Shown here: positions 1 to 64,000 of the stretch, in pieces | Position numbering within the stretch: the first letter of the stretch is position 1 | How the letters are laid out: each line of letters starts with the position of its first letter | DNA from: Candidatus Desulfaltia bathyphila | GTDB taxonomy: Bacteria > Desulfobacterota > Desulfobacteria > Desulfobacterales > ETH-SRB1 | Length of the DNA stretch: 64,000 nt | Assembly: GCA_014381545.1 (NCBI GenBank) | Contig: JACNLL010000056.1 | Coordinates: forward strand, 26,846-90,845 | Direction: 5' to 3' | The notes under the pieces: model-generated | The model's input: only the letters and a program-made list of their open reading frames with translations | Database searches by the model: none | What the model was told of the DNA's origin: nothing | Translations under genes and position numbers: made by a program

Positions 1-210
1 GCCATGGGCAACGCAATCTCCAAGCGCCAAAGGTTGAGGCTTTATCATCCCTTTTTTAACCAGATCAGCCTTTCCTTCAAGCAGGGTAACCTTTGCCATA
101 TCACCTTTTATTTCAATTTCAACCGCCTTGTTTTCAGCCTGCGCGGTAAAAGGAAACAGAATAACAAAAAGAAAAAATAAAGGTATCGCTCTATTAATAA
201 TAAGCCTCAT
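1..210 (-). CDS. Exported protein, N-terminal fragment (gene runs off window start); weak FecR-like resemblance
   Basis: Reverse-strand ATG at 208-210, then MRLIINRAIPLFFLFVILFPFTAQA signal peptide and open frame to position 1. Absent from the ORF track because it is truncated. Confidence 0.4.
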   Translation of the reverse strand, partial: MRLIINRAIPLFFLFVILFPFTAQAENKAVEIEIKGDMAKVTLLEGKADLVKKGMIKPQPLALGDCVAHG

Positions 211-240
211 AATTATATACTCCGAGTTAATTACAATTAC

Positions 241-432
241 AGGGATCAGGTATCAGCAATCGGGTGTCAGGAAGACTTTTTTCAAACTCGCTCCGTCACC
301 ATGCTGACTTCGCCAAAGTAGCCCTGGCTACGCCGGCTGAAAGCGGCTTTGGCGCGTCGGTGACTGACCTCTGGTCTCCGACCTCTGACCTCTAATCCCT
401 TATAATCCGTTACCCTTTAATCCTTTTAATCC
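241..432. repeat. Nested imperfect palindrome with heptamer-periodic arms
   Basis: G-arm agggatc/aggtatc/agcaatc/gggtgtc (241-273) faces C-arm cctctga/cctctaa/tccctta (361-432). Inner inverted repeat gtcacc...gccaaag (295-318) pairs with ctttggc...ggtgac (347-364). Confidence 0.6.
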
Positions 433-435
433 TTA

Positions 436-1593
436 CTATAGCTGAGATTTAAGCATGCGAATACTTAAAAGCGCATCTGCGCCTGAAACCGGACCTATCG
501 CGTCAAACTCTCCTGTCGCAAGATCCTTTGCCACCATGATGCCTCGGGTAGTGCAAATCATAACAGCATTGAAATACGGAAGATCATTTCTCAAATCAGG
601 AAAAAGGGAAACACTGCCGATAAACCTTGTGGCCAAATCATCAACACCGGTGAGTTTTATAAGAATATCTTCTATCATCATCGCAAATTCTGCGCGGGTT
701 ATAGTCTGATACGGTTTATAGGTGTGATCCGGAAAAGGCTGAAGCCCTTTGATTCCTATTTCGATTACAGCATCAATATCTGCTTTCAGCACATGGTCAT
801 CGATATCGGTTGCAGGCAGAATCTTTACATATATTCCGGTTTCAAGCTGCTTCTCCGGACTTTTAAATGCGATATCGAATTTTTTTGGCGTCCTTTTTTT
901 AAAAATCTCATCGACTTTAAGCTCCTCGATAAAAAGGGCGGCAATATCTGCGCGGGTAATCTTTTCAACAAGAGCAATCTTTTTCCCAATTTTTGAACCA
1001 GGCATTGCTCTTTCGATTTTCTGAACAAGAGCATATTCCTTATCAGCCTCTGCAATATATCCATTGTCTAATTCAAGTACTCTGGAAAACCGGTCAACAG
1101 CCTGACGGAACTTATAAGAGATTTTATAGGCCAGACCCATGTAGAAATATGGTGCGGAAACATCTTTGGAAATCAACACGGCTTTATCAAATTCCTCTTC
1201 AGTCAGCTTGAGCCAGTTTATATCAATATTTGTCTTGCCCATTATATAAAGCCGCATAAATCCCACATTAACCGCTATTTTTTGCTCATCTCCCCGTGCA
1301 TATTTCCTTGCCTCTTTCATGGTTTTAAGGCTGTTTTTAAAATTATCTCTAAACCCATCAACAAGGCCGAGTCCCACATAAGCCGGTGAAAATTTCGGAC
1401 TCAACTCTTTTGCTCTGTTGAATTCACGAAATGCCGCATCAATTTTGCCTGCCTTCAGCAGCTTATTGCCAACGGCAACATGGTGCTCCGGCGTATCCAG
1501 CTCAGCTCTCGGAGCCATTGCCTTTGGCCCGCATGCATAAAAGAAAAGCAGGCTGATAGCTGCCAGCATAATAAATATCTTTCTATTAAACAT
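436..1593 (-). CDS. Lipoprotein with N-terminal TPR and C-terminal SLH-like repeats
   Basis: Signal peptide with lipobox-like FFYAC. TPR-like helices (AAFREFNRAKELSPKFSPAYVGLG). SLH-like motifs ending ITRAEFAMMIEDIL, ITRADIAALFIEEL and GADALLSIRML. Confidence 0.55.
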   Translation of the reverse strand: MFNRKIFIMLAAISLLFFYACGPKAMAPRAELDTPEHHVAVGNKLLKAGKIDAAFREFNRAKELSPKFSPAYVGLGLVDGFRDNFKNSLKTMKEARKYARGDEQKIAVNVGFMRLYIMGKTNIDINWLKLTEEEFDKAVLISKDVSAPYFYMGLAYKISYKFRQAVDRFSRVLELDNGYIAEADKEYALVQKIERAMPGSKIGKKIALVEKITRADIAALFIEELKVDEIFKKRTPKKFDIAFKSPEKQLETGIYVKILPATDIDDHVLKADIDAVIEIGIKGLQPFPDHTYKPYQTITRAEFAMMIEDILIKLTGVDDLATRFIGSVSLFPDLRNDLPYFNAVMICTTRGIMVAKDLATGEFDAIGPVSGADALLSIRMLKSQL

Positions 1594-1628
1594 GATTCCT
1601 CCTTAAATAATTTTCTTGAGCTTTTCGC

Positions 1629-2516
1629 CTAATCTACCACAATCATCACACGGCATTTTTTCAAGAATGTAAGATGCTCTGAAGCGCTTCGAAGCCTGGA
1701 AGCATCTGCATTGCTTATAACTATATCGGAACGGCCATGTCCTTCAGTTCTAAGCCCTTTAACGGTCAAAGGGCTGTTTGTAACCCTGGGATTGCTTTGA
1801 GCGGCTGTAAGATCCTTCGCATATCCGCTCATTCCCTGTTGCACGGCAAACTCACGGCTTACATATGCCGATCCGTAAACTTCCTCGCCTTTTTCGTTAA
1901 GAATTTTCGGCGCCATCGCAGGCCTTGCATTAATGCCTCTTGCATCGATTACCATACCGGTGAAAACCTCTGATACAGGTTTTGGCGCCGGAGCTGAAGG
2001 TTTCTTAACAATAGGGGGCAATGGTTCTTTGTGAACGGGCGGCACAGGCCTGATAGATTCAACCTGTTTGATTTCCTTTGGAAGAATCAGTTGAGCAAAA
2101 CCTCCCATCAGGCTCATTTGTATAATAACTTCAACCGTTCCATCCGACATATATTCCTGGTGGACTATCTGAGCCCCTTTAACCATTCCCTCGACCTGGG
2201 ACATAATGATGTCGCTTGTAATCGCAAAGTTTTTGACAAGGGTTGTTGAATTGATTCTCACCCCTTTTGTGGCTTCAAGAAGGTTGCGCATAGCATCCAG
2301 TTTTGCAGCTCTTAACGCCATAGGACGTGCTTGAGGTTTGCCGTAATATTTTTCCGGTGGAGCTCCGATCCCTTTTGCCTGAACAACCCCTTTTGTCCAG
2401 TTAATTTTGCCGGTTGCAGTCTGTTCGACTAAATCCTGCCATTGTGCACAATAAACAGAAGCGGGCAAAATAAGCAGCCCGACAAACACTATTGCTAAAA
2501 TTGCATACTTTTTCAT
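1629..2516 (-). CDS. LPP20/FlgP-like exported protein with C-terminal domain of unknown function
   Basis: Signal peptide. Module PMALRAAKLDAMRNLLEATKGVRINSTTLVKNF...GTVEVIIQMSL resembles the LPP20 family. Pro-rich linker (PVPPVHKEPLPPIVKKPSAPAPKP). Confidence 0.5.
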   Translation of the reverse strand: MKKYAILAIVFVGLLILPASVYCAQWQDLVEQTATGKINWTKGVVQAKGIGAPPEKYYGKPQARPMALRAAKLDAMRNLLEATKGVRINSTTLVKNFAITSDIIMSQVEGMVKGAQIVHQEYMSDGTVEVIIQMSLMGGFAQLILPKEIKQVESIRPVPPVHKEPLPPIVKKPSAPAPKPVSEVFTGMVIDARGINARPAMAPKILNEKGEEVYGSAYVSREFAVQQGMSGYAKDLTAAQSNPRVTNSPLTVKGLRTEGHGRSDIVISNADASRLRSASEHLTFLKKCRVMIVVD

Positions 2517-2537
2517 ATTTACCTCCTTGTTTAACCT

Positions 2538-2621
2538 AAATTAGTTGAGTCGTCGAGTTGTTGAATAGGAAAACCATTACCCACTCGACCAATTTCCCAC
2601 TCGACTACTCGACCAATTTCC
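2538..2621. repeat. Imperfect inverted repeat built from short words
   Basis: Left arm aaattagttgagtcgtcgagttgttgaatagg (2538-2569) faces right arm ccactcgaccaatttcccactcgactactcgaccaatttcc (2581-2621). It abuts the stop codon of the TPR gene. Confidence 0.55.
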
Positions 2622-3538
2622 TAATCTGAACCGTATTTCGCCATATAATACTTTGCTGCTTTATTGCCTGGATTTATGTTAAGAGTCTTTTGCCAGTATT
2701 TTAAAGCGTTCTTTCTTTTTCCTGATGTAAAAGCATCCCATGCAGAATCATTATAAACCTTGGCAAGGTTAAGAACAGCGTCCCTGTCTTTGCTGTTTAT
2801 CTTCAGGGTTTTTCTCCACTGCTTTATGGCTGCCTCTTTCTTCCCGGTATTATAGTAAATCCATCCGATTTCATTAAGCGCTTTTGTATATGAAGGTTTG
2901 ATTTCGAGCGTCCTGTTGTATTCAAGCAATGCATTTGCAATCATATCCGCATTATGAAAGGCTTTTGCCAGCCTGAAATGGGTGTCTGCCTCTCCGGAAT
3001 CGGCATTCCTCGCCTTTTTCAGATATTCGATAGCCATAACCGGATTACGCCTGAAATTGTAGATAGTTCCAAGAAAATAGTAGCCGTCTGCACTGTTCTG
3101 ATCGATTTGAATTATTTTATCAAACCTCTCAAAGGCCTGGTTCATTTCCCCTTTACGCAGGTGAAGAATACCGACCCACAAGAGTGCGAAAGTATTTTGC
3201 CTGTCTATATCTGCAACAGTTAAAAATTCTCTGAAAGCTTTGTCAAATTTGCCTTTTTTTCCATACAGGATGCCAAGCTGGTTATGCGCATATTCATTTT
3301 CAGAATCAAGTTTTACTGCTTGTTCAAACCTGCTTACAGCTTTATCCAAATTCCCCTTGTAATGATAGTCAGCCCCCTGGAAGATGAGCTCGTTTACATC
3401 CGCTGCTGCAACAACACTACTACAACAAAAAAACAGAAGCACGGCAAAGATAACATATTTTGCTCTGATCCCTGACCCATGATCCCTGATCCCTGATCCC
3501 AGGCCCCTAATGCCTGGCCCCTGACCCCTGATTCTCAC
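2621..3538 (-). CDS. Exported TPR-repeat protein
   Basis: Multiple TPR units (YHYKGNLDKAVSRFEQAVKLD, NQLGILYGKKGKFDKAFREF and others). Hydrophobic signal core VIFAVLLFFCCSSVVAAA. GTG start at 3538 overlaps the amidase stop (GTGA). Start is uncertain because the first 23 codons are a heptamer array. Confidence 0.7.
   Translation of the reverse strand: MRIRGQGPGIRGLGSGIRDHGSGIRAKYVIFAVLLFFCCSSVVAAADVNELIFQGADYHYKGNLDKAVSRFEQAVKLDSENEYAHNQLGILYGKKGKFDKAFREFLTVADIDRQNTFALLWVGILHLRKGEMNQAFERFDKIIQIDQNSADGYYFLGTIYNFRRNPVMAIEYLKKARNADSGEADTHFRLAKAFHNADMIANALLEYNRTLEIKPSYTKALNEIGWIYYNTGKKEAAIKQWRKTLKINSKDRDAVLNLAKVYNDSAWDAFTSGKRKNALKYWQKTLNINPGNKAAKYYMAKYGSD
3465..3534. repeat. Ten tandem degenerate heptamers (CTGAYCC-type)
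   Basis: Read directly: ctgatcc ctgaccc atgatcc ctgatcc ctgatcc caggccc ctaatgc ctggccc ctgaccc ctgattc. No complementary arm nearby. Lies inside the longest ORF of 2621..3538. Confidence 0.85.
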
Positions 3539-4647
3539 ACAAGCCCCCTTGCCACTGCATCCACAATCTTTTCTCTGAAAGCAGGCTGCTTTAGCTTTGC
3601 TTCATCATCAGGATTGGATATAAATCCTGTTTCGAGGAGTATTGCAGGCATTTTAGCACGACGCAAAACATAGAAATTGGCTGAATGAATCCCCCTGCTT
3701 TTCAGCGGCAGTCTCTTTTTAAAACGTGCCTGAAAAGCCTTTGCAAACTTTCCGCTTTCACTCCAGTTAAGCTTTTGTTCAAACTTAAACAAAATCTCTT
3801 CAATATCTATATAGCCCTGCTTTTTCTTGTAAGGCTCATCATACTTAAGCACCGAATTTTCCAGGGCTGCCACCTTTGCAGCTTCCGCGCTTGAAGCCTT
3901 TTCCGAACAGAAATATGTTTCCGACCCGCTTGGCTGTCTGTTTTTATTTGCATTAATATGTATGCTGATAAACAGATCCGCCTGAAATTGATTTGCAGTA
4001 GCGGTTCTTGCGCTAAGAGGAATGTAATAGTCTCCTGTCCTGGTCAGAAAGGATTTGATTTTTCCCTTCCTTGCCAGCCTTTCATGCAGCTTTATAGCAA
4101 GATCTAATGTTACATCCTTTTCCTTAAGACCCTTTTGTCCGACAGCGCCTGGATCAAATCCACCGTGACCCGCATCAATAACAACCCGTTTTACTTTATA
4201 ACCCAGCCCTTTCTCAGCACGCAGTTTTTTAAGCATGTCCCGCTCTTCATGCATTGCCTCCTTTTCAAGAGGAGTAAGAGGCCTTTTCTTTTTTTCCAGT
4301 TTTGGTATCGGATTCTGGGTAATGATTTCTATCATCATTCTTGAATATGTATCTGCCGGATTCAGGCGCACTGACTCTCTAAACCCAGCAACAGCTTCTG
4401 CTTTTTGTCCAAGCCCAAGATGTGCCCGTCCAAGAAGACCAAAAGCCCAGTCGCTTTCCGGATCTATGCGTACAGCATCTTGAAGCGCTTTAATTGCTTT
4501 GGAAAAATTTTTCTGCTGGATCAGATTCTGCCCTTCAAGCGCCAAATCAAATGCGCTCTTAGACCACCCCAGAACCGGGCAGGTCAGCAAGCCGTATGAA
4601 ACAAAGGCGCTTTGACTTAAAAGCTTTATAAAGAGTCTTCTATGCAT
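3535..4647 (-). CDS. N-acetylmuramoyl-L-alanine amidase (Amidase_3 type) with Tat-like signal and N-terminal TPR
   Basis: MHRRLFIKLL matches the twin-arginine RRxFLK pattern. TPR helices (AIKALQDAVRIDPESDWAFGLLGRAHLGLGQ). Catalytic region VVIDAGHGGFDPGAVG...LFISIHINA...GFISN. Confidence 0.85.
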   Translation of the reverse strand: MHRRLFIKLLSQSAFVSYGLLTCPVLGWSKSAFDLALEGQNLIQQKNFSKAIKALQDAVRIDPESDWAFGLLGRAHLGLGQKAEAVAGFRESVRLNPADTYSRMMIEIITQNPIPKLEKKKRPLTPLEKEAMHEERDMLKKLRAEKGLGYKVKRVVIDAGHGGFDPGAVGQKGLKEKDVTLDLAIKLHERLARKGKIKSFLTRTGDYYIPLSARTATANQFQADLFISIHINANKNRQPSGSETYFCSEKASSAEAAKVAALENSVLKYDEPYKKKQGYIDIEEILFKFEQKLNWSESGKFAKAFQARFKKRLPLKSRGIHSANFYVLRRAKMPAILLETGFISNPDDEAKLKQPAFREKIVDAVARGLV

Positions 4648-7395
4648 TTAATCCCCTAATAAAAATGCATCCATATCTGGCGCTTCGAGCCAGGGTTTTA
4701 TGTTTATATTTTTACCCCATATTACTGTATCGTCAGGCGGCACCTTGCCCCAGAAATTATGGCGGGCATCAATATAGATGGTTGAAAAAGATTGAATCGC
4801 CACGGCATTTTCAATAAAGTTGTTGTGATGAATTTTTGGTTTTGCCATGCCCACACATTCTATTCCGCCTGTCCCCAGGTTTTTTGCAATCGTATTATAC
4901 AATATTCTCGGCCCGGCATCGTTTCCACACCGGATGCCGCTTTGAGAATTATTTACAATATGGCAGTATGCGATTTCAGGCATTCCATGCCGGACATCTA
5001 TAGCTGTTGTGGCATATTCAAATTTGCAATATTTAAAAAAGCTGCTGACCTTGGTTGGTTCTGAAAAATATACAGCGTGTGTATAATCTCCAGGCGAAGG
5101 GGAAGAACCGGAAGATGTAAATATAATCGGGTTATCTTTTGTTCCCATGGCAGCCACACCGCCGTCTTTTGTTAGAATCGAAAACTGCTTGTCAAACAAA
5201 AGCATAACCCCGGGCTGTATATAAAGTGTTGCACCGTTATCCAGTATCAGGTCGTTTGTTATTCTGTAAGGGCTGTCAGAGAATGCAAGGATTGAATCCT
5301 TATCAATCAGTCCGCCAAGATTTTCCGTTATAACCGGAATAGCAATCGATTTTCCATCAGGATACGGACCATCGAGGATTGTTTTGATATTTATTCGTCC
5401 ACTGGTATTGGTCAAAAGGTCATGCCAGTCAGCTTTACCCCACCAGTTATCATTAGCATCAGCAGCTTTGCCATGGAAGGCCCCCTTCATATCGGACGGG
5501 ACATTATCATAAATGTTATTTCCTGAAATTGCTGCCTGGCTGTTTTTAACAACAATGCCGCAACCTTTGTTGTTAATTATCAAATTACATTTTACTGAAA
5601 CCGATCCTGCATCCTGAATTAAAAGCCCTGTATTATTGTTTTTTACGCGGTTGTTTGTGATGGAAACTCTTGCTCCATCTATAATCTCAATTCCTGTAGA
5701 TCTGTTGTCGTGAATTATGCATTTTTTTAGTTGTGGATTTGAAAAGCCTCCGATAATTTTAATGCCGATATCATTTTTCACAAATTCGCAGTTTCTGATC
5801 TCCGGCGATGATGACTTAATTTCAACCCCTGTGGCTGCATCTTTAATCCGGCAAAATGCAAGCAGATTCTTATCACCCTTAACGCTGTCAAATGTAATCC
5901 CCTTCCAAATGTTCTCATTATCTGATAAAAAGGTAATTACCTGAGTTTTACTGCCGCTTGCAATTAGGCCGCCTCTAATAACCACGCCGCCTCCACTGGA
6001 TTTAATTATTGTGCCCGGCTCAATTAAAAGAGAGCATCTTTCCGAAACAATTACTGTATCCTCAATAATATATGGGCTTGCTCCCGCGTACCATATTGTA
6101 TTCTTTTCCAGTTTACCTTTTACATAAGTGGGACCGGGAGGCACTGCCGTGCCTGTAACAGGCCCCTCATTGCTGCTTTCATTCCCAGCCAGATCAACAG
6201 CCGAAATTTTATAATAACAGGCTTTTAAATTTATTGCGTTTTTATCTTCAAACCCGGCAAACTCGGTTTGTCCTATCTTCTTGAAACCGCTGAGCGGAGT
6301 ATCGCTCCTGTAAACTATATACCCTGAAAGATCATCCTCTGCATTTTTATCCCAATTTAACAAAACAGTATTATCACGACCTGCGGCTATTACATTTTTT
6401 GGGGCATCCGGCGGAGTTGTATCAAGGGTTACGGTTCTGGTTGCATCAACCCAGCTTGTTGTATTACCCGCATCATCAGATAAACACCCTGTAACAACAA
6501 CATCCTTTATATTGTCTCCCGGCACTACCCTGTAAGATCCCACATATCCGCCGGGTTCAACCTCCTCCATGTCAATACCTTTTTTGAAACCACCCATATC
6601 AAACCAGGCCTGCATTCCTGAATCCCCTTTTAATGCCACCTTAATTATATCGCCGGCTTTCCTGGGTTCTCCTTTTGAATCCTGTGCCAGCATCTCAATA
6701 CGCGGCTTTCGGAGCGCTTCGGCATATTTCATTGTGGGGATTGTTTTGACCATATCTCTGAAAAGATCGTCGCATGCTCTAAGCAATTGTATATCTCTTA
6801 CATTCATGGCAGCAGCAATAATTGAAGCAACAATGCCAATAGGGGTGGTAGAAATGCCGCCCTCGTGTATGCGCGCCACATGCTTGCCTGACCACAGAAA
6901 ATGTCCCTCGGTATCGTACATCTTTATTTCAGCACCTACAGAGACCTGTGAATAAATAGCGGCAAAGAGCTTGTCAAAATTTGATATGGTTCCAAGAATA
7001 ACAGCATCTACATTCAGGATTTCCTTAAGTTTTTCGGCTGGTGTTTTGTGCACGTCAACAGGATCAACAAGTCCTGCTTTTCTGAGCAGGTGGTCAACAC
7101 GGAACAGTTCCATGTCTTTATATGGCAGGGAGCTGACATGGTTATAAAAACCTCTGCGCACAACTTCAGCCCCTTTTTGACTTTTTGATTCATCAATAAA
7201 TGGAAGAATAGCAACAGTCCGCGGTATATGCTTTTCCATGTATGGATCAACCTTATAAGTTCCCTTGAAGGCTGTTTTAATATCGGAAACAATTGCGGTT
7301 TTTTTGCCGGCAACTACGCATCCGGTAAGATAAATGCTTGCAAACATGATTATCAGCAACAAAGACCTTGTTATTATGCAACCTTTTCTTTTCAT
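4648..7395 (-). CDS. Giant lipoprotein: DUF799-like N-domain, Ig/FN3-like domains, two right-handed beta-helix regions
   Basis: Lipobox LTGC. PRTVAILPFIDESKSQKG...DAVILGTISNF resembles DUF799/LpoB-like lipoproteins. FN3-like LLNWDKNAEDDLSGYIVYRS. Repetitive IxNN/GIxI beta-helix turns and DNWWG. Confidence 0.6.
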   Translation of the reverse strand: MKRKGCIITRSLLLIIMFASIYLTGCVVAGKKTAIVSDIKTAFKGTYKVDPYMEKHIPRTVAILPFIDESKSQKGAEVVRRGFYNHVSSLPYKDMELFRVDHLLRKAGLVDPVDVHKTPAEKLKEILNVDAVILGTISNFDKLFAAIYSQVSVGAEIKMYDTEGHFLWSGKHVARIHEGGISTTPIGIVASIIAAAMNVRDIQLLRACDDLFRDMVKTIPTMKYAEALRKPRIEMLAQDSKGEPRKAGDIIKVALKGDSGMQAWFDMGGFKKGIDMEEVEPGGYVGSYRVVPGDNIKDVVVTGCLSDDAGNTTSWVDATRTVTLDTTPPDAPKNVIAAGRDNTVLLNWDKNAEDDLSGYIVYRSDTPLSGFKKIGQTEFAGFEDKNAINLKACYYKISAVDLAGNESSNEGPVTGTAVPPGPTYVKGKLEKNTIWYAGASPYIIEDTVIVSERCSLLIEPGTIIKSSGGGVVIRGGLIASGSKTQVITFLSDNENIWKGITFDSVKGDKNLLAFCRIKDAATGVEIKSSSPEIRNCEFVKNDIGIKIIGGFSNPQLKKCIIHDNRSTGIEIIDGARVSITNNRVKNNNTGLLIQDAGSVSVKCNLIINNKGCGIVVKNSQAAISGNNIYDNVPSDMKGAFHGKAADANDNWWGKADWHDLLTNTSGRINIKTILDGPYPDGKSIAIPVITENLGGLIDKDSILAFSDSPYRITNDLILDNGATLYIQPGVMLLFDKQFSILTKDGGVAAMGTKDNPIIFTSSGSSPSPGDYTHAVYFSEPTKVSSFFKYCKFEYATTAIDVRHGMPEIAYCHIVNNSQSGIRCGNDAGPRILYNTIAKNLGTGGIECVGMAKPKIHHNNFIENAVAIQSFSTIYIDARHNFWGKVPPDDTVIWGKNINIKPWLEAPDMDAFLLGD

Positions 7396-7669
7396 AATAT
7401 TGACCCCTCACATAAAAACCATTTCTGCAATTTTATTATAATTTATTTGTCATAAAAACTGCAATGAAATAGATCACATGTTAGATATGAAATCCATTAC
7501 TTCATAAATTACACTATAACTATGGCCTAAATCAATAAATTAAACCAAATAAGGGGCCTTTATCCCCCATTTTTGCCAAATCAGCGCTAAATGCCTTTTA
7601 ACCTTCGCCATGAAGTATAAACACGGCCCAAAAGAACGGATTCAGGTGGTTTTCATTTTTTCTTCAAAC

Positions 7670-8569
7670 TTATTTCGCAGACCTTGTTTTAACTTCAGCG
7701 TTATTCTCATAGAATTCAGAGGCATAGCTACTCTTGCCGGTTGATTTTCCAGTCAACTTTATTCCTCTTGTTCTTGCACCGATGTCGCTTGCTTTCGTCT
7801 TGACAAAATAGACTCCTCCCTGAGAGTGAAGGTCTATCTCGCCAAGCGGTGATGTGCTTGCATATACGGTTATATTTTCCTCGCCGAATGGAGGGCTTAT
7901 TTCAAGATCGAACCTGTCTTTGCCTGATGGAATTTCATAGATAGTCCCGCCCTGAAAATAGTTGTCATTTCTGTATGGATTGGGCAGGATCTGAACCATT
8001 TTCCCGGCGGCATCCATGTATATGACACTGGCATAAAAAGGCTTGTTCCCTTTTATGTAAATCCTCATTCTATCGCCACGCTCATATTCCTTTTTATCCG
8101 TCCAGAGCCGGACATGGAGCGGGGCAGATGGATTATCCACAACATCATTTCTTTTAGAAACTTTATCCATTGCCTTTTCATCAGGTATTACCTCGACCTT
8201 AATTTTTATCCTGAAGCAATCCCCTGCGTTCGCATCTTTGTACCAGCTCTTCTCGAGTTCCTTAATGATTTTCACTGTGGCATTGGCGTATGCAGACACC
8301 AAATCCTTCTCAAGCTCAAAGTCCTTGATATGCGTCTCGCTTGTCATGTAGGTCGATGCAAACTCTATTGCGTTTCTCTTTGCGGCTTCCAGCGCAGCCT
8401 GTTCCGTCTGTCTCCTTGACCTGTCCTCACCCATGCAGGCATACCCCTCGGCCTCTGTAATGGTAGATTGCGAGGCATAAGCATACGAAGATGATATAAT
8501 GAACAGAAACAGCGAAGTGACTATCATCGCCATATTTACCTGATCTGTTTTTGATTTAACGGCTAACAT
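7670..8569 (-). CDS. Exported protein, LPP20-like N-module plus DUF4384-like C-domain
   Basis: Signal peptide. QAALEAAKRNAIEFASTYMTSETHIKDFEL resembles the LPP20-type module. C-terminal DRMRIYIKGNKPFYASVIYMDAAGKMVQILPNPY resembles DUF4384. Confidence 0.45.
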   Translation of the reverse strand: MLAVKSKTDQVNMAMIVTSLFLFIISSSYAYASQSTITEAEGYACMGEDRSRRQTEQAALEAAKRNAIEFASTYMTSETHIKDFELEKDLVSAYANATVKIIKELEKSWYKDANAGDCFRIKIKVEVIPDEKAMDKVSKRNDVVDNPSAPLHVRLWTDKKEYERGDRMRIYIKGNKPFYASVIYMDAAGKMVQILPNPYRNDNYFQGGTIYEIPSGKDRFDLEISPPFGEENITVYASTSPLGEIDLHSQGGVYFVKTKASDIGARTRGIKLTGKSTGKSSYASEFYENNAEVKTRSAK

Positions 8570-8592
8570 GAAATGCGTTCTCCTTTCCTAAA

Positions 8593-9273
8593 TCAATAAA
8601 TTTTGCTTTTCAGACGAGATATGTCTAATATCTGGATTCTGCTTTCCTCAATTATTATCAGACCTTGTTCCCGTAGTGATTTAAGCTCCTTATTAATGCT
8701 TTCCCGTGTCGCTCCGACCATATCGCCGAGCTCTTTCTGCGTTAAAGAAAGGTCGATAAGCACTTCGCTGCCCTTTTTTCGTCCGTGAGATTCCGCAAGC
8801 TCTGTCAGTTTTTTTGCGAGCCTTGCTGAAATATTCAAAAAGCAGGTGTCTTCCAACATGTCATCTGTTCTGCGCAGTCTTTTCGAAAGCAGGGAAAGAA
8901 TCGATTCAATAGCATTAACATTGGACTGTAGAAATGAAAGAAAGTTTGCTCTGCTGAGGATAAATACTTCAGATGGTTCTATTGCAACAGCGTCTGCAGA
9001 TCTGGGTTCTCCGTCCAGCAGGGCCATTTCTCCAAAAAAATCCCCTTTTGAAAACATTGTAACGATAATTTCATCGCCCACTCTTGACGGAAGTACAATT
9101 TTAATTGTCCCCTTTTTTACGATATACAGAGCAGTTCCTTCATCGCCCTTCCAGAAAAGGGCCTGACCCTGTTTCAGGGGTTTCAGGCGAAGCGAACCAA
9201 CAAGGTCGTTTAGATCAGAATCGCTTAATGTTTTAAAAATCGGGATCTGCTTTATTATTTCATGTGGTTGCAT
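8593..9273 (-). CDS. Crp/Fnr-family cyclic-nucleotide-binding transcription regulator
   Basis: cNMP-binding core FGEMALLDGEPRSADAVA. C-terminal HTH LTQKELGDMVGATRESINKELKSLREQGLI. Start moved to MQPHEIIK because the longer ORF (to 9342) reads through a palindromic repeat. Confidence 0.8.
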   Translation of the reverse strand: MQPHEIIKQIPIFKTLSDSDLNDLVGSLRLKPLKQGQALFWKGDEGTALYIVKKGTIKIVLPSRVGDEIIVTMFSKGDFFGEMALLDGEPRSADAVAIEPSEVFILSRANFLSFLQSNVNAIESILSLLSKRLRRTDDMLEDTCFLNISARLAKKLTELAESHGRKKGSEVLIDLSLTQKELGDMVGATRESINKELKSLREQGLIIIEESRIQILDISRLKSKIY

Positions 9274-9310
9274 CGGCGACAGTCTCTTTGAGTGAAAACT
9301 ATCCAAAGCT

Positions 9311-9416
9311 GTCATTTCGAACGGAGCGAGAAATCTTATCATATTGTTAATATTGAAATTTAAGATTTCTCCCTCACGCGGCGCAAGCGCCTGCGCTGCA
9401 CGTTAGTCGAAATGAC
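9311..9416. repeat. REP-like palindrome with GC-rich insert (partial copy of the 60-bp GC element)
   Basis: gtcatttcgaac (9311-9322) pairs with gtcgaaatgac (9406-9416). gagaaatctta (9327-9337) pairs with taagatttctc (9361-9371). Core cacgcggcgcaagcgcc resembles 11198-11258. Confidence 0.5.
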
Positions 9417-9462
9417 AAAAAGTGGGGTTTTCGTTCAGGCACTAAATAACAAATTGCTTTTA

Positions 9463-9484
9463 CATAACACATAACACATAACAC
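9463..9484. repeat. Three tandem heptamers CATAACA
   Basis: acataacacataacacataacacc, read directly. Confidence 0.8.
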
Positions 9485-9485
9485 C

Positions 9486-9515
9486 TGATGAATTCGACTT
9501 TTTACGAATTCATCA
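9486..9515 (-). terminator. Stem-loop immediately after the SpoIID stop codon
   Basis: Perfect 11-bp stem tgatgaattcg/cgaattcatca with an 8-nt loop. On the minus strand it is followed by GGTGTTATGTGTTATG, only moderately U-rich. Confidence 0.5.
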
Positions 9516-11099
9516 TTATTGGCTGCTCAGAGTTACTATTTTAACAGATTGATAATAATGTTTTAAAATATCCTGACAACCGAACCCTTTTTGGGCCATC
9601 ATATTGGCGCCCCATTGACTCATGCCAACTCCATGGCCATAACCTTTGCCGATAAAAAGAATGCCGTCATGATCGGGAGTTATTTTTAGAAGCGTGCTTT
9701 TTAATCTGGTTGCTCCAACCTTTATTCTGAAATTATTGCTTTTTAGTTCGGTTGTCCCGTTCTTTGCAATAACCCTTACTCCCAGTAAACGTCCTGATCG
9801 AGACTCACCGGCGGCATTGAGCCCCCTAATCTGTCCAATATTCAGGCCGTACTTGTTCAAACGATTCTGCATATCATTATATGAAACAAAAAATTTCCAT
9901 TCGCCATTTGGAATATTTGCGCTGAAACTGTCAGGAACTCCTTTAAGATACGGCAAGTCCGCGCTCCATACATTTTTTGAATCCTCGGTATGCCCTCCGC
10001 TGCTTGAATGAAAATAGGCGACAATAAGTTTTCCGTTATATGTAATTACCTGACTACGTGTCTCATCAACTGCCAGATTAGACTCCTTTTTTTCAGAGTC
10101 AAATCCTCCATATACCTGTGATGTCGTGGTTGATTCCACATCATACGGTTTGTCGGCGCTTTTATCTTTAATATAAAGAGCATATGTTCTGGCAGCTACT
10201 GCCTGAGCTTTCAGGGCTTCCTTTGCCCAGTTAGGCGGCATTTCTTTTGGCACAACACCATAAAGATACTGTTCAACCGGAATATTATTAATAACAGACA
10301 GCGATTTTGAATCCGCTAATATAGTAAGATCGCCTCTGAATCTGCGATTATCAACCATAATAGTTTTGCCATCGGTTTTGACCATACACATATGGAGATC
10401 AAGCTTCCGGCCATTTGCCGCAAGCTGCTTCCCCTGTTTTGTGAAGGTTACAGGCCCGGAGCTACGATAAATCATTTTCTTTGAAAATGGATTGTGCAGC
10501 GAGATGTTTTGCTCTGAATAAACGGTAATTTTTTCAGCTCTGTTTTTAATCAAAACCCTGATATTTGTATCCTCAACATCCCTCTTATATAAAGGAGCTG
10601 CAGTAATCACTTCAGGTTTCCGGATTTGCGACATCTGAGCCTTCGCGCTGTCAGCCCATACTTCCGCCGATTGTCTGCGCAGGCCATAAGGATATTTTTC
10701 CAGGTATTTTTTAAAAAAAGCATGTGCTCTTTTAAATTTTCCTGTTTCATACAGGACCATTCCGCTGTTAAAAACAGCATCAGAGGCCGCATGGCTGGTC
10801 GGACAGGTTTTAATGATTTTGTCAAATTGTTTTAAAGCAACGTCATACTGATCAAGATAAAGGCTGTAAGTAGTTCCCATGAACAATAATGCCCGCGCTC
10901 TGTTGTCCTGTTTATCCGAATAATCTGAAATCTCCTGATATATGCTTAACGCTTCAAGATACATTCCATTATTAAGCAGTCTGGCGGCTGTCTTAAAACC
11001 TCTAACATCATTATATGCAGCGATAGCTGTTTCTTCTGCATAAACGAAAAACAGGCAAAAAAAACAAAGAAAAAAGATTGAAACCGGTTTTTTTAACAT
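9516..11099 (-). CDS. SpoIID/LytB-domain peptidoglycan-remodelling protein with N-terminal TPR
   Basis: Signal peptide. TPR helices at the N-terminus. SpoIID motifs AQAVAARTYAL and YFHSSSGGHTEDSKNVW. Confidence 0.8.
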   Translation of the reverse strand: MLKKPVSIFFLCFFCLFFVYAEETAIAAYNDVRGFKTAARLLNNGMYLEALSIYQEISDYSDKQDNRARALLFMGTTYSLYLDQYDVALKQFDKIIKTCPTSHAASDAVFNSGMVLYETGKFKRAHAFFKKYLEKYPYGLRRQSAEVWADSAKAQMSQIRKPEVITAAPLYKRDVEDTNIRVLIKNRAEKITVYSEQNISLHNPFSKKMIYRSSGPVTFTKQGKQLAANGRKLDLHMCMVKTDGKTIMVDNRRFRGDLTILADSKSLSVINNIPVEQYLYGVVPKEMPPNWAKEALKAQAVAARTYALYIKDKSADKPYDVESTTTSQVYGGFDSEKKESNLAVDETRSQVITYNGKLIVAYFHSSSGGHTEDSKNVWSADLPYLKGVPDSFSANIPNGEWKFFVSYNDMQNRLNKYGLNIGQIRGLNAAGESRSGRLLGVRVIAKNGTTELKSNNFRIKVGATRLKSTLLKITPDHDGILFIGKGYGHGVGMSQWGANMMAQKGFGCQDILKHYYQSVKIVTLSSQ

Positions 11100-11115
11100 G
11101 ATATAATATTTTTTT

Positions 11116-11185
11116 GACAGGATTTACAGGATGTTCAGGATTAAAAAAACCTCAACTCTCATCCTGTAAATCCTCATCAAAATCC
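11116..11185. repeat. Word-built hairpin (CAGGATT-type)
   Basis: gacaggatttacaggatgttcaggatt faces atcctgtaaatcctcatcaaaatcc. Confidence 0.55.
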
Positions 11186-11197
11186 TTTACGTTGCGT

Positions 11198-11258
11198 TCA
11201 CGCGGCGCAAGCGCCCCTGCCGCGACGGGCGCGAGCACGGCGGGTGCGCTGCTCGTGA
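11198..11258. repeat. GC-rich 60-bp imperfect palindrome, copy A
   Basis: tcacgcggcgcaagcgcccctgccgcgacgggcgcgagcacggcgggtgcgctgctcgtga. Near-identical copy at 28221-28279. Confidence 0.85.
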
Positions 11259-11313
11259 TTTCAACTTTCCGTTCACCAAAATTAATAACCCTGCAAAATA
11301 ATACCCTGACTTT

Positions 11314-11409
11314 GTCATGCCGGACTTGATCCGGCATCCAGCGTATTTTCCTGGATAGCGCTGACGCTTCACTTCGTGTCACTACGTGTCCGGCTTTCGC
11401 CGGAATGAC
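11314..11409. repeat. Inverted pair of GTCAT(T/G)CCGG-type REP-like hairpins
   Basis: gtcatgccggacttgatccggcat (11314-11337). The reverse complement of gtgtccggctttcgccggaatgac (11386-11409) is gtcattccggcgaaagccggacac. Confidence 0.6.
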
Positions 11410-11566
11410 GGCTTTTGAGTATTTAATTGTAAACTCTATATGCACAGCCAATGATTTTCTCAGTCAATTCTCTGTATTTCACCTATATGACTTCCTCAGG
11501 ATTATGATTTACTGGATAGTTAGAGTGAGACTTAACTTTGTTTGTGCACTTTAAACAAAATCTTGT

Positions 11567-13021
11567 TTATCCTGTTATCCTGTCTGATTTTTCCTTTTGC
11601 TTTTGAGGCGCAATTTTGCTGAAATCTATTCTTTTGAATTCAGAAACAATTATATAAGAGATAACCAATTGTATCATAATGGTAAATGGTTTGATGAGGA
11701 TGTTGAAATAATAGAAAATTAAAAAAAGGGCTGCATATAGAAATACAAGCTGTAAAAGGACAGGCGCAAGACGCTGCCGTGTTTCAGAAAACAAAAGAAA
11801 AAATATTCTTAAGCCATAGCTTCTGTCACGCATGGATTTGAATGAGTTGTAAGAGCCTTTGATAATTGGTATCTTAAGAAACGCATTGCCGAACTTGGTA
11901 ACAAGCGCCACGCTGGAGATATAACTAACCGCCCTTTTTATGAGCGGTAATTCGTGGCGGCAATAAAACAGGTATGTATAAAAAAAAGAAGCAAAAAATA
12001 TTAGAAGATAATAAGAGGTTCCCGCAATTTCATTAATGAAATTATTATAGGCCATATTCAGAAACAGGTTTGCGTGAATCATTATTCCGCTGACATAGCC
12101 GAATAGCGGGACCAGCTTATTGTCGCCAAGGCCTGTGGCCGTTGCAGCAATAAATACAACTTTATCATTAAAAAAACGACCGGGCACACGACCAGCCCAG
12201 ACATCGTAAAACGATATTTCTCTTATTTTGTATGTATTATCAATATTTACAAACGCTCTGCAATGCTTATCAACAGGAATTGCTGTCTTGCCTGTTATTA
12301 CCCTGTTGTTTTTAATTCTTATCTTAGAGCGCGGGATATTATTTATGCTTCTAAATACCTCAAGCGATATTGTCGGATAGAGCCTGTCGCGTAATTTGAA
12401 AAGGATCGGCATCTTCCTTAATATCCCATCATTATCCGGATATGCATTCGCGAGGCCTATTCCTTTCAGGGAAGAAAGCACAAAAGGAGCCATTGATTCA
12501 AAACCGTTTTCGCTTACAAATTTCATGTCCTGTTTGCCGGAGATATTGTCTGCAAGCGGTTTGAACATTTGTTTTGATCGATCATGAGCAGACCCGAAAA
12601 CAACCGAAAAGACCGGCCCCTTTTTCATAATTTCAGAAAACCGCCTGTCCACATCCGGATCATCATGGGGATCACCAAAAAAGATGTCGTAAGCCACCGC
12701 GGCGGGTTTGCCTTTAAGTATATTTGCAAGCAGATCTATGTGATATCTTCGATACCTGGAAGGATTATAAGCGCCGAGCCTGTTTAAGGTTCTGTCGTCG
12801 ATCCCGACAATAACGACATTGCTCTGAACGGCCTTTTTATTCTCGTTGAGCCGCTCCCGGATTAACAAAAATTGAGAATAAAGGGTATTGTCTATCTGTG
12901 TGAGTATGTTGTAGGCAATGCCTTTAAACAGAATAGAAATAAAGAGAACGGAAAATCCCACAACAGCAAGGGAAAAAATAATGCTATATTTTTTGTATGT
13001 TGAATGGCGAGATTCCAGCAT
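11567..13021 (-). CDS. CHASE2-domain membrane protein without recognisable output domain
   Basis: N-terminal TM, then VVIVGIDDRTLNRLG...AAVAYDIFFGDP (CHASE2-like), then several C-terminal TM helices. No cyclase or kinase motifs. Confidence 0.65.
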   Translation of the reverse strand: MLESRHSTYKKYSIIFSLAVVGFSVLFISILFKGIAYNILTQIDNTLYSQFLLIRERLNENKKAVQSNVVIVGIDDRTLNRLGAYNPSRYRRYHIDLLANILKGKPAAVAYDIFFGDPHDDPDVDRRFSEIMKKGPVFSVVFGSAHDRSKQMFKPLADNISGKQDMKFVSENGFESMAPFVLSSLKGIGLANAYPDNDGILRKMPILFKLRDRLYPTISLEVFRSINNIPRSKIRIKNNRVITGKTAIPVDKHCRAFVNIDNTYKIREISFYDVWAGRVPGRFFNDKVVFIAATATGLGDNKLVPLFGYVSGIMIHANLFLNMAYNNFINEIAGTSYYLLIFFASFFYTYLFYCRHELPLIKRAVSYISSVALVTKFGNAFLKIPIIKGSYNSFKSMRDRSYGLRIFFLLFSETRQRLAPVLLQLVFLYAALFLIFYYFNILIKPFTIMIQLVISYIIVSEFKRIDFSKIAPQKQKEKSDRITG

Positions 13022-13043
13022 TTACCGTCCATCCTTTTGCCGG

Positions 13044-13775
13044 TCATGTATGATCATTGTCACGAGCCATATTCCATCTTATCCATTGATCTTCCATAAT
13101 GCTGTTAATATTGAAATCTTTTTTTTCATATTTTCCATTTGAATCGATTGTAATCTGCTGAAAGGCTTTTACAATTTCTACCCACCTTTCCATGGACACC
13201 GGATGCGGTCCGGCTATTGGCTTAGGCTCTAATATAGAAGCATCCGGCTTAGGTTTTGGCTTATCAAATAAAGCGCTCCAGGTTGCCACAACCCCCTTAT
13301 GGACACTGATTCGCGTCTGTTCATCATCTGTATCAACCCTGAACTTTGTTCCGCGTATTGCGCAAACAGCTTTATTAGTTCTGACCTTAAAGCTGTCAGA
13401 TTTTGCAAGGATCTTGCGGGCGTTTAACCACATTTTCCCTGAAGACAGAAATAAGGAAACTTCTTTAGCGGTTTTGCTTACCATACATTTTTCAAATTGC
13501 TGGAAGGAATTTTCATCCATTCTAACAAGAGTGCCGTCTTCAAGGGTAATTTCACAGCGTGATTCCGCCTCTGTCCTGATTTGATCACCTTGATGGATTT
13601 TCATATCAAAATCCGCATTAACCCAGGCGGTTTTGTCATGAGAAACAAATACATCTCCCATCATAAATGTTACAGCGCCGGCTACTTGCCGGTTTGGCCC
13701 TGCAAATGACGGAAAAGAAGCCAGGCACAAACATATAACCAAACTTATTTTAGATAATTTTTTCATTTTAAGCAT
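13044..13775 (-). CDS. FecR-domain exported protein
   Basis: Signal peptide. GAVTFMMGDVFVSHDKTAWVNADFDMKIHQGDQIRTEAESRCEITLEDGTLVRMDENS matches the FecR pattern. Confidence 0.6.
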   Translation of the reverse strand: MLKMKKLSKISLVICLCLASFPSFAGPNRQVAGAVTFMMGDVFVSHDKTAWVNADFDMKIHQGDQIRTEAESRCEITLEDGTLVRMDENSFQQFEKCMVSKTAKEVSLFLSSGKMWLNARKILAKSDSFKVRTNKAVCAIRGTKFRVDTDDEQTRISVHKGVVATWSALFDKPKPKPDASILEPKPIAGPHPVSMERWVEIVKAFQQITIDSNGKYEKKDFNINSIMEDQWIRWNMARDNDHT

Positions 13776-13781
13776 ATTTCA

Positions 13782-13919
13782 TCCTCGTTCCTAATTCACG
13801 AATCGCCCGGTAAAACAAGAAGCTCCCCGCACCTGTTAAATTAATTCTTAGCCACAGACACACACGGAAAAACACCGACTTTCATTATCCATTCTCACGC
13901 TGGAGCGTGGGAACGAGGA
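13782..13919. repeat. REP-like inverted repeat with internal hairpin
   Basis: tcctcgttcc (13782-13791) pairs with ggaacgagga (13910-13919). Hairpin tctcacgctggagcgtggga lies at 13893-13912. A word run taattcctaaattcctgaatcccttaattcctaaatcc follows at 13998-14036. Confidence 0.5.
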
Positions 13920-14041
13920 AATATGTTATCTGCCTTTCCCTTTTAGGCAACACAATACCTGATATTGTAATTTAGGACACAAGGGGATTATTGATTTTAA
14001 TTCCTAAATTCCTGAATCCCTTAATTCCTAAATCCATCACT

Positions 14042-16285
14042 CTACTTGGTTTTCATGGTAAATGCCCCATCCCAATCTTTTGGAGGGGGTGTGATTTTAT
14101 ATTCATCACACCTGAGAAGCATGGCTTTACTTGGACTATCGTCAGGCGTCAACTCCAATGCTACCTTAAAAAAACTTCCGGCTTTTTCCCAATCCTGATT
14201 TCTGTATGCATAAAGGCCGTTGGTGTAATTTTCTATTGTCTTACTCATGCGTTCATCAATATCTTTTGGATAACCTAAAAGCTGATAAACCGTTACCGGT
14301 TCTTTTTTCCCCACAACATTTATCGAATCAATTTCCCTTGCCATTATTTTATTGCCGGCTGCCCTGTAAGTCGTTTCACTAATCAGCGTGTAAATTCCGT
14401 ATATTTTGTTAACCCCTTCCAGCCTTGCAGCAATGTTAACCGTATCTCCCATCATTGTATAGTCCATGCGTGTTTTTGATCCCATGTTGCCCACAACAGC
14501 CGCACCCGTGCAAAGACCGATCCGCATATAAAGTTCCGGCTTGCCTGATATTCTCCAGCCTTCTCTTAGTTCAGACAGCCTTTTTTGCATGTCAATGCAA
14601 GCCATGCATGCTATTTCTTCCTGATTTTCAAGCTCGTTAGGGGCTCCAAAAAATGCGATTATAGCATCACCTTCAAATTTATCCACCGTTCCTTCATATT
14701 TAAGGATTATGCTTGTCATTTCTGTAAGGAATTCGTTTAACAGTTCAACCAGCTCCTTTGGAGTCAGTCCTTCGGAAATGCTTGTAAAACCCTGGATGTC
14801 TGAAAAAAACGCTGTAATTACACGTTCTTCACCACCCAACACAAGCTTTTCAGGAGACTCGATAAGCTGTTTGACAACCGTGGGGGCAAGATAAGTAGAA
14901 AAAGCATTTTTGATAAATCTTTTTTGCCTTGACTCTGTAAAATATTTGTATGCGGTTATACTGATATATACTAAAATTATTACGGTCAGAGGATAAACAA
15001 GGTTGAGAATTAAGCCCTTTTGAGAAAATAGATACTGACACAGAAATATATGGCCGATAAACAATGAGAAAGCGGCTGCAGCGCCTGATATGCCGCCTGC
15101 TTTAGGGAGCACAAACCCGAGGATAAGTCCGGCAACAATTATTGCCATGATGTCAAAAATAGCGGCCCAGGCCGGCTGATACATAAAATCCTTTGAAAGG
15201 ATGCTGTCTGCGACATTTGCATGGATTTCAACACCTGGAAAAACAGTTCCAAATGGAGTAACCCTTAAATCATATATTCCGACAGCCGTGGCGCCTACTA
15301 TTACAATTTTGTCTTTCACAACAGTATCGGCTATATTGTTATTTAATATATCTGTAACCGGTATATGAGGAAAGGTTTTCTCTGCTCCTCTGTAATTTAT
15401 CAAAATTCGTCCCAGCTCATCTGTCGGTACCGCTAATTTCCCGATTTGCACTCTTTCCACGCCATATTCACCAATATTCATTGAAATCGGACTTTCTAAA
15501 TAAGCGCTGACAGTAATCAGCGACAAAGGAGCGTACAACGTCTCCATGTACTTTAAGATACCTGGCATCCATCGCACAACCCCGTCTTTGTCAGGCAACA
15601 TATTGAAGAATCCACAATAATCGGTTGCGGATGAAATAATTTCTATATTAGATTGAGGTGTTCCGGCTTCAATAAGCGCTATATTCTGAGCAGATCCGGA
15701 AGCATAACGTATAAATTTATACTTGGAACCTGAAATGTTATCCTGGTGAATGCTGATTTCGTTTTCGCTGATATGACTTGATTCAGTGGAATCCATGTGG
15801 AAAAAATATCCCAGCACTATCTTGGCAGTGGAATTTCTTATAGCATCGGCAAGGAGTTGATCGTTGTTTGCATGCTTTTTTAGATTTTTCAGGTAGTTGT
15901 CAATTTCCTTTTTTCGAATATCGTGATTGTGAATTGTGCGTTGTATCTCATTTATGGTGTTTACAATTTTTTTATCATCAGGCTCCAAAAATCCGATATC
16001 AAATGCTATTACCCTGGCGCCGGCTTTTGACAGCTTTGTAACAAGATTTGCGATTTTTGACCTTGGCCATACCCACTTTCCCTCTTTACTAATGCTTTTT
16101 TCATCAATAACTGCCAGAACCACATCAGGGCCCGGGGAAATTTGTCCTCTGGCCTCAAATCTTAAATCAATGGTTTTTAATTCCATTAGATCAAGAAAGG
16201 ATATCCCTTGCAAATAGGCAAGGATTCCGATGAATATGGCAAACATAGAAATGAGAAGAGGATAGAGTAAAGCGATTTTTTTCAT
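14042..16285 (-). CDS. CHASE2-sensor class III adenylate/guanylate cyclase
   Basis: TM, then a CHASE2 region (VVLAVIDEKSISKEG...VIAFDIGF), TM cluster, then cyclase core ITAFFSDIQGFTSISE...KFEGDAIIAFFGAP...GTAVVGNMGS. Start moved to MKKIALLYPL. Confidence 0.85.
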   Translation of the reverse strand: MKKIALLYPLLISMFAIFIGILAYLQGISFLDLMELKTIDLRFEARGQISPGPDVVLAVIDEKSISKEGKWVWPRSKIANLVTKLSKAGARVIAFDIGFLEPDDKKIVNTINEIQRTIHNHDIRKKEIDNYLKNLKKHANNDQLLADAIRNSTAKIVLGYFFHMDSTESSHISENEISIHQDNISGSKYKFIRYASGSAQNIALIEAGTPQSNIEIISSATDYCGFFNMLPDKDGVVRWMPGILKYMETLYAPLSLITVSAYLESPISMNIGEYGVERVQIGKLAVPTDELGRILINYRGAEKTFPHIPVTDILNNNIADTVVKDKIVIVGATAVGIYDLRVTPFGTVFPGVEIHANVADSILSKDFMYQPAWAAIFDIMAIIVAGLILGFVLPKAGGISGAAAAFSLFIGHIFLCQYLFSQKGLILNLVYPLTVIILVYISITAYKYFTESRQKRFIKNAFSTYLAPTVVKQLIESPEKLVLGGEERVITAFFSDIQGFTSISEGLTPKELVELLNEFLTEMTSIILKYEGTVDKFEGDAIIAFFGAPNELENQEEIACMACIDMQKRLSELREGWRISGKPELYMRIGLCTGAAVVGNMGSKTRMDYTMMGDTVNIAARLEGVNKIYGIYTLISETTYRAAGNKIMAREIDSINVVGKKEPVTVYQLLGYPKDIDERMSKTIENYTNGLYAYRNQDWEKAGSFFKVALELTPDDSPSKAMLLRCDEYKITPPPKDWDGAFTMKTK

Positions 16286-16398
16286 AAGCAAAACCGTATA
16301 GGATGAGACATGTTCAATTTTGTTGACCTGTATGATTTTTATATTGTAATACTTGCTGAAAGTCAACAATACGCAACAAGTAACGAGTAACGAGCAAT

Positions 16399-17175
16399 AT
16401 GTATCAAATAGCGGGTTACATAGGCAGAAAAACCTTAAAATCTGTCAACCATATTCTGGATCTATTTGCCTTTACTTACAGAATACTCGATCTGATCCTT
16501 CAAAGACCAAAAGAAGGTAGAGTTCTTGTCAGAAGAGTTGTTCTGGAACAGATATATTTTACGGCTGTGCAAGCCCTTCCCCTGCTTATTCCGATCGCTC
16601 TTATTGTTGGGAGCATGCTTATTATACAATTTGCCAAGATCTCTAATCAATACGACATAGGCACAACAATGGTGCTGTTAATTGTGAGAGAATTAGGCCC
16701 CGGTATTACAGCTCTTTTGGTGATATTGAGATCAGCTACTTCAGTAACTATAGAGATCGGCTACATGAAGATTTTTCATGAAATAGATACGATTGAAATG
16801 GCAGGCATTAATCCCATACGAACAATTTGTCTGCCAAGATTGATAGGGATCACATCCGCCATACTTTGTCTTTTTATCGTTTTTGACCTGGTGTCCATTA
16901 TCGGAGGTTATGGAGTAGTATGGGTCTTTACACATATTTATTTAGGCGACTTTCTTGGACAGATTGCAAAAGCCGTAACTCCGACAGATATTATTGTAGG
17001 AATTGTAAAAGCCCTGTGTTTTGGAATTATTATTACCGTAACATGTCTCTATCACGGATTCAGCATAGAAAAAAATATTACAGGCCTGCCGGTAGCAACA
17101 TCAAAAGCAGCCATTGAGTGTTTTTTTTACTGTCTGGTGATAAATGTCATTATATCAATAATATTTTACATATAA
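16399..17175 (+). CDS. mlaE: MlaE-family ABC transporter permease
   Basis: 258 aa with multiple TM helices. The N-terminal cytoplasmic segment and EQIYFTAVQALPLLIPIALIVGSMLI are typical of MlaE/TTG2B permeases. Confidence 0.75.
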   Translation: MYQIAGYIGRKTLKSVNHILDLFAFTYRILDLILQRPKEGRVLVRRVVLEQIYFTAVQALPLLIPIALIVGSMLIIQFAKISNQYDIGTTMVLLIVRELGPGITALLVILRSATSVTIEIGYMKIFHEIDTIEMAGINPIRTICLPRLIGITSAILCLFIVFDLVSIIGGYGVVWVFTHIYLGDFLGQIAKAVTPTDIIVGIVKALCFGIIITVTCLYHGFSIEKNITGLPVATSKAAIECFFYCLVINVIISIIFYI

Positions 17176-17178
17176 AGT

Positions 17179-17260
17179 ATTGAGGAATTGCGAATTGAGG
17201 GATTGAGGGATTAAAATTAGTAGAATACCTTTAAATCCTAAATTCCCCAATTCCTAAATA
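17179..17260. repeat. Word-built hairpin (GAGGAAT/GAGGGAT versus ATTCC/ATCC)
   Basis: attgaggaattgcgaattgagggattgagggattaaa faces tttaaatcctaaattccccaattcctaaata, with a 15-nt loop. Confidence 0.6.
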
Positions 17261-17312
17261 TCTTTCTGTCTTGGTGGCTGAACTATTATGGTTTTGTTTG
17301 TTAAGGATTTAA

Positions 17313-17978
17313 ATGAAGTTAATCGAGCTTTCAGATTATACACTTGCTCCAATTGGTCAAGGAAACGGCCTTAACCAATTCTATTTTGACCTGTCAAAGG
17401 GGGATGTATGTTCCATACAGGCAGATCTGCCGGATGACGCACACCTGCTTCTAAAGGCTATTGCAATGCTTGAGCATCCAACAGAGGGCGCTTATCGATT
17501 TATGGGGAAAAAAATTAATTTTTCAGACCAGAGAAATCTTCTTCCATATAAGAAAAAAATAGGTTATATTACTATAGACGCATCGATGATCAGCAATATG
17601 AGTATCAGGGAAAATCTTCTATTGATGAGATACTATTTTGAAAATTCACTTTCCCTTGATATAAAGGATAATGTCAAAAACTTATGCGCTGTTTTCGATA
17701 TTTATGACAAACTGGATATGCGTCCTGGTGAACTCAGGCCGACGGAGCTGCGAAGCGCCATTGTAATCAGAGAGCTTGCCAAGTCGCCTGACATACTGCT
17801 GTTTGAGCGGCCTGAGGATTTCATCAGGCATGAAAAATTTGATCTCTTTGTTAAGCTCTTTAAAGAAATGTTGTTAGCCGGACTCCCCGTTGTTTTTATT
17901 TCTTATCACACTGATTTTGTTAAAGAGTTTTCAAACAGGAATATACTTATTTCAGGCGGAAACTTGATGGCGTCGTAA
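17313..17978 (+). CDS. ABC nucleotide-binding-domain homologue with all catalytic motifs degenerate (pseudo-ATPase, MlaF position)
   Basis: Length and order match an NBD. Walker A position reads ADLPDDAH (no G/K/S/T). Signature LSGGQ position reads LRPTELRS. Walker B reads ILLFERP (DE to ER). H-loop His is retained (SYHTD). Confidence 0.7.
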   Translation: MKLIELSDYTLAPIGQGNGLNQFYFDLSKGDVCSIQADLPDDAHLLLKAIAMLEHPTEGAYRFMGKKINFSDQRNLLPYKKKIGYITIDASMISNMSIRENLLLMRYYFENSLSLDIKDNVKNLCAVFDIYDKLDMRPGELRPTELRSAIVIRELAKSPDILLFERPEDFIRHEKFDLFVKLFKEMLLAGLPVVFISYHTDFVKEFSNRNILISGGNLMAS

Positions 17979-18050
17979 AAAAGTCTCATCTACTGCGTTG
18001 CAGTGATTTTTACTTAGCCATCTATAGTAACATCTTGGACTTTTTACGAG
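17971..18050. repeat. REP-like inverted repeat (CGTAAAAAGTC type) between the NBD-like and MCE genes
   Basis: cgtcgtaaaaaagtc (17971-17985) pairs with ggactttttacgag (18037-18050). Related words occur at 9497-9506 and 26663-26675. Confidence 0.5.
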
Positions 18051-18093
18051 TTCATCAAAAATTAGAGAACAGGAGCCATACAATAAAATAGCC

Positions 18094-19092
18094 ATGGACT
18101 TAAATTTTAGCAAAAAAGAAAAAACAGTTGGAACATTTATAATCTGCATCATAGTTATACTGCTGACTACTGTGGTGATTATCGGCAGAGGTAAAGACTG
18201 GTTCAAAACATATATTATATATTATACTACTTTTGACGAAAGTTATAATCTTAAAGAAGATGCTGCTGTAAAACTATTTAAAGCAGATATAGGAAAAGTA
18301 AAAAAAATTATACTTGTTGAAAACAAAGTTAAGGTTAAGCTGGCTATTTTAGAGGAATATTCTTCCAGAATAAGAAGCGATTCTGTTGCAATTGTGGAAA
18401 GCCCGACATTTATCGGGTCTGAATATATTTCCATTAAACCAGGAAGCGCCGACAGCCCCCTGATACCCGAGGGCGGAGAAATCAATTCCACGGCAAAAAA
18501 ATCAATATCAGACCTCATGTCAGAGTTTCAGGTTGAAGAAACAGCTAAAAAGGTTATCGGGATGGTCCAGGATATCTCAGAAATAACGCAAATAATGCGC
18601 GATCCCAATGGCCCTTTTTTTACAACCGTCAACAACTTAAACAAAACTGTTTCTCATCTTGAAGCTATTACCGGTGATATACAGGCCGGCAAGGGGACTG
18701 CCGGCAGTATACTAAAATCCAGGGAAGTCCTGCAAATCATACTTGATGATCTTGACAAAGTAACTCAGATTCTGGAAAGCATTACCGAGGCATCTTCAAA
18801 AACACCTGAAATAACAAATAAGGTTCAGGATAATCTTGCGACAATAAAGAAGGTTGGAGAGGAAGTATTGGATAGCATCTCAAGCATTAAAAGGATCTTG
18901 AAAGAGGTGGAAGAAGGGAGCCATGATATACCGGAGGTTACGCGATCTACAAAAAGAGGAATTAACGAAATCAGAGATGGAGTAGAAAACATAGATAAGG
19001 TCGTTGATTCGCTTAAGAAAAATTTTTTGATAAAGCCGAATCTTCCGCCCGAACCAAAAGGCAAAAATATTGACGCCGGCTTGCGGCAATAA
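18094..19092 (+). CDS. MCE/MlaD-domain protein with long helical C-terminal extension
   Basis: One N-terminal TM. MCE-like beta region (YTTFDESYNLKEDAAVKLFKADIGKVKKIILVENKVKVKLAI). About 200 aa of heptad-like helical sequence follows to the C-terminus. Confidence 0.75.
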   Translation: MDLNFSKKEKTVGTFIICIIVILLTTVVIIGRGKDWFKTYIIYYTTFDESYNLKEDAAVKLFKADIGKVKKIILVENKVKVKLAILEEYSSRIRSDSVAIVESPTFIGSEYISIKPGSADSPLIPEGGEINSTAKKSISDLMSEFQVEETAKKVIGMVQDISEITQIMRDPNGPFFTTVNNLNKTVSHLEAITGDIQAGKGTAGSILKSREVLQIILDDLDKVTQILESITEASSKTPEITNKVQDNLATIKKVGEEVLDSISSIKRILKEVEEGSHDIPEVTRSTKRGINEIRDGVENIDKVVDSLKKNFLIKPNLPPEPKGKNIDAGLRQ

Positions 19093-19115
19093 ACATACCT
19101 TTTATTGAAAGGAGA

Positions 19116-20240
19116 ATGTCGATGAATTACAAGAAACACATCTTAAAATTATCAGCAGGTTTAATAGTAATTGCAATGCTTGCATGGTTTGGTTGCGCCG
19201 CAAAGACCAGTGTAAGCAGAATCAAGCCTGCCGAAGTTTCTATGGGCGGCATCCGAACACTTGCCCTGCTTAAGTTTGAAGGCCGGTTCGGTGAAACTGT
19301 GCGCAGCGATTTCTATAATAAATTAAGCGCTGTGCCGCACTTCAATCTTATTGACATCTCAAAGACAAATGCCCTGGATCGGGTTATCTATGATCAGGTA
19401 GATGATCCAAGATTTTTTCCCGACCTCGAAGATCTTCATGCAGATGGAGTAATTACCGGGCGGGTAACCGCCAACATAAATGATATGCGTGGTTTTGATC
19501 AGGTACAGATGCAGGAAGGCACAGGACGATATAAAAAAGAGAAGAACATTTTTGGAAAATGGGTGGACGTGGAAATCAAAAAGACAGTGCTCAGACCGGT
19601 GCCCTATGTCATACGCCAGGCTTCTCTAACCACCGATTTCAAAGTATTCAACCTGAAAACAAAGCAGATTATAGCAACTGGCAAGGTCACGGAAAATTAC
19701 AATCAAAAATTTGGCGGTGATAAGGAATATGCTCTTTCTATTTTAGGAGGGATGAAGTTAAGTCAGTTGCCGGCGGGAAATCAGACATTAAATGAGCTAT
19801 CAGCCAATGTTGCGTCTCAGCTTGTCGCAAAAATTTCTCCAACCGAGGTTATTGAAACCATAGAATTTTATGACGGAGGAAAATTTGGCTATGGTGGTCA
19901 TGATATGATAAAACGCGGCATAGAATTCGCCAAGCGTGGATTATGGGACGAGGCAAAAGCGATCTGGCAGGATGTAATCAAGGCTGAACCGAACAACTCG
20001 GCAGCCTATTATAATTTGGGTGTGGCCCATGAATTTATTGGCAACCTCGAAAATCTTCAGATCGCAAGAACAATGTATAAAAAGGCGCTCAAATACGGGG
20101 ATAACGAACTTTACATGAATGCTCTGGCAAGAATTCAGTCTGCAATCAGAGACCGCCAGAAATATGAACAACAAAAAAATCTGCTGAAGCAAACTCCGGT
20201 TAAAAAAACACAGGAAGAAAAAGGGGTACGGATATATTAA
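19116..20240 (+). CDS. Lipoprotein: LpoB/DUF799-like alpha/beta module plus C-terminal TPR
   Basis: Lipobox WFGC. IRTLALLKFEGRFGETV...ADGVITGRVTA resembles the TVAILPF...DAVILGTI pattern of the 915-aa protein. C-terminal TPR (GLWDEAKAIWQDVIKAEPNNSAAYYNLGVAHEFIG). Confidence 0.5.
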   Translation: MSMNYKKHILKLSAGLIVIAMLAWFGCAAKTSVSRIKPAEVSMGGIRTLALLKFEGRFGETVRSDFYNKLSAVPHFNLIDISKTNALDRVIYDQVDDPRFFPDLEDLHADGVITGRVTANINDMRGFDQVQMQEGTGRYKKEKNIFGKWVDVEIKKTVLRPVPYVIRQASLTTDFKVFNLKTKQIIATGKVTENYNQKFGGDKEYALSILGGMKLSQLPAGNQTLNELSANVASQLVAKISPTEVIETIEFYDGGKFGYGGHDMIKRGIEFAKRGLWDEAKAIWQDVIKAEPNNSAAYYNLGVAHEFIGNLENLQIARTMYKKALKYGDNELYMNALARIQSAIRDRQKYEQQKNLLKQTPVKKTQEEKGVRIY

Positions 20241-20251
20241 TTTAAGGAGGT

Positions 20252-21442
20252 ATGATGGCTTTGAAAAACAAAAAAATTATGATGGCATGTCTTGTTTTGG
20301 GAGTTATATTACTTTTTGTATCAACCGGTTACAGCAAAATGGTGACGGTTGTAGGGCAGGGAATGGATCGTAAAAGCGCTATTGCTGATGCTCAGCGGGC
20401 TGCAGTTGAACAGGGCATAGGGGCTCTCATCGATTCCAAAACCAGGGTTGCGAACTTTGAGGTGCTGCAGGATAGGATTTATTCAAGGGCAAGCGGTTAT
20501 GTAACTAATTATAATATATTGTCTGAAGGAAAAAGTCCGGACGGTTCAATATACACTGTAAGCATGCGGGCTGACGTACAAACCGCTTCGATTAAAAATG
20601 ATTTAAAGGCGATCGGGATTCTAATGGCACAGATCGGCAACCCCCGATTTATGGCGATTTATCTTCCCGAAACCAGAAGTTCGATGCACAGGGATTCCAG
20701 GGTGGTCAGGGCCGCCGAGCAGGCAATTAACGGAGTCTTTGCCAGAAAAGGCTTTATAGTTCTGGACAAAATGTTCGTTAATAATGTTTACAGCGAGATA
20801 GAGCAAGCCGGCCGGATTGATGTGGATATGGATAACCTTTCCGCACTTGCCTTAAAATATAAGGCAGACCTGCTTCTTGTATATGATGTGCATGCAGCAA
20901 GCAAGACCGGTGGATCAAGCAGGTATTTTGGCGGCGTAATTGTTGAAATAGCATTGCGTGCCGTTGCTCCGGCCACTGCTGATCTTATAGCGCAAAAATC
21001 GGGGGATCTGTATGTAAAAACCATGAAAGCAGCAGGAAACTATTATGAAAATATGCAGGCTGCAAAGGTTGCGGATAAATTGGGGAAAGCGATTGCCGAT
21101 GCTTTAATTGAAGATACACTGGCTTATTTTGAGCGTGCTGTTCACGCTGGAACCCGTTTTGATTTATGGTTTAGAAACTTTTCAGAACAGGAAACCTATA
21201 TAATCGTTGATGTAATTGAGGGAATGACTGCGTTTAAGGACAAGCATATTAGAAATGAATCGCCTGGAAATTTTCAGCTTGATGTGAACTACCAGGGAAG
21301 AAAATTTGATTTTAAGCGGGAACTTTACAGGGGCTTGAAAGCGCAGGGCATCCTGTTTGATACCCAGCAGGCCAAGGGGAATCGTTTTCTGCTTTTCAAA
21401 AAAGGAAGCGACAATCCATTTGGCGCGATTAATATTAATTAA
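20252..21442 (+). CDS. Exported FlgT-like protein (LPP20/FlgT-N-like module plus alpha/beta module plus C-domain)
   Basis: Signal peptide. AIADAQRAAVEQGIGALIDSKTRVANFEVLQDRIYSRASGYVTNYNIL...YTVSMRADV. Paralogous to 21561..22688. Confidence 0.45.
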   Translation: MMALKNKKIMMACLVLGVILLFVSTGYSKMVTVVGQGMDRKSAIADAQRAAVEQGIGALIDSKTRVANFEVLQDRIYSRASGYVTNYNILSEGKSPDGSIYTVSMRADVQTASIKNDLKAIGILMAQIGNPRFMAIYLPETRSSMHRDSRVVRAAEQAINGVFARKGFIVLDKMFVNNVYSEIEQAGRIDVDMDNLSALALKYKADLLLVYDVHAASKTGGSSRYFGGVIVEIALRAVAPATADLIAQKSGDLYVKTMKAAGNYYENMQAAKVADKLGKAIADALIEDTLAYFERAVHAGTRFDLWFRNFSEQETYIIVDVIEGMTAFKDKHIRNESPGNFQLDVNYQGRKFDFKRELYRGLKAQGILFDTQQAKGNRFLLFKKGSDNPFGAININ

Positions 21443-21456
21443 CTGTAACTATTCAG

Positions 21457-21558
21457 GTTGGTTAGGCTGTAGGCTAAAGGCTGTTGGTTTTTGCGGATTG
21501 TTCGTATGATCATGGATGATTCTTTCCTAACAGCCTAAATGCCTATAGCCTATCTACC
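21457..21558. repeat. Heptamer-periodic hairpin between convergent operons
   Basis: ggttggt/taggctg/taggcta/aaggctg (21457-21488) faces cctaaca/gcctaaa/tgcctat/agcctat (21526-21558). Loop is about 37 nt. Confidence 0.75.
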
Positions 21559-21560
21559 TG

Positions 21561-22688
21561 TCAAAGCAGATTACAGTCGACTCTGTCCGGCGCAAAATCA
21601 ATCACTTCAAGGCTGTTTTTGCCAAAATTCAAGCCATCCAAAAGTTCGGCAAGCTCTTCACTCGTACCCTTAAAGCGCAGGTCCAGCACCAGCAGCCCCC
21701 CGGTTTTATTCCATCCTTCCTTTTTGCTGGTTACAACTTTGTCCATAATTTCAATACTTGATGCAATCAATCTGTATTGCTGAAAGGATGTTATGCCGGT
21801 TATATGCAGCTTAAGGGGGGCGCCGTTATTAAGAAACTCCTGAAATGAGTCGGTAATGGTATCAACCAAGTATTCGTCAACAGCCTTTTGAACCGCTATC
21901 CGCAGAGATTTGCCTGCGCCGGTCAGCGGACTGATATGGACCGAAATCCCGTTTTTTACTATGGAACCAAGCAACAGCCCTGTCTGAGTTTGAATGACTT
22001 TCATCTGGAGACTCGCCTGAAGCGATTTAAGACCGGATTTTGGATAGGCCTCGCCGATATCTTCAACTACGGCTTTGCCCACTATCACATACTGAGATCC
22101 AAAGTCCAATCCCAGTATTCTGGCTGCGGCAATATTCCCGGCTAAAGCCTGTCTGCTTTGGTCAAGGCTCTTTATTTTTTCAATCTGCGCCCTGTCAACC
22201 AGATCAAAGCCCTTGGCCGCGAGCAGAGAGGACATCTCGGTTTCGGCTAAACACATGCCCACATCGTCCATGCCGATATATTCTTCTTCTATTAAAATCA
22301 TAAGCTTGGGCCGCTCCATGCTGTCAAGCAAAATTTTCATGGCCAAAAGGTCGTCTTTTATTTTGTCCATTGAAACAGTTGCGCTCAATCTGACAGTGTA
22401 AAGGCCTTCAGCCTTTTCTTCCCCCAGGATTGTGAAGCGGGTGATATAGCCCTGTGTCCGGGACATAATCCTGTCTTTTTTGATTGCAAAATTTTCCACC
22501 TCGGTCTTAGAGTGGATAAAGACCCCAACAGCCAGCTCCACGGCCGAACGCTGAGCCTGACGTATGGCATCCTCTCTGGAAAGAAAGCTGCTTCCCTCAA
22601 CTTCAACTACTTTTTCTGATGCAATAGCACCTGTTGTATAAGCAAACAGTATGGCCAGTGTTGCTATAATCGGAAAACATCTGTTCAT
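21561..22688 (-). CDS. Exported FlgT-like protein, paralogue of 20252..21442
   Basis: Signal peptide. AIRQAQRSAVELAVGVFIHSKTEVENFAIKKDRIMSRTQGYITRFTIL...YTVRLSATV aligns by eye with the paralogue along the N-module. Confidence 0.45.
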   Translation of the reverse strand: MNRCFPIIATLAILFAYTTGAIASEKVVEVEGSSFLSREDAIRQAQRSAVELAVGVFIHSKTEVENFAIKKDRIMSRTQGYITRFTILGEEKAEGLYTVRLSATVSMDKIKDDLLAMKILLDSMERPKLMILIEEEYIGMDDVGMCLAETEMSSLLAAKGFDLVDRAQIEKIKSLDQSRQALAGNIAAARILGLDFGSQYVIVGKAVVEDIGEAYPKSGLKSLQASLQMKVIQTQTGLLLGSIVKNGISVHISPLTGAGKSLRIAVQKAVDEYLVDTITDSFQEFLNNGAPLKLHITGITSFQQYRLIASSIEIMDKVVTSKKEGWNKTGGLLVLDLRFKGTSEELAELLDGLNFGKNSLEVIDFAPDRVDCNLL

Positions 22689-23392
22689 TGATTTAATCCT
22701 TGCACATTATCAACCTGTTGTTTATAGGCCGGGTCAAGTTCTATGCTCTTTTTAAACAACTCTCTGGCCTGTGTCCTGTTATTTCTGTCCAGAGCATCCA
22801 GCCCTTTTGAAAAATACAGGGCAGCATTAATATCGCTTTCACCCTTGCCGGTTTTAATCTTTAAGGCCAGGTTAAGAGAATGAGCGATTTTTTGAGCTAA
22901 ATTCCGCTCCAATTCCATAAAATTATCTACCTTACCTGTAATTGATTCAGCCATTATAAGCTCACTGGTTTCGACCTTTATGATCCGGGCATCAATACGG
23001 ACACTTTTCCCAAGGACCACAAAGGAACCAAAGGCTATGGTCTGAGCGCCTAAAATTTTGCCCGCCCTGATAGCTGTAGCCTCATCCACGCTTCCGGTCT
23101 GGCTTAAAGCAATTTCCTTCAAAAGGGCTTGTATCTTACCGCGTTCAATTAATTTTAAAGCGCTGCCGCTTTTGTTAAGATCGGAAATAAGCATGGCGGA
23201 AAGCCCCTTGCTTAATGGAGCAAACAGATCCGGATCTGTTACGGAGTTGTTTTCAAAAGGCAAAATAGCCAGGGTTTTCGGAATTCGGTCAAGCCGGGCT
23301 GGTTTTAATCTTTCTTCAGCTCTCTGGGCGCCTGCACATCCCAATGCAATACAAAAGACCGCCAGTATCACAACAAATCTCAAAATTTTCAT
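22685..23392 (-). CDS. Lipoprotein: CsgG/FlgO/LpoB-like module plus C-terminal TPR-like helix pair
   Basis: Lipobox ALGC. PKTLAILPFENNSVTDPDLFAPLSKGLSAMLISDLNKSG...LIERGKIQALLKEIALSQTG...AGKILGAQTIAFGSF is the CsgG-type pattern. Its stop overlaps the next gene start (22685-22688). Confidence 0.5.
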   Translation of the reverse strand: MKILRFVVILAVFCIALGCAGAQRAEERLKPARLDRIPKTLAILPFENNSVTDPDLFAPLSKGLSAMLISDLNKSGSALKLIERGKIQALLKEIALSQTGSVDEATAIRAGKILGAQTIAFGSFVVLGKSVRIDARIIKVETSELIMAESITGKVDNFMELERNLAQKIAHSLNLALKIKTGKGESDINAALYFSKGLDALDRNNRTQARELFKKSIELDPAYKQQVDNVQGLNQ

Positions 23393-23445
23393 GAAAATAC
23401 CTTTATTCTTTTTTATGGAGTCTACCTGACTCCTTTACTTGCCTA

Positions 23446-24653
23446 TCAGCCGCCACCGCCGGCCGCCATTGACGCTGCTTCTGCATCGGCGGCTTCTTGT
23501 GCGGTTTCGGCTTCATCAACAGATGCCTCGGCATGGCTCGCCATCTGAGCTGCCGTTATGCTGGCTAATGCGCCAATGTCGGGTGACGAAGCGCCTGGGC
23601 AAGAGCTGCTGCCGTCCACAGCCATATCGAAGTTCGGGTCCTCTTTCACAGCTTTGGCAAATAAATCCTTGGCAGCTTCCCAATTTCCGGCATCCAAAGC
23701 GTCAAGGGCCTCTCCATAATAGATAAAGGCATTGTAAACAGTGGTATGCCTATAGCCTTGCTTTCCTCCGGAGTCAGTATAATTCCCAGAATCCCGGCTA
23801 TATCCTTTACTATGGCAATGGGTAATTCATAGAACTTCTCCTGTTCCACGGTAATTGAACTGGTGCCCTTGATCTCTCCTGTTCCGGATGATGTCAAAGA
23901 GGTGGTTGCATGAATGCTGCTCAGTGTCAGGTTCCCTACAATCAAGTTTTCCGCTCCCAGCAGTCTGCCGACCCTGGGCGCTGTATTCTGGTCAACTATT
24001 CCGGTCTGGCCGAGCTTCATCTCTGCCAACAGGGCCTGCAAACGCATTCGTTCAACAACCTTAAGCGACTTGATCTTGGACAGATCTGTAATCACCATTG
24101 CGGCCAGGCCTTTTTGAAAAGCGCGCAAACTCTTGTCCGGAGAAAGATCCTGGAAGTAACATACAGCCACTGTGTTTGCATCCGGCTGAACGGTTGCAAG
24201 ACTTTTTTCTTCTGCCATAGCCTTTTTAGCAGCCCGCTGGCTTGCCGCAATTTGCACCAGGGTTGAAAGACGCCTGATTTCTTCCTCAACCAGCGGCTGT
24301 TCTTTATTCCTGTAAAGTTGCCATGTTTCTATGGCCTTATCGAACTTCTCCTTGTTTAAATAGGCCATGCCCAGATATAAAACAGCATAAGGTTCGCCGG
24401 GTTCAGCCTGAAGCGTTTTCTTAAACTCTTCAATAGACTTGTCCAGTTGGCCTTTTTTCAAATAGGCAAAACCCAGTCTGCTTCTTACCCATGCAGCTTC
24501 AGGCTTTTTGGCCAGATAATCCTGATAAATGGTTATGGCTTCATCGTACTTCTTCTGGCTCATCTTTATATCAGCCTTTATGAGTCCGCAGCCTGTCAGC
24601 GATAAAACACCGATAAATATAATGCCCCATAAAAGATACTTTTTCATGGTCAT
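23446..24653 (-). pseudogene. TPR / CsgG-FlgO-like / TPR lipoprotein split by an apparent 1-nt frameshift near 23745-23760
   Basis: ORF 23646..24653 has lipobox LTGC, TPR, and NTVAVCYFQDLSPDKS...VERMRLQALLAEMKLGQTG. The frame then changes. The next frame is open from about 23828 and reads TVYNAFIYYGEALDALDAGNWEAAKDLFAKAVKEDPNF, matching the paralogue ALYFSKGLDALDRNNRTQARELFKKSIELDPAY. Confidence 0.55.
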
Positions 24654-24684
24654 AATGCCCCCCCTTTTTTTGTCAGGGAATTAT

Positions 24685-25248
24685 TTATTGATTATGATGT
24701 GGCGCTACTTTCAGGAAAGATTTGACGCTTCGAATCCCTCCTACACTTTTAGCATGAGCAATAATTTTCTCTATCTCCTTGTCTGATCCTACAAGACCCA
24801 CAAATACCACGTTGCATTGAACAACTGTTACGTCGACATTGGTTGACCAGATATCCCCATCCTTGATGAGTTTTGCTTTAATCTTGGCTTTAATGGCAAG
24901 GTTGTCCGTTGCTCCACATGGATCACCATCTTTCTTTTTGAGAAGATAGGTGGTTATACCTTCTACCCTTTCAACCTTCCTGGCAATTTTAATGGCTCTG
25001 TTTTTTTGTTTTTCCGCATCATACTCACCGATTAAGTAAACATGGCCATAATAGCAGGCTATATCAATATCAAAAGTCTTAACAACATCGTCTTCGATAA
25101 ATTTTTGCAGGATAGTGGCCTTAATTTTTGTGTCACCGGCTACTGTGCGTACATTGCGTTCATCCACAGCCGCGCTATAAAAGGTGGTACATCCGGAACT
25201 CATTACCAGAAGCACAAGACATAATATTGCTGCAAAATAGTTTTTCAT
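24685..25248 (-). CDS. Dual-BON-domain lipoprotein (DolP/YraP-like)
   Basis: Lipobox SSGC. Two BON-like units (DTKIKATILQKFIEDD...GHVYLIGEY and NLAIKAKIKAKLIKDG...VVFVGLVGSDKEIEKIIAHAKSVGGIRSVKSFL). Size (187 aa) matches DolP. Confidence 0.7.
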   Translation of the reverse strand: MKNYFAAILCLVLLVMSSGCTTFYSAAVDERNVRTVAGDTKIKATILQKFIEDDVVKTFDIDIACYYGHVYLIGEYDAEKQKNRAIKIARKVERVEGITTYLLKKKDGDPCGATDNLAIKAKIKAKLIKDGDIWSTNVDVTVVQCNVVFVGLVGSDKEIEKIIAHAKSVGGIRSVKSFLKVAPHHNQ

Positions 25249-25388
25249 ATATTTTTCTCCATGATTATAATGAACTCAATGATTAGCAATTATATAACAG
25301 ATAATAAGTAAAATATCAAGCTATACTCCTCTATACTATAATTTCTGCTTATGAAACACCGGGCAGCAATCAGTTCGTTGAGTTTTTA

Positions 25389-25658
25389 CTATTTGAAATT
25401 ATAATGCTTTTTCACAGCTTCCATAATATCCCAGATACAGCTTAAGCCTTTTGGAAAAGTAACAAAATCACCCTTGCCAAATTCAACCTTTTTCCCATCG
25501 GGTGTTTCTACAACAACCTTTCCTTCCAGCAGATAACATTCTTCAACACTGTCATAATGCCAGTCAAATCTGGAAATCTCCTTTTCCCATATCGGCCAGG
25601 ATAATATCTGTTTTCTTTCAATTTCCTGTTTATCCGGCTTGTAAATTTCAATTTTCAT
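25389..25658 (-). CDS. Small cupin (cupin_3/DUF861-like) protein
   Basis: 89 aa. WHYDSVEECYLLEGKVVVETPDGKKVEFGKGDFVTFPKGLSCIWD is a typical single-cupin barrel. Confidence 0.65.
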   Translation of the reverse strand: MKIEIYKPDKQEIERKQILSWPIWEKEISRFDWHYDSVEECYLLEGKVVVETPDGKKVEFGKGDFVTFPKGLSCIWDIMEAVKKHYNFK

Positions 25659-25693
25659 TACAAACTCCTTTTGCCCAATTTAACATTTTAGCT

Positions 25694-25947
25694 TTTTGAA
25701 AATATGGCTGCTCCAGGTATAATTAAATTTTATACTGAAAAAACTCGTAGATAACGGCTCGTAATAAAAGAACCTGCCCGGGCTATTAATAAAGGTTTTT
25801 GTTTTAAGAAAATGTTTCATCTTTAAATCAAATCACTTATGGTTCTTTTATAACGATCCCTAATCCACTCAAACAGTTTCCAATATAAAATTTAATCATA
25901 CCTGAAGCTTGTTTAAAGTCGATTTGTTTCAAAAGGCTAAATTAATA
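25694..25947. mobile_element. About 255-bp palindromic MITE-like element, copy 1
   Basis: Reverse complement of 48878-49133 aligns end to end at roughly 90% identity by eye. Terminal inverted repeats ggtataattaaattttatactg and caatataaaatttaatcatacc. The inner arms are also complementary. No ORF. Confidence 0.6.
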
Positions 25948-25955
25948 CTACCCAA

Positions 25956-26297
25956 TTAACATGTTAAATGGAAACAGGCGCCGACCCTTTTTATAGATGA
26001 TAGCTCATTGTAAATTTTAATTGCCTTCTGGTTTGGCTGCGCAATAAACCTTATGCCCTTTTTAAGAAGCAATTTATCAAGTCCGGACTCAGGCCTCATT
26101 AATCCGCTGACACCGGTGCCGGCAATAATGACTTCCGGTTTAGATTCAACAAGTTTGCTTATATCATCCAATGAAAGGCTGTGCCCTTTTCTTCGATACC
26201 AGGAATCCTCTATATGCCCGTCAGGATAGACAATAAGGTCTGAAGTATATTGTTTTCCTTCAATAACAATGACCCCAAATGAACAGCCTGTAATCAT
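25956..26297 (-). CDS. Mth938-domain (DUF498) protein
   Basis: MITGCSFGVIVIEGKQYTSDLIVYPDG...SWYRRKGHSL...PEVIIAGTGVSG...ACFHLTC matches the Mth938/NDUFAF3 pattern. Start moved from 26345. Confidence 0.7.
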   Translation of the reverse strand: MITGCSFGVIVIEGKQYTSDLIVYPDGHIEDSWYRRKGHSLSLDDISKLVESKPEVIIAGTGVSGLMRPESGLDKLLLKKGIRFIAQPNQKAIKIYNELSSIKRVGACFHLTC

Positions 26298-26370
26298 TTT
26301 ATTCCCCTGTCTCAATGATACACCACAGAATTCTTGCTTTTGCATTAAAATGATAGTAATTATTTACTCA

Positions 26371-26653
26371 AGTTTCGCACCCTTGATTTCTATCAAAGTC
26401 AAGGCGGTAAAGGAGCCAAATTCAATTTTTCAAGCGAAATGATTTATCTGTATTTTTTAACCAGCACTCCACGACTTGTGCCAAGGACAGGCACAAAGGA
26501 TATATAACTTACTGAACTCATACGTGGTTTCAAACAGTATCTTATTGTTTGTGATTGGTGCCGTTGTCGAAGTTTAAGGTATAATATTTCGCTTTAAAAA
26601 TTTATTTTGGCCCTTACCGTTTAAAGGCTTTAATAAATAAAAAGGGTGCTAAA
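26371..26653. repeat. About 72-bp imperfect inverted repeat pair with about 140-bp spacer
   Basis: Arm 26371-26443 (gtttcgcaccctt...aaaggagccaaattcaatttttcaagcgaaatg) is matched by the reverse complement of 26583-26653 (…aagggtgctaaac). A third partial arm lies at 26933-26965. Confidence 0.6.
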
Positions 26654-26686
26654 CTTGATGGCCTCGTAAAAAGTTTTGTGCAAAAT

Positions 26687-26804
26687 TGAAGAACCCTGTA
26701 GCAAGCTACAGGGAATCTTCGACCGTAAGGAAGTTGGCCATTTTTAGATTCGCTCGCTAACCCCGCAGCAAGCTACGGGGAATGCGCTCGCTATTGCGGT
26801 TCAA
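26687..26804. repeat. About 118-bp double-hairpin repeat, intergenic copy
   Basis: gaagaaccctgtagcaagctacagggaatcttcgaccgtaaggaagtt...ccccgcagcaagctacggggaatgcgctcgctattgcggttcaa. A co-linear copy lies at 54701-54818 inside ftsX. Confidence 0.8.
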
Positions 26805-26887
26805 ATAATAATTTAATTTTAAACCGCATATTTATCCAAATGCAAGAACTTTTAACACCCGAAAGTCATGGTCTGGATTAAAGCAAG

Positions 26888-26965
26888 TTTCCTTACGGTC
26901 GAATCCCGCTCGAAAGCCGAACTGCGGCTTGCCGCAGTGAGTTTGAATTTGGCTCCTTTATTATA
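26888..26965. repeat. Inverted partial copy of the CCTTACGGTCGAA family plus terminal AAAGGAGCCAAATTCAA inverted repeat
   Basis: ccttacggtcgaatcccgctcgaaagccgaactgcggcttgccgcag is related to the reverse complement of 26692-26735 and to 35055-35110. ttgaatttggctccttt (26943-26959) is the exact complement of 26408-26424. Confidence 0.6.
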
Positions 26966-26974
26966 GGTTTCGGA

Positions 26975-28051
26975 ATGACTCAGCGAAATAGTAAAAAGGA
27001 TATGCATACTATTTTGCAGATAGCCAGAGCATTGGGGATGACCAGCGACCTGGATAGGCTGCTGAAAATGGTGGTTGATTGCTCGATGGAACTGCTGAAT
27101 GCCGAACGCGCAACGCTGTTTTTGTATGATAGTGAGCATGAAGAGCTTTATACGCATATTGCTGAGGGAGTTGAAGAATTTCGCATGTCGCTTAATGTGG
27201 GTTTTGCCGGGTTGGCTGCCCGCAATCTCAAGATAGTGAACTGTTCTGACGCCTATGCTGATGAGCGTTTCAACCGAGAGGTTGATGCCAGGACAGGCTA
27301 TCGAACGCGTAATATTTTGTCTTGTCCATTGACGGATTATAATGGCAAATTGGTCGGGGTATTGCAAATTCTGAACAAACGTGATGCAGCTTTTGATGAT
27401 AGCGACATTGAGATGGCAGAAGCGTTGTCAGCTCAGGCGGGAGTTGCATTGCAGCGAGCGAGGCTGATGGAAGAGTATCTGGAAAAGCAACGGCTGGAGC
27501 ATGCGATGGAAGTTGCCTGTGAGATCCAGCAAGAGATGCTGCCCAGTCAATCGCCTCCATTAGAAGGGTTTGATATTGCCTGCTGGAATCGGCCATGTGA
27601 TGCCACAGGAGGTGATTTTTGCGATTTCATCAGTCTTGACAAGAGGTGGTTGATGCTGAGCCTGGGTGATGTGAGCGGACATGGGATTGGGCCTGCGCTG
27701 GTTTCGTGTGTTACGCGGGCGATGTTCCGGGCGCTTTGGACTGATAATTGCGATATTGAAGAGGTAATACGCAAGGTTAACAGACTTATGAAAGATGATC
27801 TGCCGGATAATCGGTTTATAACAGCCTTTCTTGGAGTTCTCTATAGTGAAACCGGTCTGTTGCATTATTGCAGCGCCGGTCAAGCGCCAATATTATGGCT
27901 GCATGCCGATTCCGGTAATGTTGATGTTCTGGCAGCAAATACTTTCCCGATGGGAATATTGCCGGATATGAGAAATATTGAAACGCAAAAAGCGCTAATG
28001 CAGACAGGTGATGTTTTTGCCCTGCTAACTGAATGCGACCGCTATTCTTAA
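26975..28051 (+). CDS. GAF-domain PP2C/SpoIIE-family phosphatase, C-terminus disrupted
   Basis: GAF region (LDRLLKMVVDCSMELLNAERATLFLYD). PP2C/SpoIIE region (ACEIQQEMLP...GGDFCDF...GDVSGHGIGPAL...FITAF). The ORF ends ...FALLTECDRYS, while another frame encodes the expected tail ...AVEEFAATKQSDDLTAIIIKK. Confidence 0.75.
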   Translation: MTQRNSKKDMHTILQIARALGMTSDLDRLLKMVVDCSMELLNAERATLFLYDSEHEELYTHIAEGVEEFRMSLNVGFAGLAARNLKIVNCSDAYADERFNREVDARTGYRTRNILSCPLTDYNGKLVGVLQILNKRDAAFDDSDIEMAEALSAQAGVALQRARLMEEYLEKQRLEHAMEVACEIQQEMLPSQSPPLEGFDIACWNRPCDATGGDFCDFISLDKRWLMLSLGDVSGHGIGPALVSCVTRAMFRALWTDNCDIEEVIRKVNRLMKDDLPDNRFITAFLGVLYSETGLLHYCSAGQAPILWLHADSGNVDVLAANTFPMGILPDMRNIETQKALMQTGDVFALLTECDRYS

Positions 28052-28137
28052 AACAATCAGAACAGCGGTTGAGGAATTTGCAGCTACGAAACAGTCCGAT
28101 GACCTGACAGCGATAATTATTAAAAAAAGTTCGGGGC

Positions 28138-28215
28138 TGGCGTCCCCAACCGGATTTGAACCGGTGCTGCCGGCGTGAAAGGCCGGTGTCCTTGGCCAGG
28201 CTAGACGATGGGGAC
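28138..28215 (-). tRNA. tRNA-Glu (anticodon UUC), CCA encoded
   Basis: Reverse complement GTCCCCATCGTCTAGCCTGGCCAAGGACACCGGCCTTTCACGCCGGCAGCACCGGTTCAAATCCGGTTGGGGACGCCA folds as a cloverleaf. Acceptor GTCCCCA/TGGGGAC, anticodon stem CCGGC/GCCGG, T-arm ACCGG/CCGGT. Confidence 0.9.
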
Positions 28216-28220
28216 GCATA

Positions 28221-28279
28221 TCACGCTGCGCAAGCGCCCCTGCCGCGACGAGCGCGAGCACGGCGGGTGCGCTACGAGA
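28221..28279. repeat. GC-rich imperfect palindrome, copy B, filling the tRNA-Lys/tRNA-Glu spacer
   Basis: tcacgctgcgcaagcgcccctgccgcgacgagcgcgagcacggcgggtgcgctacgaga. It differs from 11198-11258 at only a few positions. Confidence 0.85.
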
Positions 28280-28355
28280 TGGTGGGCCGTGCGCGGCTCG
28301 AACGCGCGACTCTCTGCTTAAAAGGCAGATACTCTACCAGCTGAGTTAACGGCCC
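28280..28355 (-). tRNA. tRNA-Lys (anticodon UUU), CCA encoded
   Basis: Reverse complement GGGCCGTTAACTCAGCTGGTAGAGTATCTGCCTTTTAAGCAGAGAGTCGCGCGTTCGAGCCGCGCACGGCCCACCA. Acceptor GGGCCGT/ACGGCCC, anticodon stem TCTGC/GCAGA, T-arm GCGCG/CGCGC. Confidence 0.92.
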
Positions 28356-28419
28356 TATTGGAAAAATAGACATCTAATCACAAATTTCATTCTTGTCAAT
28401 AAAAATAGTTATATTACCC

Positions 28420-28569
28420 CAATTGAGCGAAACGCTCAATTGATAGTTGTCGGGTGCCAGGGATCAGGGATCGGCAAACTGAATTGAGCAGTTTTTTAGA
28501 TGCACATCTCTTACTGTTCCCTGAATACTGACCCCTGACCCCTTTCTAATTGAGCTTTGGCTCAATTAG
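28420..28569. repeat. Composite element: two related perfect 10-bp hairpins flanking a heptamer-word hairpin
   Basis: caattgagcg-aaa-cgctcaattg (28420-28442). cagggatcagggatc (28456-28474) faces ccctgaatactgacccctgacccc (28518-28543). ctaattgagc-tttg-gctcaattag (28546-28569). Confidence 0.75.
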
Positions 28570-28573
28570 AATA

Positions 28574-30022
28574 TTATTTGCGCCAGAATTCAGGCACAAG
28601 AAGTATTATTACCGTATAAATTTCGAGCCTTCCCAAAAGCATGCACCATATAAGCAGCCATTTGCCGGCAAATGGTATCTGCGCATAGTTGTCAGCCGGT
28701 CCGACAATCCCAAAACCAGGCCCTATGTTTCCGATAGTGGCTGCAACTGCGCCAAAAGAGGTAACAAAATCCACCCCCATGCCCGCGAGCAGGATAGCGC
28801 AAAAAGCAAAAAGGCTCATATAAAGGGCAAGAAACCCTAAAATACTTCTCATTATGTCATCTGAAACCGGCTTGCCTCCTATTTTTATTTGTTTAACCGC
28901 ATGTGGATGAATAAGGGAAAACAGCTCTTTGTAACAATACTTAAAACAAAGCATGACACGGATGCATTTCATACCTCCGCCTGTTGAACCTGCTGAGGCT
29001 CCCATAAACATGCAAAATAAAAGGATAAGCTGGGACATGGCAGGCCATTTTTCGTAATCGGCTGTCGCATAGCCAGTAGTCGTAACAATAGAGACTACCT
29101 GAAAAGCTCCAAAGCGCAATGCCTGGCCGATTTTTTCGTATATTGAGCCATAAACATTAAATGTCACGACAACAATCAACAAAAGAACAAAACCGAGAAA
29201 GAATCGACACTCTGAATTGCGCCAGAAAGCGAGTGGTTTCCCTCTGAGCATCTGGTAATGAAGCGAAAAATTTATTCCAGCAAGCAACATAAAGAAAATA
29301 ATTACAACATCAAAATATACGCTGTTGTAATGGGCAATTGAAGCGTTTTTTGTTGAAAATCCACCTGTCGGCATTGTTGTGAATGTATGACACAAGGCTT
29401 CATAAAGGTTCATTCCACCTATCAACAGGAGAACAACTTCTGCCAGAGAAATGATGGCATAAACCTTCCACAGCATCATGGCCGTGTCCCTTATTCGTGG
29501 CTTTAACTTGTCCGGGACAGGACCTGGTATCTCCGCTTTGTAAAGCTGCATGCCGCCGACCCCTAAAAACGGAAGGATAGCCACAGATAAGAGTATGATA
29601 CCCATACCGCCAAGCCACTGGATAAAGCTTCTCCAGAAAAGGAGCCCTTTTGATACAGCCTCTATGTTGGTTAAAATCGATGCTCCGGTTGTAGTAAACC
29701 CGGAAACCGATTCAAAAAAAGCATCCACAAAAGAGCTTACTTCGCCGCCCAGATAAAACGGTAATGCTCCGAACAGTCCTACAACCGTCCAGCCGACGGC
29801 CACGATTGCTATGCCTTCCCGCTGGCTGATGAATTCCGCCCTGGTTTTCCTGAAAGATATGTATAATAAAAAGCCTGAACATATCGTTATGCCAATAGAC
29901 TTTAAAATGGGAATAACGCTTTGGTCATTGAAGTAAAGGCCGACAATAAGGGGCAATATCATGGTCAGCCCCAAAAAAATGGTCAACAGGCCAACAATGG
30001 TAAGTATATAACGCCAGCGCAT
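28574..30022 (-). CDS. trkH: Trk-type potassium uptake protein TrkH
   Basis: 482-aa polytopic membrane protein with repeated M1-P-M2 segments (TTTGAS, TTGY, GSTGGG-type filter glycines). Adjacent to trkA. Confidence 0.9.
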   Translation of the reverse strand: MRWRYILTIVGLLTIFLGLTMILPLIVGLYFNDQSVIPILKSIGITICSGFLLYISFRKTRAEFISQREGIAIVAVGWTVVGLFGALPFYLGGEVSSFVDAFFESVSGFTTTGASILTNIEAVSKGLLFWRSFIQWLGGMGIILLSVAILPFLGVGGMQLYKAEIPGPVPDKLKPRIRDTAMMLWKVYAIISLAEVVLLLIGGMNLYEALCHTFTTMPTGGFSTKNASIAHYNSVYFDVVIIFFMLLAGINFSLHYQMLRGKPLAFWRNSECRFFLGFVLLLIVVVTFNVYGSIYEKIGQALRFGAFQVVSIVTTTGYATADYEKWPAMSQLILLFCMFMGASAGSTGGGMKCIRVMLCFKYCYKELFSLIHPHAVKQIKIGGKPVSDDIMRSILGFLALYMSLFAFCAILLAGMGVDFVTSFGAVAATIGNIGPGFGIVGPADNYAQIPFAGKWLLIWCMLLGRLEIYTVIILLVPEFWRK

Positions 30023-31387
30023 TTAAAAATACTCCAGTTTAACTGCGAGGATTTTCTCAACCTTCGGGACGGCTTGTTTTCTTGCAAATATTATTATCAT
30101 GTCACCGGGATTTACAATGGAATCGCCGGTAGGAATAACAAAATTCTCTTCGCGTATTATGCCGGCGACAAGCGCCCCTTTTGGAAAGAAAATATTCTTT
30201 AGAGGTTTGCCCACTATGTCTGAAGTTTCAAGAGCCACCGCCTCCATAAATTCAGCCTGCTCACCTTTAATTGATATGGAGGAAAGCACTTTGCCGCGAC
30301 GAATATGCTGCAAAATTGTATTGATCGCAGAAAGTCGGGGGCTGACAACCTGTTCAATCCCGATGGTCGACATCAAGGGGAAATAGCTGAACTTGCTGAT
30401 CTTTGTGATTGTTTTGCGTGCCCCCATTTGTTTGGCTAAAAGCGAAGCTAAAATATTAATCTCCTCATCGTCTGTCAGCGTAACAACCACATCAACATCC
30501 TGGATATTTTCCTCTTTCAGGAGTTCCTGGTCGGAACCGTCTCCATGAAGCACAACAACCTTATTCAATCGCTCGGCTAACTTGGCACATCGGTCGGGAT
30601 TTTTTTCAATTATTTTGGTATAAATAGATTTTTCATCAAGTAATCTGGCAAGTCTTATTCCTATTTTTCCTCCTCCTATTATAAGAACGCGTTGCACAGG
30701 CTCTGCATGCTTATCAAAAACAGCCAGAGTATCTAATAATTTTTCTTCTTCACAAATAAAATATACAAGGTCGCCGGCCAATAACGCGTCATCTCCACTG
30801 GGGATAATCAGCTTTTCCTCACGGATAACGGCAACAATAAGAGGCCTTTGTTTTTCTGATATGCTGAAAAGCTCTGAGAGACGGGTCCCGGCTAATCGCG
30901 CATCCTTATCTAAACGAATTGCGATAAATTTGATGCGACCATCTGCAAATTCTCCGACATCGACGACACCTGGCATATTCATCATTCTGTCAATTGTTTT
31001 TACAACCTCGATCTCAGGGTTGATTAATGTGTCTATATGAGGAGCATATTTACGGAAATTATCATGGTATTGATCGAAATCAGCATTCCGTACACGGGCA
31101 AGCTTTTTTGTTGATGGAGAAAGTATGTCCGCTACAAGACATGCCACAAGATTTGCTTCATCGCTATTCGTTACGGCAAGGAGTATCTCAGCATCTTTGA
31201 GGCCTGCTTCATCCAGTGATATCGGGCTGCTTCCCGACCCGTTTACAACCTGGGCATCTATATTATCAGATACGCGACGGATTGCTTCATGATCTTTGTC
31301 AATAACAACCACATCTTTGTTTTCATTAACCAGGCGGCTGGCAACATTAAAACCAACCTCGCCTGCGCCTATAATTACTACTTTCAA
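30023..31387 (-). CDS. trkA: Trk system potassium uptake protein TrkA
   Basis: Two Rossmann NAD-binding motifs (VVIIGAGEVG and VLIIGGGKIG), each followed by an RCK_C-like region. Confidence 0.9.
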   Translation of the reverse strand: MKVVIIGAGEVGFNVASRLVNENKDVVVIDKDHEAIRRVSDNIDAQVVNGSGSSPISLDEAGLKDAEILLAVTNSDEANLVACLVADILSPSTKKLARVRNADFDQYHDNFRKYAPHIDTLINPEIEVVKTIDRMMNMPGVVDVGEFADGRIKFIAIRLDKDARLAGTRLSELFSISEKQRPLIVAVIREEKLIIPSGDDALLAGDLVYFICEEEKLLDTLAVFDKHAEPVQRVLIIGGGKIGIRLARLLDEKSIYTKIIEKNPDRCAKLAERLNKVVVLHGDGSDQELLKEENIQDVDVVVTLTDDEEINILASLLAKQMGARKTITKISKFSYFPLMSTIGIEQVVSPRLSAINTILQHIRRGKVLSSISIKGEQAEFMEAVALETSDIVGKPLKNIFFPKGALVAGIIREENFVIPTGDSIVNPGDMIIIFARKQAVPKVEKILAVKLEYF

Positions 31388-31454
31388 TTATAAATACTCC
31401 TTTACGAAACATAATTAGTGCCTGGACGAAAACCTTCCAAATTACACTTTTCCT

Positions 31455-31539
31455 GTCATTGCGAGGGAGGCACGACCGAAGCAATCTCCAGGAAACAAGG
31501 GGATTGCTTCGTCGTTCGTTCCTCACTCCTCGCAATGAC
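31455..31539. repeat. REP-like palindrome (GTCATTGCGAGG...CCTCGCAATGAC)
   Basis: gtcattgcgagggaggcacgaccgaagcaatc pairs with gattgcttcgtcgttcgttcctcactcctcgcaatgac. Confidence 0.7.
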
Positions 31540-31604
31540 CGCTCGGAACCAGTGGTTTTCCTTCAGACAATATTTAATCTTGAGATGGTTTACTACAGAT
31601 AGGC

Positions 31605-32366
31605 TTATGTGTCAATTATTGACAACAGGATGCTCAGACAAATGACCCCAAAAAGGGTTATCCAGTCGCTTTTAGCTGATAAAAGGGCTTTGTTTGTCCG
31701 TTTTTCTGAGTAACACCTTGCTTCCATGGCAACGGCGAGTTTATCAGCCTTTTTAAAGGTTCTAATCATAAGCGGGATTATTAGTTTTATTAATCGATAC
31801 ACCGGATTTTTTCTGTTTTCCACTCCCCGTGATCGCTGCGCATCAATAGTCTCCCTTGCCTGGTCAAGAATAAGAGGAACAAAACGCATGATCAAGCTCA
31901 TCATGGTTGCAACCCTTTTCCCGGGAATAAATGGAAAAGGCATCAAAAACCACTCTACTGCGGTTCTGATGTCCGACGGTCTGGTTGTTGAAACAAATAT
32001 CAACCCAAACAAAACAACAATCAGAAGTCGCCAGCAAATAAGGGCTCCGTCATATATTCCCTGCCATGCAACAGCCGATTCTTTAAAATCAACTACAGGT
32101 GATGCGGAGGTAAACATGGCTCTAACTATAAATATAAAAACAAGCAGAACAAAAAAATAGCGAAGTTCTTTTAAAATTGATTTAAATGGCAGACAACTTA
32201 TTAATATTGCATAAAAAATCACAAGGGTTAAAACAGAAAGGGCCGACGGATAAGCTTTAAAACTCGAAATACTGATTAAAACAAAAGATAAAATTTTAAA
32301 TCGTACATCTAAAGTATGCAGCAATGAAGTCCCTGGACGAAAATGAAAAGCGGTCAATTCAGCCAT
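31605..32366 (-). CDS. bioN: ECF transporter transmembrane (T) component, BioN/EcfT/CbiQ family
   Basis: MAELTAFHFRPGTSLLHTLDVRFK start is typical of CbiQ/EcfT. Multi-TM. Follows the ECF ATPase and bioY. Start moved from 32399. Confidence 0.75.
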   Translation of the reverse strand: MAELTAFHFRPGTSLLHTLDVRFKILSFVLISISSFKAYPSALSVLTLVIFYAILISCLPFKSILKELRYFFVLLVFIFIVRAMFTSASPVVDFKESAVAWQGIYDGALICWRLLIVVLFGLIFVSTTRPSDIRTAVEWFLMPFPFIPGKRVATMMSLIMRFVPLILDQARETIDAQRSRGVENRKNPVYRLIKLIIPLMIRTFKKADKLAVAMEARCYSEKRTNKALLSAKSDWITLFGVICLSILLSIIDT

Positions 32367-33103
32367 GATTCTATCTCCATGCCCAGACGGGAAGCGCACG
32401 GCTCTCTTACACCAAACGCTTCAACATCCTTAATTATCATTTCAGGCGCATTGTCCATTACAACCTTTCCATCACTTATTATTAGCAGTCGGTCGGCATG
32501 TGCTATAACCTTTTCCAGATCATGCGTTGCTATCAGTATGGTATGGCCCGCCTTGTGCAGCAAAAGAGTCTGATGTAAAAGCTGCCTTACTCCCGGGTAG
32601 TCAAGATCTGAAAACGGCTCGTCAAAAACCAGAATCCTTGGCTCCATAGCAAGAATACCGGCCACGGCAAGCCTCCGCTTTTCTCCACCCGAAAGCAGGT
32701 GTGGTCTTTGATCGGCAATATCTATCAAGTCTACAACTTCCAATGATTTTATTACCCGCCTTTTAACCTCGCATTCATTAAGACAGAGATTTTCCGGGCC
32801 AAACGCGACATCATCAAATACTGTTTCACCTACTATCTGGCTGTCTGCATCCTGAAAAACCATGCCAACCATCTGTCTTGCCCTTGGTATGTCCCGTGAT
32901 ACAGAAACTCCGCCCAGCCTGACCGCTCCTGTATCGGGCAAAAGAAGTCCGTTTAAATGCCGCAAAAAGGTGGTTTTGCCGGAACCGTTCCTGCCGGCAA
33001 TGACTACAAATTCCCCTTCTTGAATACTAAGGGTTATACCCTCTATGCCTATAGTTCCGTCTGAAAAGCGATGGCTGAGATTTGTTACTTCAATAATATT
33101 CAT
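32354..33103 (-). CDS. bioM: ECF transporter ATPase, BioM/EcfA/CbiO family
   Basis: Intact Walker A GRNGSGKTT, signature LSGGEKRR, Walker B ILVFDEP, H-loop ATHD. Start moved to MNIIEV because the longer ORF reads through a hairpin repeat. Confidence 0.85.
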   Translation of the reverse strand: MNIIEVTNLSHRFSDGTIGIEGITLSIQEGEFVVIAGRNGSGKTTFLRHLNGLLLPDTGAVRLGGVSVSRDIPRARQMVGMVFQDADSQIVGETVFDDVAFGPENLCLNECEVKRRVIKSLEVVDLIDIADQRPHLLSGGEKRRLAVAGILAMEPRILVFDEPFSDLDYPGVRQLLHQTLLLHKAGHTILIATHDLEKVIAHADRLLIISDGKVVMDNAPEMIIKDVEAFGVREPCASRLGMEIESWLN

Positions 33104-33116
33104 TAGACCCCTTAAA

Positions 33117-33300
33117 AGATGAACGTCCAACATCGAACATTGAACGTCGAATAATGATGTCGCTCCGCTCCTCAAATTATTTTAAAATCGAATAAAAAAA
33201 TCAATGCCGAACCTTGAATGACTATTTTTCTGTTTCTTTTCAGATGTTCATCTTTTCCCATTCAACATTCGATGTTGGACGTTCGATGTTCGATGTTCAT
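33117..33300. repeat. Heptamer-periodic inverted repeat with about 100-nt spacer
   Basis: gatgaac/gtccaac/atcgaac/attgaac/gtcgaat (33117-33156) faces cattcaa/cattcga/tgttgga/cgttcga/tgttcga/tgttcat (33259-33300). An additional TAATCC word run lies at 33335-33362. Confidence 0.75.
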
Positions 33301-33345
33301 TTTTTTCAGTCCCTCCTGGGCAAAAACAACTTAGCGCTTAATCCC

Positions 33346-33888
33346 CTAATCCTTAATCCTCATTATTGGCCGCAATGCCTTTGCAATAGGAATCGCTGCC
33401 GCAATCTTCAGGGCATCGCCTAAGATAAAAGGATACATCCCCACAATTAGTGTTTTAGCGAGAGTCATGCCGGTTAACAGTTTAAGCCAGGAAAGGCCGC
33501 ATGCATAAATGACAACTGATCCGCAACACATTGCGATTACATCAAAAGCAGCATGCCGGCCTGTTTTCTCCGTAATCAGGCCGATAATATATACAGCCGG
33601 AAGATACCCAAAAAGGTAGCCCCCGGTCGGCCCCAGCAATCGTCCTATCCCGCCTGTTCCACCCGCAAAGACTGGGAAACCGCAGGCTCCGGCCAAAAGA
33701 TATACCCCAACACTTGCAAGGCCCATTCTACTTCCCAATAAAAGGCCTGCAAGAAATATAAATAAATTCTGAAGGACGATGGGAACCGGGCCTATGGGTA
33801 TTGAAAGGTATGCGCCTGCAGCGGTTAAGGCTGCAAAAAGTGAAGCATATGCTGTTTTGCGAAGCTGTATGGAATGATTTGTATTCAT
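33346..33888 (-). CDS. bioY: Biotin transporter substrate-binding (S) component BioY
   Basis: 180-aa, 6-TM protein. LSIPIGPVPIVLQNLFIFLAGLLLG and GPTGGYLFGY are BioY hallmarks. Translationally coupled to birA. Confidence 0.85.
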   Translation of the reverse strand: MNTNHSIQLRKTAYASLFAALTAAGAYLSIPIGPVPIVLQNLFIFLAGLLLGSRMGLASVGVYLLAGACGFPVFAGGTGGIGRLLGPTGGYLFGYLPAVYIIGLITEKTGRHAAFDVIAMCCGSVVIYACGLSWLKLLTGMTLAKTLIVGMYPFILGDALKIAAAIPIAKALRPIMRIKD

Positions 33889-34805
33889 ATGTGAAAACAG
33901 TCACCGTATATAACCTTTTTAATTGATCCGTCTGCGAGTTCTAATATCAGCGTTCCGTTTTCATCCACATCTATTGCGACCCCTTCAGATATATCATGAC
34001 TTGTTACTACCTTTACGCGCCGGTTAAGAGTTATTGTATATTTTTTCCATTCAGGGATTACGTTGTCAAGGTTCACATTATTAATGTAGCTTTCGAATTT
34101 ATCCAGAAACTCAGAAAGGAGCTGTTTTCTTGATATTTTTTTGCCAAGAATACACCTTAATGACGTGGCAGCGGGTTCTTTGGCGGCTGGATCGTTATTC
34201 ACATTTATACCAAAACCGATATTTAGAAAAGAGACCATATCCGATTCCGCCTCTATTTCAGACAGCATCCCGGAGATCTTTCTGTTATTGACCAGTATGT
34301 CGTTTGGCCACTTGACCATGGCATCAATACAAAACATTTGACGTAACAATTGAGCAAGAACAAGTGAGGCTGCAAAATTGAGCCTCAGACTTAATACAGG
34401 AGGTATCTGCGGCCTGAGCACGATGGTAAAATAAAGCCCACCTTCTGAAGAATGCCAGATCCTCTTTAAACGACCTCTGCCCTTTTTCTGGCATCCGGCT
34501 ATTATAACAGTAAAATGTGAACATCCCTTCCTGGCAAACTCTCCGGCAACATCCATTGTTGATGTTACTTTGGGGAAAAAGTGGATTTTTGATTCTCTAT
34601 CTGGAAATTCCCATGGGAAAAGGGCATCAATAGAGTCTATAAGCCGGTATCCCGTTGTGGTTGCAATAATATTATATCCAAGTTCCTGAAGTTTGCGGAC
34701 ATGTTTCCATATAGAAACTCTTGATACCCCAAGCTCAGAGCTAAGCGCCTCGCCTGAAACAATCCTTTTTTCTCTTTTGAATATTTTAAGTATCTGCCCC
34801 TTCAT
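33885..34805 (-). CDS. birA: Bifunctional biotin-[acetyl-CoA-carboxylase] ligase / bio operon repressor BirA
   Basis: N-terminal HTH (SGEALSSELGVSRVSIWKHVRKLQELG). Ligase core GRGRLKRIWHS, KWPNDI. Confidence 0.9.
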   Translation of the reverse strand: MKGQILKIFKREKRIVSGEALSSELGVSRVSIWKHVRKLQELGYNIIATTTGYRLIDSIDALFPWEFPDRESKIHFFPKVTSTMDVAGEFARKGCSHFTVIIAGCQKKGRGRLKRIWHSSEGGLYFTIVLRPQIPPVLSLRLNFAASLVLAQLLRQMFCIDAMVKWPNDILVNNRKISGMLSEIEAESDMVSFLNIGFGINVNNDPAAKEPAATSLRCILGKKISRKQLLSEFLDKFESYINNVNLDNVIPEWKKYTITLNRRVKVVTSHDISEGVAIDVDENGTLILELADGSIKKVIYGDCFHI

Positions 34806-35054
34806 GTTTGGTTAACCGTTTAAGTTTGTTAGGATAACGAAATGCGGGCTATTTGTCAATAATATTTGACGGGCGCAAAATCTAATATAAATTTGAGCAA
34901 ATGTAACAGTTCAGCCACCAAGACAAAGTCACAAAGGAGGGATATGATTGATTACTCAAAACCTATATCGGATTTTGGGATAAAATTTTAGGTTGACTGT
35001 TTCATTTATCTGACCTAATTACTAAAGATTCGTTGCAGCTTATTGGAGCAAAGC

Positions 35055-35110
35055 GTAAATCCCGTCTCGCGGGGCTGCAGTCCCGCTTTCGGGCGGGATT
35101 CGATCATAAG
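35055..35110. repeat. Inverted copy of the CCTTAYGRTCGAATCCCGC repeat family
   Basis: The reverse complement ccttatgatcgaatcccgcccgaaagcgggactgcagccccgcgagacggg parallels 26888-26935. Confidence 0.6.
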
Positions 35111-35123
35111 GAAAGCGGATAAT

Positions 35124-35873
35124 ATGCCCTTTTTAATCGCCCTTGCAGGAAAGGGAGGTACAGGAAAAACAACTTTAGCGGGTATGCTGATTAAATATTT
35201 AGTCGGCAAGGGAAAAACCCCTGTCCTTGCGATAGATGCCGATTCCAATGCTAACTTAAATGATGTGCTTGGCCTTGAAGTTGCCGACACGCTCGGTAAT
35301 GCCCGCGAAGAGATGAAAAACGGCAACGTCCCCATCAGTATGAGCAAGAATGTTTTTATGTCAATGAAACTGGAACGTGCTATAGTTGAAGCAGACGGAT
35401 ATGACCTGTTGGTTATGGGACGGCCTGAAGGGGCGGGCTGTTATTGTGCTGCAAATAATCTTCTTGCAGGATTTATGGACCGGCTAAGCGACAATTATCC
35501 TTATATTGTCATGGATAATGAGGCTGGGATGGAACATATAAGCCGGCTTACCACAAAAAATGTTGATCTCCTTCTTGTTGTTTCCGATACATCAAGACGC
35601 GGTCTTCAGACTGCCTCAAGAATCAATGAACTCGCAAAAGATCTCAGCGTAGTGACCGGCAAAAGCTATCTTGTTCTAAACAGAGCAAATGAGGCTTTAC
35701 CCGATCCGACCCGTAATATGATTAAAAATGAAGGTCTTGAGCTTGTGGGGATAATACCTGAGGATAGTGCGGTATACGAATATGACTTAAATGGACGTCC
35801 GACGATCGAACTGCCACATGATAATCGGGCCGTAAAAGCGGCATTTATGATATTTGATACAATTATCAACTAA
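35124..35873 (+). CDS. CooC/AcsF-type P-loop ATPase (nickel-enzyme maturation family)
   Basis: MPFLIALAGKGGTGKTT deviant Walker A. CxC motif GAGCYCAANN. Start moved from 35043 because the upstream part is a repeat. Confidence 0.65.
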   Translation: MPFLIALAGKGGTGKTTLAGMLIKYLVGKGKTPVLAIDADSNANLNDVLGLEVADTLGNAREEMKNGNVPISMSKNVFMSMKLERAIVEADGYDLLVMGRPEGAGCYCAANNLLAGFMDRLSDNYPYIVMDNEAGMEHISRLTTKNVDLLLVVSDTSRRGLQTASRINELAKDLSVVTGKSYLVLNRANEALPDPTRNMIKNEGLELVGIIPEDSAVYEYDLNGRPTIELPHDNRAVKAAFMIFDTIIN

Positions 35874-35894
35874 CCGCAATTTGAAGAAAAGTAT

Positions 35895-36848
35895 ATGAAA
35901 AAAACAGGTTTTTTATTTGACGAAAGATATCTGCTTCACGATACCGGTTCCTATCATCCGGAAGTGCCCGCAAGACTTCAGGCTGTTTATCGGGGAATAA
36001 AAGAGGCCGGCCTTCTTTCCAGGCTCACTTTGATTCATGCCAGCCTTTCGGATCTAAAATGGATCGAGGCTGTACATGACAAAGAATATATTAAGCGTTT
36101 TGAAATGGCTTGTGTTACAGGTAACTCGACATTCGACTGCCCCGATAACCAAATATGTCCGGCAACATATGAGACAGCGCTTCTGGCTGTCGGAGGTATC
36201 CTTAATGCAACACGTCTTGTCATGAACGCCGAAATCGACAATGTTTTCTGTGCGGTGCGACCTCCCGGGCACCACGCTGAAATCAACAAGGCAATGGGAT
36301 TTTGCTATTTCAACAATGTAGCGGTTACAGCAAGGTATCTGCAAAAAGAATGGGGCATAAAAAGGATTGGCATTGTTGATTTTGATGTTCATCATGGCAA
36401 CGGTACGCAGCATATATTTGAAGATGACCCAAATATCTTTTATTATTCAATTCACCAGCATCCTTCATTTGCTTATCCAGGCACAGGAAGAGAATTTGAA
36501 GAAGGGGAGGGGGCCGGATTGGGATTTACCAAGAATTCTCCGGTATTACCTGGCAAAGGAGATAAAGAGTATAAGCATCTTATAAAAAGAGACTTTTTTC
36601 CTGCCTTTGAATCATTTAAGCCTGAAGTAATCATCGTATCCTCCGGCTTTGATAGTCATGTGGATGATGACATGTCGGATATCAAGCTTTCAACTGAAGC
36701 GTTTTCATGGATAATAAAAAGCTTGGTCGAAATGGCTGATAAGTATTCAAACGGAAGGCTGATCTCCGTTCTTGAAGGGGGATACTCCCTTAAACGTCTT
36801 CCCGAGCTTGCAAAAAACCATGTTGAAATTTTATTAAATCATAAATAG
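35895..36848 (+). CDS. Histone-deacetylase-family (AcuC/class II HDAC-like) deacetylase
   Basis: RPPGHHAE, DFDVHHGNGTQ, GFDSHVDD and EGGY motifs. Confidence 0.85.
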   Translation: MKKTGFLFDERYLLHDTGSYHPEVPARLQAVYRGIKEAGLLSRLTLIHASLSDLKWIEAVHDKEYIKRFEMACVTGNSTFDCPDNQICPATYETALLAVGGILNATRLVMNAEIDNVFCAVRPPGHHAEINKAMGFCYFNNVAVTARYLQKEWGIKRIGIVDFDVHHGNGTQHIFEDDPNIFYYSIHQHPSFAYPGTGREFEEGEGAGLGFTKNSPVLPGKGDKEYKHLIKRDFFPAFESFKPEVIIVSSGFDSHVDDDMSDIKLSTEAFSWIIKSLVEMADKYSNGRLISVLEGGYSLKRLPELAKNHVEILLNHK

Positions 36849-36915
36849 ATAATAAAAATTGGATTTAACTTTTAGACAAAACAAGGTGTCTTGAACAAAA
36901 GTAGTGGAGGAGAAA

Positions 36916-37593
36916 ATGTTTGTCAGCAAATCGATGACTAGAAAGGTTGTCACAATCAACAAAGATGCTGATATTTTTGAGGCAGAAGATAAAATGGCCG
37001 AGCATCGAATACGTCATCTTCCGGTTGTAACCAAGGATTATCACCTGATCGGAATCGTTTCGGATCGTGATATTAGAAGCGCCATGCCGTCAAAGCCTTT
37101 AAGCGATTGCAACAGCAAAAAAATAAAGGATAAAATTGCAAAACTCAAAATCAAGGATATCATGACAATAGATCCTGTTGCCATTTCTCCATTACATACC
37201 ATTCAAGATGCACTTGTGCTTATCCAGAAGACACGTGTTGGGGCGTTTCCTGTTATAGATGAAAAGGGAAAGCTCAGGGGTATTATCTCTGTGCGCGATC
37301 TTCTTCGCGCGTTTATCAATGTTATGGGTATGGAAGACCCCGGAACATTAATGTGCATCATTGTGGAAGAAAAGCTCGGCCAGATGAAAAAAATTGTCGA
37401 CGCAATAACTGAAGAACGCATTTCTTTTGGAAGCGTTATGGTGGCAAGATACTGGGATAAAGAAAAACGGGCGGTTTTCCCGTATCTATTGACTCAAAAT
37501 ATAACCTCTTTAAAGAAAAAATTAAAAAAGATGGGCTATGTGGTGCTCGACCCGATGAAATGGTATATTGATCAGCTGCCGAAAAACGACTGA
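36916..37593 (+). CDS. CBS-pair protein with C-terminal ACT-like region (AcuB-like)
   Basis: Two CBS units (MTRKVVTINKD...HLPVV...GIVSDRDI and IMTIDPVAISP...GAFPVIDEKGKLRGIISVRDL). ATG at 36916 is preceded by GGAGGAG. Confidence 0.7.
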   Translation: MFVSKSMTRKVVTINKDADIFEAEDKMAEHRIRHLPVVTKDYHLIGIVSDRDIRSAMPSKPLSDCNSKKIKDKIAKLKIKDIMTIDPVAISPLHTIQDALVLIQKTRVGAFPVIDEKGKLRGIISVRDLLRAFINVMGMEDPGTLMCIIVEEKLGQMKKIVDAITEERISFGSVMVARYWDKEKRAVFPYLLTQNITSLKKKLKKMGYVVLDPMKWYIDQLPKND

Positions 37594-37673
37594 ATCAGGC
37601 AGCATTTATGTAAAATCAAATTTTCATTAAAGTTGGTTTTGCTTAAAGGGTTTCAAAGGGAGAGTTTTGAAAA

Positions 37674-38513
37674 ATGCTTATAAAATGCTGGGGATCGAGA
37701 GGTTCCATTCCTGTTTCAGGTAAAGAATATCTCAAGTATGGCGGTGACACCGCATGTATAGAAATCAAGGCAAAAAGTAATGATATCATAATCATTGATG
37801 CCGGAACAGGGATTCGAAGGCTTGGCAATAAATTGATGGGGGAGAAAAGCTCTACCTATAACATTATCTTTACCCATGCCCATTGGGATCATGTAATGGG
37901 ACTTCCCTTTTTCAAACCTCTATATTCTAAAAGCGCCACACTGCGGATGCATAAATGTCCCTTTCACGGTAAATTCGTGGAAAACATACTTCCCAAGCTA
38001 ATGTCTCCTCCTAACTTTCCTGTAAAATTCTCCAATTTAAAGGCAAATATATATTACGAGGAAGCATGCTCCAAAGAATTTAAGATCGGATCAGTATCGA
38101 TAATCCCTATCCGTATCAGCCATCCCAACGGCGGCAGCGGATATAAATTCATTGAAGATAATAAAATTTTTGTTTTTCTGACAGATAATGAACTTGGTTT
38201 TGTCCATCCAGGAGGTCTTTCATATAAAGACTATCTGGAATTTTCTTCAGGTGCTCATCTGCTTATTCATGATGCCGAATACACGCCTGATGATTATGAA
38301 AACTGTATAGGATGGGGCCATTCTGAATATACTCGTGTGCTGGATTTGGCCTTTGAAGCCGGAGTAAAAAAATTAGGCCTGTTCCATTTAAACCAGGAAA
38401 GAACAGACAGGGAAATGGATGCTATTATCAAAAAATGCAAGGCCATCATAGCTAAAAAAGAACAAAGCCTTGAATGCTTTGCCGTCGGCAGCGATATGAC
38501 CTTTGAGTTATAA
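37674..38513 (+). CDS. MBL-fold metallo-hydrolase
   Basis: THAHWDH metal motif and later HD/GH residues. Confidence 0.75.
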   Translation: MLIKCWGSRGSIPVSGKEYLKYGGDTACIEIKAKSNDIIIIDAGTGIRRLGNKLMGEKSSTYNIIFTHAHWDHVMGLPFFKPLYSKSATLRMHKCPFHGKFVENILPKLMSPPNFPVKFSNLKANIYYEEACSKEFKIGSVSIIPIRISHPNGGSGYKFIEDNKIFVFLTDNELGFVHPGGLSYKDYLEFSSGAHLLIHDAEYTPDDYENCIGWGHSEYTRVLDLAFEAGVKKLGLFHLNQERTDREMDAIIKKCKAIIAKKEQSLECFAVGSDMTFEL

Positions 38514-38516
38514 ATA

Positions 38517-39863
38517 TTAATTAATGCTTTTTAGCTTTTTATACAGGTAGCTTTGCTTAACCCCTATTGATTCGGCTGTTTTTGCAACATTATTATCATG
38601 TTGCAAAAGTTTTTTTTGGATAAATTCTTTTTCAAAGGCCTTTTTTGCATCCTTTAACTGATTGATTATAAATAACTGCGATTTAACGTCTTCCCCAAGA
38701 TTCGAATTATATGGCGCCGGTATATCGGAAACATCAATCATATCGTCTTCCGCCATAATAGCCATCCGCTCCACAAGATTCTTCAGTTCTCTGACATTTC
38801 CCGGCCATGAGTAGGCACATAAGATATCGAGCGCTTCCCTGGTTATCCCCTTTCTTTTACTGTGATTTTGTTTTGCGCTTTCATCTAAAAAAGTTTCAAC
38901 AAGAAGCGGAATATCCTCGCAACGATTCCTCAGGCTTGGGACTTCGATAGGTATTACATTCAACCGAAAATAAAGATCCTCTCTAAAGCTTCCCTTTTCA
39001 ATCTCCCTTTCAAGATCTTTGTTGCTGGCAGCAATTACCCTGACATTGACACTTAATGTTCTGCTTCCTCCGACACGCTGGAATTTTTGTTCTTGCAACA
39101 CGCGAAGAATTTTGGCCTGAGTCCTTAAACTCATATCCCCTACTTCATCAAGGAAAATCGTTCCATTGTTTGCCAGCTCAAATTTGCCTCTTTTCTTGCC
39201 GGTTGCTTCCGTAAATACCCCTTTCTCATGGCCAAACAGCTCGCTTTCAATCAGTTCTTCCGGAATTGCCGCGCAACTAACATCAACAAAGGGTTGATCC
39301 GCCCTTGGGCTTAACTGGTGAATTGTACGCGCAACAAGCTCCTTGCCTGTGCCGTTTTCTCCTGTGATAAGGATCCATGCATCTGTCGGGGCTGCAATCG
39401 CTATCTGCTTTTTCAGAGCCACGGTTGGATAGCTGTCTCCGTTTATCGAGTGTTTTTCTATTGTCTTTTTCCGAAGATATCTGTTTTCCTCTTCAAGCCT
39501 CCTGAAGTTTAGCGCATTATTAATCGCAACAATTACCTTGTCAATCGAAAGCGGTTTTTCAATTAAATCAAACGCTCCAAGCTTTGTGGCCTTAACAGCG
39601 GTCTCTATTGTCCCGTGCCCCGATATTATTATTACCTGGATAAAGGCGTTATTTTTTTTTATCTCCTTTAATGTCTCAATTCCGTCGATACCAGGCATCC
39701 ATATATCAAGCAAAACAAGATCCGGTGACTCGCTATCTATAATTTTTAAGGCTTCATAACCATTGGTGGCCGTTAAGACCTCAAAACCTTCATCATAAAG
39801 CAGGCCGCTTAAAGACTGGAGTATGGATGGTTCGTCGTCAACAATCAGAACAGATGGAAACAT
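38517..39863 (-). CDS. ntrX: Sigma-54-type (NtrC/NtrX-family) response regulator
   Basis: Receiver domain (VLIVDDEP...DLVLLDIWMPG). AAA+ domain (ITGENGTGKE, GTIFLDEVGDM). Fis-type HTH at the C-terminus. The GAFTGA loop reads GVFTEA. Confidence 0.8.
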   Translation of the reverse strand: MFPSVLIVDDEPSILQSLSGLLYDEGFEVLTATNGYEALKIIDSESPDLVLLDIWMPGIDGIETLKEIKKNNAFIQVIIISGHGTIETAVKATKLGAFDLIEKPLSIDKVIVAINNALNFRRLEEENRYLRKKTIEKHSINGDSYPTVALKKQIAIAAPTDAWILITGENGTGKELVARTIHQLSPRADQPFVDVSCAAIPEELIESELFGHEKGVFTEATGKKRGKFELANNGTIFLDEVGDMSLRTQAKILRVLQEQKFQRVGGSRTLSVNVRVIAASNKDLEREIEKGSFREDLYFRLNVIPIEVPSLRNRCEDIPLLVETFLDESAKQNHSKRKGITREALDILCAYSWPGNVRELKNLVERMAIMAEDDMIDVSDIPAPYNSNLGEDVKSQLFIINQLKDAKKAFEKEFIQKKLLQHDNNVAKTAESIGVKQSYLYKKLKSIN

Positions 39864-39921
39864 GTGATCTCCCTATTTTCGGCCTCTATAGCCGCTATAG
39901 TTCTAAAAATAATTCATGGGG

Positions 39922-40111
39922 TTCGCTTTGCTTAATTGCGAATTGAGGAATTCAGGAATTCGCTTCGCTTAATTGCGAATTGAGGAATTCAGGAATTTAG
40001 GAATTAAAGGTATTCTGTTGATTTCAATCCCTCAATCCCTCAATCCCTTAATCCCTTAATCCCTCAATTCCTCAATTCCTCAATTCCTTAATTCCTCAAT
40101 TCCTCAATCCC
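39922..40111. repeat. Largest word-built hairpin: duplicated G-arm plus 11 tandem octamers T[CT]AAT[CT]CC
   Basis: Direct duplication ttcgctt(t/c)gcttaattgcgaattgaggaattcaggaa (39922-39958 and 39959-39995). G-arm units gaattgag/gaattcag/gaatttag/gaattaaa. The C-arm 40024-40111 was counted as 11 octamers. It ends at the kinase stop codon. Confidence 0.85.
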
Positions 40112-42345
40112 TACACAGGCAGCTCTATTACAAATTTGGCTCCCTGAGGCTGGTTATCATGCACCTGTATCATGCCGTTATGATCGGCAACAATCGTGCT
40201 GACAATTGTCAGGCCTAATCCCATGCCCGTCTTTTTTGTTGAAAAATAGGGCTCAAAAAGATGTGTCTTATCTTCATCAGAAATGCCTGGGCCATTATCG
40301 GCAACCTCTATCCGAACAATGTGTAAGATAGGATCACTGGTTAATGTAATTGAAATTTTGCCATTTGTCTTAATCGAAGCAATGGCATTGTCAACAAGAT
40401 TAATCATAGCCTGCTTAATCTGCCTGCGATCAATATTTAAAGGCGGAATATCCTCTGTCATGCTGATTTTGAAATCTATATCTTGATGCCCTTCTTTGTA
40501 TAGCGCCACGGTTTCTTCAATAATGGGCGGCAGATCGCAAAGTTCGGGATTTGCCGCTGGAAATCTTGCAAACGCGGAAAACTCATTTACCAGGTTCCGA
40601 ATCAAATCCACATGATCAATTATCATTTGAATACATTCCTCAAAAACCGGTTCATTTATCTGTTTTGAATATCTTCTTTTTAGACGCTGAGCCGAAAGAG
40701 AGACCGGGGTTAAAGGGTTTTTGACTTCATGGGCAATCCTGCGCGCGACTTCACGCCATGCCGCAATGCGCTGGGCCTTTTCCAGTTCCGTAAGGTCATC
40801 AAAGACCATTACTATGCCCATATGGTTTCCCGCGTCGTCTTTAAGCGCATTAACATGCATCATAAAACTACGCTGCCTTCCTTGTATTGTTAATCTAAGC
40901 GGAAGGGTAACATCATCCTCCCGGGAGCTGGTCAGATTATCAATTATTTCTTCTGCGAGATTCAGGTGTTGCCCTTTAAGCAGATTTTTATAGTTTTTAT
41001 TCAGCATATCCTTTGGGATAAGATTGAGCATCTTTTCAGCGGACTTGTTTATGGTTGACACAAGCCCGCTTGGGTCAAGAGTTATTACGCCGGCAGAAAC
41101 ATTCTTCAATACTATTTCCATATGCTGCCGTCTTTTTTCTATCTCAACATTTTGTTTGCGAAGCATACCTGCGGAAAGCTCTAATTGTTCCCTGCTAATA
41201 CGTAAATCTTTTGTCATCTTATTAAATGAATCAACAAGAGTGCCGATTTCAGCATCAGCCACAGGGCCGATGCTGAATCCCAAATCTCCTTCCGCAACCC
41301 TTCGTGTCCCCTCGGCAAGCTCCATGATCGGTATTGTAATAGATTTTGCCAGGTAAAACCCAAACCATATCGCGCAAAAAACAACAAGCAGTGCCACGAT
41401 TGAAAGGGTTATATAATAGGTTGTCTGGATCGGTTTCTTAAGAAGTATTATCTGTTGATATTCCTCAAAACCTCTTGATATGGATGCCATATTTTCAGAA
41501 AGATCAGGAGGAATCAATACCGACAATACAACAAAGCCTTTGGCATCTGTGTAATTTGTGCCAAAAGGAATAGTTCCAATCGTTCTTATTAGCTCCCCTT
41601 CCGGAATTTTTTCAAAAACCGACCTTACCCCTTTTGGCTCTATATCCTTTTGAAAATCATCAGTAGAAACAACGCGAAAAGGCTTATCTTCCAGTTCCAT
41701 GGCAAGAGCAAATGTAAGACGGTTTGCATTCACGCTATAAATTTCAACAGCATCAATATTAAATGCCCGCTGAACAACCTGAACATAGTGGGAAAGGGCT
41801 TTCCTTTTTTTTTCAGCCAGAAGTTTTTTGGTGTTTATCTGGTAGGCAATTCTTTCCAGATAAAACCGGTTATTTTCTTCTGCACGATTATACAAACGCC
41901 TTCCTACAAGCAATGAGTTTTCAAGAGCCTGCTCTACAGGAACATTAAACCAAAATTCAATGCTGGTTGTAATAAAGCTGATTGAAAAGAAAAAAAGCAC
42001 AATCGTAGGCAAAAGAGTAAGCGCAATAAAGGCGACCACAAGTCTCGTGCGAAGTTTTGCCCCCATCACCTTGCGCTTTCTATCATAGAGCAACTTTACC
42101 AGATTTCTAAACACAAGAAATATCAACAAGATAAGCAGCAGTAAATTGATGTTGATTAATATGAACATCAATATTGTGTTGGAAATCGGAATCTCTGCCC
42201 CAAAATGTATTACCTTGTGCTCAGCAAAGGTCATGAGGGCAATGGCAAAGATAACTATGACAATCAGAATGCCTTCACGTTTCCGCCTTTTGCGTTCCTC
42301 TTCTAAGACATGAGATTTTGGACTTTTGAATATATTATTGCTCAT
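40111..42345 (-). CDS. ntrY: NtrY-like sensor histidine kinase (TM-HAMP-PAS-HisKA-HATPase)
   Basis: N-terminal TM cluster. HAMP (ITIPIMELAEGTRRVAEGDL). PAS region. H-box AHEVKNPLTPVSLSAQRL. N/G boxes (NLVDNAI, DNGPGI, GMGLGL). Confidence 0.8.
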   Translation of the reverse strand: MSNNIFKSPKSHVLEEERKRRKREGILIVIVIFAIALMTFAEHKVIHFGAEIPISNTILMFILININLLLLILLIFLVFRNLVKLLYDRKRKVMGAKLRTRLVVAFIALTLLPTIVLFFFSISFITTSIEFWFNVPVEQALENSLLVGRRLYNRAEENNRFYLERIAYQINTKKLLAEKKRKALSHYVQVVQRAFNIDAVEIYSVNANRLTFALAMELEDKPFRVVSTDDFQKDIEPKGVRSVFEKIPEGELIRTIGTIPFGTNYTDAKGFVVLSVLIPPDLSENMASISRGFEEYQQIILLKKPIQTTYYITLSIVALLVVFCAIWFGFYLAKSITIPIMELAEGTRRVAEGDLGFSIGPVADAEIGTLVDSFNKMTKDLRISREQLELSAGMLRKQNVEIEKRRQHMEIVLKNVSAGVITLDPSGLVSTINKSAEKMLNLIPKDMLNKNYKNLLKGQHLNLAEEIIDNLTSSREDDVTLPLRLTIQGRQRSFMMHVNALKDDAGNHMGIVMVFDDLTELEKAQRIAAWREVARRIAHEVKNPLTPVSLSAQRLKRRYSKQINEPVFEECIQMIIDHVDLIRNLVNEFSAFARFPAANPELCDLPPIIEETVALYKEGHQDIDFKISMTEDIPPLNIDRRQIKQAMINLVDNAIASIKTNGKISITLTSDPILHIVRIEVADNGPGISDEDKTHLFEPYFSTKKTGMGLGLTIVSTIVADHNGMIQVHDNQPQGAKFVIELPV

Positions 42346-42370
42346 AATAGGTGCGGAAAGATTCCGGCTT

Positions 42371-42940
42371 TCAGTAGATAAAATCTATTGTGTACCAGTC
42401 TGTTTCAACGTCCCATAAAGAAACAAAAAACAGGATATAATGCAGATAAAAGGGAAGGGTTAATTTGCCGAGCTCTGCCTTGGCTCTTATTTGATACTGG
42501 CTGCCTTTTTGCAGACTGCCAAGCGAAATAATTTTTAAGCTGTCAATTTCGCTCATCAGCTTTTTGGCCTCTTCAAAAGATTGTGTAACAGACAGCTTAT
42601 CCTTTTCCCATGACCGTGTAACAACAAATTCCTTCTTCAGGCTGTTGTATTTAATCGTATGGGTTATCTTTATATCAGCCATCTTACTATCAAACCACAT
42701 ATTACGGGCTTGGTACAGGGTAATATAGAAGGAAAAGGTTGCCGGCACCCCTTTTAGAACAGCTTTTTTTATCTTATCATTAAAAGCCCCTTCCACATTG
42801 AGAAAAACTAAAAGATCATCGCGTGTGTTTGTGACAATTATATCGGTCAGCCTTGCCTCATGTGCAAAGGCTGCATTTTGCATGACCAGCAACACGCAAA
42901 GAAATATGATACTAATTTTGCGACAATTCAATGACAACAT
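42371..42940 (-). CDS. DUF4390-like exported protein upstream of ntrY
   Basis: Signal peptide. Size and position immediately upstream of ntrYX fit DUF4390. Family-level recognition only. Confidence 0.5.
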   Translation of the reverse strand: MLSLNCRKISIIFLCVLLVMQNAAFAHEARLTDIIVTNTRDDLLVFLNVEGAFNDKIKKAVLKGVPATFSFYITLYQARNMWFDSKMADIKITHTIKYNSLKKEFVVTRSWEKDKLSVTQSFEEAKKLMSEIDSLKIISLGSLQKGSQYQIRAKAELGKLTLPFYLHYILFFVSLWDVETDWYTIDFIY

Positions 42941-43056
42941 AATATATAAATGGCAACTTAAAAATCAGGATGATAATTGGAGAAGAAGGTTTTTTTATTT
43001 AATAACGGATACCTTCTTAAATGGCAAGTGATTTCAGGAAACAGGAGTCTTGTGCC

Positions 43057-43938
43057 TCATTTGGGCATTTCGACAATATTCTGCATTATCCTGGTTTCCC
43101 ATGATTCTTTTTGTGCAAAGAATTTTTTAAGGAATGCGTGATTAAAAAAATGGCCTGATTTGCTCACCTTAACATGGCCTAAAACCGGCATGCCGAGAAG
43201 GGCAAAATCGCCTATGCAGTCAAGAAGTTTATGCCGCACGAACTCATCCTTATAGCGCAAACCATTCTTTGAGAGTATGTTTTCCCTATCTATTACAACA
43301 ACGTTATCCAGCGAACCGCCGCGGGCAAGCCCAAAACGTTTCATGTCTTCATATTCATGCAAGAAACCAAAAGTTCTGGCCCTGCATATTTCGCGCTCAA
43401 ATACTTCGTCGGAAAGTTCTATGGTATAAGATTGTTTTTTAACCAGAGGATGATCATAATCTATATCGCAGGTTATTTTAAATGAAGATTCAGGATATAT
43501 GCCGACAAATTTCCCGTTTTCTTTCAACTCAATCGGCTTTTTTACCACAAAAAAACAGCGCTGACCGTCTTGCTCCTTTATGCCTGCTGCCATTATTGAT
43601 GAGGTAAATACTTCGGCGCTGCCGTCCATTATCGGCATCTCGTAGCCGTCAATTTCAACCAGGGCATTATCAATTGATAGACCTGCAAAAGTTGCCATAA
43701 GATGCTCTATAGTTGAAACGATAAATCCATCATATCCTATTACGGTCGCAAGGCTTGTATCCACGACCATATTAAAATGTGCGGATATGCTCGGGCTATC
43801 TGGAAGGTCTATTCTTTTGAATTTGATGCCATGATTTGTTGGCGCGGGTTTGATTGTCAGATTAACCTTTTTGCCTGAATGAATGCCTACGCCGGAGCAG
43901 TTGATTGGTTTGGCGACAGTTCTTTGCTTGAAATGCAT
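43057..43938 (-). CDS. lpxC: UDP-3-O-acyl-N-acetylglucosamine deacetylase
   Basis: QRTVAKPINCSGVGIHSGKKVNLTIKPAP start, TIEHLMA, and HKLLDCIGDFALLG with the HxxH-type zinc region. Confidence 0.9.
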   Translation of the reverse strand: MHFKQRTVAKPINCSGVGIHSGKKVNLTIKPAPTNHGIKFKRIDLPDSPSISAHFNMVVDTSLATVIGYDGFIVSTIEHLMATFAGLSIDNALVEIDGYEMPIMDGSAEVFTSSIMAAGIKEQDGQRCFFVVKKPIELKENGKFVGIYPESSFKITCDIDYDHPLVKKQSYTIELSDEVFEREICRARTFGFLHEYEDMKRFGLARGGSLDNVVVIDRENILSKNGLRYKDEFVRHKLLDCIGDFALLGMPVLGHVKVSKSGHFFNHAFLKKFFAQKESWETRIMQNIVEMPK

Positions 43939-44026
43939 ATAATTCAGACCTCGTTAAAATATATTTTTATATAGATTCCAAACCCTTTATTCACAATGAA
44001 TTGGATAAAAATTGGACACTTTGTCG

Positions 44027-44138
44027 GTCTGGGTTTTAAGGTTCAGGGTTAATCGCGTTGCGATTTTTTTCTATGCCATTGATTTCACCAGGCAAGCATC
44101 ATGAGTCTGTCAACCTTTGAACCTCTGAACCTCTGATT
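44027..44138. repeat. Heptamer-periodic hairpin downstream of carB
   Basis: ggtctgg/gttttaa/ggttcag/ggttaat faces caacctt/tgaacct/ctgaacc/tctgatt. A small inner hairpin aatcgc-gtt-gcgatt (44051-44065) is followed by a T-run. Confidence 0.7.
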
Positions 44139-44168
44139 ACATACTTATCAAATAAACACAATATCAAA

Positions 44169-47100
44169 TTATTTGATATCCGCATGATAAGCCTGAAGAG
44201 ATTTTACCTTTGATTTTCCTGTTCTTCGCGCGGCAATTCCCTTGGCGGCTGCCAGCGCTGCAGCCGTAGTGGTAATATTTAAAATCTTATACTCGATCGC
44301 CGCTTTCCGGATATAGGAATCGTCATCCTTGCTTTCCTTTCCACTGGGCGTGTTGATAATCAGTTGGATTTCTCCATTTTTGACAGCATCCACAATGTGC
44401 GGCCTGCCATATCCCAGTTTGCGGATAGTTTCTGATTCAATGCCATGTTCTTGCAGAAAGTTATGTGTTCCATTTGTGGCCAGGATCTTAAACCCTAAAT
44501 CGCTGAATAATCTGGTCGGTTCCAGAGCGCTCGGCTTATCTTTGTCAGCAACGGTAATAAGAACAGTTCCCTCAATCGGCAGTAATATTTGAGTTGCTTT
44601 CTGGGCTTTAAAAAAAGCAAGACCAAATGAATCCGCCAGCCCCAAAACTTCTCCGGTAGACCGCATTTCCGGCCCCAGAAGGGGATCGACTTCAGGAAAC
44701 ATTTTAAATGGGAGCACAGCCTCCTTAACGCCGAAATAGGGAATATGTTTTGGTTTCAGGTTGAGATCAGAGATTTTTTTGCCCATAACCACCTGGGTGG
44801 CAAGCCGCGCCATAGAGATGTTGCAAACTTTGGAAACAATCGGCACGGTGCGTGAGGCCCTGGGATTGGCCTCCAGAATATAAACAGTGTCATTTGCGAT
44901 AGCATACTGGATATTCATAAGCCCGACCACATTGAGCTCGATGGCAATCTTTTTTGTGTATTCGTATATGGTTTCCAGGTGTTTCAAAGGGATGCTCACC
45001 GGAGGAATTACACACGCGGAATCGCCGGAATGCACACCTGCCAGTTCAATATGCTCCATAACCGTGGGAACAAAGGCATCGGTTCCGTCGGCAATCGCAT
45101 CTGCTTCAGCTTCAATGGCATTTTCCAGGAATTTGTCGATCAGTATTGGGCGCTTTGGTGAAACATCTACGGCTGCCGACACATAATGTATAAGCATTTC
45201 TTCGTCATGGACAACTTCCATGGCGCGTCCGCCAAGAACGTAAGAGGGACGAACCATTAATGGACATCCAATTCTTTCGGCTATTTCGAGGGCCTTTTCC
45301 AGGGTGCTGGCCATGCCGGATTCGGGTTGGGGAATCTCCAGCTTGCGCATAACCTTACGGAACCGGTCCCGATCCTCTGCCAGATCTATTGTTTCAGGAG
45401 AAGTCCCTAAAATTTTGACTCCTGCTTTTTCCAGGTCATTAGCGATATTCAGGGGCGTTTGCCCCCCGAACTGGATAATAACCCCTTCTGGTTTTTCCTT
45501 TTCATAAATACTTAAAACATCTTCAAGGGTAAGCGGTTCAAAATAAAGCTTGTCCGAAGTATCGTAATCAGTAGAGACAGTCTCAGGATTGCAATTAACC
45601 ATTATCGATTCATATCCTGCATCACGGATGGTAAATGCAGCATGCACGCAGCAGTAGTCAAACTCAATTCCCTGCCCTATACGATTGGGGCCTCCGCCAA
45701 GCACCATGATTTTTTTGTGATCGCTTACCTTGATTTTATCCGGCGCATTATAGGTGGAATAGTAATAGGCGGCGTTTTCAACGCCGCTGACCGGCACAGG
45801 TTCCCATGCTTCGACAATCCCAAGTGAAATACGCTTTCCCCTGATATCCTTTTCTGAAATCCCGAGAAGAATGGAAAGATACCTGTCTGCAAATCCATCC
45901 TTTTTCGCGCGGACAAGCAGACCATCCGGAATCGTCTTCCCGTTGTATGTTAGAATCTCTTCTTCAAGATCCACAAGTTCCTTCATCTGTTTAATAAACC
46001 AGGGTTTAATATGGGTAAGCTCATAAAGATCCTGGATGTCGGCTCCCTTGCGCAAAGCCTCGTACATAATAAACTGGCGTTCGCTTGTGGGGATAACCAG
46101 CATATTCATTAATTCAGTTAGAGACTTTTCGTTGAAGTCCTTGGCAAAACCGAGACCGTAACGATTTATCTCAAGGGATCGGATTGCTTTTTGAAACGCC
46201 TCCTTGTAGTTTTTCCCGATGCTCATGGCTTCGCCAACAGCGCGCATCTGGGTTCCAAGCTTATCCTCAACACCCTCGAATTTTTCAAAAGCCCATCTGG
46301 CGAATTTCACTACCACATAATCGCCGGAAGGGATATATTTCTCAAGGGTGCCATCACGCCAGTAGGGGATTTCATCCAGGGTCAAACCTCCGGCCAGCAT
46401 GGCGGAAATAAAGGCAATCGGAAAACCGGTTGCCTTGGATGCCAGTGCGGACGACCTGGAAGTTCTCGGATTAATCTCGATAACAACAACCCTGTCTGTC
46501 CTGGGATCATATGCGAATTGAATATTTGTGCCGCCGATAACTTCAATCGCTTCGACAATATCATAAGAATGTTTTTCAAGACGCTTTTGCAGCTTGGAAT
46601 CAATGGTCATCATCGGCGCAGTGCAAAATGAATCGCCGGTGTGAACACCCATGGCATCGACATTTTCGATAAAGCAAACAGTAACCATCTGATTTTTGGC
46701 GTCCCGCACGACCTCTAATTCAAGCTCTTCCCATCCCAGGACTGATTCTTCAACCAGAACCTGATTTACAATGCTTTCAGATAAACCCCGCGCAGCAATA
46801 ATGCGAAGCTCTTCAACATTATACACCAGACCGCCGCCGGTGCCGCCCATTGTATAGGCCGGACGAATCACAACAGGGTAACCCAGTTCAGCGGCGACTT
46901 TTTCAGCATCTTCAACGTTGTTTACCGTTTGGCTCTCCGGCATTTCAATGCCGAGCCGCTCCATGGTTTCTTTGAAGGCCGTGCGATCTTCTCCCCGCTT
47001 AATAGCATCGACAGTTACACCGATGACCTTTACATTGTATTCATCCAGAACGCCTGCCTGCGCCAGTTCAGATGATAAATTCAGGGCGGATTGACCCCCT

Positions 47101-47372
47101 AAATTCGGCAGCAGGGCATCCGGCCGTTCCTCTTTGATAATCTCTGTTAATACTTTAAGGTTAAGGGGTTCGATATATGTAACATCAGCCGTTCCCGGGT
47201 CAGTCATGATTGTTGCAGGATTAGAGTTCACCAGAACGATTTCATAACCAAGAGAACGCAGAGCTTTGCAGGCCTGAGTGCCGGAATAATCGAATTCACA
47301 TGCCTGGCCAATGATGATAGGGCCTGAACCGATGATAAGCACCTTTTTTATGTCGTCCCGTTTTGGCATCAA
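44169..47372 (-). CDS. carB: Carbamoyl-phosphate synthase large subunit
   Basis: 1067 aa. MPKRDDIKKVLIIGSGPIIIGQACEFDYSGTQA. Duplicated ATP-grasp halves. C-terminal MGS-like domain. Confidence 0.95.
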   Translation of the reverse strand: MMPKRDDIKKVLIIGSGPIIIGQACEFDYSGTQACKALRSLGYEIVLVNSNPATIMTDPGTADVTYIEPLNLKVLTEIIKEERPDALLPNLGGQSALNLSSELAQAGVLDEYNVKVIGVTVDAIKRGEDRTAFKETMERLGIEMPESQTVNNVEDAEKVAAELGYPVVIRPAYTMGGTGGGLVYNVEELRIIAARGLSESIVNQVLVEESVLGWEELELEVVRDAKNQMVTVCFIENVDAMGVHTGDSFCTAPMMTIDSKLQKRLEKHSYDIVEAIEVIGGTNIQFAYDPRTDRVVVIEINPRTSRSSALASKATGFPIAFISAMLAGGLTLDEIPYWRDGTLEKYIPSGDYVVVKFARWAFEKFEGVEDKLGTQMRAVGEAMSIGKNYKEAFQKAIRSLEINRYGLGFAKDFNEKSLTELMNMLVIPTSERQFIMYEALRKGADIQDLYELTHIKPWFIKQMKELVDLEEEILTYNGKTIPDGLLVRAKKDGFADRYLSILLGISEKDIRGKRISLGIVEAWEPVPVSGVENAAYYYSTYNAPDKIKVSDHKKIMVLGGGPNRIGQGIEFDYCCVHAAFTIRDAGYESIMVNCNPETVSTDYDTSDKLYFEPLTLEDVLSIYEKEKPEGVIIQFGGQTPLNIANDLEKAGVKILGTSPETIDLAEDRDRFRKVMRKLEIPQPESGMASTLEKALEIAERIGCPLMVRPSYVLGGRAMEVVHDEEMLIHYVSAAVDVSPKRPILIDKFLENAIEAEADAIADGTDAFVPTVMEHIELAGVHSGDSACVIPPVSIPLKHLETIYEYTKKIAIELNVVGLMNIQYAIANDTVYILEANPRASRTVPIVSKVCNISMARLATQVVMGKKISDLNLKPKHIPYFGVKEAVLPFKMFPEVDPLLGPEMRSTGEVLGLADSFGLAFFKAQKATQILLPIEGTVLITVADKDKPSALEPTRLFSDLGFKILATNGTHNFLQEHGIESETIRKLGYGRPHIVDAVKNGEIQLIINTPSGKESKDDDSYIRKAAIEYKILNITTTAAALAAAKGIAARRTGKSKVKSLQAYHADIK

Positions 47373-47391
47373 AACTCCTTTTTATGAAAAT

Positions 47392-48798
47392 TTATTTAAA
47401 ATAACTGGATCCATCCCAGCAATGGGTGCATAATTTATTTTTTGGCAGACCAACGGCATTCACAAGGTCTTCCAGTTTTTGAAATTGTAATGAGGTAAGC
47501 TTTAATCCTTTTCTTATTGTGTCTATCATTGCCATGTTTCGTTCTGATCCAGCCAAAGCATATTCATTCAGAAACTTATCATCACTTCCTTCAAGTTCTT
47601 TAATCGCTTTTCGGCCGGCAAGATTAAGTGTCGATCGCGATATTGAAAAGTTGAGGAAATCACAGGGATAAATTAAAGTCGGGCAGGCCGGGCGCATGTG
47701 AACCTCCAGCGCGCCGTAATCAAATAACATTTGAACATTATCCTGCAACTGAGTGCCCCTTACAATTGAATCTTCACAAAAAAGAATTTTTTTACCCTTT
47801 ATCATAGATTTAACGGGAATCAGCTTCATTTTTGCGACAATATCTCTTCTGTGTTGATTTTGCGGCATAAAGCTTCTGGGCCAGGTCGGTGTGTATTTAA
47901 CAAATGGGCGTTTATACGGGATTTTTCTTCCATTTGCATAGCCAATTGCGTGAGCGATTCCCGAGTCCGGCACCCCTGCGGCAAAATCTACTTTTGTTTT
48001 GTCATTTTTTGCAAGGGAGTATCCACACCTGTATCTGACCGACTCTACGTTGATTCCCTCGTAATCAGAGGCCGGATAACCGTAATAAACCCACAGGAAA
48101 GTGCATACTTGCATCTTGTTGTTGGGCTTTTTTTTCTGCTCACATCCATCCGGCGTCAGGAAAACAATTTCGCCCGGCCCAAGATGTTTCTCAATATCAT
48201 ATCCAAGGTTGGGAAATGCGCATGTTTCTGAGGATGCTGCATAGGCGCCTTCTTTCTTTCCAATAGCAACAGGCGTTCTCCCTAACTTGTCCCTTGCGGC
48301 AAAAATCCCGTTTTCCGTAAGCAAAAGCATTGAACATGAGCCTTGAATGAGTTTCTGGGCATTTTCAATTCCCTCTTCAAAGGATCCTTTTTCACAAATT
48401 AACATTGCCGCCAGTTCCGTCGGGTTTGTCATACCGCCGCTGGTCTCGGAAAAATGCATTTTTTTTGCAAATTCTTTTCTGACCAGCTCCTCAATATTAT
48501 TTATTCTGCCAACCGTAACAATTGCGAATGTTCCCAAATGGGAACCAATAATAAGCGGCTGGGAATCGTAGTCACTGATAACTCCGATACCCTTGTCTCC
48601 CTTTAATGCCGGAAGATCAGACTCAAACTTGGACCGGAAATAGTCATTTTCAATGTTATGGATAGACCTTGTAAATCCTTTAGAATTTTTAACAGCCATG
48701 CCACCTCGTTTTGTGCCGAGATGAGAATGATAATCGGTTCCGTAAAACAGATCATTGACACAATCTTCTTTTGAAACACTTCCAAATAAACCACCCAT
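47392..48798 (-). CDS. Amidophosphoribosyltransferase-like protein (class II amidotransferase fold plus PRTase) lacking the N-terminal Cys nucleophile
   Basis: Starts MGGLFG (ATG GGT GGT, with AGAGGAG RBS and an in-frame upstream stop) where PurF has MCGI. PRTase loop ILFCEDSIVRGTQ is present. C-terminal Cys residues are present. Confidence 0.75.
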   Translation of the reverse strand: MGGLFGSVSKEDCVNDLFYGTDYHSHLGTKRGGMAVKNSKGFTRSIHNIENDYFRSKFESDLPALKGDKGIGVISDYDSQPLIIGSHLGTFAIVTVGRINNIEELVRKEFAKKMHFSETSGGMTNPTELAAMLICEKGSFEEGIENAQKLIQGSCSMLLLTENGIFAARDKLGRTPVAIGKKEGAYAASSETCAFPNLGYDIEKHLGPGEIVFLTPDGCEQKKKPNNKMQVCTFLWVYYGYPASDYEGINVESVRYRCGYSLAKNDKTKVDFAAGVPDSGIAHAIGYANGRKIPYKRPFVKYTPTWPRSFMPQNQHRRDIVAKMKLIPVKSMIKGKKILFCEDSIVRGTQLQDNVQMLFDYGALEVHMRPACPTLIYPCDFLNFSISRSTLNLAGRKAIKELEGSDDKFLNEYALAGSERNMAMIDTIRKGLKLTSLQFQKLEDLVNAVGLPKNKLCTHCWDGSSYFK

Positions 48799-48877
48799 GA
48801 CAGATAACTCCTCTTTCTACATGTTCAGATCGCAGCTTTGTTTAATCAGACCCGGTAAATCCCAAAAAAGGATTTTT

Positions 48878-49133
48878 GTATCAATTTAGCCCATTGAAAC
48901 AAATCAATTTCAAACGAGCTTCAGGTATGATTAAATTTTATATTGGAAACTGTTTGAGTAGATTATGGATCGTTATGAAAGAACCATAAGCAATTTGATT
49001 TAAGAATGAAACATTTTCTTGAAACAAAAACCTTTATTAATAGCTCTGGCAGGTTCTTTCGTTACGAGCCGTTATCTACGAGTTTTTCCAGTATAAAATT
49101 TAATTATAGCTAAAGCGGTAGTATTTTCAAAAA
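48878..49133. mobile_element. About 255-bp palindromic MITE-like element, copy 2 (inverted relative to copy 1)
   Basis: See 25694-25947. Lies between the ychF stop and the purF-like start. Confidence 0.6.
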
Positions 49134-49203
49134 ATTAAAATATTACGAATTTTTTACTTAAAGCATAGATAACACTTTTGTGTCAATTTTTCTGTATTGC
49201 ACA

Positions 49204-50232
49204 TCAAACATTAAAGCGAAAGTTAATTATATCCCCATCCTGCACCTCGTAGGTTTTGCTCTCAAGTCTTACTTTCCCACTTTTTCTTGCTTCATGATAT
49301 GTGCCGGCATTTATCAAATCCTCATACGAAACCACCTCTGCGCGTATGAATCCTTTTTTTATGTCTGTATGGATAACGCCTGCGGCATCAAGGGCAAAAG
49401 TTGCTTTCTTTATTGTCCATGCTCTTACCTCATCTTCACCAACTGTAAAAAAGGATATAAGGCCCTGGAGTTCGTATGACTGGCTGATCACCCTGTCCAT
49501 GGCAGATGCCGTGATGTTAAATTCTGAAAGAAAATCTTCTGCCTCTTCGTCAGACATCTGGGCAAGCTCCTGTTCTAATTTGCCCCTTATTATCATGCAA
49601 CTCTCCTTAAAGCTTATATCTTTCAGATCAGGCAGGCTGTCATCATCGTCTTCGTTATTAAAGAGAACAAGCATGGGTTTGGCTGAAACAAAGGCAAATC
49701 CTTTAAGAGCAGGCGCAAAAGCAAAATCCGGATTTTTTCTAAGAGGGATTTCATTCTCGAGATTTTTTCGGCATTCAGTTAAAAGAGCAAGCTCCTCCTG
49801 GTCGATTTTTCTGTGCCTCTGTTTTTCTAATTCAATCCGTTCAAGACGCTTTTCCACAACAACAAGATCGGCAAGAATCATTTCCTGCTCGAAATTGAAA
49901 AAATCGTTATATAGATCAGGGTGTTCAAAACCGTATCCGCCGAAATTCCGCACCACATGTATCAAAGCATCACAATCTCTTACTTCATTCCAGATATTAT
50001 AATCTTTTGCCGGTTCTTTGCCGTGTCCTTGAAAGCCTGGCAAAAAGTATGCAATCTGGGCATAAATAGTCTTTTTGGGTTTATACATATCGCTTAATAT
50101 GTCGACCCGTTTATCAGGCACCTTGATTGTGCCTATATGGGTTCCCCTTTTATTCCCCATTATATTGTGGGTTAATGATTCAAATATAGTTGTTTTCCCT
50201 GATCCGGGAAAACCGATAATCCCTATTTTCAT
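49204..50232 (-). CDS. ychF: YchF/OLA1-family P-loop GTPase/ATPase
   Basis: MKIGIIGFPGSGKTT G1 motif. C-terminal TGS-like ISFFTVGEDEVRAWTIKKATFALDAAGVIHTDIKKGFIRAEV. Confidence 0.75.
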   Translation of the reverse strand: MKIGIIGFPGSGKTTIFESLTHNIMGNKRGTHIGTIKVPDKRVDILSDMYKPKKTIYAQIAYFLPGFQGHGKEPAKDYNIWNEVRDCDALIHVVRNFGGYGFEHPDLYNDFFNFEQEMILADLVVVEKRLERIELEKQRHRKIDQEELALLTECRKNLENEIPLRKNPDFAFAPALKGFAFVSAKPMLVLFNNEDDDDSLPDLKDISFKESCMIIRGKLEQELAQMSDEEAEDFLSEFNITASAMDRVISQSYELQGLISFFTVGEDEVRAWTIKKATFALDAAGVIHTDIKKGFIRAEVVSYEDLINAGTYHEARKSGKVRLESKTYEVQDGDIINFRFNV

Positions 50233-50269
50233 TATTTAATCCTTATGCAGGTGATTGGTATTGTCGTAT

Positions 50270-51217
50270 TTAACCGATGATCTCTACTATACTTGAGGCG
50301 GGAACAAGGCGTACCTTTTTTTGAAGTTCAGGGAGTTCTTCAAGAAAAACCTTATATGTTACTTCATGCGGATGCGCAATCCCTATGGCTGTGCCATGAA
50401 TTTCGGCAATGCGAAGCAATTCTTTTATTTGCCGGCGAATAAAGTCAGGCTCCTGCACATGATCAAGAAAAACATCCCGTTGAGCAAAAGGAATCTGAAG
50501 CAGACGAGCCGACGGTTTGCAAAGGCTTTCAGACGTTGTGAGACTATCAATAAAAAAAAGTCCCCTTTTTTTCAGCACGGAAAAGATTTGATACATTTGG
50601 GTGGATTCGGTTGTCATTTTTGAACCCATATGGTTGTTGACCCCTTTAATTAAAGGAACGGCATCAAGGTTTTTATTGAGCTGATCGATAAGTTCATCAG
50701 GAGACATAGATGTAAGCAAAGCGTCAGATCCCGGGTCAACTTCAGGATATTCATTAGGCTCCATTGGCAGATGAAGCATAATTTCAAACCCTTTTGCATG
50801 GGCTTTCCTGATAATTCTTTGCTGGAAAGGGCTGTGCGGAAACACGGAAAAGGTAAGCACGGCATCAAGGGTTAAAAATTTTTCAGCAACCCTTCGTTCA
50901 TATCCAATATCATCTATAATAATTGCCACTTTTGGCAAAGCTTTTGGCACAGGCTTTGGTTTATAATCCGGTTTGCGTAACACCTTGTCCTCTTTGGGAT
51001 ATATTTCAAAGACAGGTATTTTAAAGGTCTGCTTTTTTTTGGCCGGCTGCGCAGGTTGCGTTCGCAACAATAAGTGATGCGCCAGAAACCCGGCGACAAC
51101 TACTAACAACACCAACAAAGACAGCCCTGCAATTGCCTTTTTTAAATACGTTTTTTTAGCTTTATCCTTGCTGGAAAAAATTTTTTTTTGTTTTGTTTTC
51201 TTTCTTTTTATAGTCAT
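50270..51217 (-). CDS. Divergent polysaccharide deacetylase family protein (YibQ-like)
   Basis: N-terminal TM, then VAIIIDDIGY...LHLPMEP...NNHMGS motifs. Confidence 0.75.
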   Translation of the reverse strand: MTIKRKKTKQKKIFSSKDKAKKTYLKKAIAGLSLLVLLVVVAGFLAHHLLLRTQPAQPAKKKQTFKIPVFEIYPKEDKVLRKPDYKPKPVPKALPKVAIIIDDIGYERRVAEKFLTLDAVLTFSVFPHSPFQQRIIRKAHAKGFEIMLHLPMEPNEYPEVDPGSDALLTSMSPDELIDQLNKNLDAVPLIKGVNNHMGSKMTTESTQMYQIFSVLKKRGLFFIDSLTTSESLCKPSARLLQIPFAQRDVFLDHVQEPDFIRRQIKELLRIAEIHGTAIGIAHPHEVTYKVFLEELPELQKKVRLVPASSIVEIIG

Positions 51218-52561
51218 TTAACCACTTAAAATGTCATAACTTCTAAGGATATCAAGAGCGCGCATAACCTGATTGTCTTCAAGCAGTCCTTCAAGCGTAA
51301 GGGATTCATGCATGGATTTTACCTTAGGATGCCTGTGTTTGTTCCTGGTATCCTCTTTTTCACCGGCATCTTTTTTTGCATCCGGCTCTGCTTCAAGATG
51401 ATTTTTTAAATCCTTTTCCTTCATCAGCCCCTCATCAGCCTCTTCCCTGTCTATAACTCTTTGTTTTACCTGTATATCAGGTATAATGCCCTGGGCCTGA
51501 ATAGATCTTCCGCTCGGGGTATAATATCTGGCGATTGTAAATTTAAGCCCATATCCGTCCCTTAAAGCTTCTACTGTTTGAACAGATCCTTTGCCGAAAG
51601 AGGTAGTCCCGATGATAATGGCTTTTTTATGATCCTGAAGCGCGCCGGCCACAATTTCGGATGCACTGGCGCTTCCTCCGTTAATCAGCACAACAATAGG
51701 ATAGTCCCGTTTTACCTCGTTTGGATGAGCTCTGAAAATTTTTGTATGTTCTTTCAGCCGTCCTTTGATGGATACGATTTTACCCTTTTCAAGAAACAGA
51801 TCTGTTACCAAAATTGACTGGTTAAGAAGTCCGCCTGGATTGTCTCGAAGATCAAGAACAAGCCCTTTTAAGGGGACATCACCGGATTCAAGCTTTTCTA
51901 AAGTCTGTTTAAGGTCGTTAGTTGTGTTATCCTGGAAATTGGTAATCCAGATGTATCCGTATCCGGGCTGCAAAACAAGCGATTTTACGCTTATAATTGA
52001 AATTATATCACGAACCAGCTTGAACTCTATCGGTTTTAATACTCCCTTCCTTATTATTGTTATAACTACCGGCTCTCCTTTCGGACCTCTCATCTTCTTA
52101 ACAGCTTCCCACAGCATCATATCCTCGGTTAACTCCCCATCTACCTTGATAATCTTATCTCCAGCCTTTATTCCGGCCTTGTAAGCAGGGGTTCCTTCAA
52201 TGGGGGATATTACAGTAATAACACCTTGTTGCATGGTTATAACTATGCCGATGCCACCGAATTCACCATGGGTGCCGATCTGCAATTCTTCAAAGGCTTC
52301 AGGCGGGAGCAATGCAGAATGAGGGTCAAGGCTGCTTACTAGTCCCTGAACAGCCTTTTGAATTAATTCTTTTGTGTCAACCTCATCAACATAGTTTTTT
52401 TCAACCAGCTCGATGACATCGGAAAACAGTTTAAGCCCTTTGTATGTCTCATCGCTGCTCGCTGAAAGATCGTGGTGAAATCCGGTCCCGATCGACCAGA
52501 ATATTAAGGCGATTATGATCACGAACCAAAGTTTAATGTTTTGTTTTTTCTTTATTGTCAT
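51218..52561 (-). CDS. ctpA: S41 carboxy-terminal processing protease
   Basis: PDZ (GIGIVITMQQGVITVISPIEGTPAYKAGIKAGDKIIKVDG). Catalytic GGSASASEIVAGALQD and TSFGKGSVQ. Confidence 0.9.
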   Translation of the reverse strand: MTIKKKQNIKLWFVIIIALIFWSIGTGFHHDLSASSDETYKGLKLFSDVIELVEKNYVDEVDTKELIQKAVQGLVSSLDPHSALLPPEAFEELQIGTHGEFGGIGIVITMQQGVITVISPIEGTPAYKAGIKAGDKIIKVDGELTEDMMLWEAVKKMRGPKGEPVVITIIRKGVLKPIEFKLVRDIISIISVKSLVLQPGYGYIWITNFQDNTTNDLKQTLEKLESGDVPLKGLVLDLRDNPGGLLNQSILVTDLFLEKGKIVSIKGRLKEHTKIFRAHPNEVKRDYPIVVLINGGSASASEIVAGALQDHKKAIIIGTTSFGKGSVQTVEALRDGYGLKFTIARYYTPSGRSIQAQGIIPDIQVKQRVIDREEADEGLMKEKDLKNHLEAEPDAKKDAGEKEDTRNKHRHPKVKSMHESLTLEGLLEDNQVMRALDILRSYDILSG

Positions 52562-52590
52562 ATAATTGCTCCTTAACTTTTACGACGCCA

Positions 52591-54012
52591 TCAACTTTTA
52601 AGCCACTCAAGCGGGTTAACCGGTTTTCCGTGATGGCGAAGCTCAAAATAGAGTTTCGGGCCGATCATTGAACCTGTATCGCCAACCGTGGCAATAACTT
52701 CACCCGCCTCAACATAATCACCCTTTGCCTTAAAGAGCTCTTCAGCATGTGCATAGACCGTGCAGAAATGATCTCCATGATCTATGATAATCATGTTCCC
52801 ATAACCTTTAAACCATCTGGAGTAAAGTATCTGTCCATCATATACCGAATATACGGGTTCGCCTCTGTCGGCTTTAATATCAATACCTGTTTTGAAATTT
52901 ACTGTTTTGCTTTGGCTGTTTGTATGTCGGCCAAAAAAACATATTATTTTACCCTTTACAGGCATTTTAAGCAACCCCTTAAAGGAGCTAAAAGCTCCAT
53001 GTGATATGTTTTTAACCTTGTTAGGCATCTGGCTCAAGGATTGGCCCAAGGATTGAATTATCCGATCCAGAGCGGCTGCCGTCTGTTTTAATGCTTCAAT
53101 GGCAGCTAATCCAAGCCTTTTTTTGCTTTGTATATCAACAAGAAGTTTCGAGCGTTTTTCATTTTCATTAGACATTATGTCAATTCGTTTGTTTAAGTCT
53201 GTTTCAAGCAAAATCTTTTTTGTTTTTTGAGTATTCATTTTGTCTAACAGCCGTTGTAACCTATCCTTGTTTTTTACAAGTTTTCCCCAGATCTTTTCGT
53301 CATGAGCAAGAATATGTTCCATGGTGATTTTACGTTGAAAAAAATCGTTGATCGATTCAGCAGAGGCAAGAATGTTCATTTTACCAATCAGGTTTAGTTT
53401 ATAGACGGCGATCAAGCGATTGGATGCATAATCTTCGCTTGTTTTAATCCTTTTTCGGAGGTCATTGAATGCATGAGTTGCTTCCTGAATGTCTGTTTCA
53501 AGTGAGGCGAGTTCGGACCTCAAGACTGAAACACGCTTTCTGGCAATGTTTAGAGCAAGGTCTGCCTTATTTAAACTGTCAATAATAGCAACCTCCTTTT
53601 CGGCAAAGGTCTGAACTTCGGCTCCTTGTTTTTCCAGTTTGCGGCTGATATCTTTTGTCTTTTGTCTGGCTGTTTTGATTTTAGCTTCAACATCGCTCAG
53701 GTTTTCGACTGCTTTGTCGTAAACAATCCGAATATAACTCTTCCGATATCTAACATAACCGATCTGACCATCATGCCGGATTTTAAGCCACTTATTGCGG
53801 CGCGCTAAAATTGTAACCTTTGCCCCTTTTTTGAGTATCTTTATTGGAGGCTTATTGGTTCCCGGTTCCGGTCGTACATTAAGCCTTGACGCGGTTACAA
53901 TCCCTGTTTCATTTGATTGAAAACCGACAGCCACAGCAGAATGTAAAAGCACAACAATACCGGCTGCAATAAAAATTATAAAACCAAGCGATATAAAATG
54001 AGAATTTTTCAC
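52591..54012 (-). CDS. envC: EnvC-like murein hydrolase activator (SH3b, coiled coil, degenerate LytM/M23 domain)
   Basis: SH3b-like VTASRLNVRPEPG...KWLKIRHDGQIGYV. Long coiled coil. In the LytM domain the metal ligands are replaced (KTGIDI for HxGxD, PKLYFELR for PHLHFE). Start is uncertain; a GTG at 54012 is proposed. Confidence 0.7.
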   Translation of the reverse strand: MKNSHFISLGFIIFIAAGIVVLLHSAVAVGFQSNETGIVTASRLNVRPEPGTNKPPIKILKKGAKVTILARRNKWLKIRHDGQIGYVRYRKSYIRIVYDKAVENLSDVEAKIKTARQKTKDISRKLEKQGAEVQTFAEKEVAIIDSLNKADLALNIARKRVSVLRSELASLETDIQEATHAFNDLRKRIKTSEDYASNRLIAVYKLNLIGKMNILASAESINDFFQRKITMEHILAHDEKIWGKLVKNKDRLQRLLDKMNTQKTKKILLETDLNKRIDIMSNENEKRSKLLVDIQSKKRLGLAAIEALKQTAAALDRIIQSLGQSLSQMPNKVKNISHGAFSSFKGLLKMPVKGKIICFFGRHTNSQSKTVNFKTGIDIKADRGEPVYSVYDGQILYSRWFKGYGNMIIIDHGDHFCTVYAHAEELFKAKGDYVEAGEVIATVGDTGSMIGPKLYFELRHHGKPVNPLEWLKS

Positions 54013-54017
54013 GCAGC

Positions 54018-55010
54018 CTATTCTTTTAAAAATTGTCTCAGAGAAATAAAACACCCTAACCATCCAACAAGCATGCTGCACAATATTATTGTGCTGGACT
54101 GCCTGAGCGAAAGAAACCTGACGTGTAACAAATCGGAAGATAGGCCCTGTTCAACATTGGTTGATATATATATATAAACGGCAAATAATGCAGCAAGCCC
54201 GATGATTCCTCCAAGTGCACTCTGGATAATGGCTTCAATGTAAAAAGGGGTCTTGATAAATCGGTCGGTAGCTCCAACCAGACGCATTATTTCAATCTCT
54301 TCACGCCTTGAATAGATTACAAGTCTGATAGTGTTGGCTACGATAAAGACAGCGGCTATGAAGAAAATACCGCTCATAGCATACCCTGTTAATCTGAACA
54401 GATCAAAGAGCTTAACAAATCGTCCGATCCATCTACGGCCATATTCAACATCATCTATTTCAGGAAGTGATTCAATCTGAACCGCCAGATTTTCAATCCT
54501 TTCACTGTTTGGAAACTGCCCTGTAAGACGGATTTCAAAGGCATCGGGAAGTGGGTTCTCCTTGAGTCCATCAAGAAGGGAAGATTGCCGTTTCATCTGC
54601 TCTCTAAGTCGCTTCATAGCTTCCTCTTTTGATATGAACCTGGCCTCGGCGACCCCATAGAGCCCCTGAATTCTGTTTTTTATATCAACAAGGTTTGGTT
54701 GAAGCTCCCCGCTGCTTGCGGCAGGGAATCTTCGACCGTAAGGAAGTTTGCTATTTTTGGATTCGCTTGCTAACCCCGCCGCAAGCAGCGGGGAATGCGC
54801 TCGCTTTTGCGGTTCAACTATATCCGGTTTGAGGTATGCTATTATTCTTATTCCCTTTTTCCAGGAACTCATATAGTCGTTTGCATTGAGAAAAAAAAGA
54901 ACAATAGTACTGACTATAAGTATTGACAGAAATATTGTAATAATTGTGACTGCATTCAGAAATTTGTTGGTTCGGATATCCTGAATGGCCCTTTTAAAAA
55001 AGAGAATCAT
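54018..55010 (-). CDS. ftsX: Cell-division ABC transporter permease FtsX, carrying an in-frame repeat insertion
   Basis: FtsX topology and motifs (periplasmic loop ...RFISKEEAMKRL..., 3 C-terminal TMs). Follows ftsE. Confidence 0.85.
   Translation of the reverse strand: MILFFKRAIQDIRTNKFLNAVTIITIFLSILIVSTIVLFFLNANDYMSSWKKGIRIIAYLKPDIVEPQKRAHSPLLAAGLASESKNSKLPYGRRFPAASSGELQPNLVDIKNRIQGLYGVAEARFISKEEAMKRLREQMKRQSSLLDGLKENPLPDAFEIRLTGQFPNSERIENLAVQIESLPEIDDVEYGRRWIGRFVKLFDLFRLTGYAMSGIFFIAAVFIVANTIRLVIYSRREEIEIMRLVGATDRFIKTPFYIEAIIQSALGGIIGLAALFAVYIYISTNVEQGLSSDLLHVRFLSLRQSSTIILCSMLVGWLGCFISLRQFLKE
54701..54818. repeat. About 118-bp double-hairpin repeat inside the ftsX coding sequence
   Basis: Co-linear with 26687-26804 (shared cagggaatcttcgaccgtaaggaagtt and ggggaatgcgctcgc...tgcggttcaa). 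Translated in frame as PQKRAHSPLLAAGLASESKNSKLPYGRRFPAASSGE. Confidence 0.8.
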
Positions 55011-55098
55011 AAACGTCTCGGAAATTCTACAACTTAATGAAATTAAAGAGTTTTTTTCATTATTCCAATTGTGAGCAAAGCGAAATAAGTCCTATTCT

Positions 55099-55776
55099 TC
55101 ATTTAATTTGACGTCCCTCTTTAAGATGGATTGCCCTGCAACCTGTTTTGCGTATCAATTCCTGGTCGTGGGTTGCAACAAGGAGTGTGCCTCCTCGCGC
55201 GTGGAACCCTTTAAGAAGATCAAAAACAGTGCCGGCCGATTCTGGGTCAAGGCTGCCGGTTGGTTCATCGGCTAAGATTATCTTAGGCATCCCTACAACC
55301 GCTCTGGCCACTGCGATTCTTTGCTGTTCTCCGCCTGACAGGCTTTGAGGCAGGGCATTAAACCTCTTTTCCATTCCTACCATTCTCAGCACGCTGTTTA
55401 CTTTTTTCTGGACAAACCGCCTTTTTTTACCCATTGCCTCAAGCACTAAAGCAACATTATCAAATACGGTTTTCGTGGGTATCAGTTTGTAATCCTGGAA
55501 TATTATCCCTAACTTTCGCCTTAAAAGCGGAATCCGTTTGCGCGAAATTCTGGAAAGATTCATTCCGTCGATTAATATCTGCCCCTCTGATACAGGTTCT
55601 CCAAGATAAAGGAGCTTCAGCAGAGTGGATTTGCCTGCCCCGCTGGGACCGGTGATAAAAAGGAATTCATTTTTGGATACATCGAGGTTTATATTGATTA
55701 AAGCCTTTTTTGAGCCGTAATTCTTGTGGACATGGAACATTCGAATTATTGCACTTTTGTCGTTTTTGTCGATCAT
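55099..55776 (-). CDS. ftsE: Cell-division ATP-binding protein FtsE
   Basis: Intact Walker A GPSGAGKST, signature LSGGEQQR, Walker B ILADEPTG. Confidence 0.9.
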   Translation of the reverse strand: MIDKNDKSAIIRMFHVHKNYGSKKALININLDVSKNEFLFITGPSGAGKSTLLKLLYLGEPVSEGQILIDGMNLSRISRKRIPLLRRKLGIIFQDYKLIPTKTVFDNVALVLEAMGKKRRFVQKKVNSVLRMVGMEKRFNALPQSLSGGEQQRIAVARAVVGMPKIILADEPTGSLDPESAGTVFDLLKGFHARGGTLLVATHDQELIRKTGCRAIHLKEGRQIK

Positions 55777-57119
55777 TCTAAGCCAGTCTCAACCTCTTCC
55801 GCCCGGCCCATTGCCCAATACAGATAGGCTTTTGATATTTTGAAATCATATAACGCATTGTAATAATTAGTCATAGTCCTGGAAAGAAGTGTTTGTGCAT
55901 CCAGAACATCTGTTGAAGTGTCCATCTGTTCTTTATAGCGTTCTTCGCTGATTCTGAAGTTTTCTTTGGCCTGTTCAATGGCTTTTTTTACAGCCATAAT
56001 ATTTTGTTCGGATTCTTTGGTGTTAAGATGTGCCTGTTTTACTTCGAGATGAATATTGTCAATGATCTCGGCAAGTTGATATCGAGCCTGTGCAAAAGCG
56101 CTTAGTTTTTCCTTTACGCCGTATCTGGTTTTGCCCCATTCCCAGAAATTCCATGAAGCTGTGGCTGTTATATCCCAACTATCAGGATCACTTATCCCAT
56201 CTCCACCATCAGCATCAAAATCGGTCCCAACTTTATAATAATTACCTTCCAATGTTATTGATGGATAATAGTCTGTTTTCCCAAGCTTTAACTCTTTTTG
56301 TGCAATTTCAACCTGCAGTTCGGCCGCTTTTATTTCCAGACGGTTTTTTTCAGCCATATTAAAGCAAAAATCGATTTTCTTTTCAAAAAAACAATAATCA
56401 ATAATATCCTTGAGTTCGACAGGGGCATTAATTTGCCTGCGCAACAAAATATTAAAATTCGATTTTGCTGTTTCCAGGTTGTTTTGAGCAACGATAAGAT
56501 CCTGCCTGGCATTGGCCAGTTCAACCTGAGCTTTCAACAAATCGTTTAACGGGGTCATCCCGACCTCATAGAAATTTTTTGCCACATCCTTGTGAGCTGA
56601 AATCTGCGCAACCGCTTCTCTTGCAATTGCCGCCAGCTTTTGCGCCTTTAATAGAGTAAAATATACTTTATTTGCTTCAAAAACAACCGCCTGGCGGGCA
56701 GTCTTTTCATTAAGCCGCGCAAGGTCAAGATCAAGGGCCGCAATCTTATATTTGTTAATAAGGGAAAACCCTGTAAATACAGGCTGGGTGAATGTGCCTG
56801 TAAGGGTATACTTGTTTTTTGGAACCGCCGTGCCATGGACCGCCGTGGTTCGCTCTTCATAGTTACGCTTGTATTTATAGGTTGCGCCCAGGGTTGGAAG
56901 AAAATTGGTTCGTTGTTTCAGTTTAGCGGAAGCTGCGGCATTTGTATCCTCTCTGGAGGACTTAAGCCCGAGATTGGCCTTTATTGCCTGCCTGATTGTT
57001 TGTTCAAGAGTAAAGACCTCTTCGGCTTCATTAGCTTCGGCAAGGCAGGGGAAAACCAGAAAATGCCCAATAATTACAAAAAGAATTAAACAGTTATGGC
57101 AAAACTCGTTAAAATACAA
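55773..57119 (-). CDS. TolC-family outer-membrane channel protein
   Basis: Signal peptide. Duplicated OEP repeats (TLEQTIRQAIKANLGLKSS... and LNDLLKAQVELANARQDLIVAQNNLETAKSNFNILL). Its stop overlaps the ftsE start by 4 nt. Confidence 0.8.
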   Translation of the reverse strand: MYFNEFCHNCLILFVIIGHFLVFPCLAEANEAEEVFTLEQTIRQAIKANLGLKSSREDTNAAASAKLKQRTNFLPTLGATYKYKRNYEERTTAVHGTAVPKNKYTLTGTFTQPVFTGFSLINKYKIAALDLDLARLNEKTARQAVVFEANKVYFTLLKAQKLAAIAREAVAQISAHKDVAKNFYEVGMTPLNDLLKAQVELANARQDLIVAQNNLETAKSNFNILLRRQINAPVELKDIIDYCFFEKKIDFCFNMAEKNRLEIKAAELQVEIAQKELKLGKTDYYPSITLEGNYYKVGTDFDADGGDGISDPDSWDITATASWNFWEWGKTRYGVKEKLSAFAQARYQLAEIIDNIHLEVKQAHLNTKESEQNIMAVKKAIEQAKENFRISEERYKEQMDTSTDVLDAQTLLSRTMTNYYNALYDFKISKAYLYWAMGRAEEVETGLE

Positions 57120-57145
57120 TTTATAACCTATCTCTTTTTTTTAGA

Positions 57146-57175
57146 TTGACCAAAATTAATTTTCTATGATATTAT
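57146..57175 (+). promoter_or_regulatory. Candidate sigma-70 promoter of the pyrE leader
   Basis: TTGACC (57146-57151), 18-nt spacer, TATTAT (57170-57175). Confidence 0.4.
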
Positions 57176-57222
57176 ATTTTTTAAGGTTAGGGAGTGCTGT
57201 TTCCAGTTTTCCTTACTCAAAG

Positions 57223-57274
57223 CCTCCACTGAATCCCATAAACAGGCTTCTTCCAGTTCAGTGGAGGTTTTTTT
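57223..57274 (+). terminator. Intrinsic terminator/attenuator in the pyrE 5' leader
   Basis: Perfect 11-bp stem cctccactgaa/ttcagtggagg (57223-57233 and 57257-57267) followed by 7 T (57268-57274), 38 nt before the pyrE ATG. There is no upstream plus-strand gene to terminate. Confidence 0.6.
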
Positions 57275-57312
57275 ATCTTATAATTGCCCCAAAATCAACA
57301 ATTACTTGAAAA

Positions 57313-57885
57313 ATGAGGATACAGGCCATGAAACAGGAACTCGTTGAAATGCTTTGTCGAAAATCTTTTAAATATAGCGACAAACCGACCTTTAAGCTCG
57401 TTTCAGGCAACATGAGTTGTTTTTATGTTAATTGCAAACCAACTACCCTGAGCCCAAGAGGCATGTTTTTAATCGGTCACCTTGTGTTTGATGCGATTAA
57501 AGATCTGAATGTTGCGGCAATCGGCGGGCTTACATTCGGCGCAGATCCTATTGCCGTCGCGACCGCTTTTGCCTCTGAATTAAATCAAAAACCTATAAAT
57601 GCCTTTTCAATACGCAAGACCATGAAAGATCACGGAATTGTCAGGTGGATCGAAGGGGATGTAAAACCCGGCGACAGGGTCGTGATAATAGATGATGTGG
57701 CTACAACCGGGGGCTCGACGATCAAGGCAATTGAGCGGGCAAGGGCTGAAGGCCTGGAGGTGGTTAAGGCTGTAATACTGGTTGATCGCCAGGAAGGAGG
57801 TCTTGAAAATATCCGCAAACAGGTGCCGGATGTTTCTGCAATCATTTCAAGGGATGAGCTTGTAAGTTGCGCACGCATCCTCTGA
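57313..57885 (+). CDS. pyrE: Orotate phosphoribosyltransferase
   Basis: PRPP loop [13 protein letters not shown]. Size and N-terminal FKLVSG pattern fit. The 3' end overlaps convergent queD by 39 nt. Confidence 0.9.
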
Positions 57886-58221
57886 TTCCCATGCTGTCAC
57901 ACTTGTAATCTTTATGTCATCGTTTTCTATTACTGCTTGCAGTTCCCCTGCAATATAAAATGCGATATTTTCAGATGACGGATTCTTATTGCGAAAACAA
58001 TCAAGTTCATTGAGGACACAGTGGTCAAGTTTTGCGGTAATTTCGGCAACACACTTCTTTATTTCTCCGAAATCAATTATAACTCCGGCGTTGTTTAATT
58101 TTTTACTTCTTACACAAACCTCAATCTTCCAGTTGTGACCATGCATATTCTCACATTTTTTTGCCACCATCTTGAGCCGGTGGGCTGCTGCAAAATGGGT
58201 GATAACCTTTAACTCAAACAT
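57847..58221 (-). CDS. queD: 6-carboxy-5,6,7,8-tetrahydropterin synthase
   Basis: FAAAHRL...[13 protein letters not shown]...VTAWESE pattern, 124 aa. Confidence 0.9.
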
Positions 58222-58241
58222 TTTATAAAATACCTTTTTAT

Positions 58242-59357
58242 TTATCCGGAAGCTGTTGTGTGAGCGCCTTTGAACATATTTTTTAATTTTGTTGACAGCT
58301 TGCTTGATTCGAGTTTCGCAAACTCCTTGAGAAGCTCTTCCTGTTTCCCGGAAAGATTGGTGGGTGTGCTAATAATAATTTGCATTATCTGGTCGCCGCG
58401 GCTGCCATTTCTGAGAGAGGGTATGCCCAGCCCCGAGAAACGCAATACATCTCCAGGCTGTGTGCCTTTGGGAATTACAAGCTTTTTTTCATTGTTTAAT
58501 GTGGGCACCATTATTTTATCGCCAAGAGCGGCCTGTGTAAATGATATCGGCACACGGCATATAACATCCGTATTGCTGCGCTCGAAGAATTCATGGGGTT
58601 CTACAGTAATAAAAACATAAAGATCTCCTGGAGGACCACCATAAAGCCCTGCCTCTCCTTCACCTGTCAAACGAAGCCTGGAACCTGAATCTACACCCGC
58701 CGGCATTTTAACAGAAACCTTTTTGCTGACCATCACCTGCCCTGTCCCATTACAATGAGAGCATGGATGAGGTATGGACTGACCCTGGCCGCGGCATGTC
58801 GGGCAGGTAGTCCTTACCGTAAAAAAACCTTGAGACCTGGAGATCTGGCCGGTGCCGCCACAGCGTCTGCAGTTTTCCGGCTGTGTGCCCGGCTTGCAGG
58901 CATTGCCGTTACATGTAGAGCAGACCTCCATTTTTTCAATATTTATTTTCGTATCTGTTCCAAAGGCCGCTTCCATGAAGTTTAAGTTTAAATTATAACG
59001 AAGATCCGCTCCTCTCTGCACCCTTGTCCTGGAACCTGTTGTTGTTCTGAATCCAAAAAAATCCTCAAAAATGTCTCCAAAGCTTGAAAAAATATCATCA
59101 AAACCGCCAAAACCTGAAAAACCGGTTCCTTCAATACCCTGGTGTCCATACTGATCATAAATGTTGCGCTTCTGGGGGTCATGAAGCACCTCATAAGCTT
59201 CGGCAGCCTCTTTGAAACTTTCTTCCGCTGTTTTGTCGCCGGGGTTTCTGTCAGGATGGTATTTAAGGGCCTGTTTGCGGTAGGCGGTTTTTATTTCATC
59301 TTCAGAGGCATTGTGGTTTATGCCAAGAATTTCATAGTAATCACGTTTAGCGGTCAT
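58242..59357 (-). CDS. dnaJ: Molecular chaperone DnaJ
   Basis: J-domain DYYEILGI...[10 protein letters not shown] region. Four CxxCxGxG zinc motifs. Confidence 0.95.
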
Positions 59358-59412
59358 TTAGCTTCCTGATATTGTTACGGCTCTCATGTTGTCACGGCTT
59401 TTTTGATATGAT

Positions 59413-59537
59413 ATAAACTTTCAGATAAATAATTTCACTGCGTTATCGGTCGGACTTCTCGACGACGTACTAACATATGTACGCCTTACTCGAAGTCCTC
59501 CCTCTAGCCTTGTGAAATGAATTATCTGAAAGTTTAT
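59413..59537. repeat. 125-nt nested near-perfect palindrome in the dnaJ/ubiE divergent intergenic region
   Basis: Outer arms ataaactttcagataaataatttcac and gtgaaatgaattatctgaaagtttat. Inner arms ggacttctcgacgacgtac and gtacgccttactcgaagtcc. Confidence 0.8.
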
Positions 59538-59577
59538 AGCTACACTTAATTTAAAAAACATAATACACAAGGCATGG

Positions 59578-60297
59578 TTGTCAATGAAGAATGTAGAGCT
59601 TCCCTTTGTAAGGAAGATGTTTGAGCAAATAGCGCCAAGGTATGATCTGTTAAACCGTCTTTTAAGCTGCAGGCAGGATGTTTACTGGAGAAAGATGATG
59701 GTGTCTGAGCTAAAGGTTCCTGCCGACGGGCTATTGCTGGATGTGGCCTGTGGAACCGGCGATGTTGCCATTGAAATAATCCGGCAAAAAGGGTCATCTG
59801 TAAAAGTTTGCGGTATCGACTTTTCAACATCCATGCTCATGCTTGCCAGGGATAAAACAAGATCTATGCATGCCGGCTCAAACATTCATCTGCTTTCCGG
59901 AAACGCATTGAATCTTCCGTTTAAGGCGGAAACCTTTGACGCTCTTACAATTGCTTTCGGCATCAGGAACATTGTTGACAAGTTATCAGCTTTACAGGTT
60001 TTTTATAGAACGTTAACCAGCAACGGAATGATTCTTGTACTTGAATTGGCCTTTCCTAAAAAAGGATTGCTGCCGGCCTTTTACCATTTTTATTTTAGGA
60101 AAATTCTGCCTGTTATAGGACAGTTGTTTTCAAAAAATCTAAAGGCATATCAATACCTTCCCTGTTCTGTTGAAAATTTTCCAGATCCTTATTCATTTGC
60201 CGCAACAATGCGTAAGGCAGGGTTTCAAGATGTCAGATGGAAAAAACTGGCGCTTGGAATTGCAGTATTGTATGTTGGCTATAAGAAAAAACCATAA
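59578..60297 (+). CDS. ubiE: Demethylmenaquinone/ubiquinone C-methyltransferase
   Basis: FEQIAPRYDLLNRLLS, SAM motif LDVACGTGD, FGIRN. Confidence 0.9.
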   Translation: MSMKNVELPFVRKMFEQIAPRYDLLNRLLSCRQDVYWRKMMVSELKVPADGLLLDVACGTGDVAIEIIRQKGSSVKVCGIDFSTSMLMLARDKTRSMHAGSNIHLLSGNALNLPFKAETFDALTIAFGIRNIVDKLSALQVFYRTLTSNGMILVLELAFPKKGLLPAFYHFYFRKILPVIGQLFSKNLKAYQYLPCSVENFPDPYSFAATMRKAGFQDVRWKKLALGIAVLYVGYKKKP

Positions 60298-60309
60298 AAC
60301 ATAAAAAAA

Positions 60310-60348
60310 GCCCTGCATGCTAAAGTAAAGCGATGCAGGGCTTTTTTT
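60310..60348. terminator. Bidirectional intrinsic terminator between convergent ubiE and ppaC
   Basis: Stem gccctgcat/atgcagggc, flanked by an A-run upstream (60303-60309) and a T-run downstream (60342-60348). Confidence 0.75.
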
Positions 60349-60364
60349 GTAATTATTTAATCAT

Positions 60365-61288
60365 TTAACCGGCAAAGGCTTTTTCAAGATTGGGAACAAC
60401 CTGTTTTTTGCGGCTCATAACGCCGTCCAGCCAGACTTTTCCTCCAGCAGGAGCTGCGCCAAATGCCTTTTCCACTACAGAAGGATCATCAGAGGCAATC
60501 AGCATTTCAGTGCCTTCTTTTATGATATCGGTCAACATCAGGAAAACAGAGTGTCTGCCGCCTTCTTCTTTAAGGGCCTTGATATCTTCAACCAGAGCCG
60601 GTTTAACACTATCCAGAAGAGACAGATCAACAACTTCAAGCTGACCAATCCCTACCTTATTTCCGCTCATATCAAAGTCTTTATAATCGCGTAATACCAA
60701 TTCTCTGGCAGGAGTGCCTTCAATAGCAGATTTTACCTTGAACATCTCCATGCCAAGAGCTTTTAAATCAGACTCACCGGCAATCTTTGCCAGGGCCTCG
60801 CATGCCTCTTTATCCTTATCCGTACACGTAACCGATTTGAAGATAACGGTATCGCTCAAGATTGCGCAAAGCATGATCCCTGCGATATCTTTTGGAATTT
60901 CAACTCCAAAGAAATCGTACATGGCCTGAAGGATTGTACAACTGCAACCGACCGGCCAGATCCAGGCTTCTAATGGATTGGGGGTAGTTACATCGCCCAG
61001 TTTGTGATGGTCCACGATTCCCAGAATTTCGGCTTCGCTCAAATCGTCCAGACTCTGAGTAAGGTCGGAATGGTCAACAAGGATAACCTGCTTGCCGGCG
61101 CCACTGCTCAACAGCTCAGGAGCGTTAACACCGAATTTTTCCAGAACAAACTTTGACTCAGGGTTGAGCTCCCCCTGTACCGCAGCTACGGACTCCACAC
61201 CAAGCTTGGTTTTAAGATCAGCCAGAGCGATAGCGGCACACACGGAATCGCTGTCAGGATTTTTATGCCCAAAAATATAAACTGCCAT
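60365..61288 (-). CDS. ppaC: Manganese-dependent inorganic pyrophosphatase (family II, DHH)
   Basis: VYIFGHKNPDSDS, DHH motif VDHHK, DHHA2 C-domain, 307 aa. Confidence 0.9.
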   Translation of the reverse strand: MAVYIFGHKNPDSDSVCAAIALADLKTKLGVESVAAVQGELNPESKFVLEKFGVNAPELLSSGAGKQVILVDHSDLTQSLDDLSEAEILGIVDHHKLGDVTTPNPLEAWIWPVGCSCTILQAMYDFFGVEIPKDIAGIMLCAILSDTVIFKSVTCTDKDKEACEALAKIAGESDLKALGMEMFKVKSAIEGTPARELVLRDYKDFDMSGNKVGIGQLEVVDLSLLDSVKPALVEDIKALKEEGGRHSVFLMLTDIIKEGTEMLIASDDPSVVEKAFGAAPAGGKVWLDGVMSRKKQVVPNLEKAFAG

Positions 61289-61470
61289 ATCAAACCTCCA
61301 AAAATTACAAAATTAATATTAACTTCACCACATTGCTTTGTTTCCAATAAATTTTGTGTTAATTAGCAAAATACGCAAATTCTGTCAAGAAACAAAAGCA
61401 TGACGGGGTCTTTGACTTGCCTTGGGCTAATACTTTTATTAGTATATCAAAATATTAACAGGAGCCACAA

Positions 61471-61926
61471 ATGAGAGTAATACAGGGCGACTTAGTGAAG
61501 CTGGCGATAGACAAAGAGTTCGATATAATCATTCACGGTTGCAATTGTTACTGTGCGATGGGTGCGGGTATAGCCAAAGCTATCAGAGATACATTTCCGG
61601 AAGCCTGCGATGCGGATTTGAAGACTGAGAAAGGCTCTCCAGACAAGTTGGGAACCATTTCGTACGCAACTGTGTCTCGAAGTGATCACGAGATAACAAT
61701 AGTCAACGGCTATACTCAATATCATTGGAAAGGCCCGGGAATTTTAGCTGATTACAATGCCATCAGGTCGGTCATGCGCCACGTGAAAGCTAAGTTCTCC
61801 GGGAAGAGAATTGGGTATCCAAGGATCGGTGCCGGCCTGGCAAAAGGAGATTGGAACAAGATCTCCAAGATAATCGACAAAGAGCTGGCCGGCGAAGAAC
61901 ACACGCTGGTGGAGTTCGCTACATAA
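61471..61926 (+). CDS. Small macro-domain-like protein
   Basis: GDLVKLAIDKEFDIIIHGCNCYCAMGAGIAKAI...GYPRIGAGLAKGDW resembles short macro (ADP-ribose binding/processing) domains. Recognition-level call only. Confidence 0.5.
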   Translation: MRVIQGDLVKLAIDKEFDIIIHGCNCYCAMGAGIAKAIRDTFPEACDADLKTEKGSPDKLGTISYATVSRSDHEITIVNGYTQYHWKGPGILADYNAIRSVMRHVKAKFSGKRIGYPRIGAGLAKGDWNKISKIIDKELAGEEHTLVEFAT

Positions 61927-62124
61927 TTGAGCGCAAATGGTCAAATCTACGTTTGACCCCTTTAATCCGAAGTTGTTATATTAATTGCAAGGTTGCTTTT
62001 CTTTACAAATCCAACTGATATCCAGCAGAAGATTCGCTTACGTGGTTTGACTGGCGCCGTTACTCTTTCAGGCAGGATAAGATGCCGGTACCGGAAGGAT
62101 GGCACGAGGCTTATGCAAATGCTT

Positions 62125-62592
62125 CTATTCAACCACCCAGACTGTACAATTACGCGCATAGTTAACAATCTTGCTGGATACACTGCCGAAGAGGAATTCC
62201 TCGCTTCGTGAAAGCCCTTGTCTTCCAACGACCACGGTGCTGTATTCTGTCTCATCTCTTTCTTCCAGAATACATTGTGCCATGGATGGACAGTAACGCA
62301 AGGTAGAGCGAACCGAAACCACGCTCCGATCAAAACCATACTGTATCAATATCTGACGGTAGTCTTCAAGCATTTTATCAACTTTCTTTTTATACTGGTT
62401 GAGCCATTTCTCCTTTTCATCAGTTGTAGGAAAGTAATCTTCTTCCGGTTCATTAATTACATGCAAAATAGTAACACTGAAGCCCTCTGCGCCTTCCAGA
62501 AGTTGAGCCACATATAAAACCGCACGACGGGCATTCTCTGACTCATCAACTGCAATAAGAATATTCTTATTAAAAGTATGCTCTTTATTCAT
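62125..62592 (-). CDS. Universal stress protein (UspA family)
   Basis: ILIAVDESENARRAV, and C-terminal GSVSSKIVNYARNCTVWVV ATP-binding-type motif. Confidence 0.8.
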   Translation of the reverse strand: MNKEHTFNKNILIAVDESENARRAVLYVAQLLEGAEGFSVTILHVINEPEEDYFPTTDEKEKWLNQYKKKVDKMLEDYRQILIQYGFDRSVVSVRSTLRYCPSMAQCILEERDETEYSTVVVGRQGLSRSEEFLFGSVSSKIVNYARNCTVWVVE

Positions 62593-62614
62593 GCTCTTTT
62601 CCTCCTTGCAAGTG

Positions 62615-63574
62615 CTAATGTATTAGTAGTAAATCCTCCAGCAACTGACTGGTGTTATCATAAAACCAGTTGGCGCCTCGCGAAAAATGCAGGAGCACCC
62701 TGTTAAGGGTTTCAGGTATATAGGGATAAACCTTTTTTAAATTTGCCACACGATTGTGAAAAACAATATTAACATCATCATCTGTCAGCGAACTTAAAAC
62801 AGGATGGTTTTGATTCGTAAGGTCAGTCATCATTAGGTCGCCCATTCCCGTCAAAAATATTAAAACATTACCCAGCCCAAAGAGATCATAAGCATATATA
62901 TTCTCTCTCTGCTTGTAATTATAGTCAAAATCTATCCAGCGGAAATCTCCGCTGTCCCTGTCAATTAAAATATGATCTCTACGAATATCGCCGTGCTTCT
63001 CACCATTTTCGTGTAGAAATCTAATAGCCTTAATACACTCAATATAGCTATTTAAGATGTCGGGAAACAGCTCATAAAAATAGGTCTTATGATCAAGATT
63101 TAAATTTTGCACATAATCATGGATAGTTTTTCCATTAATTATGTCTAATACTCTAACAATATTTCCCTTTTCATCCTCTACTGCATATCCATGCATGAAA
63201 TTTTTATGACCCGCCACCAGCTTCAAAATACGCGCCTCTTTTCTGGGACTTCTAAAGCACTCGAACGGAATGCCTGCTATAGTAGCCATAAACTTTTCAT
63301 GAAAAACAAGTTTTATGATCTTCCTGCTTCCATCGGTTAAATCAATTGATCGTTTAACCCAAAATTTTTCCTCATCATCAAGCCCGAAACGTCCTTCCTT
63401 TGCATTATGCTGAATCAGGAAAGGTTTTTCATTAAGAACGACCACACTTCCATATTCGACACGGAAAAAATCTGAGGTATCCTTATAAATTTTAAACCGA
63501 TAACTTTCCGCGCGAGGAGAAGCCCAGCGCGCAACCATTTGATGAAGAGTCTCTTGAGATATAGATTTTGCCAT
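62615..63574 (-). CDS. Atypical protein-kinase-like fold protein
   Basis: HGDIRRDHILID (HRD-like catalytic loop) and WIDFDYNY (DFG-like). No clear glycine-rich loop. Confidence 0.4.
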   Translation of the reverse strand: MAKSISQETLHQMVARWASPRAESYRFKIYKDTSDFFRVEYGSVVVLNEKPFLIQHNAKEGRFGLDDEEKFWVKRSIDLTDGSRKIIKLVFHEKFMATIAGIPFECFRSPRKEARILKLVAGHKNFMHGYAVEDEKGNIVRVLDIINGKTIHDYVQNLNLDHKTYFYELFPDILNSYIECIKAIRFLHENGEKHGDIRRDHILIDRDSGDFRWIDFDYNYKQRENIYAYDLFGLGNVLIFLTGMGDLMMTDLTNQNHPVLSSLTDDDVNIVFHNRVANLKKVYPYIPETLNRVLLHFSRGANWFYDNTSQLLEDLLLIH

Positions 63575-63659
63575 AACTACTTCTGTCTTGTTGAAATTAT
63601 TAACATTATCTTACGGCCTCAACCGGTTGGTGTCAAATCATAACGGGCTGTTGCTCTCG

Positions 63660-64000
63660 CTATGGGGTAAAGTTTAATCCCTCAGCATAGATTTCTACAG
63701 GATGTTTAACAACAATTTTGCTTTGCGACCTGGAAAGCATGTCTGAAAGCTGAATCATGCAGGCAGGGCATCCGGTGGCAACCATAGAACATCCGGTGCT
63801 TAAGATGTTTGTTAGTTTCCGTTTTCCGATTTGAAATGAAAGAGCATAGTGCTGCAGATTAAAGCTTCCGCCCGACCCGCAACACCTGTCTGCTTCTGGC
63901 ATCTCTCGCAGACAGTATCGAGGATTGGCCTTAATGAGCGTCCTGGGTTCTGCCGACACTCCAAGAGATTTTGAAAGGTGGCAAGGATCGTGATAGGTTA
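63660..64000 (-). CDS. Fe-S oxidoreductase with CCG domain (GlcF/GlpC/HdrD-like), C-terminal fragment
   Basis: The frame stays open upstream of the listed GTG to the window edge (TYHDPCHLSKSLGVSAEPR...). CCG motifs CCGSGGSF and GCPACMIQL. Confidence 0.7.
   Translation of the reverse strand, partial: TYHDPCHLSKSLGVSAEPRTLIKANPRYCLREMPEADRCCGSGGSFNLQHYALSFQIGKRKLTNILSTGCSMVATGCPACMIQLSDMLSRSQSKIVVKHPVEIYAEGLNFTP

Follow-up and report, generated by a model that had tools for sequence, protein, structure and literature searches.

The product of the open reading frame at positions 17313–17978 (+ strand; ATG start, 221 residues and a stop codon), here called X, is a homologue of ABC transporter nucleotide-binding domains (NBDs) that sits in the MlaF slot of an MCE-type transporter cassette and has lost its ATP motifs, as a first-pass annotation had read by eye and as three alignments and a family profile now bear out. 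Our best explanation, held with somewhat better than even confidence, is that X is a non-catalytic descendant of an MlaF-type subunit that now serves as a structural cap for MlaE, in a complex that would be without an ATPase drive of its own. Throughout, the window denotes the entire 64,000-nucleotide stretch of Candidatus Desulfaltia bathyphila DNA that was analysed.

Genomic setting of X

In the window, X is the second of four genes read in the same direction (+ strand). These are mlaE (16399–17175), which encodes the 258-residue permease of an MCE-type ABC transporter (PF02405, E 4e-51), X itself, a gene for a long MCE/MlaD protein of 332 residues (18094–19092; PF02470, E 3e-13; TIGR00996), and a gene for a 374-residue DUF6340/TPR lipoprotein (19116–20240; PF19867, E 1e-9, together with TPR matches). 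A Pfam scan of the window genes finds X to be the sole NBD of this operon, in agreement with the first-pass annotation. There is no MlaA, MlaB or MlaC nearby, and the core comprises three genes in the order E-X-D; the neighbouring genes examined in the window and the related loci include no STAS/MlaB gene. Wherever a related locus has enough flank, the mlaE-X-mce order is present, with the MCE gene downstream of X, and the pairwise distances of the three cassette genes correlate (r ~0.9 over 50 loci).

For MlaE, the best PDB matches are MlaE from P. aeruginosa (7ch8_G; E 4e-25) and from E. coli (6xbd_G). Its TM2-TM3 coupling helix, the position of which we took from a published structure (PMC7790496), falls at ~residues 111–145 and is canonical, with 'lrsatsvtieigymkifheidtiemaginp' pairing with 'gragsaltaeig.mkateqlss.em..vdp' of the PDB MlaE. 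Among 55 cassette MlaE sequences, this segment is the peak of conservation. The MCE protein, whose best PDB match is Mce1B (8fed_B), is laid out as an N-terminal TM helix, an MCE domain (~residues 42–117), and an alpha-helical extension of ~180 residues. A single-sequence AlphaFold2 model of it (pLDDT 49, and so usable for helix content only) has helices at residues 7–36 and 132–312, and no C-terminal beta-barrel is evident in this low-confidence model.

Further elements surround the core. The DUF6340/TPR lipoprotein is a semi-conserved fourth gene, found directly 3′ of mce in 13 loci that belong to two sub-clades, and its product is a possible candidate for an outer-membrane partner. Divergent from mlaE lies a gene for a CHASE2 adenylate/guanylate cyclase (14042–16369, − strand; PF05226, E 2e-61; PF00211, E 2e-22), which adjoins the cassette upstream in 12 loci (also two sub-clades) and is missing from most loci; we treat it as context only, outside the core cassette. 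The spacer between mlaE and X (17176–17312) carries an AAGGA ribosome-binding site before the ATG, as well as inverted repeats that form an imperfect pair of 8-bp-unit repeats at ~17180–17262. Elsewhere in the window the same 8-bp unit is scattered (13 matches versus 0 expected). A hairpin in this spacer was considered as a regulatory element and rejected, its stability relative to shuffled sequence not being significant (z = −1.76) and its unit belonging to the scattered 8-bp repeat family.

Former ATP site, fold and conserved surface

The motif columns of X were placed by HMMER alignment to PDB 4yms, by MAFFT alignment with the FtsE and BioM of the window, and by hmmalign with 150 library proteins; these three independent alignments concur, and the coordinates were verified by translation. 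At the former Walker A, or P-loop (17421–17444, + strand), GPSGAGKS is replaced by A37-DLPDDA-H44, which matches the ADLPDDAH of the first reading, with A43 in the Lys column and H44 in the Ser/Thr column. The consensus of the X family here is [AST]-D-S-P-D-D-A-H, and GxxGxGK[ST] is missing in every family representative that spans these columns. The Q-loop Gln, likewise called as lost, has given way to I88 (17574–17576, + strand), in a column that is S46/Q30/P14/T9 among 117 homologues. Where canonical NBDs have the LSGGE signature, X reads L141-RPTE145 (17733–17747, + strand), and the family follows the pattern L-[RNS]-[PS]-x-[DE].

The former Walker B, catalytic Glu, and D-loop lie together in I161-LLFER-PE-DFIR172 (17793–17828, + strand). 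In the first part of this segment (17793–17810), ILADE has become I161-LLFER166, again as had been read, which puts E165 at the position of the Walker B Asp (E80/D32 among 117 homologues) and R166 at that of the catalytic Glu (R in 95 of the 117). The residue that follows, P167, is invariant in the X family. The D-loop proves degenerate as well, DFIR standing in place of the canonical residues, so that SLD corresponds to F170-I-R172. One part of the first-pass annotation, namely that the H-loop His survives, was off by one column. In the former H-loop (17904–17909, + strand), the canonical His column holds Y198, and the H-loop must therefore also be counted as lost; H199, one column later, aligns with the Asp of 'THD' in FtsE. 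Neither column is conserved as His, with column 198 being Y61/R15/H12/N9 and column 199 being D82/N15/H10 (117 homologues).

Intact motifs were not found elsewhere in the protein, either in the three alignments or in a regular-expression scan of all open reading frames of the window, in which X shows no GxxxxGK[ST] or [LFY]SGG[QEM] anywhere along its length. Against the ABC_tran profile (PF00005), X scores 27.6 bits for a cut-off of 25, with only residues 46–164 matched and the motif columns degenerate, and its Pfam membership is thus marginal; for most X homologues a precomputed PF00005 match is absent. In the same window, FtsE (55099–55776, − strand) and BioM/EcfA (32354–33175, − strand) reach 115.9 and 102.4 bits, respectively, and both are intact. 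Sequence quality is accordingly not the cause of the degeneration, just as the first-pass annotation had argued from these two proteins. On sequence grounds, X is predicted not to bind ATP.

The same replacements extend across the family, which numbers at least 196 homologues. At 50% identity, 79 clusters have E ≤ 1e-30, and all of those that cover the motifs are degenerate; beyond them, scores drop steeply to canonical NBDs. Existing annotations call them 'ATP-binding cassette domain-containing protein', 'hypothetical', or 'ABC-type ATPase involved in cell division'.

Despite its marginal profile score, X is modelled by AlphaFold2 with a complete RecA-like core and alpha-helical subdomain (pLDDT 92.2, pTM 0.88). 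A Foldseek search with this model returned 1206 PDB matches at E ≤ 0.001, of which the best 50 are all NBDs, and the FtsE, MetN, MlaF, and MacB NBDs gave TM scores of 0.75–0.84 (FtsE 8ymc as the top match, TM 0.83; MlaF 6xgz_E, E 2.4e-17 and TM 0.77). Helices in the model start at P40 (DSSP H40-50) and P143, as the capping patterns S-P-D-D and x-P-x-[DE] would lead one to expect, and we suggest that the former Walker A has become a Pro/Asp helix N-cap instead of a Gly-rich anion hole. X stops at the NBD core, residue 221, with no C-terminal extension.

The top-conserved block of the X family comprises residues 80–113 (KKKIGYITIDASMISNMSIRENLLLMRYYFENSL; 17550–17651, + strand), which take in the former Q-loop (I88) and the helix that follows it, and which have the lowest mean entropy (1.61) among 67 divergent representatives. 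Helix alpha-1 is also among the most conserved parts. Across the same 67 representatives, K80, Y85, N95, N101, and L102 are nearly invariant, and across 103 close homologues L77, K80, Y85, N101, and L103 are invariant. In canonical NBDs, the region after the Q-loop is the groove in which the permease docks.

Descent, proposed role and alternative explanations

That X aligns with MlaF-type NBDs, as the first-pass annotation proposed, stands as far as synteny and nearest relatives are concerned, though direct sequence scores do not support it. MlaF was absent from the 55 PDB matches of the single X sequence, and from the best 60 of the 154 matches of the family profile. The best NCBIfam match was FtsE (61 bits), and the curated MlaF model NF008809 (cut-off 441 bits) was not among the 25 best NCBIfam families of X. 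An assignment of X to MlaF by sequence score was hence rejected, with FtsE, LolD, MetN, ArtP, PsdA, or OpuCA ranking highest, and Foldseek gave no discrimination among NBD subfamilies. The tie to MlaF comes solely from synteny and from the nearest relatives, which are NBDs inside MlaE-NBD-MlaD cassettes, several of them named MlaF by JGI.

Two sets of these relatives are of particular use. The first, group S, consists of Spirochaetota NBDs (e.g., P0241 in locus L063 and P0292 in L062) that keep Walker A, FQD, and DEP, and that have an unusual LSxGE signature and a variable H-loop. The second, group B, comprises 236-residue relatives (e.g., P0235 and P0303) in which the Walker A Lys is replaced by Arg (GxxGxGR[ST]), the catalytic Glu by Asp, and the H-loop His by Tyr, with SGG kept. 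The cassettes of both groups have the same gene order and a similar MCE length as the X cassette; whereas their NBDs keep the motifs largely or partly, X has lost all of them. The three therefore form a degeneration series, with the Spirochaetota largely intact, group B partly degenerate, and the X clade fully so. X and groups S and B have three derived features in common, namely ALISN..ENLxL, an insert of 4 residues that follows the Q-loop helix and in X lies within residues 80–113, and RP[AG] ahead of the signature. A neighbour-joining tree places group B as the sister of the X clade (49 of 60 bootstraps), a grouping that long-branch attraction may inflate. A TPR lipoprotein is also encoded downstream of MlaD in group S cassettes. 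Homology between these Spirochaetota lipoproteins and the DUF6340/TPR lipoprotein of the window was rejected, since none was detectable by BLASTP, and the two sets are analogous at most.

Tentatively, and at a little under an even chance, we propose that groups S and B and the Desulfobacterales clade mark successive steps by which an ancestral MlaEFD lipid system that bridged the envelope lost its motor. The end point would be an ABC transporter with a completely dead homodimeric NBD, kept as a structural clamp. The stages may have run from intact motifs, through binding without hydrolysis, to no nucleotide site at all.

As for what X does at present, the conservation of its groove suggests that two copies would dock on the MlaE dimer via the groove after the Q-loop, giving an assembly of MlaE2-X2-MCE6 of the 'minimal MlaEFD with long MlaD' type. 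The N-termini of the P-loop helix and the signature helix, which normally hold the phosphates of ATP, would now be capped by Pro and acidic residues; such caps would stabilise the fold of X without nucleotide and block ATP-driven dimer closure, so that the complex would have no ATP-powered cycle of its own. It might then serve as a passive, gradient-driven lipid conduit or as an envelope tether, with X either fixing MlaE in one conformation or presenting a cytoplasmic regulatory surface. In E. coli, the ATPase activity of MlaF is reported as required for Mla function, which accords with PMC5016091, and an ATP-independent MlaE machine would accordingly differ from that model. The first-pass annotation had left two outcomes, an ATPase encoded elsewhere or an NBD fold used as a static scaffold or regulator. 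Of these, the latter fits the data better, because of the conserved block at residues 80–113, the MlaE coupling helix, and the single NBD-like gene per cassette.

A related alternative, which we consider unlikely though deserving of some weight, is that X is a ligand- or signal-responsive regulator, whose acidic/His pocket (D38, D41, D42, H44, E165, E168, and D169) would bind a non-ATP ligand. It is equally unlikely, in our estimate, that such a ligand (e.g., a divalent metal or a second messenger) would control the dimerisation of X and hence the gating of MlaE. The replaced active-site residues are fairly conserved in close homologues (of 117, D38 in 98, D41 in 106, D42 in 89, A43 in 108, H44 in 96, E168 in 116, and D169 in 99), and this moderate conservation, seen as D38, D41, D42, A43, H44, E165, and R166, could mark a new ligand site rather than structural filling. 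Helix capping explains the Pro/Asp pattern equally well, however, and across 67 representatives of the broader family (50% identity), the positions of the former ATP site vary far more than the coupling groove. The group B pattern resembles binding without hydrolysis, and so hints at a sensing intermediate. The CHASE2 cyclase speaks for such a regulator as the divergent neighbour in 12 loci, and against it by its absence from most loci; profile scans of X revealed no recognisable cNMP- or metal-binding domain.

Rather improbable, in our judgement, is that the transporter is powered in trans, with an intact NBD (MlaF-type or other) encoded elsewhere either forming a heterodimer with X on MlaE or, in certain conditions, replacing it, and X acting as a placeholder or competitive regulator. 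Shared ATPases do exist for MCE systems, MceG/Mkl being the one that serves several mycobacterial mce operons (Mce1-4); those operons, however, have no NBD-like gene of their own, whereas every cassette examined (~55 genomes) has exactly one, located in the MlaF slot. MlaEFD genes occur widely among diderm bacteria, with duplications inside Gracilicutes (PMC10665443), which makes a second, canonical cassette plausible in these genomes. Nevertheless, no second MlaE or MlaF was present in ~700 kb of flanking DNA from ~60 related loci, and there is no orphan NBD in the window, where both intact NBDs adjoin permeases of their own (FtsX for FtsE, and CbiQ/BioY for BioM). The conserved groove block further suggests that X itself fills the docking sites of MlaE. 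Moreover, in the head-to-tail dimer of ABC proteins, a heterodimer of X with an intact NBD would carry two defective composite sites, since X has neither Walker A nor signature.

Very improbable is that X is still an ATPase by way of non-canonical residues. Its fold is complete, an acidic residue is kept at the Walker B Asp column (112 of 117 homologues have Glu or Asp), and an aromatic residue conserved in 114 of the 117, Y9, probably corresponds to the expected A-loop position. Yet the Gly, Lys, and Ser/Thr of Walker A have been exchanged for Pro and Asp, a change that would repel phosphate, the open reading frame contains no other P-loop, and the signature, catalytic Glu, Q-loop Gln, and H-loop His are all gone; the substituted residues are, in addition, variable across the family, unlike those of a catalytic site.

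Finally, that X is the decaying remnant of a pseudogene is effectively refuted, in that against a very weak Pfam score, a frameshift-split gene at the distant locus L059 (where the upstream mlaE is also absent), and a median dN/dS somewhat above that of its neighbours (0.21, with MlaE at 0.16 and the MCE gene at 0.13) stand intact open reading frames in 54 of 55 Desulfobacterales-type, species-level genomes (220–235 residues, down to 42% identity), a dN/dS range of 0.12–0.34 with dS up to ~2, nine invariant columns and 41 at ≥ 90% conservation (103 sequences), and a confident fold prediction. With its open reading frame intact in nearly every genome and a dN/dS of ~0.21, X is under purifying selection and is not a pseudogene; the orthologue comparison that had been called for to tell selection from decay thus came out in favour of the former. 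X evolves faster than MlaE, but we rejected this difference in rate as diagnostic of a loss of function, as the motif-intact Spirochaetota pair behaves alike (46% identity for the NBDs versus 69% for their MlaE).

Relation to known transporters

Among the known systems closest to the X cassette is MlaF in the MlaFEDB complexes of E. coli, A. baumannii, and P. aeruginosa (6xbd, 6xgz, and 7ch8). Like X, MlaF has the NBD fold and is encoded with MlaE and MlaD, and like MlaF, X presumably docks on the TM2-TM3 coupling helix of MlaE, which is conserved here; unlike MlaF, it is without any ATP motif. MlaF is also longer (~269 residues, versus 221 in X) and has a C-terminal 'handshake' extension. Both this extension and an MlaB/STAS gene are absent in the present case, which further differs in its long MlaD and its E-X-D gene order. 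In proteobacteria, the C-terminal extension wraps around the partner MlaF and contacts MlaB (PMC7790496).

Another close system is the minimal MlaEFD of Veillonella parvula, with its long, envelope-spanning MlaD (Grasekamp et al. 2023, PMC10665443), which likewise has a three-gene E-F-D core, without MlaA, MlaB or MlaC close by, and a long MCE protein with an alpha-helical extension. While the V. parvula MlaF resembles proteobacterial MlaF, the F slot in the window is taken by a dead NBD, and the MCE protein differs in that its model, of low confidence, shows no evident C-terminal beta-barrel. The form 'minimal MlaEFD with long MlaD' has been proposed as the ancestral and most common one (PMC10665443).

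X shares with the degenerate sites of TM287/288, TAP1/2, CFTR NBD1, and Pdr5 the retention of an NBD that has lost catalytic residues. In heterodimeric exporters, degeneration affects only one of the two composite sites, which retains Walker A and still binds ATP, while hydrolysis takes place at the other. To our knowledge, the degenerate NBDs described so far retain ATP binding and are partnered by an active site. X differs from such NBDs in that Walker A is absent and each cassette has one NBD-like gene, and because that gene is single, X would form a homodimer with both sites lacking Walker A and signature.

Systems without a motor offer a second comparison. PqiABC and LetAB (YebST) of E. 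coli are MCE tunnels across the periplasm that have no ABC ATPase dedicated to them, and their energy-independent mode matches what we propose for the X cassette. PqiA and LetA, however, are not MlaE-type permeases and have no NBD-like subunit, whereas the X cassette keeps the full ABC architecture with a seemingly dead motor. MceG/Mkl (8fed_H) is likewise an NBD that serves an MCE transporter, one whose MCE proteins form a needle-like assembly; Mce1B from that assembly is the best solved-structure match for the MCE protein of the window. MceG is intact and encoded apart from the mce operons, whereas X lies inside each cassette and is predicted to be inactive.

In the literature, we found no description of degenerate MlaF-type subunits or of fully dead NBDs in MCE systems. 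For a bacterial ABC transporter to retain a homodimeric NBD that is fully dead would be without precedent. If X is indeed such a dead NBD, kept as a structural clamp, an MlaE-MCE machine could do its work without any ATP cycle, and no ABC-type transporter would have been shown to do so before. In which direction Mla/MCE systems move lipids, and how they couple energy to it, is still under debate, and the X clade would, if so, provide a natural experiment on the part that the ATPase plays in MCE lipid transport and in setting its direction. MlaF surveys based on synteny (PMC10665443) would count X proteins as ATPases. As a natural variant in which the F subunit is predicted to be unable to use ATP, present in ~55 species and ~80 clusters at 50% identity, the X clade bears on the question of passive bridges, such as the Pqi, Let or YhdP-type systems, and together with its partly degenerate and motif-intact sisters it makes up a comparative series on ATP binding versus hydrolysis.

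The motif columns of a full-length NBD homolog

The ORF at 17313-17978 (+), here called X, opens with an ATG and runs for 221 codons before its stop. Its 5′ neighbor is the gene for a canonical MlaE permease (16399-17175, +; PF02405, E 4e-51) and its 3′ neighbor a long MCE/MlaD gene (18094-19092, +; PF02470, E 3e-13), after which come two more genes in this orientation, for a DUF6340/TPR lipoprotein (19116-20240, +) and a FlgT_N-like protein (20252-21442, +). Against Pfam ABC_tran, X barely passed at 27.6 bits (cut-off 25), whereas the window's other two NBDs scored far higher, these being FtsE (55099-55776, −; 115.9 bits), which adjoins its own permease FtsX, and BioM/EcfA (32354-33175, −; 102.4 bits), which adjoins its own permeases CbiQ and BioY. 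An AlphaFold2 model built from 103 homologs was confident (pLDDT 92.2, pTM 0.88), and Foldseek matched X along its full length with FtsE (8ymc, TM 0.83), MlaF (6xgz, TM 0.77), MetN, MacB, LolD, and MceG, so X is modeled as a complete NBD in which the RecA-like core and helical subdomain are both present. These structural matches did not tell the NBD subfamilies apart.

To assign the motif columns, we used three independent alignments, namely HMMER against PDB 4yms and MetN, a MAFFT alignment that included FtsE and BioM from the window, and 150 library proteins placed on the family profile by hmmalign. All three agreed, and the coordinates were verified by translation. Here, on the + strand, Walker A (GPSGAGKS) is replaced by A37-DLPDDA-H44 (17421-17444), the Q-loop Gln by I88 (17574-17576), the signature LSGGE by L141-RPTE145 (17733-17747), Walker B with the catalytic Glu (ILADE) by I161-LLFER166 (17793-17810; Glu in the Asp column and Arg for the catalytic Glu), and the D-loop SLD by F170-I-R172 (within 17817-17828). 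The loss of these five motifs, as the first-pass annotation had proposed, is thus borne out. Its claim that the H-loop His survives was, however, off by one residue, as Y198 occupies the His column and H199 (17904-17909 for the pair) aligns with the Asp of the FtsE "THD". Among 117 homologs, column 198 holds Tyr in 61, Arg in 15, His in 12, and Asn in 9, while column 199 holds Asp in 82, Asn in 15, and His in 10; so, as read from the alignments, every classical NBD motif is gone from X. The rest of the ORF contains no Walker A or signature motif either.

Distribution of the family and its three-gene cassette

A sequence search returned at least 196 homologs of X, down to about 49% identity and nearly all of 215-235 aa, and among the 1.84 billion representative proteins of a library its family accounted for 79 clusters at E ≤ 1e-30, past which scores fell sharply to ordinary NBDs. 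Walker A, the signature, and the catalytic Glu are absent in every library member that covers the motif columns. When one genome per species was searched, X was present in 55, all of them MAGs with no cultured host identified among them. Except for one Pseudomonadota-labeled MAG (locus L059), these are labeled Desulfobacterales, Thermodesulfobacteriota, or Delta-/Proteobacteria, and include Desulfobacteraceae, Desulfosarcinaceae, Desulfatitalea, Ca. Desulfatibia, Ca. Desulfaltia, Eth-SRB1, and Eth-SRB2. Of the 55 copies of the ORF, 54 are intact. In L059 (JAZDIE010000017, 6001-6652), a frameshift at a lysine run (KKK) splits X into two frames (6001-6288 and 6230-6652), and mlaE is missing 5′ of it while the MCE and TPR lipoprotein genes are intact, which reflects either real cassette decay or an assembly error.

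In every related locus with enough flank, mlaE lies directly 5′ and a long MCE gene directly 3′ of X, while the genes around them vary from locus to locus; the conserved unit is therefore a three-gene cassette. Pairwise distances of MlaE, X, and the MCE protein correlate at r ~0.9 over 50 loci, and the three are therefore inherited together. A second MlaE or MlaF was found in none of the flanks. The DUF6340/TPR lipoprotein gene directly follows the MCE gene in 13 loci, and a CHASE2 cyclase gene is the divergent 5′ neighbor in 12 loci from two sub-clades. Cyclic-nucleotide signaling may be linked to the cassette. In the window, this adenylate/guanylate cyclase (14042-16369, −) diverges from mlaE, and beyond it lie a FecR-like protein (13044-13775, −) and a second CHASE2 protein (11567-13021, −).

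Elsewhere around the cassette, a weak terminator-like hairpin with a T run (17991-18005; a stem of 6 pairs, 3 of them G-C) sits 13 nt past the X stop and 5′ of the MCE gene. The DUF6340/TPR gene is the first of a predicted envelope lipoprotein cluster (19116-24653), where the FlgT_N-like protein has a paralog on the opposite strand (21561-22688; 36-38% identical), followed by a CsgG-like plus TPR protein (22685-23392) and a 335-aa ORF (23646-24653, −) with a short region about 38% identical to homologs of the CsgG-like/TPR protein. Repeats of one family, built on the 8-bp unit (G/A)ATTGAGG, occur at 39940-40110, 14007-14027, and 17180-17262; they form a tandem array around 40 kb and an inverted pair within the mlaE-X spacer, with another copy 5′ of the cyclase gene, and the pattern GAATTGAGGGATTGAGGGATT with ≤3 mismatches has 13 matches in the window against 0 expected. 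The stability of the spacer hairpin was not significant. This spacer is 138 bp in the window and 93-345 bp in its close relatives (loci L005-L011), whereas in distant cassettes (L001, L003, and others) mlaE and X abut, overlap, or are at most ~160 bp apart, which suggests that repeat elements were recently inserted between the two genes.

Relationship to MlaF-type NBDs

Direct sequence scores did not indicate MlaF as the closest subfamily of X. Nonetheless, the best non-family matches of the X family profile include short NBDs with derived features common to X, these being ALISN..ENLxL following the Q-loop, an insert of 4 residues, and RP[AG] ahead of the signature. Using these matches as seeds for a new search and tabulating the motifs, we could define two groups. 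Group S (P0217, P0241, P0268, P0292, and others; loci L062 and L063) is from Spirochaetota, is ~247 aa long, and keeps Walker A, FQD, and DEP, with H, N, or Y at the H-loop and an unusual but consistent signature, LSxGE, whose second Gly is replaced by a variable residue. About one-quarter of these MlaF-type NBDs lack the H-loop His, and their cassettes end with a TPR lipoprotein. Group B (P0235, P0293-P0331; 236 aa, at least 24 clusters) carries GDRG[SA]GRST (Lys to Arg), FDLGG (Gln lost), VSGGVR, LLLDD[LM]T (Glu to Asp), and SSYDE (His to Tyr). This conserved clade is a putative intermediate that would bind but not hydrolyze ATP.

Both groups are housed in MlaE-NBD-MlaD cassettes, with the order MlaE, NBD, MlaD (327 aa), and TPR protein in L063, MlaE, NBD, a 395-aa MCE homolog, and TPR protein in L062, and MlaE (306 aa), NBD, MlaD, and FtsX at the group B locus of P0303. 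In a neighbor-joining tree, the X clade and group B were each monophyletic in 60 of 60 bootstraps and were sisters in 49 of 60, a value that long-branch attraction between degenerate sequences could inflate. The shared features, the cassettes, and the tree are thus best explained if X stands at the end of a degeneration series, in a lineage of MlaF type that belongs to the "minimal MlaEFD with long MlaD" class (Grasekamp et al., PMC10665443).

The former ATP site and a putative role on MlaE

The family consensus reads [AST]-D-S-P-D-D-A-H at the old P-loop and L-[RNS]-[PS]-x-[DE] at the old signature. In the AlphaFold2 model, the corresponding helices begin at P40 and P143, which therefore places Ser/Asn/Asp at the N-cap, Pro at N1, and acidic residues at N2/N3, a classical helix N-capping pattern. 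These are the helices whose N-termini, in an active NBD, grip the ATP phosphates from either side of the dimer. As a structural hypothesis, both helix ends in X would now be self-capped and negatively charged, which would stabilize the fold without nucleotide and speak against phosphate binding and ATP-glued closure. The residues replacing the ATP site are only moderately conserved, and variable in the wider family.

The lowest-entropy segment of X across 67 divergent representatives is instead residues 80-113 (mean 1.61 bits), comprising the former Q-loop and next helix, followed by helix α1 (L50, A51, T52, L53, and P56), R153-E154-K157, and P167. The groove that accepts the permease coupling helix in canonical NBDs is built from the Q-loop, the helix that follows, and helix α1. 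The cassette MlaE has a canonical TM2-TM3 coupling helix, which aligns confidently with the MlaE of P. aeruginosa and of E. coli (position from PMC7790496), and this is the most conserved part of 55 cassette MlaE proteins. From this conservation pattern, we infer that docking on MlaE is the function under constraint in X.

That X is rather a ligand- or signal-responsive regulator seems unlikely; an acidic/His cluster is fairly conserved among close homologs and a cyclase gene often adjoins the cassette, but the pocket varies across the wider family and X has no recognizable ligand-binding domain. Powering in trans by an intact NBD encoded elsewhere looks still less probable, as both composite sites of its heterodimer with X would be defective and the cassette always has its own NBD-like gene. 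We regard an unconventional ATPase as very doubtful. A pseudogene is scarcely conceivable, as X is under purifying selection (median dN/dS of 0.21, versus 0.16 for MlaE and 0.13 for the MCE gene; Nei-Gojobori, 28 pairs), with 9 columns invariant and 41 at least 90% conserved among 103 sequences. X does evolve 1.42-fold faster than MlaE, though we rejected this as a sign of lost function, since a motif-intact Spirochaetota pair behaves alike (46% identity for the NBD versus 69% for MlaE).

Known degenerate NBDs still have Walker A and bind ATP, and each is paired with an active site (reviewed in PMC7756269), whereas X has lost Walker A; our full-text literature search found no account of degenerate MlaF-type subunits, nor of an MCE/Mla system whose homodimeric NBD is fully dead. 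The best solved-structure match of the MCE partner is mycobacterial Mce1B, and its single-sequence model, a poor one (pLDDT 49), has an N-terminal TM helix and ~180 helical residues after the MCE domain, consistent with a periplasm-spanning needle. Returning to docking on MlaE, the overall mechanism toward which we lean slightly is that an X homodimer caps the MlaE dimer beneath the MCE hexamer. Here, X would neither bind nor hydrolyze ATP, leaving the complex without an ATP cycle of its own, and would either fix MlaE in one state or serve as a cytoplasmic platform, such that the complex may act as a passive lipid conduit or envelope tether.

Follow-up and report, generated by a model that had tools for sequence, protein, structure and literature searches.

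What are the intergenic hairpins that recur along this stretch of Candidatus Desulfaltia bathyphila DNA (64,000 nucleotides, here called the window), and how could their two arms have come to be complementary tandem arrays of short words? The main locus, described from TRF, inverted repeats, folds, and the Pfam domains of its flanks, lies between two minus-strand genes and is laid out as follows.

38517-39863, minus strand: sigma-54 response regulator gene (Pfam), downstream of the element, which lies on its start side
39922-40111: the main element
39922-39997, minus strand: 37-nt segment in 2.1 copies with 97% matches (TRF), on the outer side of one arm
39940-39961 and 39977-40005, plus strand: G-rich arm of GAATTSAG units
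40007-40022, plus strand: loop core AAGGTATTCTGTTGAT
40024-40112, plus strand: C-rich arm of 11 octamers, TCAATCCC/TCAATTCC
40111-42345, minus strand: NtrY-like histidine kinase gene (Pfam), upstream of the element, which lies on its stop side

The initial annotation had counted 11 octamers here, and TRF agrees (period of 8 nt, 11.1 copies, 92% matches). The arms pair in several registers with 85 to 95% complementarity, giving an inverted-repeat (IR) score of 51 against a shuffle maximum of 26, and the predicted minimum free energy is -64.8 on the plus strand (z -7.7) and -80.3 on the minus strand (z -8.8). In both copies of the 37-nt segment the end module appears as CAATTAAGCRAAGCGAA, a variant form of CAATTGTGAGCAAAGCGAAC, with AGCRRAGCGA matches at 39923 and 39960. 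Given that the locus (247 nt) is base-for-base identical in four independent assemblies, an assembly artifact is excluded.

To judge the remaining loci, we took tandem-array calls from TRF, tested arm complementarity by an inverted-repeat search with 200 shuffles per locus, and controlled array enrichment with dinucleotide shuffles of the 7.2 kb of intergenic DNA. This intergenic DNA holds 10 arrays of period 7 or 8, versus 0.4 in its shuffles, while the coding DNA of the window showed no clear enrichment of such arrays in the shuffle comparison. TRF found them at nearly all of the loci noted beforehand, which are given here together with further elements (z-scores are from RNAfold).

241-432: G-rich AGGNATC words (241-275), C-rich CTGACCT (364-393) and TAATCC-type (393-434) words, and a GC-rich central insert
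2538-2621: GTCGAGT-family hairpin directly at the stop codon of a gene for a TPR protein (2621-3538, minus strand); z -4.6/-3.6; IR 27 versus shuffle maximum 19; lag identity 0.50
3465-3534, minus strand: single arm of about 10 GGGATCA/GGGTCAG words abutting an amidase stop (TRF, Pfam); TRF array 3465-3532, 7 nt x 9.7
9462-9484: single arm of ACATAAC words, 7 nt x 3.3 (TRF), beside a small palindrome (9486-9515), itself directly at a stop codon
11116-11185: hairpin of ACAGGATTT words with a 9-nt period (TRF), 16 nt from a SpoIID-like start codon (9516-11099, minus strand); z -6.4/-6.3; IR 30 versus shuffle maximum 19
13960-14040: short hairpin of a C-rich arm, AATTCCTA (13999-14033, 8 nt x 4.4, TRF), and an eroded G-rich partner (about 13960-13990); a CHASE2 cyclase gene (14042-16369, minus strand) has its stop 5 nt away; the arm matches the main-locus arm at 94%
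17179-17283: GAGGRATT hairpin (17179-17260; TRF array 17179-17212), 3 nt past the mlaE stop and before an ABC ATPase gene, with a remnant outer arm TCTTTCTGTCTTGGTGGCTGAAC of the CACAAAGA family (17261-17283)
21457-21558: TAGGCTG-word hairpin (TRF array 21463-84) between two genes that converge on it, their stops 14 nt and 2 nt away; z -8.5/-5.7; IR 27 versus shuffle maximum 20
28411-28573: block between tRNA-Lys and the trkH stop, about 153 nt long, with a GGGATCA/CTGACCC array hairpin (28456-28543; TRF arrays 28458-72 and 28528-43; z -2.0/-3.7) and two flanking AATTGAGC palindromes
33114-33305: TCGAACA/TTCGATG hairpin between bioY and an ABC ATPase gene, with 44-nt arms that are 80% complementary (TRF arrays 33121-51 and 33268-98), A and T runs at its flanks, and an internal GGAGCGGAGCGAC motif; z -5.0; IR 40 versus shuffle maximum 32
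33337-33360, minus strand: short GGATTAA x 3.3 array (TRF) overlapping the bioY stop codon
34909-34937, plus strand: GTTCAGCCACCAAGACAAAGTCACAAAG, an arm of the CACAAAGA family standing alone between divergent genes
44027-44138: weaker GGTTCAG/CTGAACC hairpin (TRF array 44112-36) between carB and lpxC; z -1.8/-2.1; IR 20 versus shuffle maximum 19
55005-55095, plus strand: minimal modular copy, with a 5' module CGTCTCGGAAATTCTACAA, one CATTATTC unit, and a 3' module CAATTGTGAGCAAAGCGAA, abutting the opposite-strand ftsX start codon (Pfam)

Periodicity and arm complementarity, the two features on which the initial annotation had based its family of hairpins, both hold for seven of the nine hairpins listed there (2538, 11116, 17179, 21457, 33117, 39922, and 44027), whose complementarity exceeded that of all 200 shuffles; the z-scores of the folds lie between -1.8 and -8.8. 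At 28456, 3 of 200 shuffles reached the observed complementarity score. The arrays of 241-432 are likewise periodic beyond any shuffle, but 61 of 200 shuffles reached its complementarity score and its fold is due mostly to the GC-rich insert. Other details needed adjustment: the period of 7 to 8 nt applies to most loci but is 9 nt at 11116-11185, and of the supposed single arms those at 3465 and 9462 are confirmed, while the one at 13998-14036 has the short eroded partner listed above. The frequent contact with stop codons is upheld by the open reading frame table, in which 10 of 12 loci lie 0 to 45 nt from a stop codon and nearer to it than to the next start; the locus at 11116 adjoins a start codon instead. 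The same architecture extends to 831 kb of related sequence, where 299 period-7/8 arrays were counted and 117 of them lie no more than 250 nt from a reverse-complement partner, versus 2 in the control. Periods of 8 nt (145 arrays) and 7 nt (92 arrays) predominate and persist over about 19 word families despite their varying sequence, the arm length has its mode at about four units, and the elements are noncoding, intergenic, and 70 to 300 nt long. The arrays and hairpins are therefore genuine and nonrandom.

The claim that each locus uses its own word set survived only in part, given that words are common to several loci (GAGGRATT to 39922, 17179, 13998, and 393-434; CTGAYCC to 241, 3465, and 28456) and that families recur in other genomes. 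Several of them, together with their loops, end modules, and a nested composite, are present at nonorthologous sites of related genomes (loci of the comparison set are numbered with "L"). The families of 2538 (at L007 13744-13897, L002 11815-12017, L005 14762-14897, and L053), 11116 (left arm at L039 471-496 and at about L006 8385), 33114 (homologous copies in L118, L092, and L006), and 44027 were all found again at other sites. The composite at 17179-17283 is the same nested one as at L007 16846-17116, in a different genomic site (alignment A2), with 36 nt at 100% identity to L007 17035-17070 and a matching outer arm. Three nonorthologous copies have both their arms and the loop core AAGGTATTCT in common.

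The end modules show the same dispersal. The end module CAATTGTGAGCAAAGCGAAC has 109 exact metagenome matches, mostly adjoining octamer arrays, in a set that was chosen by one module and whose copies are thus related rather than independent samples. The 3' module CAATTGTGAGCAAAGCGAA directly follows (CANNATTC)n or (ACTCGAC)n arrays in most listed contexts of its 109 exact metagenome matches; a strict lag-8 test beside it was passed in 31 of 95 cases, and the 5' module CGTCTCGGAAATTCTACAA lies 31 to 356 nt upstream of it in 32 of 95. Within the window, AGCRRAGCGA occurs four times versus 0.4 expected, always inside array elements. The 5' module was also considered as a sigma-70 or sigma-54 promoter, but its spacing, judged by eye, fits neither consensus, and the TTGACA of the 11116 arm family has no convincing -10 element.

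These shared parts bear on the possibility that the elements arose purely locally, by slippage of a chance seed in place followed by inverted duplication, with no mobility and with similar words due to convergence. Such an origin has some appeal: whole-unit indels show slippage at work, single-arm arrays exist (3465 and 9462), and a genome that is empty at the main site (L001) carries a two-unit seed there, CGTAACTCGTAACG. Moreover, four loci of the window (241, 3465, 21457, and 28456) have unique word sets, for which the 831 kb examined contains no relatives; these may have arisen in place. For the elements in general, we consider it quite improbable. Convergence does not explain why nonorthologous copies have in common a nested outer/inner composite, end modules, and nonrepetitive loops (AAGGTATTCTGYTGAT), and the 19-mer module has its 109 exact matches in differing flanks.

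Comparison of orthologous sites whose flanking genes are about 90 to 97% identical showed that elements are absent, differ in a whole number of units (8, 40, or 56 nt), or are built of other words. At the kinase/regulator site, compared among genomes with a kinase 92 to 97% identical, L007 and L003 have the same words in fewer units and lack the 37-nt duplication (alignment A1, with gaps of 56 nt, or 7 units, and 40 nt, or 5 units); L005, L002, and L004 have different words; and L001, the genome with the seed, has no element, only a 17-nt unaligned gap (spacer of about 25 nt). The orthologous carB/lpxC site has no array in L002 and L005, ACAGGAT words in L006, and unrelated sequence in L007, and the block at 28411-28573 is wholly absent, with clean boundaries, from the orthologous site in L005. 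Besides the kinase/regulator site, filled-versus-empty differences are found at 47382-90, 38508-24, 35870, and 28411-28561 of the window. L030 differs from L026 and L118 by one 8-nt unit within nearly identical flanks. Over 22 kb compared, genes are about 90% identical and syntenic, and the alignment breaks at intergenic regions, which often bear repeats. Concerted growth of both arms was considered and not adopted: the correlation was weak (Spearman 0.40, p 0.025, among related copies), and in L030 and the window the arms change independently of each other.

The intergenic location, the occurrence of families at different sites, the presence or absence of whole elements, and the change of arms by whole units are thus direct observations. 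Taken together, they lead us to favor, by a modest margin over its negation, the reading that these are dispersed, noncoding, mosaic palindromic repeats of an uncultured, sulfate-reducer-type Desulfobacterales lineage, similar to MITEs or BIMEs, with stems that are inverted minisatellites of 7- to 9-nt words evolved by slippage; with the same modest confidence, we take their behavior to be that of mobile DNA prone to slippage and not that of conserved regulatory signals. Copies would have spread through a trans-acting mobilization system, and after insertion their arms would have grown and shrunk through slipped-strand mispairing. The second arm would be a fold-back or template-switch copy of the first, which would explain why both arms belong to the same word family. 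Their persistence beside stop codons may reflect the least harmful position in a compact genome, and, for elements cotranscribed with operons, the long imperfect hairpins expected in the mRNA would be incidental rather than the reason why the elements exist.

Some observations speak against this reading. The 3' module serves as a terminal inverted repeat in only one element, of 122 nt, in L007. The arms themselves are inverted, and one copy (L007 13751-13892) ends in inverted repeats, AGTTCGCTTTGCTCACAATTG, that are perfect over 21 nt; in most copies the 5' and 3' modules are unlike each other or missing. A parent insertion sequence (IS) in the form of inverted 3' modules around an ORF was not present in the 831 kb, and no transposase, RAYT, or parent IS was found in the sequences examined. 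The filled-versus-empty comparisons gave no clear target-site duplication, an AACTAT repeat at 28411-28561, where the boundaries are clean, being ambiguous and the other sites offering no such clean edges.

An alternative is that the host has selected these elements for a role in RNA, as terminators, intercistronic attenuators, or 3' stabilizers against exonucleases, as for the REP/BIME elements of Escherichia coli. In that case the location of 10 of 12 loci within 45 nt after a stop codon would follow from their role in the mRNA. The strong folds fit such a role, as do the A and T runs flanking 33114-33305, which resemble a bidirectional terminator, and the arrays of Xanthomonas and Nostoc are biased to ORF 3' ends too (Rehm et al., PMC4692102). 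Intrinsic terminators have a compact GC-rich stem, a loop of 3 to 8 nt, and a U-tract immediately behind the stem; like them, the hairpins sit right after genes. However, their stems are 25 to 90 nt long, imperfect, and AT rich, their loops often measure 20 to 250 nt, and most have no U-tract; among the array hairpins, only 33114-33305 carries a T run. Intrinsic terminator scans did not return the array hairpins as units, and the genome uses ordinary intrinsic terminators elsewhere, such as the canonical one at 60301-60348. Several elements lie inside operons (kinase/regulator, mlaE-F, and bioY-ABC), where termination would be harmful, and L001 does without the kinase/regulator element. Rfam 15 at gathering score returned tRNAs only, in the window and 14 related loci.

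The stems themselves give no indication of strand-specific selection at the RNA level. A strand-symmetric count of transition mismatches gave 20 potential G:U pairs in the sense and 19 in the antisense direction, so that sense G:U is not in excess of A:C, and most stem mismatches are transversions. The modules are oriented without bias (28 sense, 19 antisense). Exclusion from divergent, promoter-bearing regions was not seen, with paired arrays in 6 of 71 divergent versus 5 of 65 convergent regions, although orientation and distance statistics are rough, being based on crude longest-ORF gene calls in the metagenome loci. Given the lack of U-tracts in most elements, of a sense G:U bias, and of an orientation bias, a selected RNA role is unsupported, and we consider it unlikely.

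Strand polarity is pronounced in the arms. Of the 16 word families that are asymmetric in composition, 13 place the G-rich arm 5' on both strands (13 families to 3), and the G-first order prevails by 103 arrays to 3. The CACAAAGA family, represented by the solo arm at 34909-34937, is the one clearly C-rich-first family. Under the mobile-repeat reading, this polarity would be consistent with a nascent G-rich 3' end that snaps back. A further alternative is regulatory repeats of the type described by Rehm et al., in which the G-rich arm folds as a DNA or RNA G-quadruplex (G4) and the complementary arm competes with it. Some words do have the form G3N4-5 (GGGATCA, GGGTCAG, GGGATTGA), the preferred arm length of about four units is that of Xanthomonas, and the only two canonical G4 motifs of the 64 kb, one of them at 3470-3507 in the 3465-3534 array, both lie inside arrays on the sense strand. 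They concern just 2 of 12 loci of the window, though, and most families have no G3 run (GGAATNNT, GTCGAGT, TAGGCTG, ACAGGAT, TCGAACA, ATTGATG, and TTTTAGC), making this explanation very improbable.

The constant period of 7 to 8 nt over about 19 word families could alternatively be the footprint of a protein that reads phased sites, either a single-strand binder of the Csp/S1 type or an iteron-like DNA binder. Heptamer-binding Csp/S1/CsrA proteins have been proposed for TAACTGA arrays (MacGregor 2015, PMC4679880), and the conserved AGCRAAGCGA module could be a protein site. The diversity of the words nevertheless argues against a single sequence-specific binder, pairing of the arms would mask single-stranded sites, and no candidate protein is tied to the elements; we give this possibility hardly any weight. 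Period and polarity might instead reflect a dedicated generator rather than generic slippage, an idea that we hold to be rather doubtful. One candidate would be an enzyme that copies a short template over and over onto a G-rich 3' end, which then snaps back so that the new array is copied in turn; another would be a recombinase binding the AGCRAAGCGA module that would mobilize the elements and seed the arrays. If real, such a generator would be a new bacterial mechanism for palindromic minisatellites, common to the inverted heptamer arrays of Xanthomonas.

How do these dispersed repeats relate to known systems? The initial annotation had pointed to the heptameric STRR repeats of filamentous cyanobacteria, which were reportedly described from heterocystous species by Mazel and colleagues in 1990. 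Taxonomy and words alike reject a cyanobacterial origin. The genes of the window, which include sigma-54 activator and NtrY-type genes, match only Desulfobacterales/Ca. Desulfaltia metagenome-assembled genomes (MAGs) with 92 to 97% amino acid identity and conserved synteny, and the kinase protein with 20 kb of synteny matches these MAGs solely. The consensus words of STRR1-3 are CCCCAGT, TTGGTCA, and CAACAGT, and not one tandem doublet of them occurs in the window or the 831 kb of related DNA; a scan of the window for TAACTGA words and for GGGAATC and GGGGAYT tandems was also negative. In Nostoc punctiforme, Elhai and colleagues are said to have described in 2008 very small mobile units (SDR) that often sit inside arrays of heptamers or inside mini-transposons. 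The loop cores and AGCRAAGCGA-type modules beside our arrays resemble these units, in a different phylum and with different sequences.

STRR and TAACTGA arrays resemble our elements in being intergenic, repeating every 7 nt, varying in copy number, and falling into several word families in each genome. They are direct single arrays, however, in other taxa and with other words (the TAACTGA arrays comprise 169 direct sets and 1 inverted set, mostly just upstream of start codons; MacGregor 2015, PMC4679880), whereas here the inverted pair is the defining feature. Closer are the GGGAATC arrays of Xanthomonas, whose 70 to 75 convergent inverted pairs per genome lie close to ORF 3' ends and whose stem-loop potential has been noted (Rehm et al. 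2015, PMC4692102), so that hairpin-forming heptamer arrays had been described before. The same study found GGGGA(T/C)T arrays with the same 3'-end bias in Nostoc PCC 7120 and, among related strains, a varying unit number with a constant type (single or inverted pair). Shared with our elements are this variation in unit number at constant type, intergenic tandem heptamers with a G-rich strand, a preference for about four units (PMC4692102), inverted pairs nearer to the upstream ORF 3' end than to the next start, and, apparently, the G-arm-first polarity, the Xanthomonas pairs being arranged plus then minus. Differences are that those arrays use one word per genome, defined by G4 potential (a GGGNATC or GGGGAYT unit with four or more G-tracts), in hosts of another phylum, whereas the present elements use about 19 word families, most of which lack G-runs, have octamers as often as heptamers, possess end modules and loops that are conserved, contain nested insertions, and occur with the same families at nonorthologous sites.

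With their small size, lack of coding sequence, and multiple copies dispersed over nonorthologous sites, the elements have the properties expected of MITEs (short, 50 to 500 bp, noncoding, multicopy, and dispersed). BrickBuilt of Porphyromonas gingivalis (Klein et al. 2015, PMC4596501), a MITE with a minisatellite, is similarly noncoding, multicopy, and intergenic, with a leader module, tandem repeats in variable number, and a tail module; its minisatellite is a direct array of 23-nt units, while here two inverted 7- to 8-nt arrays form a stem and many word families have similar end modules. REP, BIME, and REPIN elements (Bertels and Rainey 2011, PMC3116915; Di Nocera et al. 2013, PMC3733652) are likewise abundant extragenic palindromes 3' of genes, with mosaic short modules, hairpin doublets, and presence/absence variation. 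REPs are single GC-rich palindromes of 20 to 40 nt with a GTAG or CGTC tag and a link to RAYTs (PMC3116915; PMC3733652), in contrast to the AT-rich tandem arrays that form the stems here; our 5' module begins with CGTC, with no palindrome after it. A literature search on Desulfobacterales repeats yielded nothing specific, and we found no description of this version, in which octamers occur, word families are many, end modules are mosaic, and the G-rich arm comes first.

These elements appear to explain much of the difference between genomes in an abundant sediment lineage. They will hamper assembly, binning, and strain typing and, at the same time, are usable as hypervariable markers. They also place long hairpins within housekeeping operons, where they may tune expression. 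Finally, the G-first polarity is common to Xanthomonas and, if it is tied to the making of the arrays, would point to a general, still unexplained bacterial route to palindromic minisatellites.

The window contains intergenic hairpins whose arms are runs of degenerate 7- to 8-nt words, G-rich in one arm and complementary C-rich in the other, and for most loci this observation is real. Tandem Repeats Finder returned period-7 or period-8 arrays at almost all loci of the initial annotation, including the 11 octamers proposed for the main locus, and an inverted-repeat search recovered arms in several registers, as expected of complementary arrays:

40024-40112, array of 8-nt units, 11.1 copies, 92% matches
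3465-3532, array of 7-nt units, 9.7 copies
13999-14033, array of 8-nt units, 4.4 copies
39977-40010 versus 40053-40086, inverted-repeat arms of 34 nt, 88%
33114-33157 versus 33262-33305, inverted-repeat arms of 44 nt, 80%

When the window was crudely divided into coding and intergenic parts, the intergenic 7.2 kb held 10 nonoverlapping period-7/8 arrays versus 0.4 in dinucleotide-preserving shuffles, in agreement with the periodicity claimed initially; the same comparison showed no clear enrichment in window coding DNA. Each locus was also scored against 200 shuffles for arm complementarity and for identity at a 7/8-nt lag. Both scores exceeded all or nearly all shuffles at 2538, 17179, 21457, 33117, 39922, and 44027 (window start coordinates), and the complementarity at 28456 was matched by 3 of 200. 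Locus 11116 has strongly complementary arms, but its period is 9 and not the 7 or 8 nt claimed, and 241-432 is periodic with an arm complementarity that is not significant (matched in 61/200). RNA folding z-scores ranged from −1.8 to −8.8. The main locus is not an artifact of assembly, since a 5-kb stretch including its 247-nt spacer is identical across four independent assemblies.

In a census of 831 kb, comprising the window and the related genome and metagenome loci (L numbers), the commonest periods were 8 (145 arrays) and 7 (92 arrays). A reverse-complement partner lay within 250 nt for 117 of 299 such arrays, compared to 2 in a complement-only control. Where paired arms are compositionally asymmetric, they are G-rich 5′ and C-rich 3′, which by symmetry is true of both strands; this polarity was found in 103 arrays and 13 word families, versus 3 and 3 for the opposite one, with CACAAAGA as the sole clear exception. 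Arms mostly have 3 to 5 units, and the unit counts of paired arms are weakly correlated. We suggest that the second arm may arise by copying of the first through fold-back or template switch, and that the G-first polarity could reflect snap-back of G-rich 3′ ends. Alternatively, the polarity might come from selection, e.g., if C-rich RNA is kept unexposed to Rho.

The initial annotation gave each locus a private word set, which does not agree with the families, loop core, modules, and nested composite shared between unrelated sites. Three such sites, window 39922, window 17179 (reverse strand), and L007 16944-17070, have their arms and a nonrepetitive loop core, AAGGTATTCTRYTRAT, in common. 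At L007 16846-17116, an outer CACAAAGA-family arm surrounds the inner hairpin shared with window 17179, and window 17261-17283 is a leftover of the same outer arm; the result is a nested composite at two unrelated sites, which looks as if it had moved as one unit. The window families GTCGAGT, ACAGGAT, TCGAACA, and GGTTCAG were found again elsewhere in other genomes. Some families have conserved end modules. A metagenome scan gave 109 exact matches to one of these, CAATTGTGAGCAAAGCGAA, which in most listed contexts lies directly 3′ of a run of C-rich octamers, (CANNATTC)n; a complementary array, (GGAATNNT)n, is then found 66 to 250 nt upstream (31/95 contexts meet a strict lag-8 test). In other matches it is preceded by (ACTCGAC)n arrays, and a second module, CGTCTCGGAAATTCTACAA, is located 31 to 356 nt upstream in 32/95 contexts. 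The core AGCRRAGCGA occurs 4 times in the window (0.4 expected), every time within an array element. For four window loci without relatives in the 831 kb, purely local slippage is a possible origin.

The main hairpin is flanked by genes for an NtrY-like histidine kinase (upstream) and a sigma-54 response regulator (downstream). At this junction, the closest relative, L001, has no element and a short spacer carrying CGTAACTCGTAACG; in L007 and L003, the words are those of the window, GGGATTGAGG/AATTCCT, and the units fewer; L005 has a 7-nt loop between CGGTTCAC/GTGAACCG octamers; L002 has GGTTCAR heptamers; and L004 (∼4120-4450) has GAGGTCA and GAGAATA arrays and then an extra small ORF, absent in the other genomes compared. 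Alignment of the window with L007 and L003 leaves gaps of 56 and 40 nt in one arm (7 and 5 octamers) and, on the other side of the element, reveals a 37-nt duplication as a further difference. Window spacers of 9 nt (47382-90) and 17 nt (38508-24) correspond to 150- to 230-nt array elements in L002, L005, and L007, the ∼153-nt block 28411-28561 is cleanly absent in L005, and at one locus, a single 8-nt unit distinguishes two almost identical copies from metagenomes. Over the ∼22 kb compared, genes are collinear, DNA identity is ∼90%, and breaks in the alignment fall at intergenic regions. These empty, filled, and resized orthologous sites indicate that element gain, loss, and whole-unit resizing are much faster than gene divergence.

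As the initial annotation stated, many elements follow stop codons: 10 of 12 window loci lie 0 to 45 nt past one, with the start of the next gene farther away, as might be the case for host-selected RNA signals. We consider this explanation unlikely, given that most hairpins end without a U-tract and escape a terminator scan. An ordinary bidirectional terminator of textbook form is present in the same window (60301-60348). Several hairpins are located within operons (kinase/regulator, mlaE-F, bioY-ABC, and carB-lpxC), divergent intergenic regions contain elements as well, and close relatives lack them. A strand-specific RNA signature was absent both from the orientation of the 3′ module in codirectional contexts (28 sense versus 19 antisense) and from stem mismatches that would be G:U wobbles (20 sense versus 19 antisense); mismatches are mostly transversions, and no Rfam family matches. 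The terminator at 60301-60348, which shows that the organism uses ordinary terminators, consists of an A run, a GCCCTGCATGC stem, and a T run between convergent genes, and its stem is C-rich-first, opposite to the array hairpins. Many array words contain TGA, TAA, or TAG (e.g., 40024-40112 and 33337-33360, the latter overlapping the stop codon of bioY); since a period of 7 or 8 is not a multiple of 3, each of the three reading frames meets a stop codon within some three units of such an array.

Other repeats occur in the same DNA:

25710-25908 and 48918-49116, two copies of a MITE-like element in opposite orientation, ∼200 bp
9375-9391, 11199-11215, and 28222-28238, GC-rich REP-like palindrome CACGCGGCGCAAGCGCC(CCTGCCGCGA) in AT-rich intergenic DNA
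54707-54793 and 26761-26780, second GC-rich palindrome family, GAAGCTCCCCGCCGCAAGCAGCGGGGAATGCGCTCGCT, also in L002 and L005
31455-31539, dispersed palindromic element GTCATTGCGAG...GCGAAGCAATCTC / GAGATTGC...CTCGCAATGAC, ∼85 nt; also L007 ∼15640-15760 and ∼18090-18190, and L003 ∼5600
59412-59538 and 26415-26611, long inverted repeats with 47-nt arms (79%) and 35-nt arms (80%), respectively

The first of these resembles a MITE because of its 32-nt terminal inverted repeats (88%) and an inner inverted repeat; its 48918-49116 site is empty with a clean junction in L002 and holds a 2-kb insertion, protein-coding in appearance, in L005. Of the REP-like copies, one separates tRNA-Glu from tRNA-Lys and a second adjoins the 11116 hairpin. 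The GAAGCTCCCCGCCGCAAGCAGCGGGGAATGCGCTCGCT copy at 54707-54793 (21-nt inverted repeat, 95%) falls within an ORF called ftsX (54018-55010), and a copy in L002 lies between a 5′ module and a GTCGAGT array. The ∼85-nt element differs in site from genome to genome, and the long inverted repeats occupy divergent intergenic regions and contain no tandem words. The ACAGGAT family has as its G-rich arm a string, TTTTTTTGACAGGATTTACAGGATRTTCAGGATWWAAAA, that is conserved and dispersed (window 11100-11140, L039 ∼460-500, and L006 ∼8380-8420), with a perfect TTGACA, for which, as a candidate promoter, no convincing −10 element was found.

The cyanobacterial STRR frame initially invoked did not survive. 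A search with the kinase against species-representative genomes retrieved seven MAGs (92 to 97% amino acid identity), all labeled Desulfobacteraceae, Desulfobacterales, Thermodesulfobacteriota, or Candidatus Desulfaltia, ruling out a cyanobacterial host, and the window and 831-kb data contain zero STRR1-3, TAACTGA, GGGAATC, or GGGGAYT tandems. Closest among published descriptions are the GGGAATC heptamers of Xanthomonas, which form intergenic arrays with 70 to 75 convergent inverted pairs per genome, ∼4 units, a location near ORF 3′ ends, and unknown function; only few inverted pairs occur in Nostoc (Rehm et al. 2015, PMC4692102). In Beggiatoaceae, cyanobacteria, and Bacteroidetes, direct TAACTGA heptamer arrays precede start codons (MacGregor 2015, PMC4679880), and a MITE composed of leader, minisatellite, and tail has been reported (Klein et al. 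2015, PMC4596501). The present elements share an extragenic, palindromic, mosaic character with REP/BIME/REPIN sequences but differ from described systems in lineage, in their many word families and octamers, and in their shared modules, loop cores, and nested composites. Heptamer pairs with stem-loop potential were already published, although the initial annotation knew of none; no description of the Desulfobacterales version was found in the searchable literature, whose coverage is incomplete.

The elements disperse to unrelated sites, are present or absent at orthologous ones, and are resized by whole units. Families would have been mobilized to new sites. A search of the 831 kb for inverted 3′ modules around an ORF turned up neither a transposase nor a parent element, and comparison of filled and empty sites at 28411-28561 showed no clear target duplication. 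The best-supported interpretation is a superfamily of mosaic MITE/BIME-like palindromes whose stems are inverted minisatellites. Modular elements can fill an entire intergenic space, as in L026, L030, L118, and the following copy:

55005-55095, minimal copy of the modular element, its 5′ module adjoining the start codon of ftsX, a gene of the opposite strand

In the L loci, the 5′ module begins at the stop codon of the preceding gene, and 6 nt separate the end of the 3′ module from the ATG of the next one; a Shine-Dalgarno sequence is not obvious there, and 5′ UTRs may therefore come from the elements.

Follow-up and report, generated by a model that had tools for sequence, protein, structure and literature searches.

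The stretch of DNA analysed here, which we call the window, comprises 64,000 nucleotides from Candidatus Desulfaltia bathyphila, and on its minus strand it carries an intact ftsX gene whose 330-residue product is identical to a recorded protein, 'Cell division protein FtsX, Candidatus Desulfaltia bathyphila'. The gene lies between ftsE and a gene for a protein with SH3 and M23 peptidase domains, an order that is shared by loci L110, L111 and L113. This gene order is that of the FtsEX-EnvC system (a type VII ABC transporter), and the product resembles the FtsX of that system in keeping the FtsX_ECD and FtsX permease domains, the Porter beta-alpha-beta motifs and the X-lobe; phmmer matched it to the solved 8hd0, 8ymc and 8i6o (E of about 1e-24 to 1e-26), with two aligned stretches that flank an insert. 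It is this insert, of 38 additional residues mapping to the beta1-alpha1 loop of the Porter subdomain, that sets the protein apart from known FtsX. The features concerned are:

26686-26804, plus strand: intergenic copy of the repeat, 85% identical, in which a TAG stop closes the frame that ftsX reads through
52591-54081, minus strand: SH3 and M23 peptidase gene (EnvC-type partner), downstream of ftsX (ORF; PF08239 and PF01551 in orthologues)
54018-55010, minus strand: ftsX, intact insert-bearing ORF of 330 aa (ORF list; homologues with PF18075 FtsX_ECD and PF02687 FtsX)
54549-54629, minus strand: X-lobe equivalent, residues about 128-154, intact, about 25 residues downstream of the insert (by alignment offset, query 112-329 against E. 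coli FtsX 129-347)
54699-54812, minus strand: net inserted DNA, 114 nt or 38 codons, encoding PQKRAHSPLLAAGLASESKNSKLPYGRRFPAASSGELQ (filled against empty sites, L110 and L111, and protein alignment)
54699-54703, minus strand: TTCAA at the element's sense-strand terminus (TTGAA on plus), putative element-borne end, TEM-like (family-conserved)
54707-54726, no strand assigned: hairpin H1 (CCCCGCTGCTTGCGGCAGGG), its loop flipped in the ftsX copy relative to the family consensus (fold; covariation)
54727-54773, no strand assigned: central core AATCTTCGACCGTAAGGAAGTTTGCTATTTTTGGATTCGCTTGCTAA (family alignment)
54774-54793, no strand assigned: hairpin H2 (CCCCGCCGCAAGCAGCGGGG) (fold)
54794-54812, no strand assigned: conserved tail AATGCGCTCGCTTTTGCGG, 19 nt from H2 to the TTGAA motif (columns more than 90% conserved; outside the search bait)
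54813-54817, minus strand: TTGAA on the ftsX sense strand (TTCAA on plus), putative target motif abutting the element, TAM-like (in the L111 empty site)
54831-54851, minus strand: beta1 strand of the Porter subdomain, residues 54-60, IRIIAYL (phmmer to 8hd0, model secondary structure, PMC7668044)
55099-55776, minus strand: ftsE (ABC ATPase), upstream of ftsX in the same operon (ORF; PF00005 in orthologous genes)

Extent and reading frame of the insert

The initial annotation had described a double-hairpin repeat within ftsX, co-linear with an intergenic copy elsewhere in the window. Formal alignment supports this, matching the ftsX copy to the intergenic one over 122 nt with no gap and 85% identity. 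Both hairpins fold, and a 25-mer common to both copies occurs twice in the window, where shuffles expect 0.00. The repeat does lie where it had been placed, at 54701-54818, but its bounds needed adjustment, the conserved block being 54699-54817 (119 nt, 85% identical to 26686-26804). As had been stated, the block is read through without a stop, as EPQKRAHSPLLAAGLASESKNSKLPYGRRFPAASSGELQ, inside the 330-aa ORF.

Multiple alignments with 13, then 87, FtsX homologues place a clean 38-aa insertion between DIVE(66) and xNLVDIK, one residue longer than the roughly 37 first proposed, and confirm that orthologues have no extra residues here. About 120 FtsX homologues, of 291-297 aa, are all without the segment, and no insert-like residues were found in these close and distant homologues or in five solved FtsX proteins. 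Nor did orthologues without the DNA repeat carry the peptide, which was found solely as a translation of this repeat. The carriers form a single 90% cluster, made up of the window's own protein and a sister lineage, and this cluster contains five distinct 330-aa sequences whose insert peptides are identical in alignment. NCBI lists the window's FtsX under three accessions, and the source of P0001 and P0258 is three ENA contigs with coverage of 400-850x; we therefore exclude an assembly artefact.

At the DNA level, ftsX in L110 and L111 shows a gap of 114 nt against insert-bearing ftsX. The empty site in L111 reads GTTGAACCAAAC, and the filled site reads GTTGAA/CCGCAAAAG..., giving junctions of the form GTTGAA/element/CCAAAC. 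Because the empty site already has TTGAA, we take this pentanucleotide to be the target motif. The junction, which is defined by one filled/empty pair, may be shifted by as much as 4 nt because of AACC microhomology, and at it there is no target duplication and no direct repeat beyond this microhomology.

A repeat family dispersed across the Desulfobacterales

An exact 20-mer occurred in at least 108 stretches from 33 assemblies, almost all of them Desulfobacterales, and nhmmer gave 151 matches, 77 of full length, with sharp block boundaries and random flanks. The many copies thus share common ends amid unrelated flanks, and are present or absent at orthologous positions, as is characteristic of a dispersed mobile repeat: the family is large, and its mobility is evidenced by presence and absence at exact boundaries. 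The intergenic copy, for example, is missing from the orthologous intergenic region in the metagenome loci L115 and L116, which are too diverged to give the element's rate of change. A related element is found on Ca. Manganitrophus plasmids. Phage records and viral contigs yielded no family copies, and the loci we retrieved had nothing that matched a second pattern, at 26888-26940. In a regex scan five hairpins stood alone outside elements, and none of them bordered a gene of interest. Our literature search found no published description of the family.

Family members have two covarying GC-rich hairpins and conserved TTGAA...TTCAA ends, and occur in three size forms with these same ends: a mini form of 52 nt, the standard form of 119 nt and a long form of about 236 nt. 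H1 and H2 stand 3 and 19 nt from the terminal pentanucleotides, which form an inverted repeat of 5 nt that extends no further. The TTGAA motif is kept in nearly all members, its outermost base being about 82% conserved, and outside the terminal TTCAA the flank is random, with A or T at position -1. Across 50 copies H1 is 94% paired, with UA/CG and CG/UA exchanges, and H2 is 88% paired on the plus strand, or 97% on the ftsX-sense strand with G.T allowed. Hairpin mismatches become G.T pairs on one strand only, which is the sense strand of every host gene, an asymmetry based on two or three amplified subfamily variants. The invariance of the core is partly by construction, because part of it served as search bait. 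The putative guide and cleavage-site motifs are both invariant in the family.

In most copies H1 and H2 are in direct, not inverted, orientation. We therefore take the local hairpins as the conserved structure and reject long-range pairing of H1 with H2, which holds in 81% of cells against 91.5% for the local hairpins, with loop positions mismatched in 43 of 48 copies. The ftsX copy is the exception; here H1 is the reverse complement of H2, so that the lowest-energy fold is one long stem of 20 bp (z-scores -4.5 and -5.6). Flipped hairpin loops are also seen in intergenic copies. No terminator-like site was found within the element, and Rfam 15 at gathering score returned only two tRNAs in the whole window, neither over the element; a permissive search of the element gave RSV_PBS alone, at chance level (21.9 bits against a gathering score of 47, E = 0.045).

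About 88% of copies are intergenic, and about 12% (one in eight) lie within genes. Nine of the 77 full-length copies are inside long ORFs, all in one frame (EPQKRA...GELQ) and with the common peptide EPQKRA...LPYGRRFP...LQ; in-frame read-through thus recurs in genes other than ftsX. Six of the nine hosts have a Pfam match (radical SAM/DUF2344, Asn synthase, SRP54-type GTPase, CN hydrolase, FecR and DUF4912), and the host proteins are unrelated, cytoplasmic as well as periplasmic. For the CN hydrolase the insertion was verified against a solved homologue, with 41 residues in place of 3 in PDB 3p8k. A frame on the opposite strand is open in a similar count of copies (34 against 29). Peptides encoded by the ftsX insert include LPYGR and RFPAASSGELQPNLVDIK; most translated copies have Cys-Cys where the ftsX copy has Ser-Ser. 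A word-indexed peptide search returned only short ORFs called over intergenic copies, and an exhaustive search of representative sequences gave 91 clusters, mostly of the same kind, a figure that under-counts in-gene cases because insert-free orthologues represent their clusters.

This behaviour recalls that of the Rickettsia palindromic elements (RPEs), short dispersed palindromic repeats that lie in frame in unrelated genes and encode a family-specific conserved peptide, with the host ORF left open (PMC10969869). Both are palindromic dispersed repeats of about 100-150 bp found repeatedly in frame in unrelated genes (PMC10969869), and both have a conserved peptide in a host gene that stays open, here in nine of 77 copies and in a single frame. 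The likeness, of one element in several unrelated genes, is one of behaviour. The family differs from RPEs in its architecture, with a pair of short GC-rich hairpins, TTGAA/TTCAA ends and a target motif that is defined, and in having about 88% of its copies between genes; its hosts are uncultured Desulfobacterales from environmental metagenomes, whereas those of RPEs are obligate intracellular alpha-proteobacteria.

Mobilisation and history of the ftsX copy

The end anatomy best fits mobilisation of the IS200/IS605 type, as in their non-autonomous derivatives, the PATEs, whose properties we used for comparison (PMC10055086). Like PATEs, these elements lack a long terminal inverted repeat and have an imperfect hairpin close to each end, and, in the one filled/empty pair, insertion is directly 3' of a conserved motif of 4-5 nt, a TTNAN-type pentanucleotide, with no target-site duplication; the clean presence and absence is likewise what scarless excision would be expected to give (PMC10055086). 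Mobilisation would then probably occur in trans, by a single-strand, hairpin-recognising HUH (Y1) transposase. On such a model TTGAA would be the transposon-adjacent motif and TTCAA the transposon-encoded end, no target duplication would arise, and excision would be scarless. Further features of HUH type are the 19 nt from the TTGAA motif to the first hairpin and the G.T pairs confined to one strand; we infer the active strand, because the TTGAA/TTCAA ends are symmetric. The difference from PATEs is that the 715 kb of loci yielded no TnpA with matching ends, nor any other cognate transposase. Screening 1008 ORFs for HUH/Tyr motifs found one Y1 tnpA only (IS200-type, at 116-550 of the Desulfaltia locus L066), which we rejected as mobiliser since its flanking hairpins differ, and between split element halves in L027, L084 and L055 there are ordinary genes only, with no transposase.

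We think it unlikely that the family consists of classical MITEs, which a DDE transposase would shift by cut-and-paste and which have terminal inverted repeats and a target-site duplication, or of REPINs mobilised by a RAYT. The TTGAA/TTCAA ends do form a 5-bp inverted repeat, but this stops well short of the 10 bp or more of a classical MITE, and the ftsX junction is without duplication. REPINs, in which two inverted REPs make one long hairpin, are almost exclusively extragenic (PMC3116915). The ftsX copy, with its inverted hairpins and single long stem, is REPIN-like on this definition, and the family shares with REP and REPIN sequences its GC-rich imperfect palindromes, often in spaced doublets, its 52-nt single-hairpin forms resembling REP singlets. 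However, in most copies the hairpins are direct and pair locally, the proportion within genes is high for a REPIN, and the 715 kb of loci gave no sign of a RAYT.

As regards the history of the ftsX copy, the insert is 113/114 identical between the two lineages that carry it, and the rest of ftsX is 91.8% identical, which simple neutral vertical inheritance does not explain. Three orthologous pairs were found, in each of which the element is better conserved than the sequence on either side, and because two of these pairs are away from ftsX, such conservation is not specific to FtsX. The closest insert-free relatives of the two lineages are L110, at 97%, and L111; L111 and the insert-bearing L109 share about 99% identity in the 5' part of ftsX, over the first 350 or so columns of the alignment, which hold about 236 nt outside the insert.

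We consider it improbable that each of the two lineages gained the element on its own, through separate site-specific insertions at one TTGAA. Insertion appears to require only (T)TGAA, and the flanks beside the insert follow each lineage's own relatives, the window resembling L110 and L109 resembling L111. Against this, the two ftsX copies share derived features (the flipped H1 and CGCTTGCTAA) and match each other at 99.2%, against 94.1% for the next nearest of 76 copies; the same site, orientation and variant would have to be hit twice. Identity along ftsX is mosaic, which shows recombination among these populations, and therefore transfer of the allele, or an old insertion followed by scarless losses, is the simpler account.

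Position beside the EnvC interface and interpretation

In E. coli it is the X-lobe (FtsX residues 145-171) that contributes most to EnvC binding, with additional contacts from Thr112 and Tyr114 of beta1 and a peripheral salt bridge from Lys117 (PMC7668044). The AlphaFold model of the window's FtsX is too weak for distances and so we mapped the site by sequence alignment, in which IRIIAYL aligns with E. coli FtsX 109-115, including Thr112 and Tyr114, and the insert begins 4-7 residues past those aligned to Tyr114 and Lys117. The insertion thus appears to lie in the Porter beta1-alpha1 loop, beside the EnvC interface and outside the contact loop and X-lobe. The initial annotation was right in its core reading of an in-frame, intergenic-type repeat in the periplasmic domain of FtsX. 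Its placing of the insert in the loop that contacts EnvC does not hold, the dominant X-lobe being intact and the insert adjoining the interface, and calling the gene essential goes beyond what is established for this organism. On low-osmolarity media E. coli can grow without the binding of EnvC by FtsEX (PMC7668044).

The 38-residue loop, which is rich in Ser, Ala and Pro and net basic, is probably disordered: residues 66-103 have pLDDT below 30, a value that supports disorder weakly because the model is poor overall (mean pLDDT 56). Comparison of two insert-bearing ftsX alleles gave dN/dS of 0.34 at dS 0.175, so that ftsX with the insert is still under purifying selection.

We propose, with a probability of roughly 0.8, that a non-autonomous mobile element of about 114-119 nt has left a copy in ftsX, in frame and tolerated rather than needed, and that the mobilisation of this element would be of HUH type. 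A copy would have landed 3' of TTGAA in ftsX, where GAA is a Glu codon; being 38 codons long and stop-free in that frame, it leaves ftsX open. FtsX would thereby gain a 38-residue loop between beta1 and alpha1 of the periplasmic Porter subdomain, and the peptide is presumably produced and harmless. On this reading it is a selfish, tolerated insertion of the Rickettsia palindromic element kind.

The initial annotation also raised the idea that the division gene exploits the insert, which nothing in our analysis demonstrates. Such co-option could work through a loop by the EnvC-binding face, or an RNA hairpin in the ftsEX-M23 transcript, that tunes activation of the M23 partner; we think this doubtful, and equally doubtful that selection retains or spreads the insert. 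The near-identity of the insert in lineages whose ftsX differs by about 8%, the continuing purifying selection on ftsX and the closeness of the site to the residues aligned to Tyr114 and Lys117 would all suit co-option, as would Ser-Ser in place of Cys-Cys, which may matter in the periplasm. Yet the nearest relatives (L110 at 97%, and L111 in its 5' part) do without the insert, unrelated proteins of both cytoplasm and periplasm contain this peptide too, the model shows the segment as disordered, the element outdoes its flanks in conservation away from ftsX as well, and intergenic copies also show flipped loops. Least credible of all is that the insert is missing from the mature product, through decay of ftsX as a pseudogene or removal of the segment at the RNA level: as RNA the segment does fold strongly (-54.5 kcal/mol, z = -5.6), but 330 codons are open in five distinct sequences with the dN/dS given above, 114 nt is far below group I or group II intron size, and Rfam gave nothing at gathering score and one chance-level match.

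A more speculative reading, to which we give little credence, is that the family is a gene-compatible derivative of a single-strand transposon (3n in length, with a stop-free frame and a hydrophilic, disordered peptide) that systematically seeds new loops and linkers in Desulfobacterales proteins, and that the ftsX allele, next to the EnvC-type binding face, is kept at 99% identity and passed between lineages because it alters FtsEX activation of the M23 partner.

These findings extend a Rickettsia-type phenomenon, in which selfish palindromic DNA survives in genes through translation, to abundant free-living sediment bacteria, and they define the element's ends and target motif well enough to seek the enzyme that moves it. 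For annotation, the family accounts for dozens of spurious 'hypothetical proteins' of 50-90 aa, and for odd gene-end extensions. The in-gene copies amount to insertion experiments done by nature, and they reveal permissive sites in several proteins; in FtsX such a site is directly beside the surface to which the hydrolase activator binds.

The ftsX insertion and the history of the allele

The initial annotation proposed that an intergenic-type repeat lies in frame within ftsX, and our comparisons bear this out. The repeat similarity holds in alignment: the ftsX copy (54699-54817, +) and the intergenic copy (26686-26804, +) align gap-free over ~120 nt with 85% identity, and a 25-mer common to both occurs twice against 0.00 expected. 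G+C over the ftsX copy is 57%, against ~40% in the local background. The database record of the identical 330-aa protein (3 NCBI accessions) is FtsX of Candidatus Desulfaltia bathyphila.

54018-55010, -: ftsX ORF, encoding the 330-aa FtsX and containing element copy 54699-54817
55099-55776: ftsE, flanking ftsX
52591-54081: SH3+M23 peptidase gene, flanking ftsX

As mechanically called (GTG, 54081), the peptidase ORF shares 64 nt (54018-54081) with the end of ftsX; this overlap is 37 nt in L110 and absent in L111 and L113 (all fetched loci), and in the window translation may in fact begin further downstream.

Among the best 120 matches, full-length FtsX homologues are nearly all 291-297 aa long and only one (P0001) is likewise 330 aa, all other aligned sequences having a clean 38-residue gap between DIVE(66) and xNLVDIK. 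At the DNA level, ftsX of the window and of a sister lineage (L109) carries 114 nt more than the empty-site loci L110 and L111. The empty site in L111 is GATATAGTTGAACCAAACC and the filled site is GATATAGTTGAA / CCGCAAAAG...GAGCTTCAA / CCAAACC; comparing them gives a net gain of 38 codons, 3′ of TTGAA on the sense strand, with a 4-nt microhomology at the junction, beyond which there is no direct repeat. An exhaustive search of the 39-residue peptide against 1.84 billion representative proteins matched only 91 clusters, mostly 50-120-aa ORFs as called over intergenic copies, and the peptide is not a normal protein segment. Since the insertion is clean and the peptide is of this kind, neither a segment native to FtsX nor a spurious repeat similarity accounts for it.

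The insert is identical at 113 of 114 positions between the window and L109, against 91.8% for the remaining ftsX, a rate at which ~9 differences would be expected. Both insert-bearing lineages have a closer insert-free relative. Identity between L110 and the window is 97.2%; L109 and L111 differ at 2 sites in the first ~350 alignment columns of ftsX (~236 non-insert positions) and by ~8% in columns 350-993, and the wider region is also a mosaic of identity. The L109/L111 mosaic indicates recombination within ftsX among co-occurring Desulfaltia populations. A single origin of the two ftsX element copies is likely, because they have derived features in common and are mutual nearest relatives (99.2%; next copy 94.1%). 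The allele could then have been transferred by recombination, or it could be an older insertion with scarless losses; both histories are possible. The high conservation of the insert is not creditable to selection on FtsX, as the element is conserved above its flanks in all three orthologous element pairs found.

Extent and anatomy of the repeat family

Scanning a genome collection with an exact 20-mer from the element core gave at least 108 stretches; among the matches listed there are 33 assemblies, almost all of them MAGs of Desulfobacterales or ‘Deltaproteobacteria’, with 16 loci in Ca. Desulfaltia sp. and 14 in another MAG, and the few listed in other phyla may reflect mis-binning. A profile search of the loci from these listed matches yielded 151 hits, of which 77 are full length. 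In alignment the family forms a block with sharp edges between unrelated flanks, [A/T]TTGAAG-NN-H1-GAATCTTCGACCGTAAGGAAGTTKGCCATTTTTAGATTCGCTCGCTAA-H2-GAATGCGCTCGCTWTTGCGGTTCAA, where H1 and H2 are GC-rich hairpins. The invariance of the core is partly by construction, since it overlaps the search bait in part, though the 3′ tail and the segment preceding H2 are >90% conserved outside the bait.

Exchanges affecting both sides of the stems back both hairpins. H1 is paired in 94%, with two pairs exchanging (UA:24/CG:19 and CG:30/UA:15), and all slid controls drop to 34-50%; long-range H1-H2 pairing fitted more poorly (81%) and was rejected. Non-Watson-Crick cells are mostly C.A on the + strand, that is G.T on the ftsX-sense strand, where pairing reaches 96%; this is only a hint, based on a few amplified variants, that the ftsX-sense strand is the folding strand. 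Three size forms have their ends in common:

52 nt: single hairpin
119 nt: standard form
~236 nt: unrelated multi-hairpin middle

The hairpin loops of some copies hold other small nested hairpins. In L004 935-1077, L106 3818-3946, L038 3388-3515, L029 5430-5477 and L061 497-729 another small GC-rich hairpin (e.g. GTCCGCCTGAGGCGGAC) replaces or extends the top of H1 or H2 above a retained CCCC/GGGG base; nested insertion may account for this, or modules may be exchanged at the loops.

Plasmids of Ca. Manganitrophus (Nitrospirota) carry a related element (L117 3001-3104 in CP114557.1; also CP114554.1 and CP114562.1), flanked by a TPR gene on one side and a TMEM165/GDT1 gene on the other. Its identity is 77% across 85% of the length, and the first ~40 nt are identical, suggesting spread across phyla by the family or by its 5′ module. 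The phage records and viral contigs searched held no copies. In-frame palindromic insertions are already known as RPEs, intragenic ERIC elements and others (PMC10969869). The present family, with no Rfam entry and no description found in the literature, appears undescribed, and differs from RPEs in phylum, lifestyle and better defined ends.

The window holds other repeats. A second small element (26880-26945, -, and 35074-35114), 80 nt from the intergenic copy, looks related to the main family, having the core TTCGACCGTAAGGAA and the CTGCGGCAAGCCGCAG hairpin in common but different ends; L115 and L116 lack it in their orthologous intergenic region, and its pattern was unmatched in the fetched loci. 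A 268-nt AT-rich sequence in two inverted copies (25681-25948 and 48878-49145; 89% identity), each containing internal 32-nt inverted repeats of its own, appears to be a further MITE-type family. A very GC-rich 53-nt repeat (11198-11250 and 28221-28273; 96% identity) has its second copy exactly between tRNA-Glu (28138-28215) and tRNA-Lys (28280-28355). A tandem array of 8-nt units (AATCCCTC / AATTCCTC) occupies 40010-40130, and stretches related to it and 37-nt repeats, some inverted, lie at 13991-14039, 17174-17273 and 39922-39995.

Recurrent in-frame insertion and the site in FtsX

Ten full-length copies lie within stop-free stretches reaching at least 40 codons on each side, and nine of them, both ftsX alleles included, share orientation and frame, all nine with EPQKRA at the start and LQ at the end. 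The tenth sits in a low-complexity ORF, probably no gene. Six host proteins have a Pfam match; a seventh non-ftsX host (L052) has none.

L106: Radical SAM / DUF2344 protein
L072: Asparagine synthase
L057: SRP54-type GTPase (FlhF-like)
L038: DUF4912 protein
L053: FecR protein
L095: CN hydrolase

Insertions mostly fall in linkers or at termini; in the CN hydrolase, 41 residues stand in place of the 3 in its solved homologue 3p8k. Of the 77 copies, 52 have a net length divisible by three. Stops are absent from the EPQKRA frame in 34/77 and from a frame on the opposite strand in 29/77, yet no convincing gene uses the latter. The peptide of that opposite-strand frame may be poorly tolerated for its high content of Cys, Trp and hydrophobic residues; alternatively, the element might insert on a strand fixed relative to replication, as IS200/IS605 elements do, and hence relative to most genes. 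Partial copies also supply termini of called ORFs:

L027 342-1133, -: 263-aa ORF; partial copy forms the C-terminus (…ESESKNG)
L055 6325-6618, -: small membrane ORF; partial copy forms the N-terminus (MRQRPVAFEPQKRAHSPL…)

All five distinct insert-bearing sequences keep the ftsX frame open, and between the two insert-bearing lineages the gene outside the insert gives dS 0.175 and dN/dS 0.34, like insert-free pairs. Neither a terminator-like site nor an RNA family match was found for the element, and translation of the insert would be the parsimonious reading.

By phmmer, FtsX residues 5-63 correspond to E. coli FtsX 60-118 and 112-329 to 129-347, with the insertion point after residue 66. Confidence in the AlphaFold model is low (mean pLDDT 56), though its secondary structure agrees with the known topology: TM1, beta1 (54-60), the insert (66-103, pLDDT <30), alpha1 (105-115), beta2, two X-lobe helices (128-146), beta3, alpha2, beta4 and TM2-4. 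According to the crystal structure of E. coli FtsX with EnvC (PMC7668044), the X-lobe (145-171) dominates the interface; Thr112, Tyr114, Val173 and Val175 of the Porter sheet make further contacts, and Lys117 forms a salt bridge at the periphery. Tyr114 aligns with Tyr59 and Lys117 with Pro62 of the window protein; the insert therefore starts 4-7 residues past interface residues, in the beta1-alpha1 loop, and leaves the X-lobe untouched. Its earlier placement in the loop that contacts EnvC was thus close, being near interface residues, yet inaccurate. The insert might affect partner binding sterically.

Mobilisation and consequences

Hairpins lie near both ends of the element, with 19 nt from TTGAA to the first and an inverted terminus of only 5 nt; a conserved pentanucleotide abuts one end, there is no target duplication and empty sites are clean. 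This anatomy matches that described for ‘peel-and-paste’ IS200/IS605 elements and their protein-less PATE derivatives (PMC10055086), and REPINs or DDE-type MITEs fit it less well. No cognate transposase was found in the fetched loci. Ca. Desulfaltia genomes do host IS200/IS605 elements, and the sole IS200-type tnpA in these loci is the following:

L066 116-550, -: IS200-type Y1 transposase gene (144 aa, HVH motif), Ca. Desulfaltia sp. JAUSPN010000005

It is flanked by CCTTGCCC-TCA-GGGCAAGG-type hairpins, which differ from those of the family, and it is not an obvious mobiliser. We propose HUH-type mobilisation only tentatively.

Public databases contain many 50-90-aa ‘hypothetical proteins’ that are mere translations of intergenic copies. 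For ftsX itself, we put at 0.8 the probability that the insertion is tolerated, translated and selfish.
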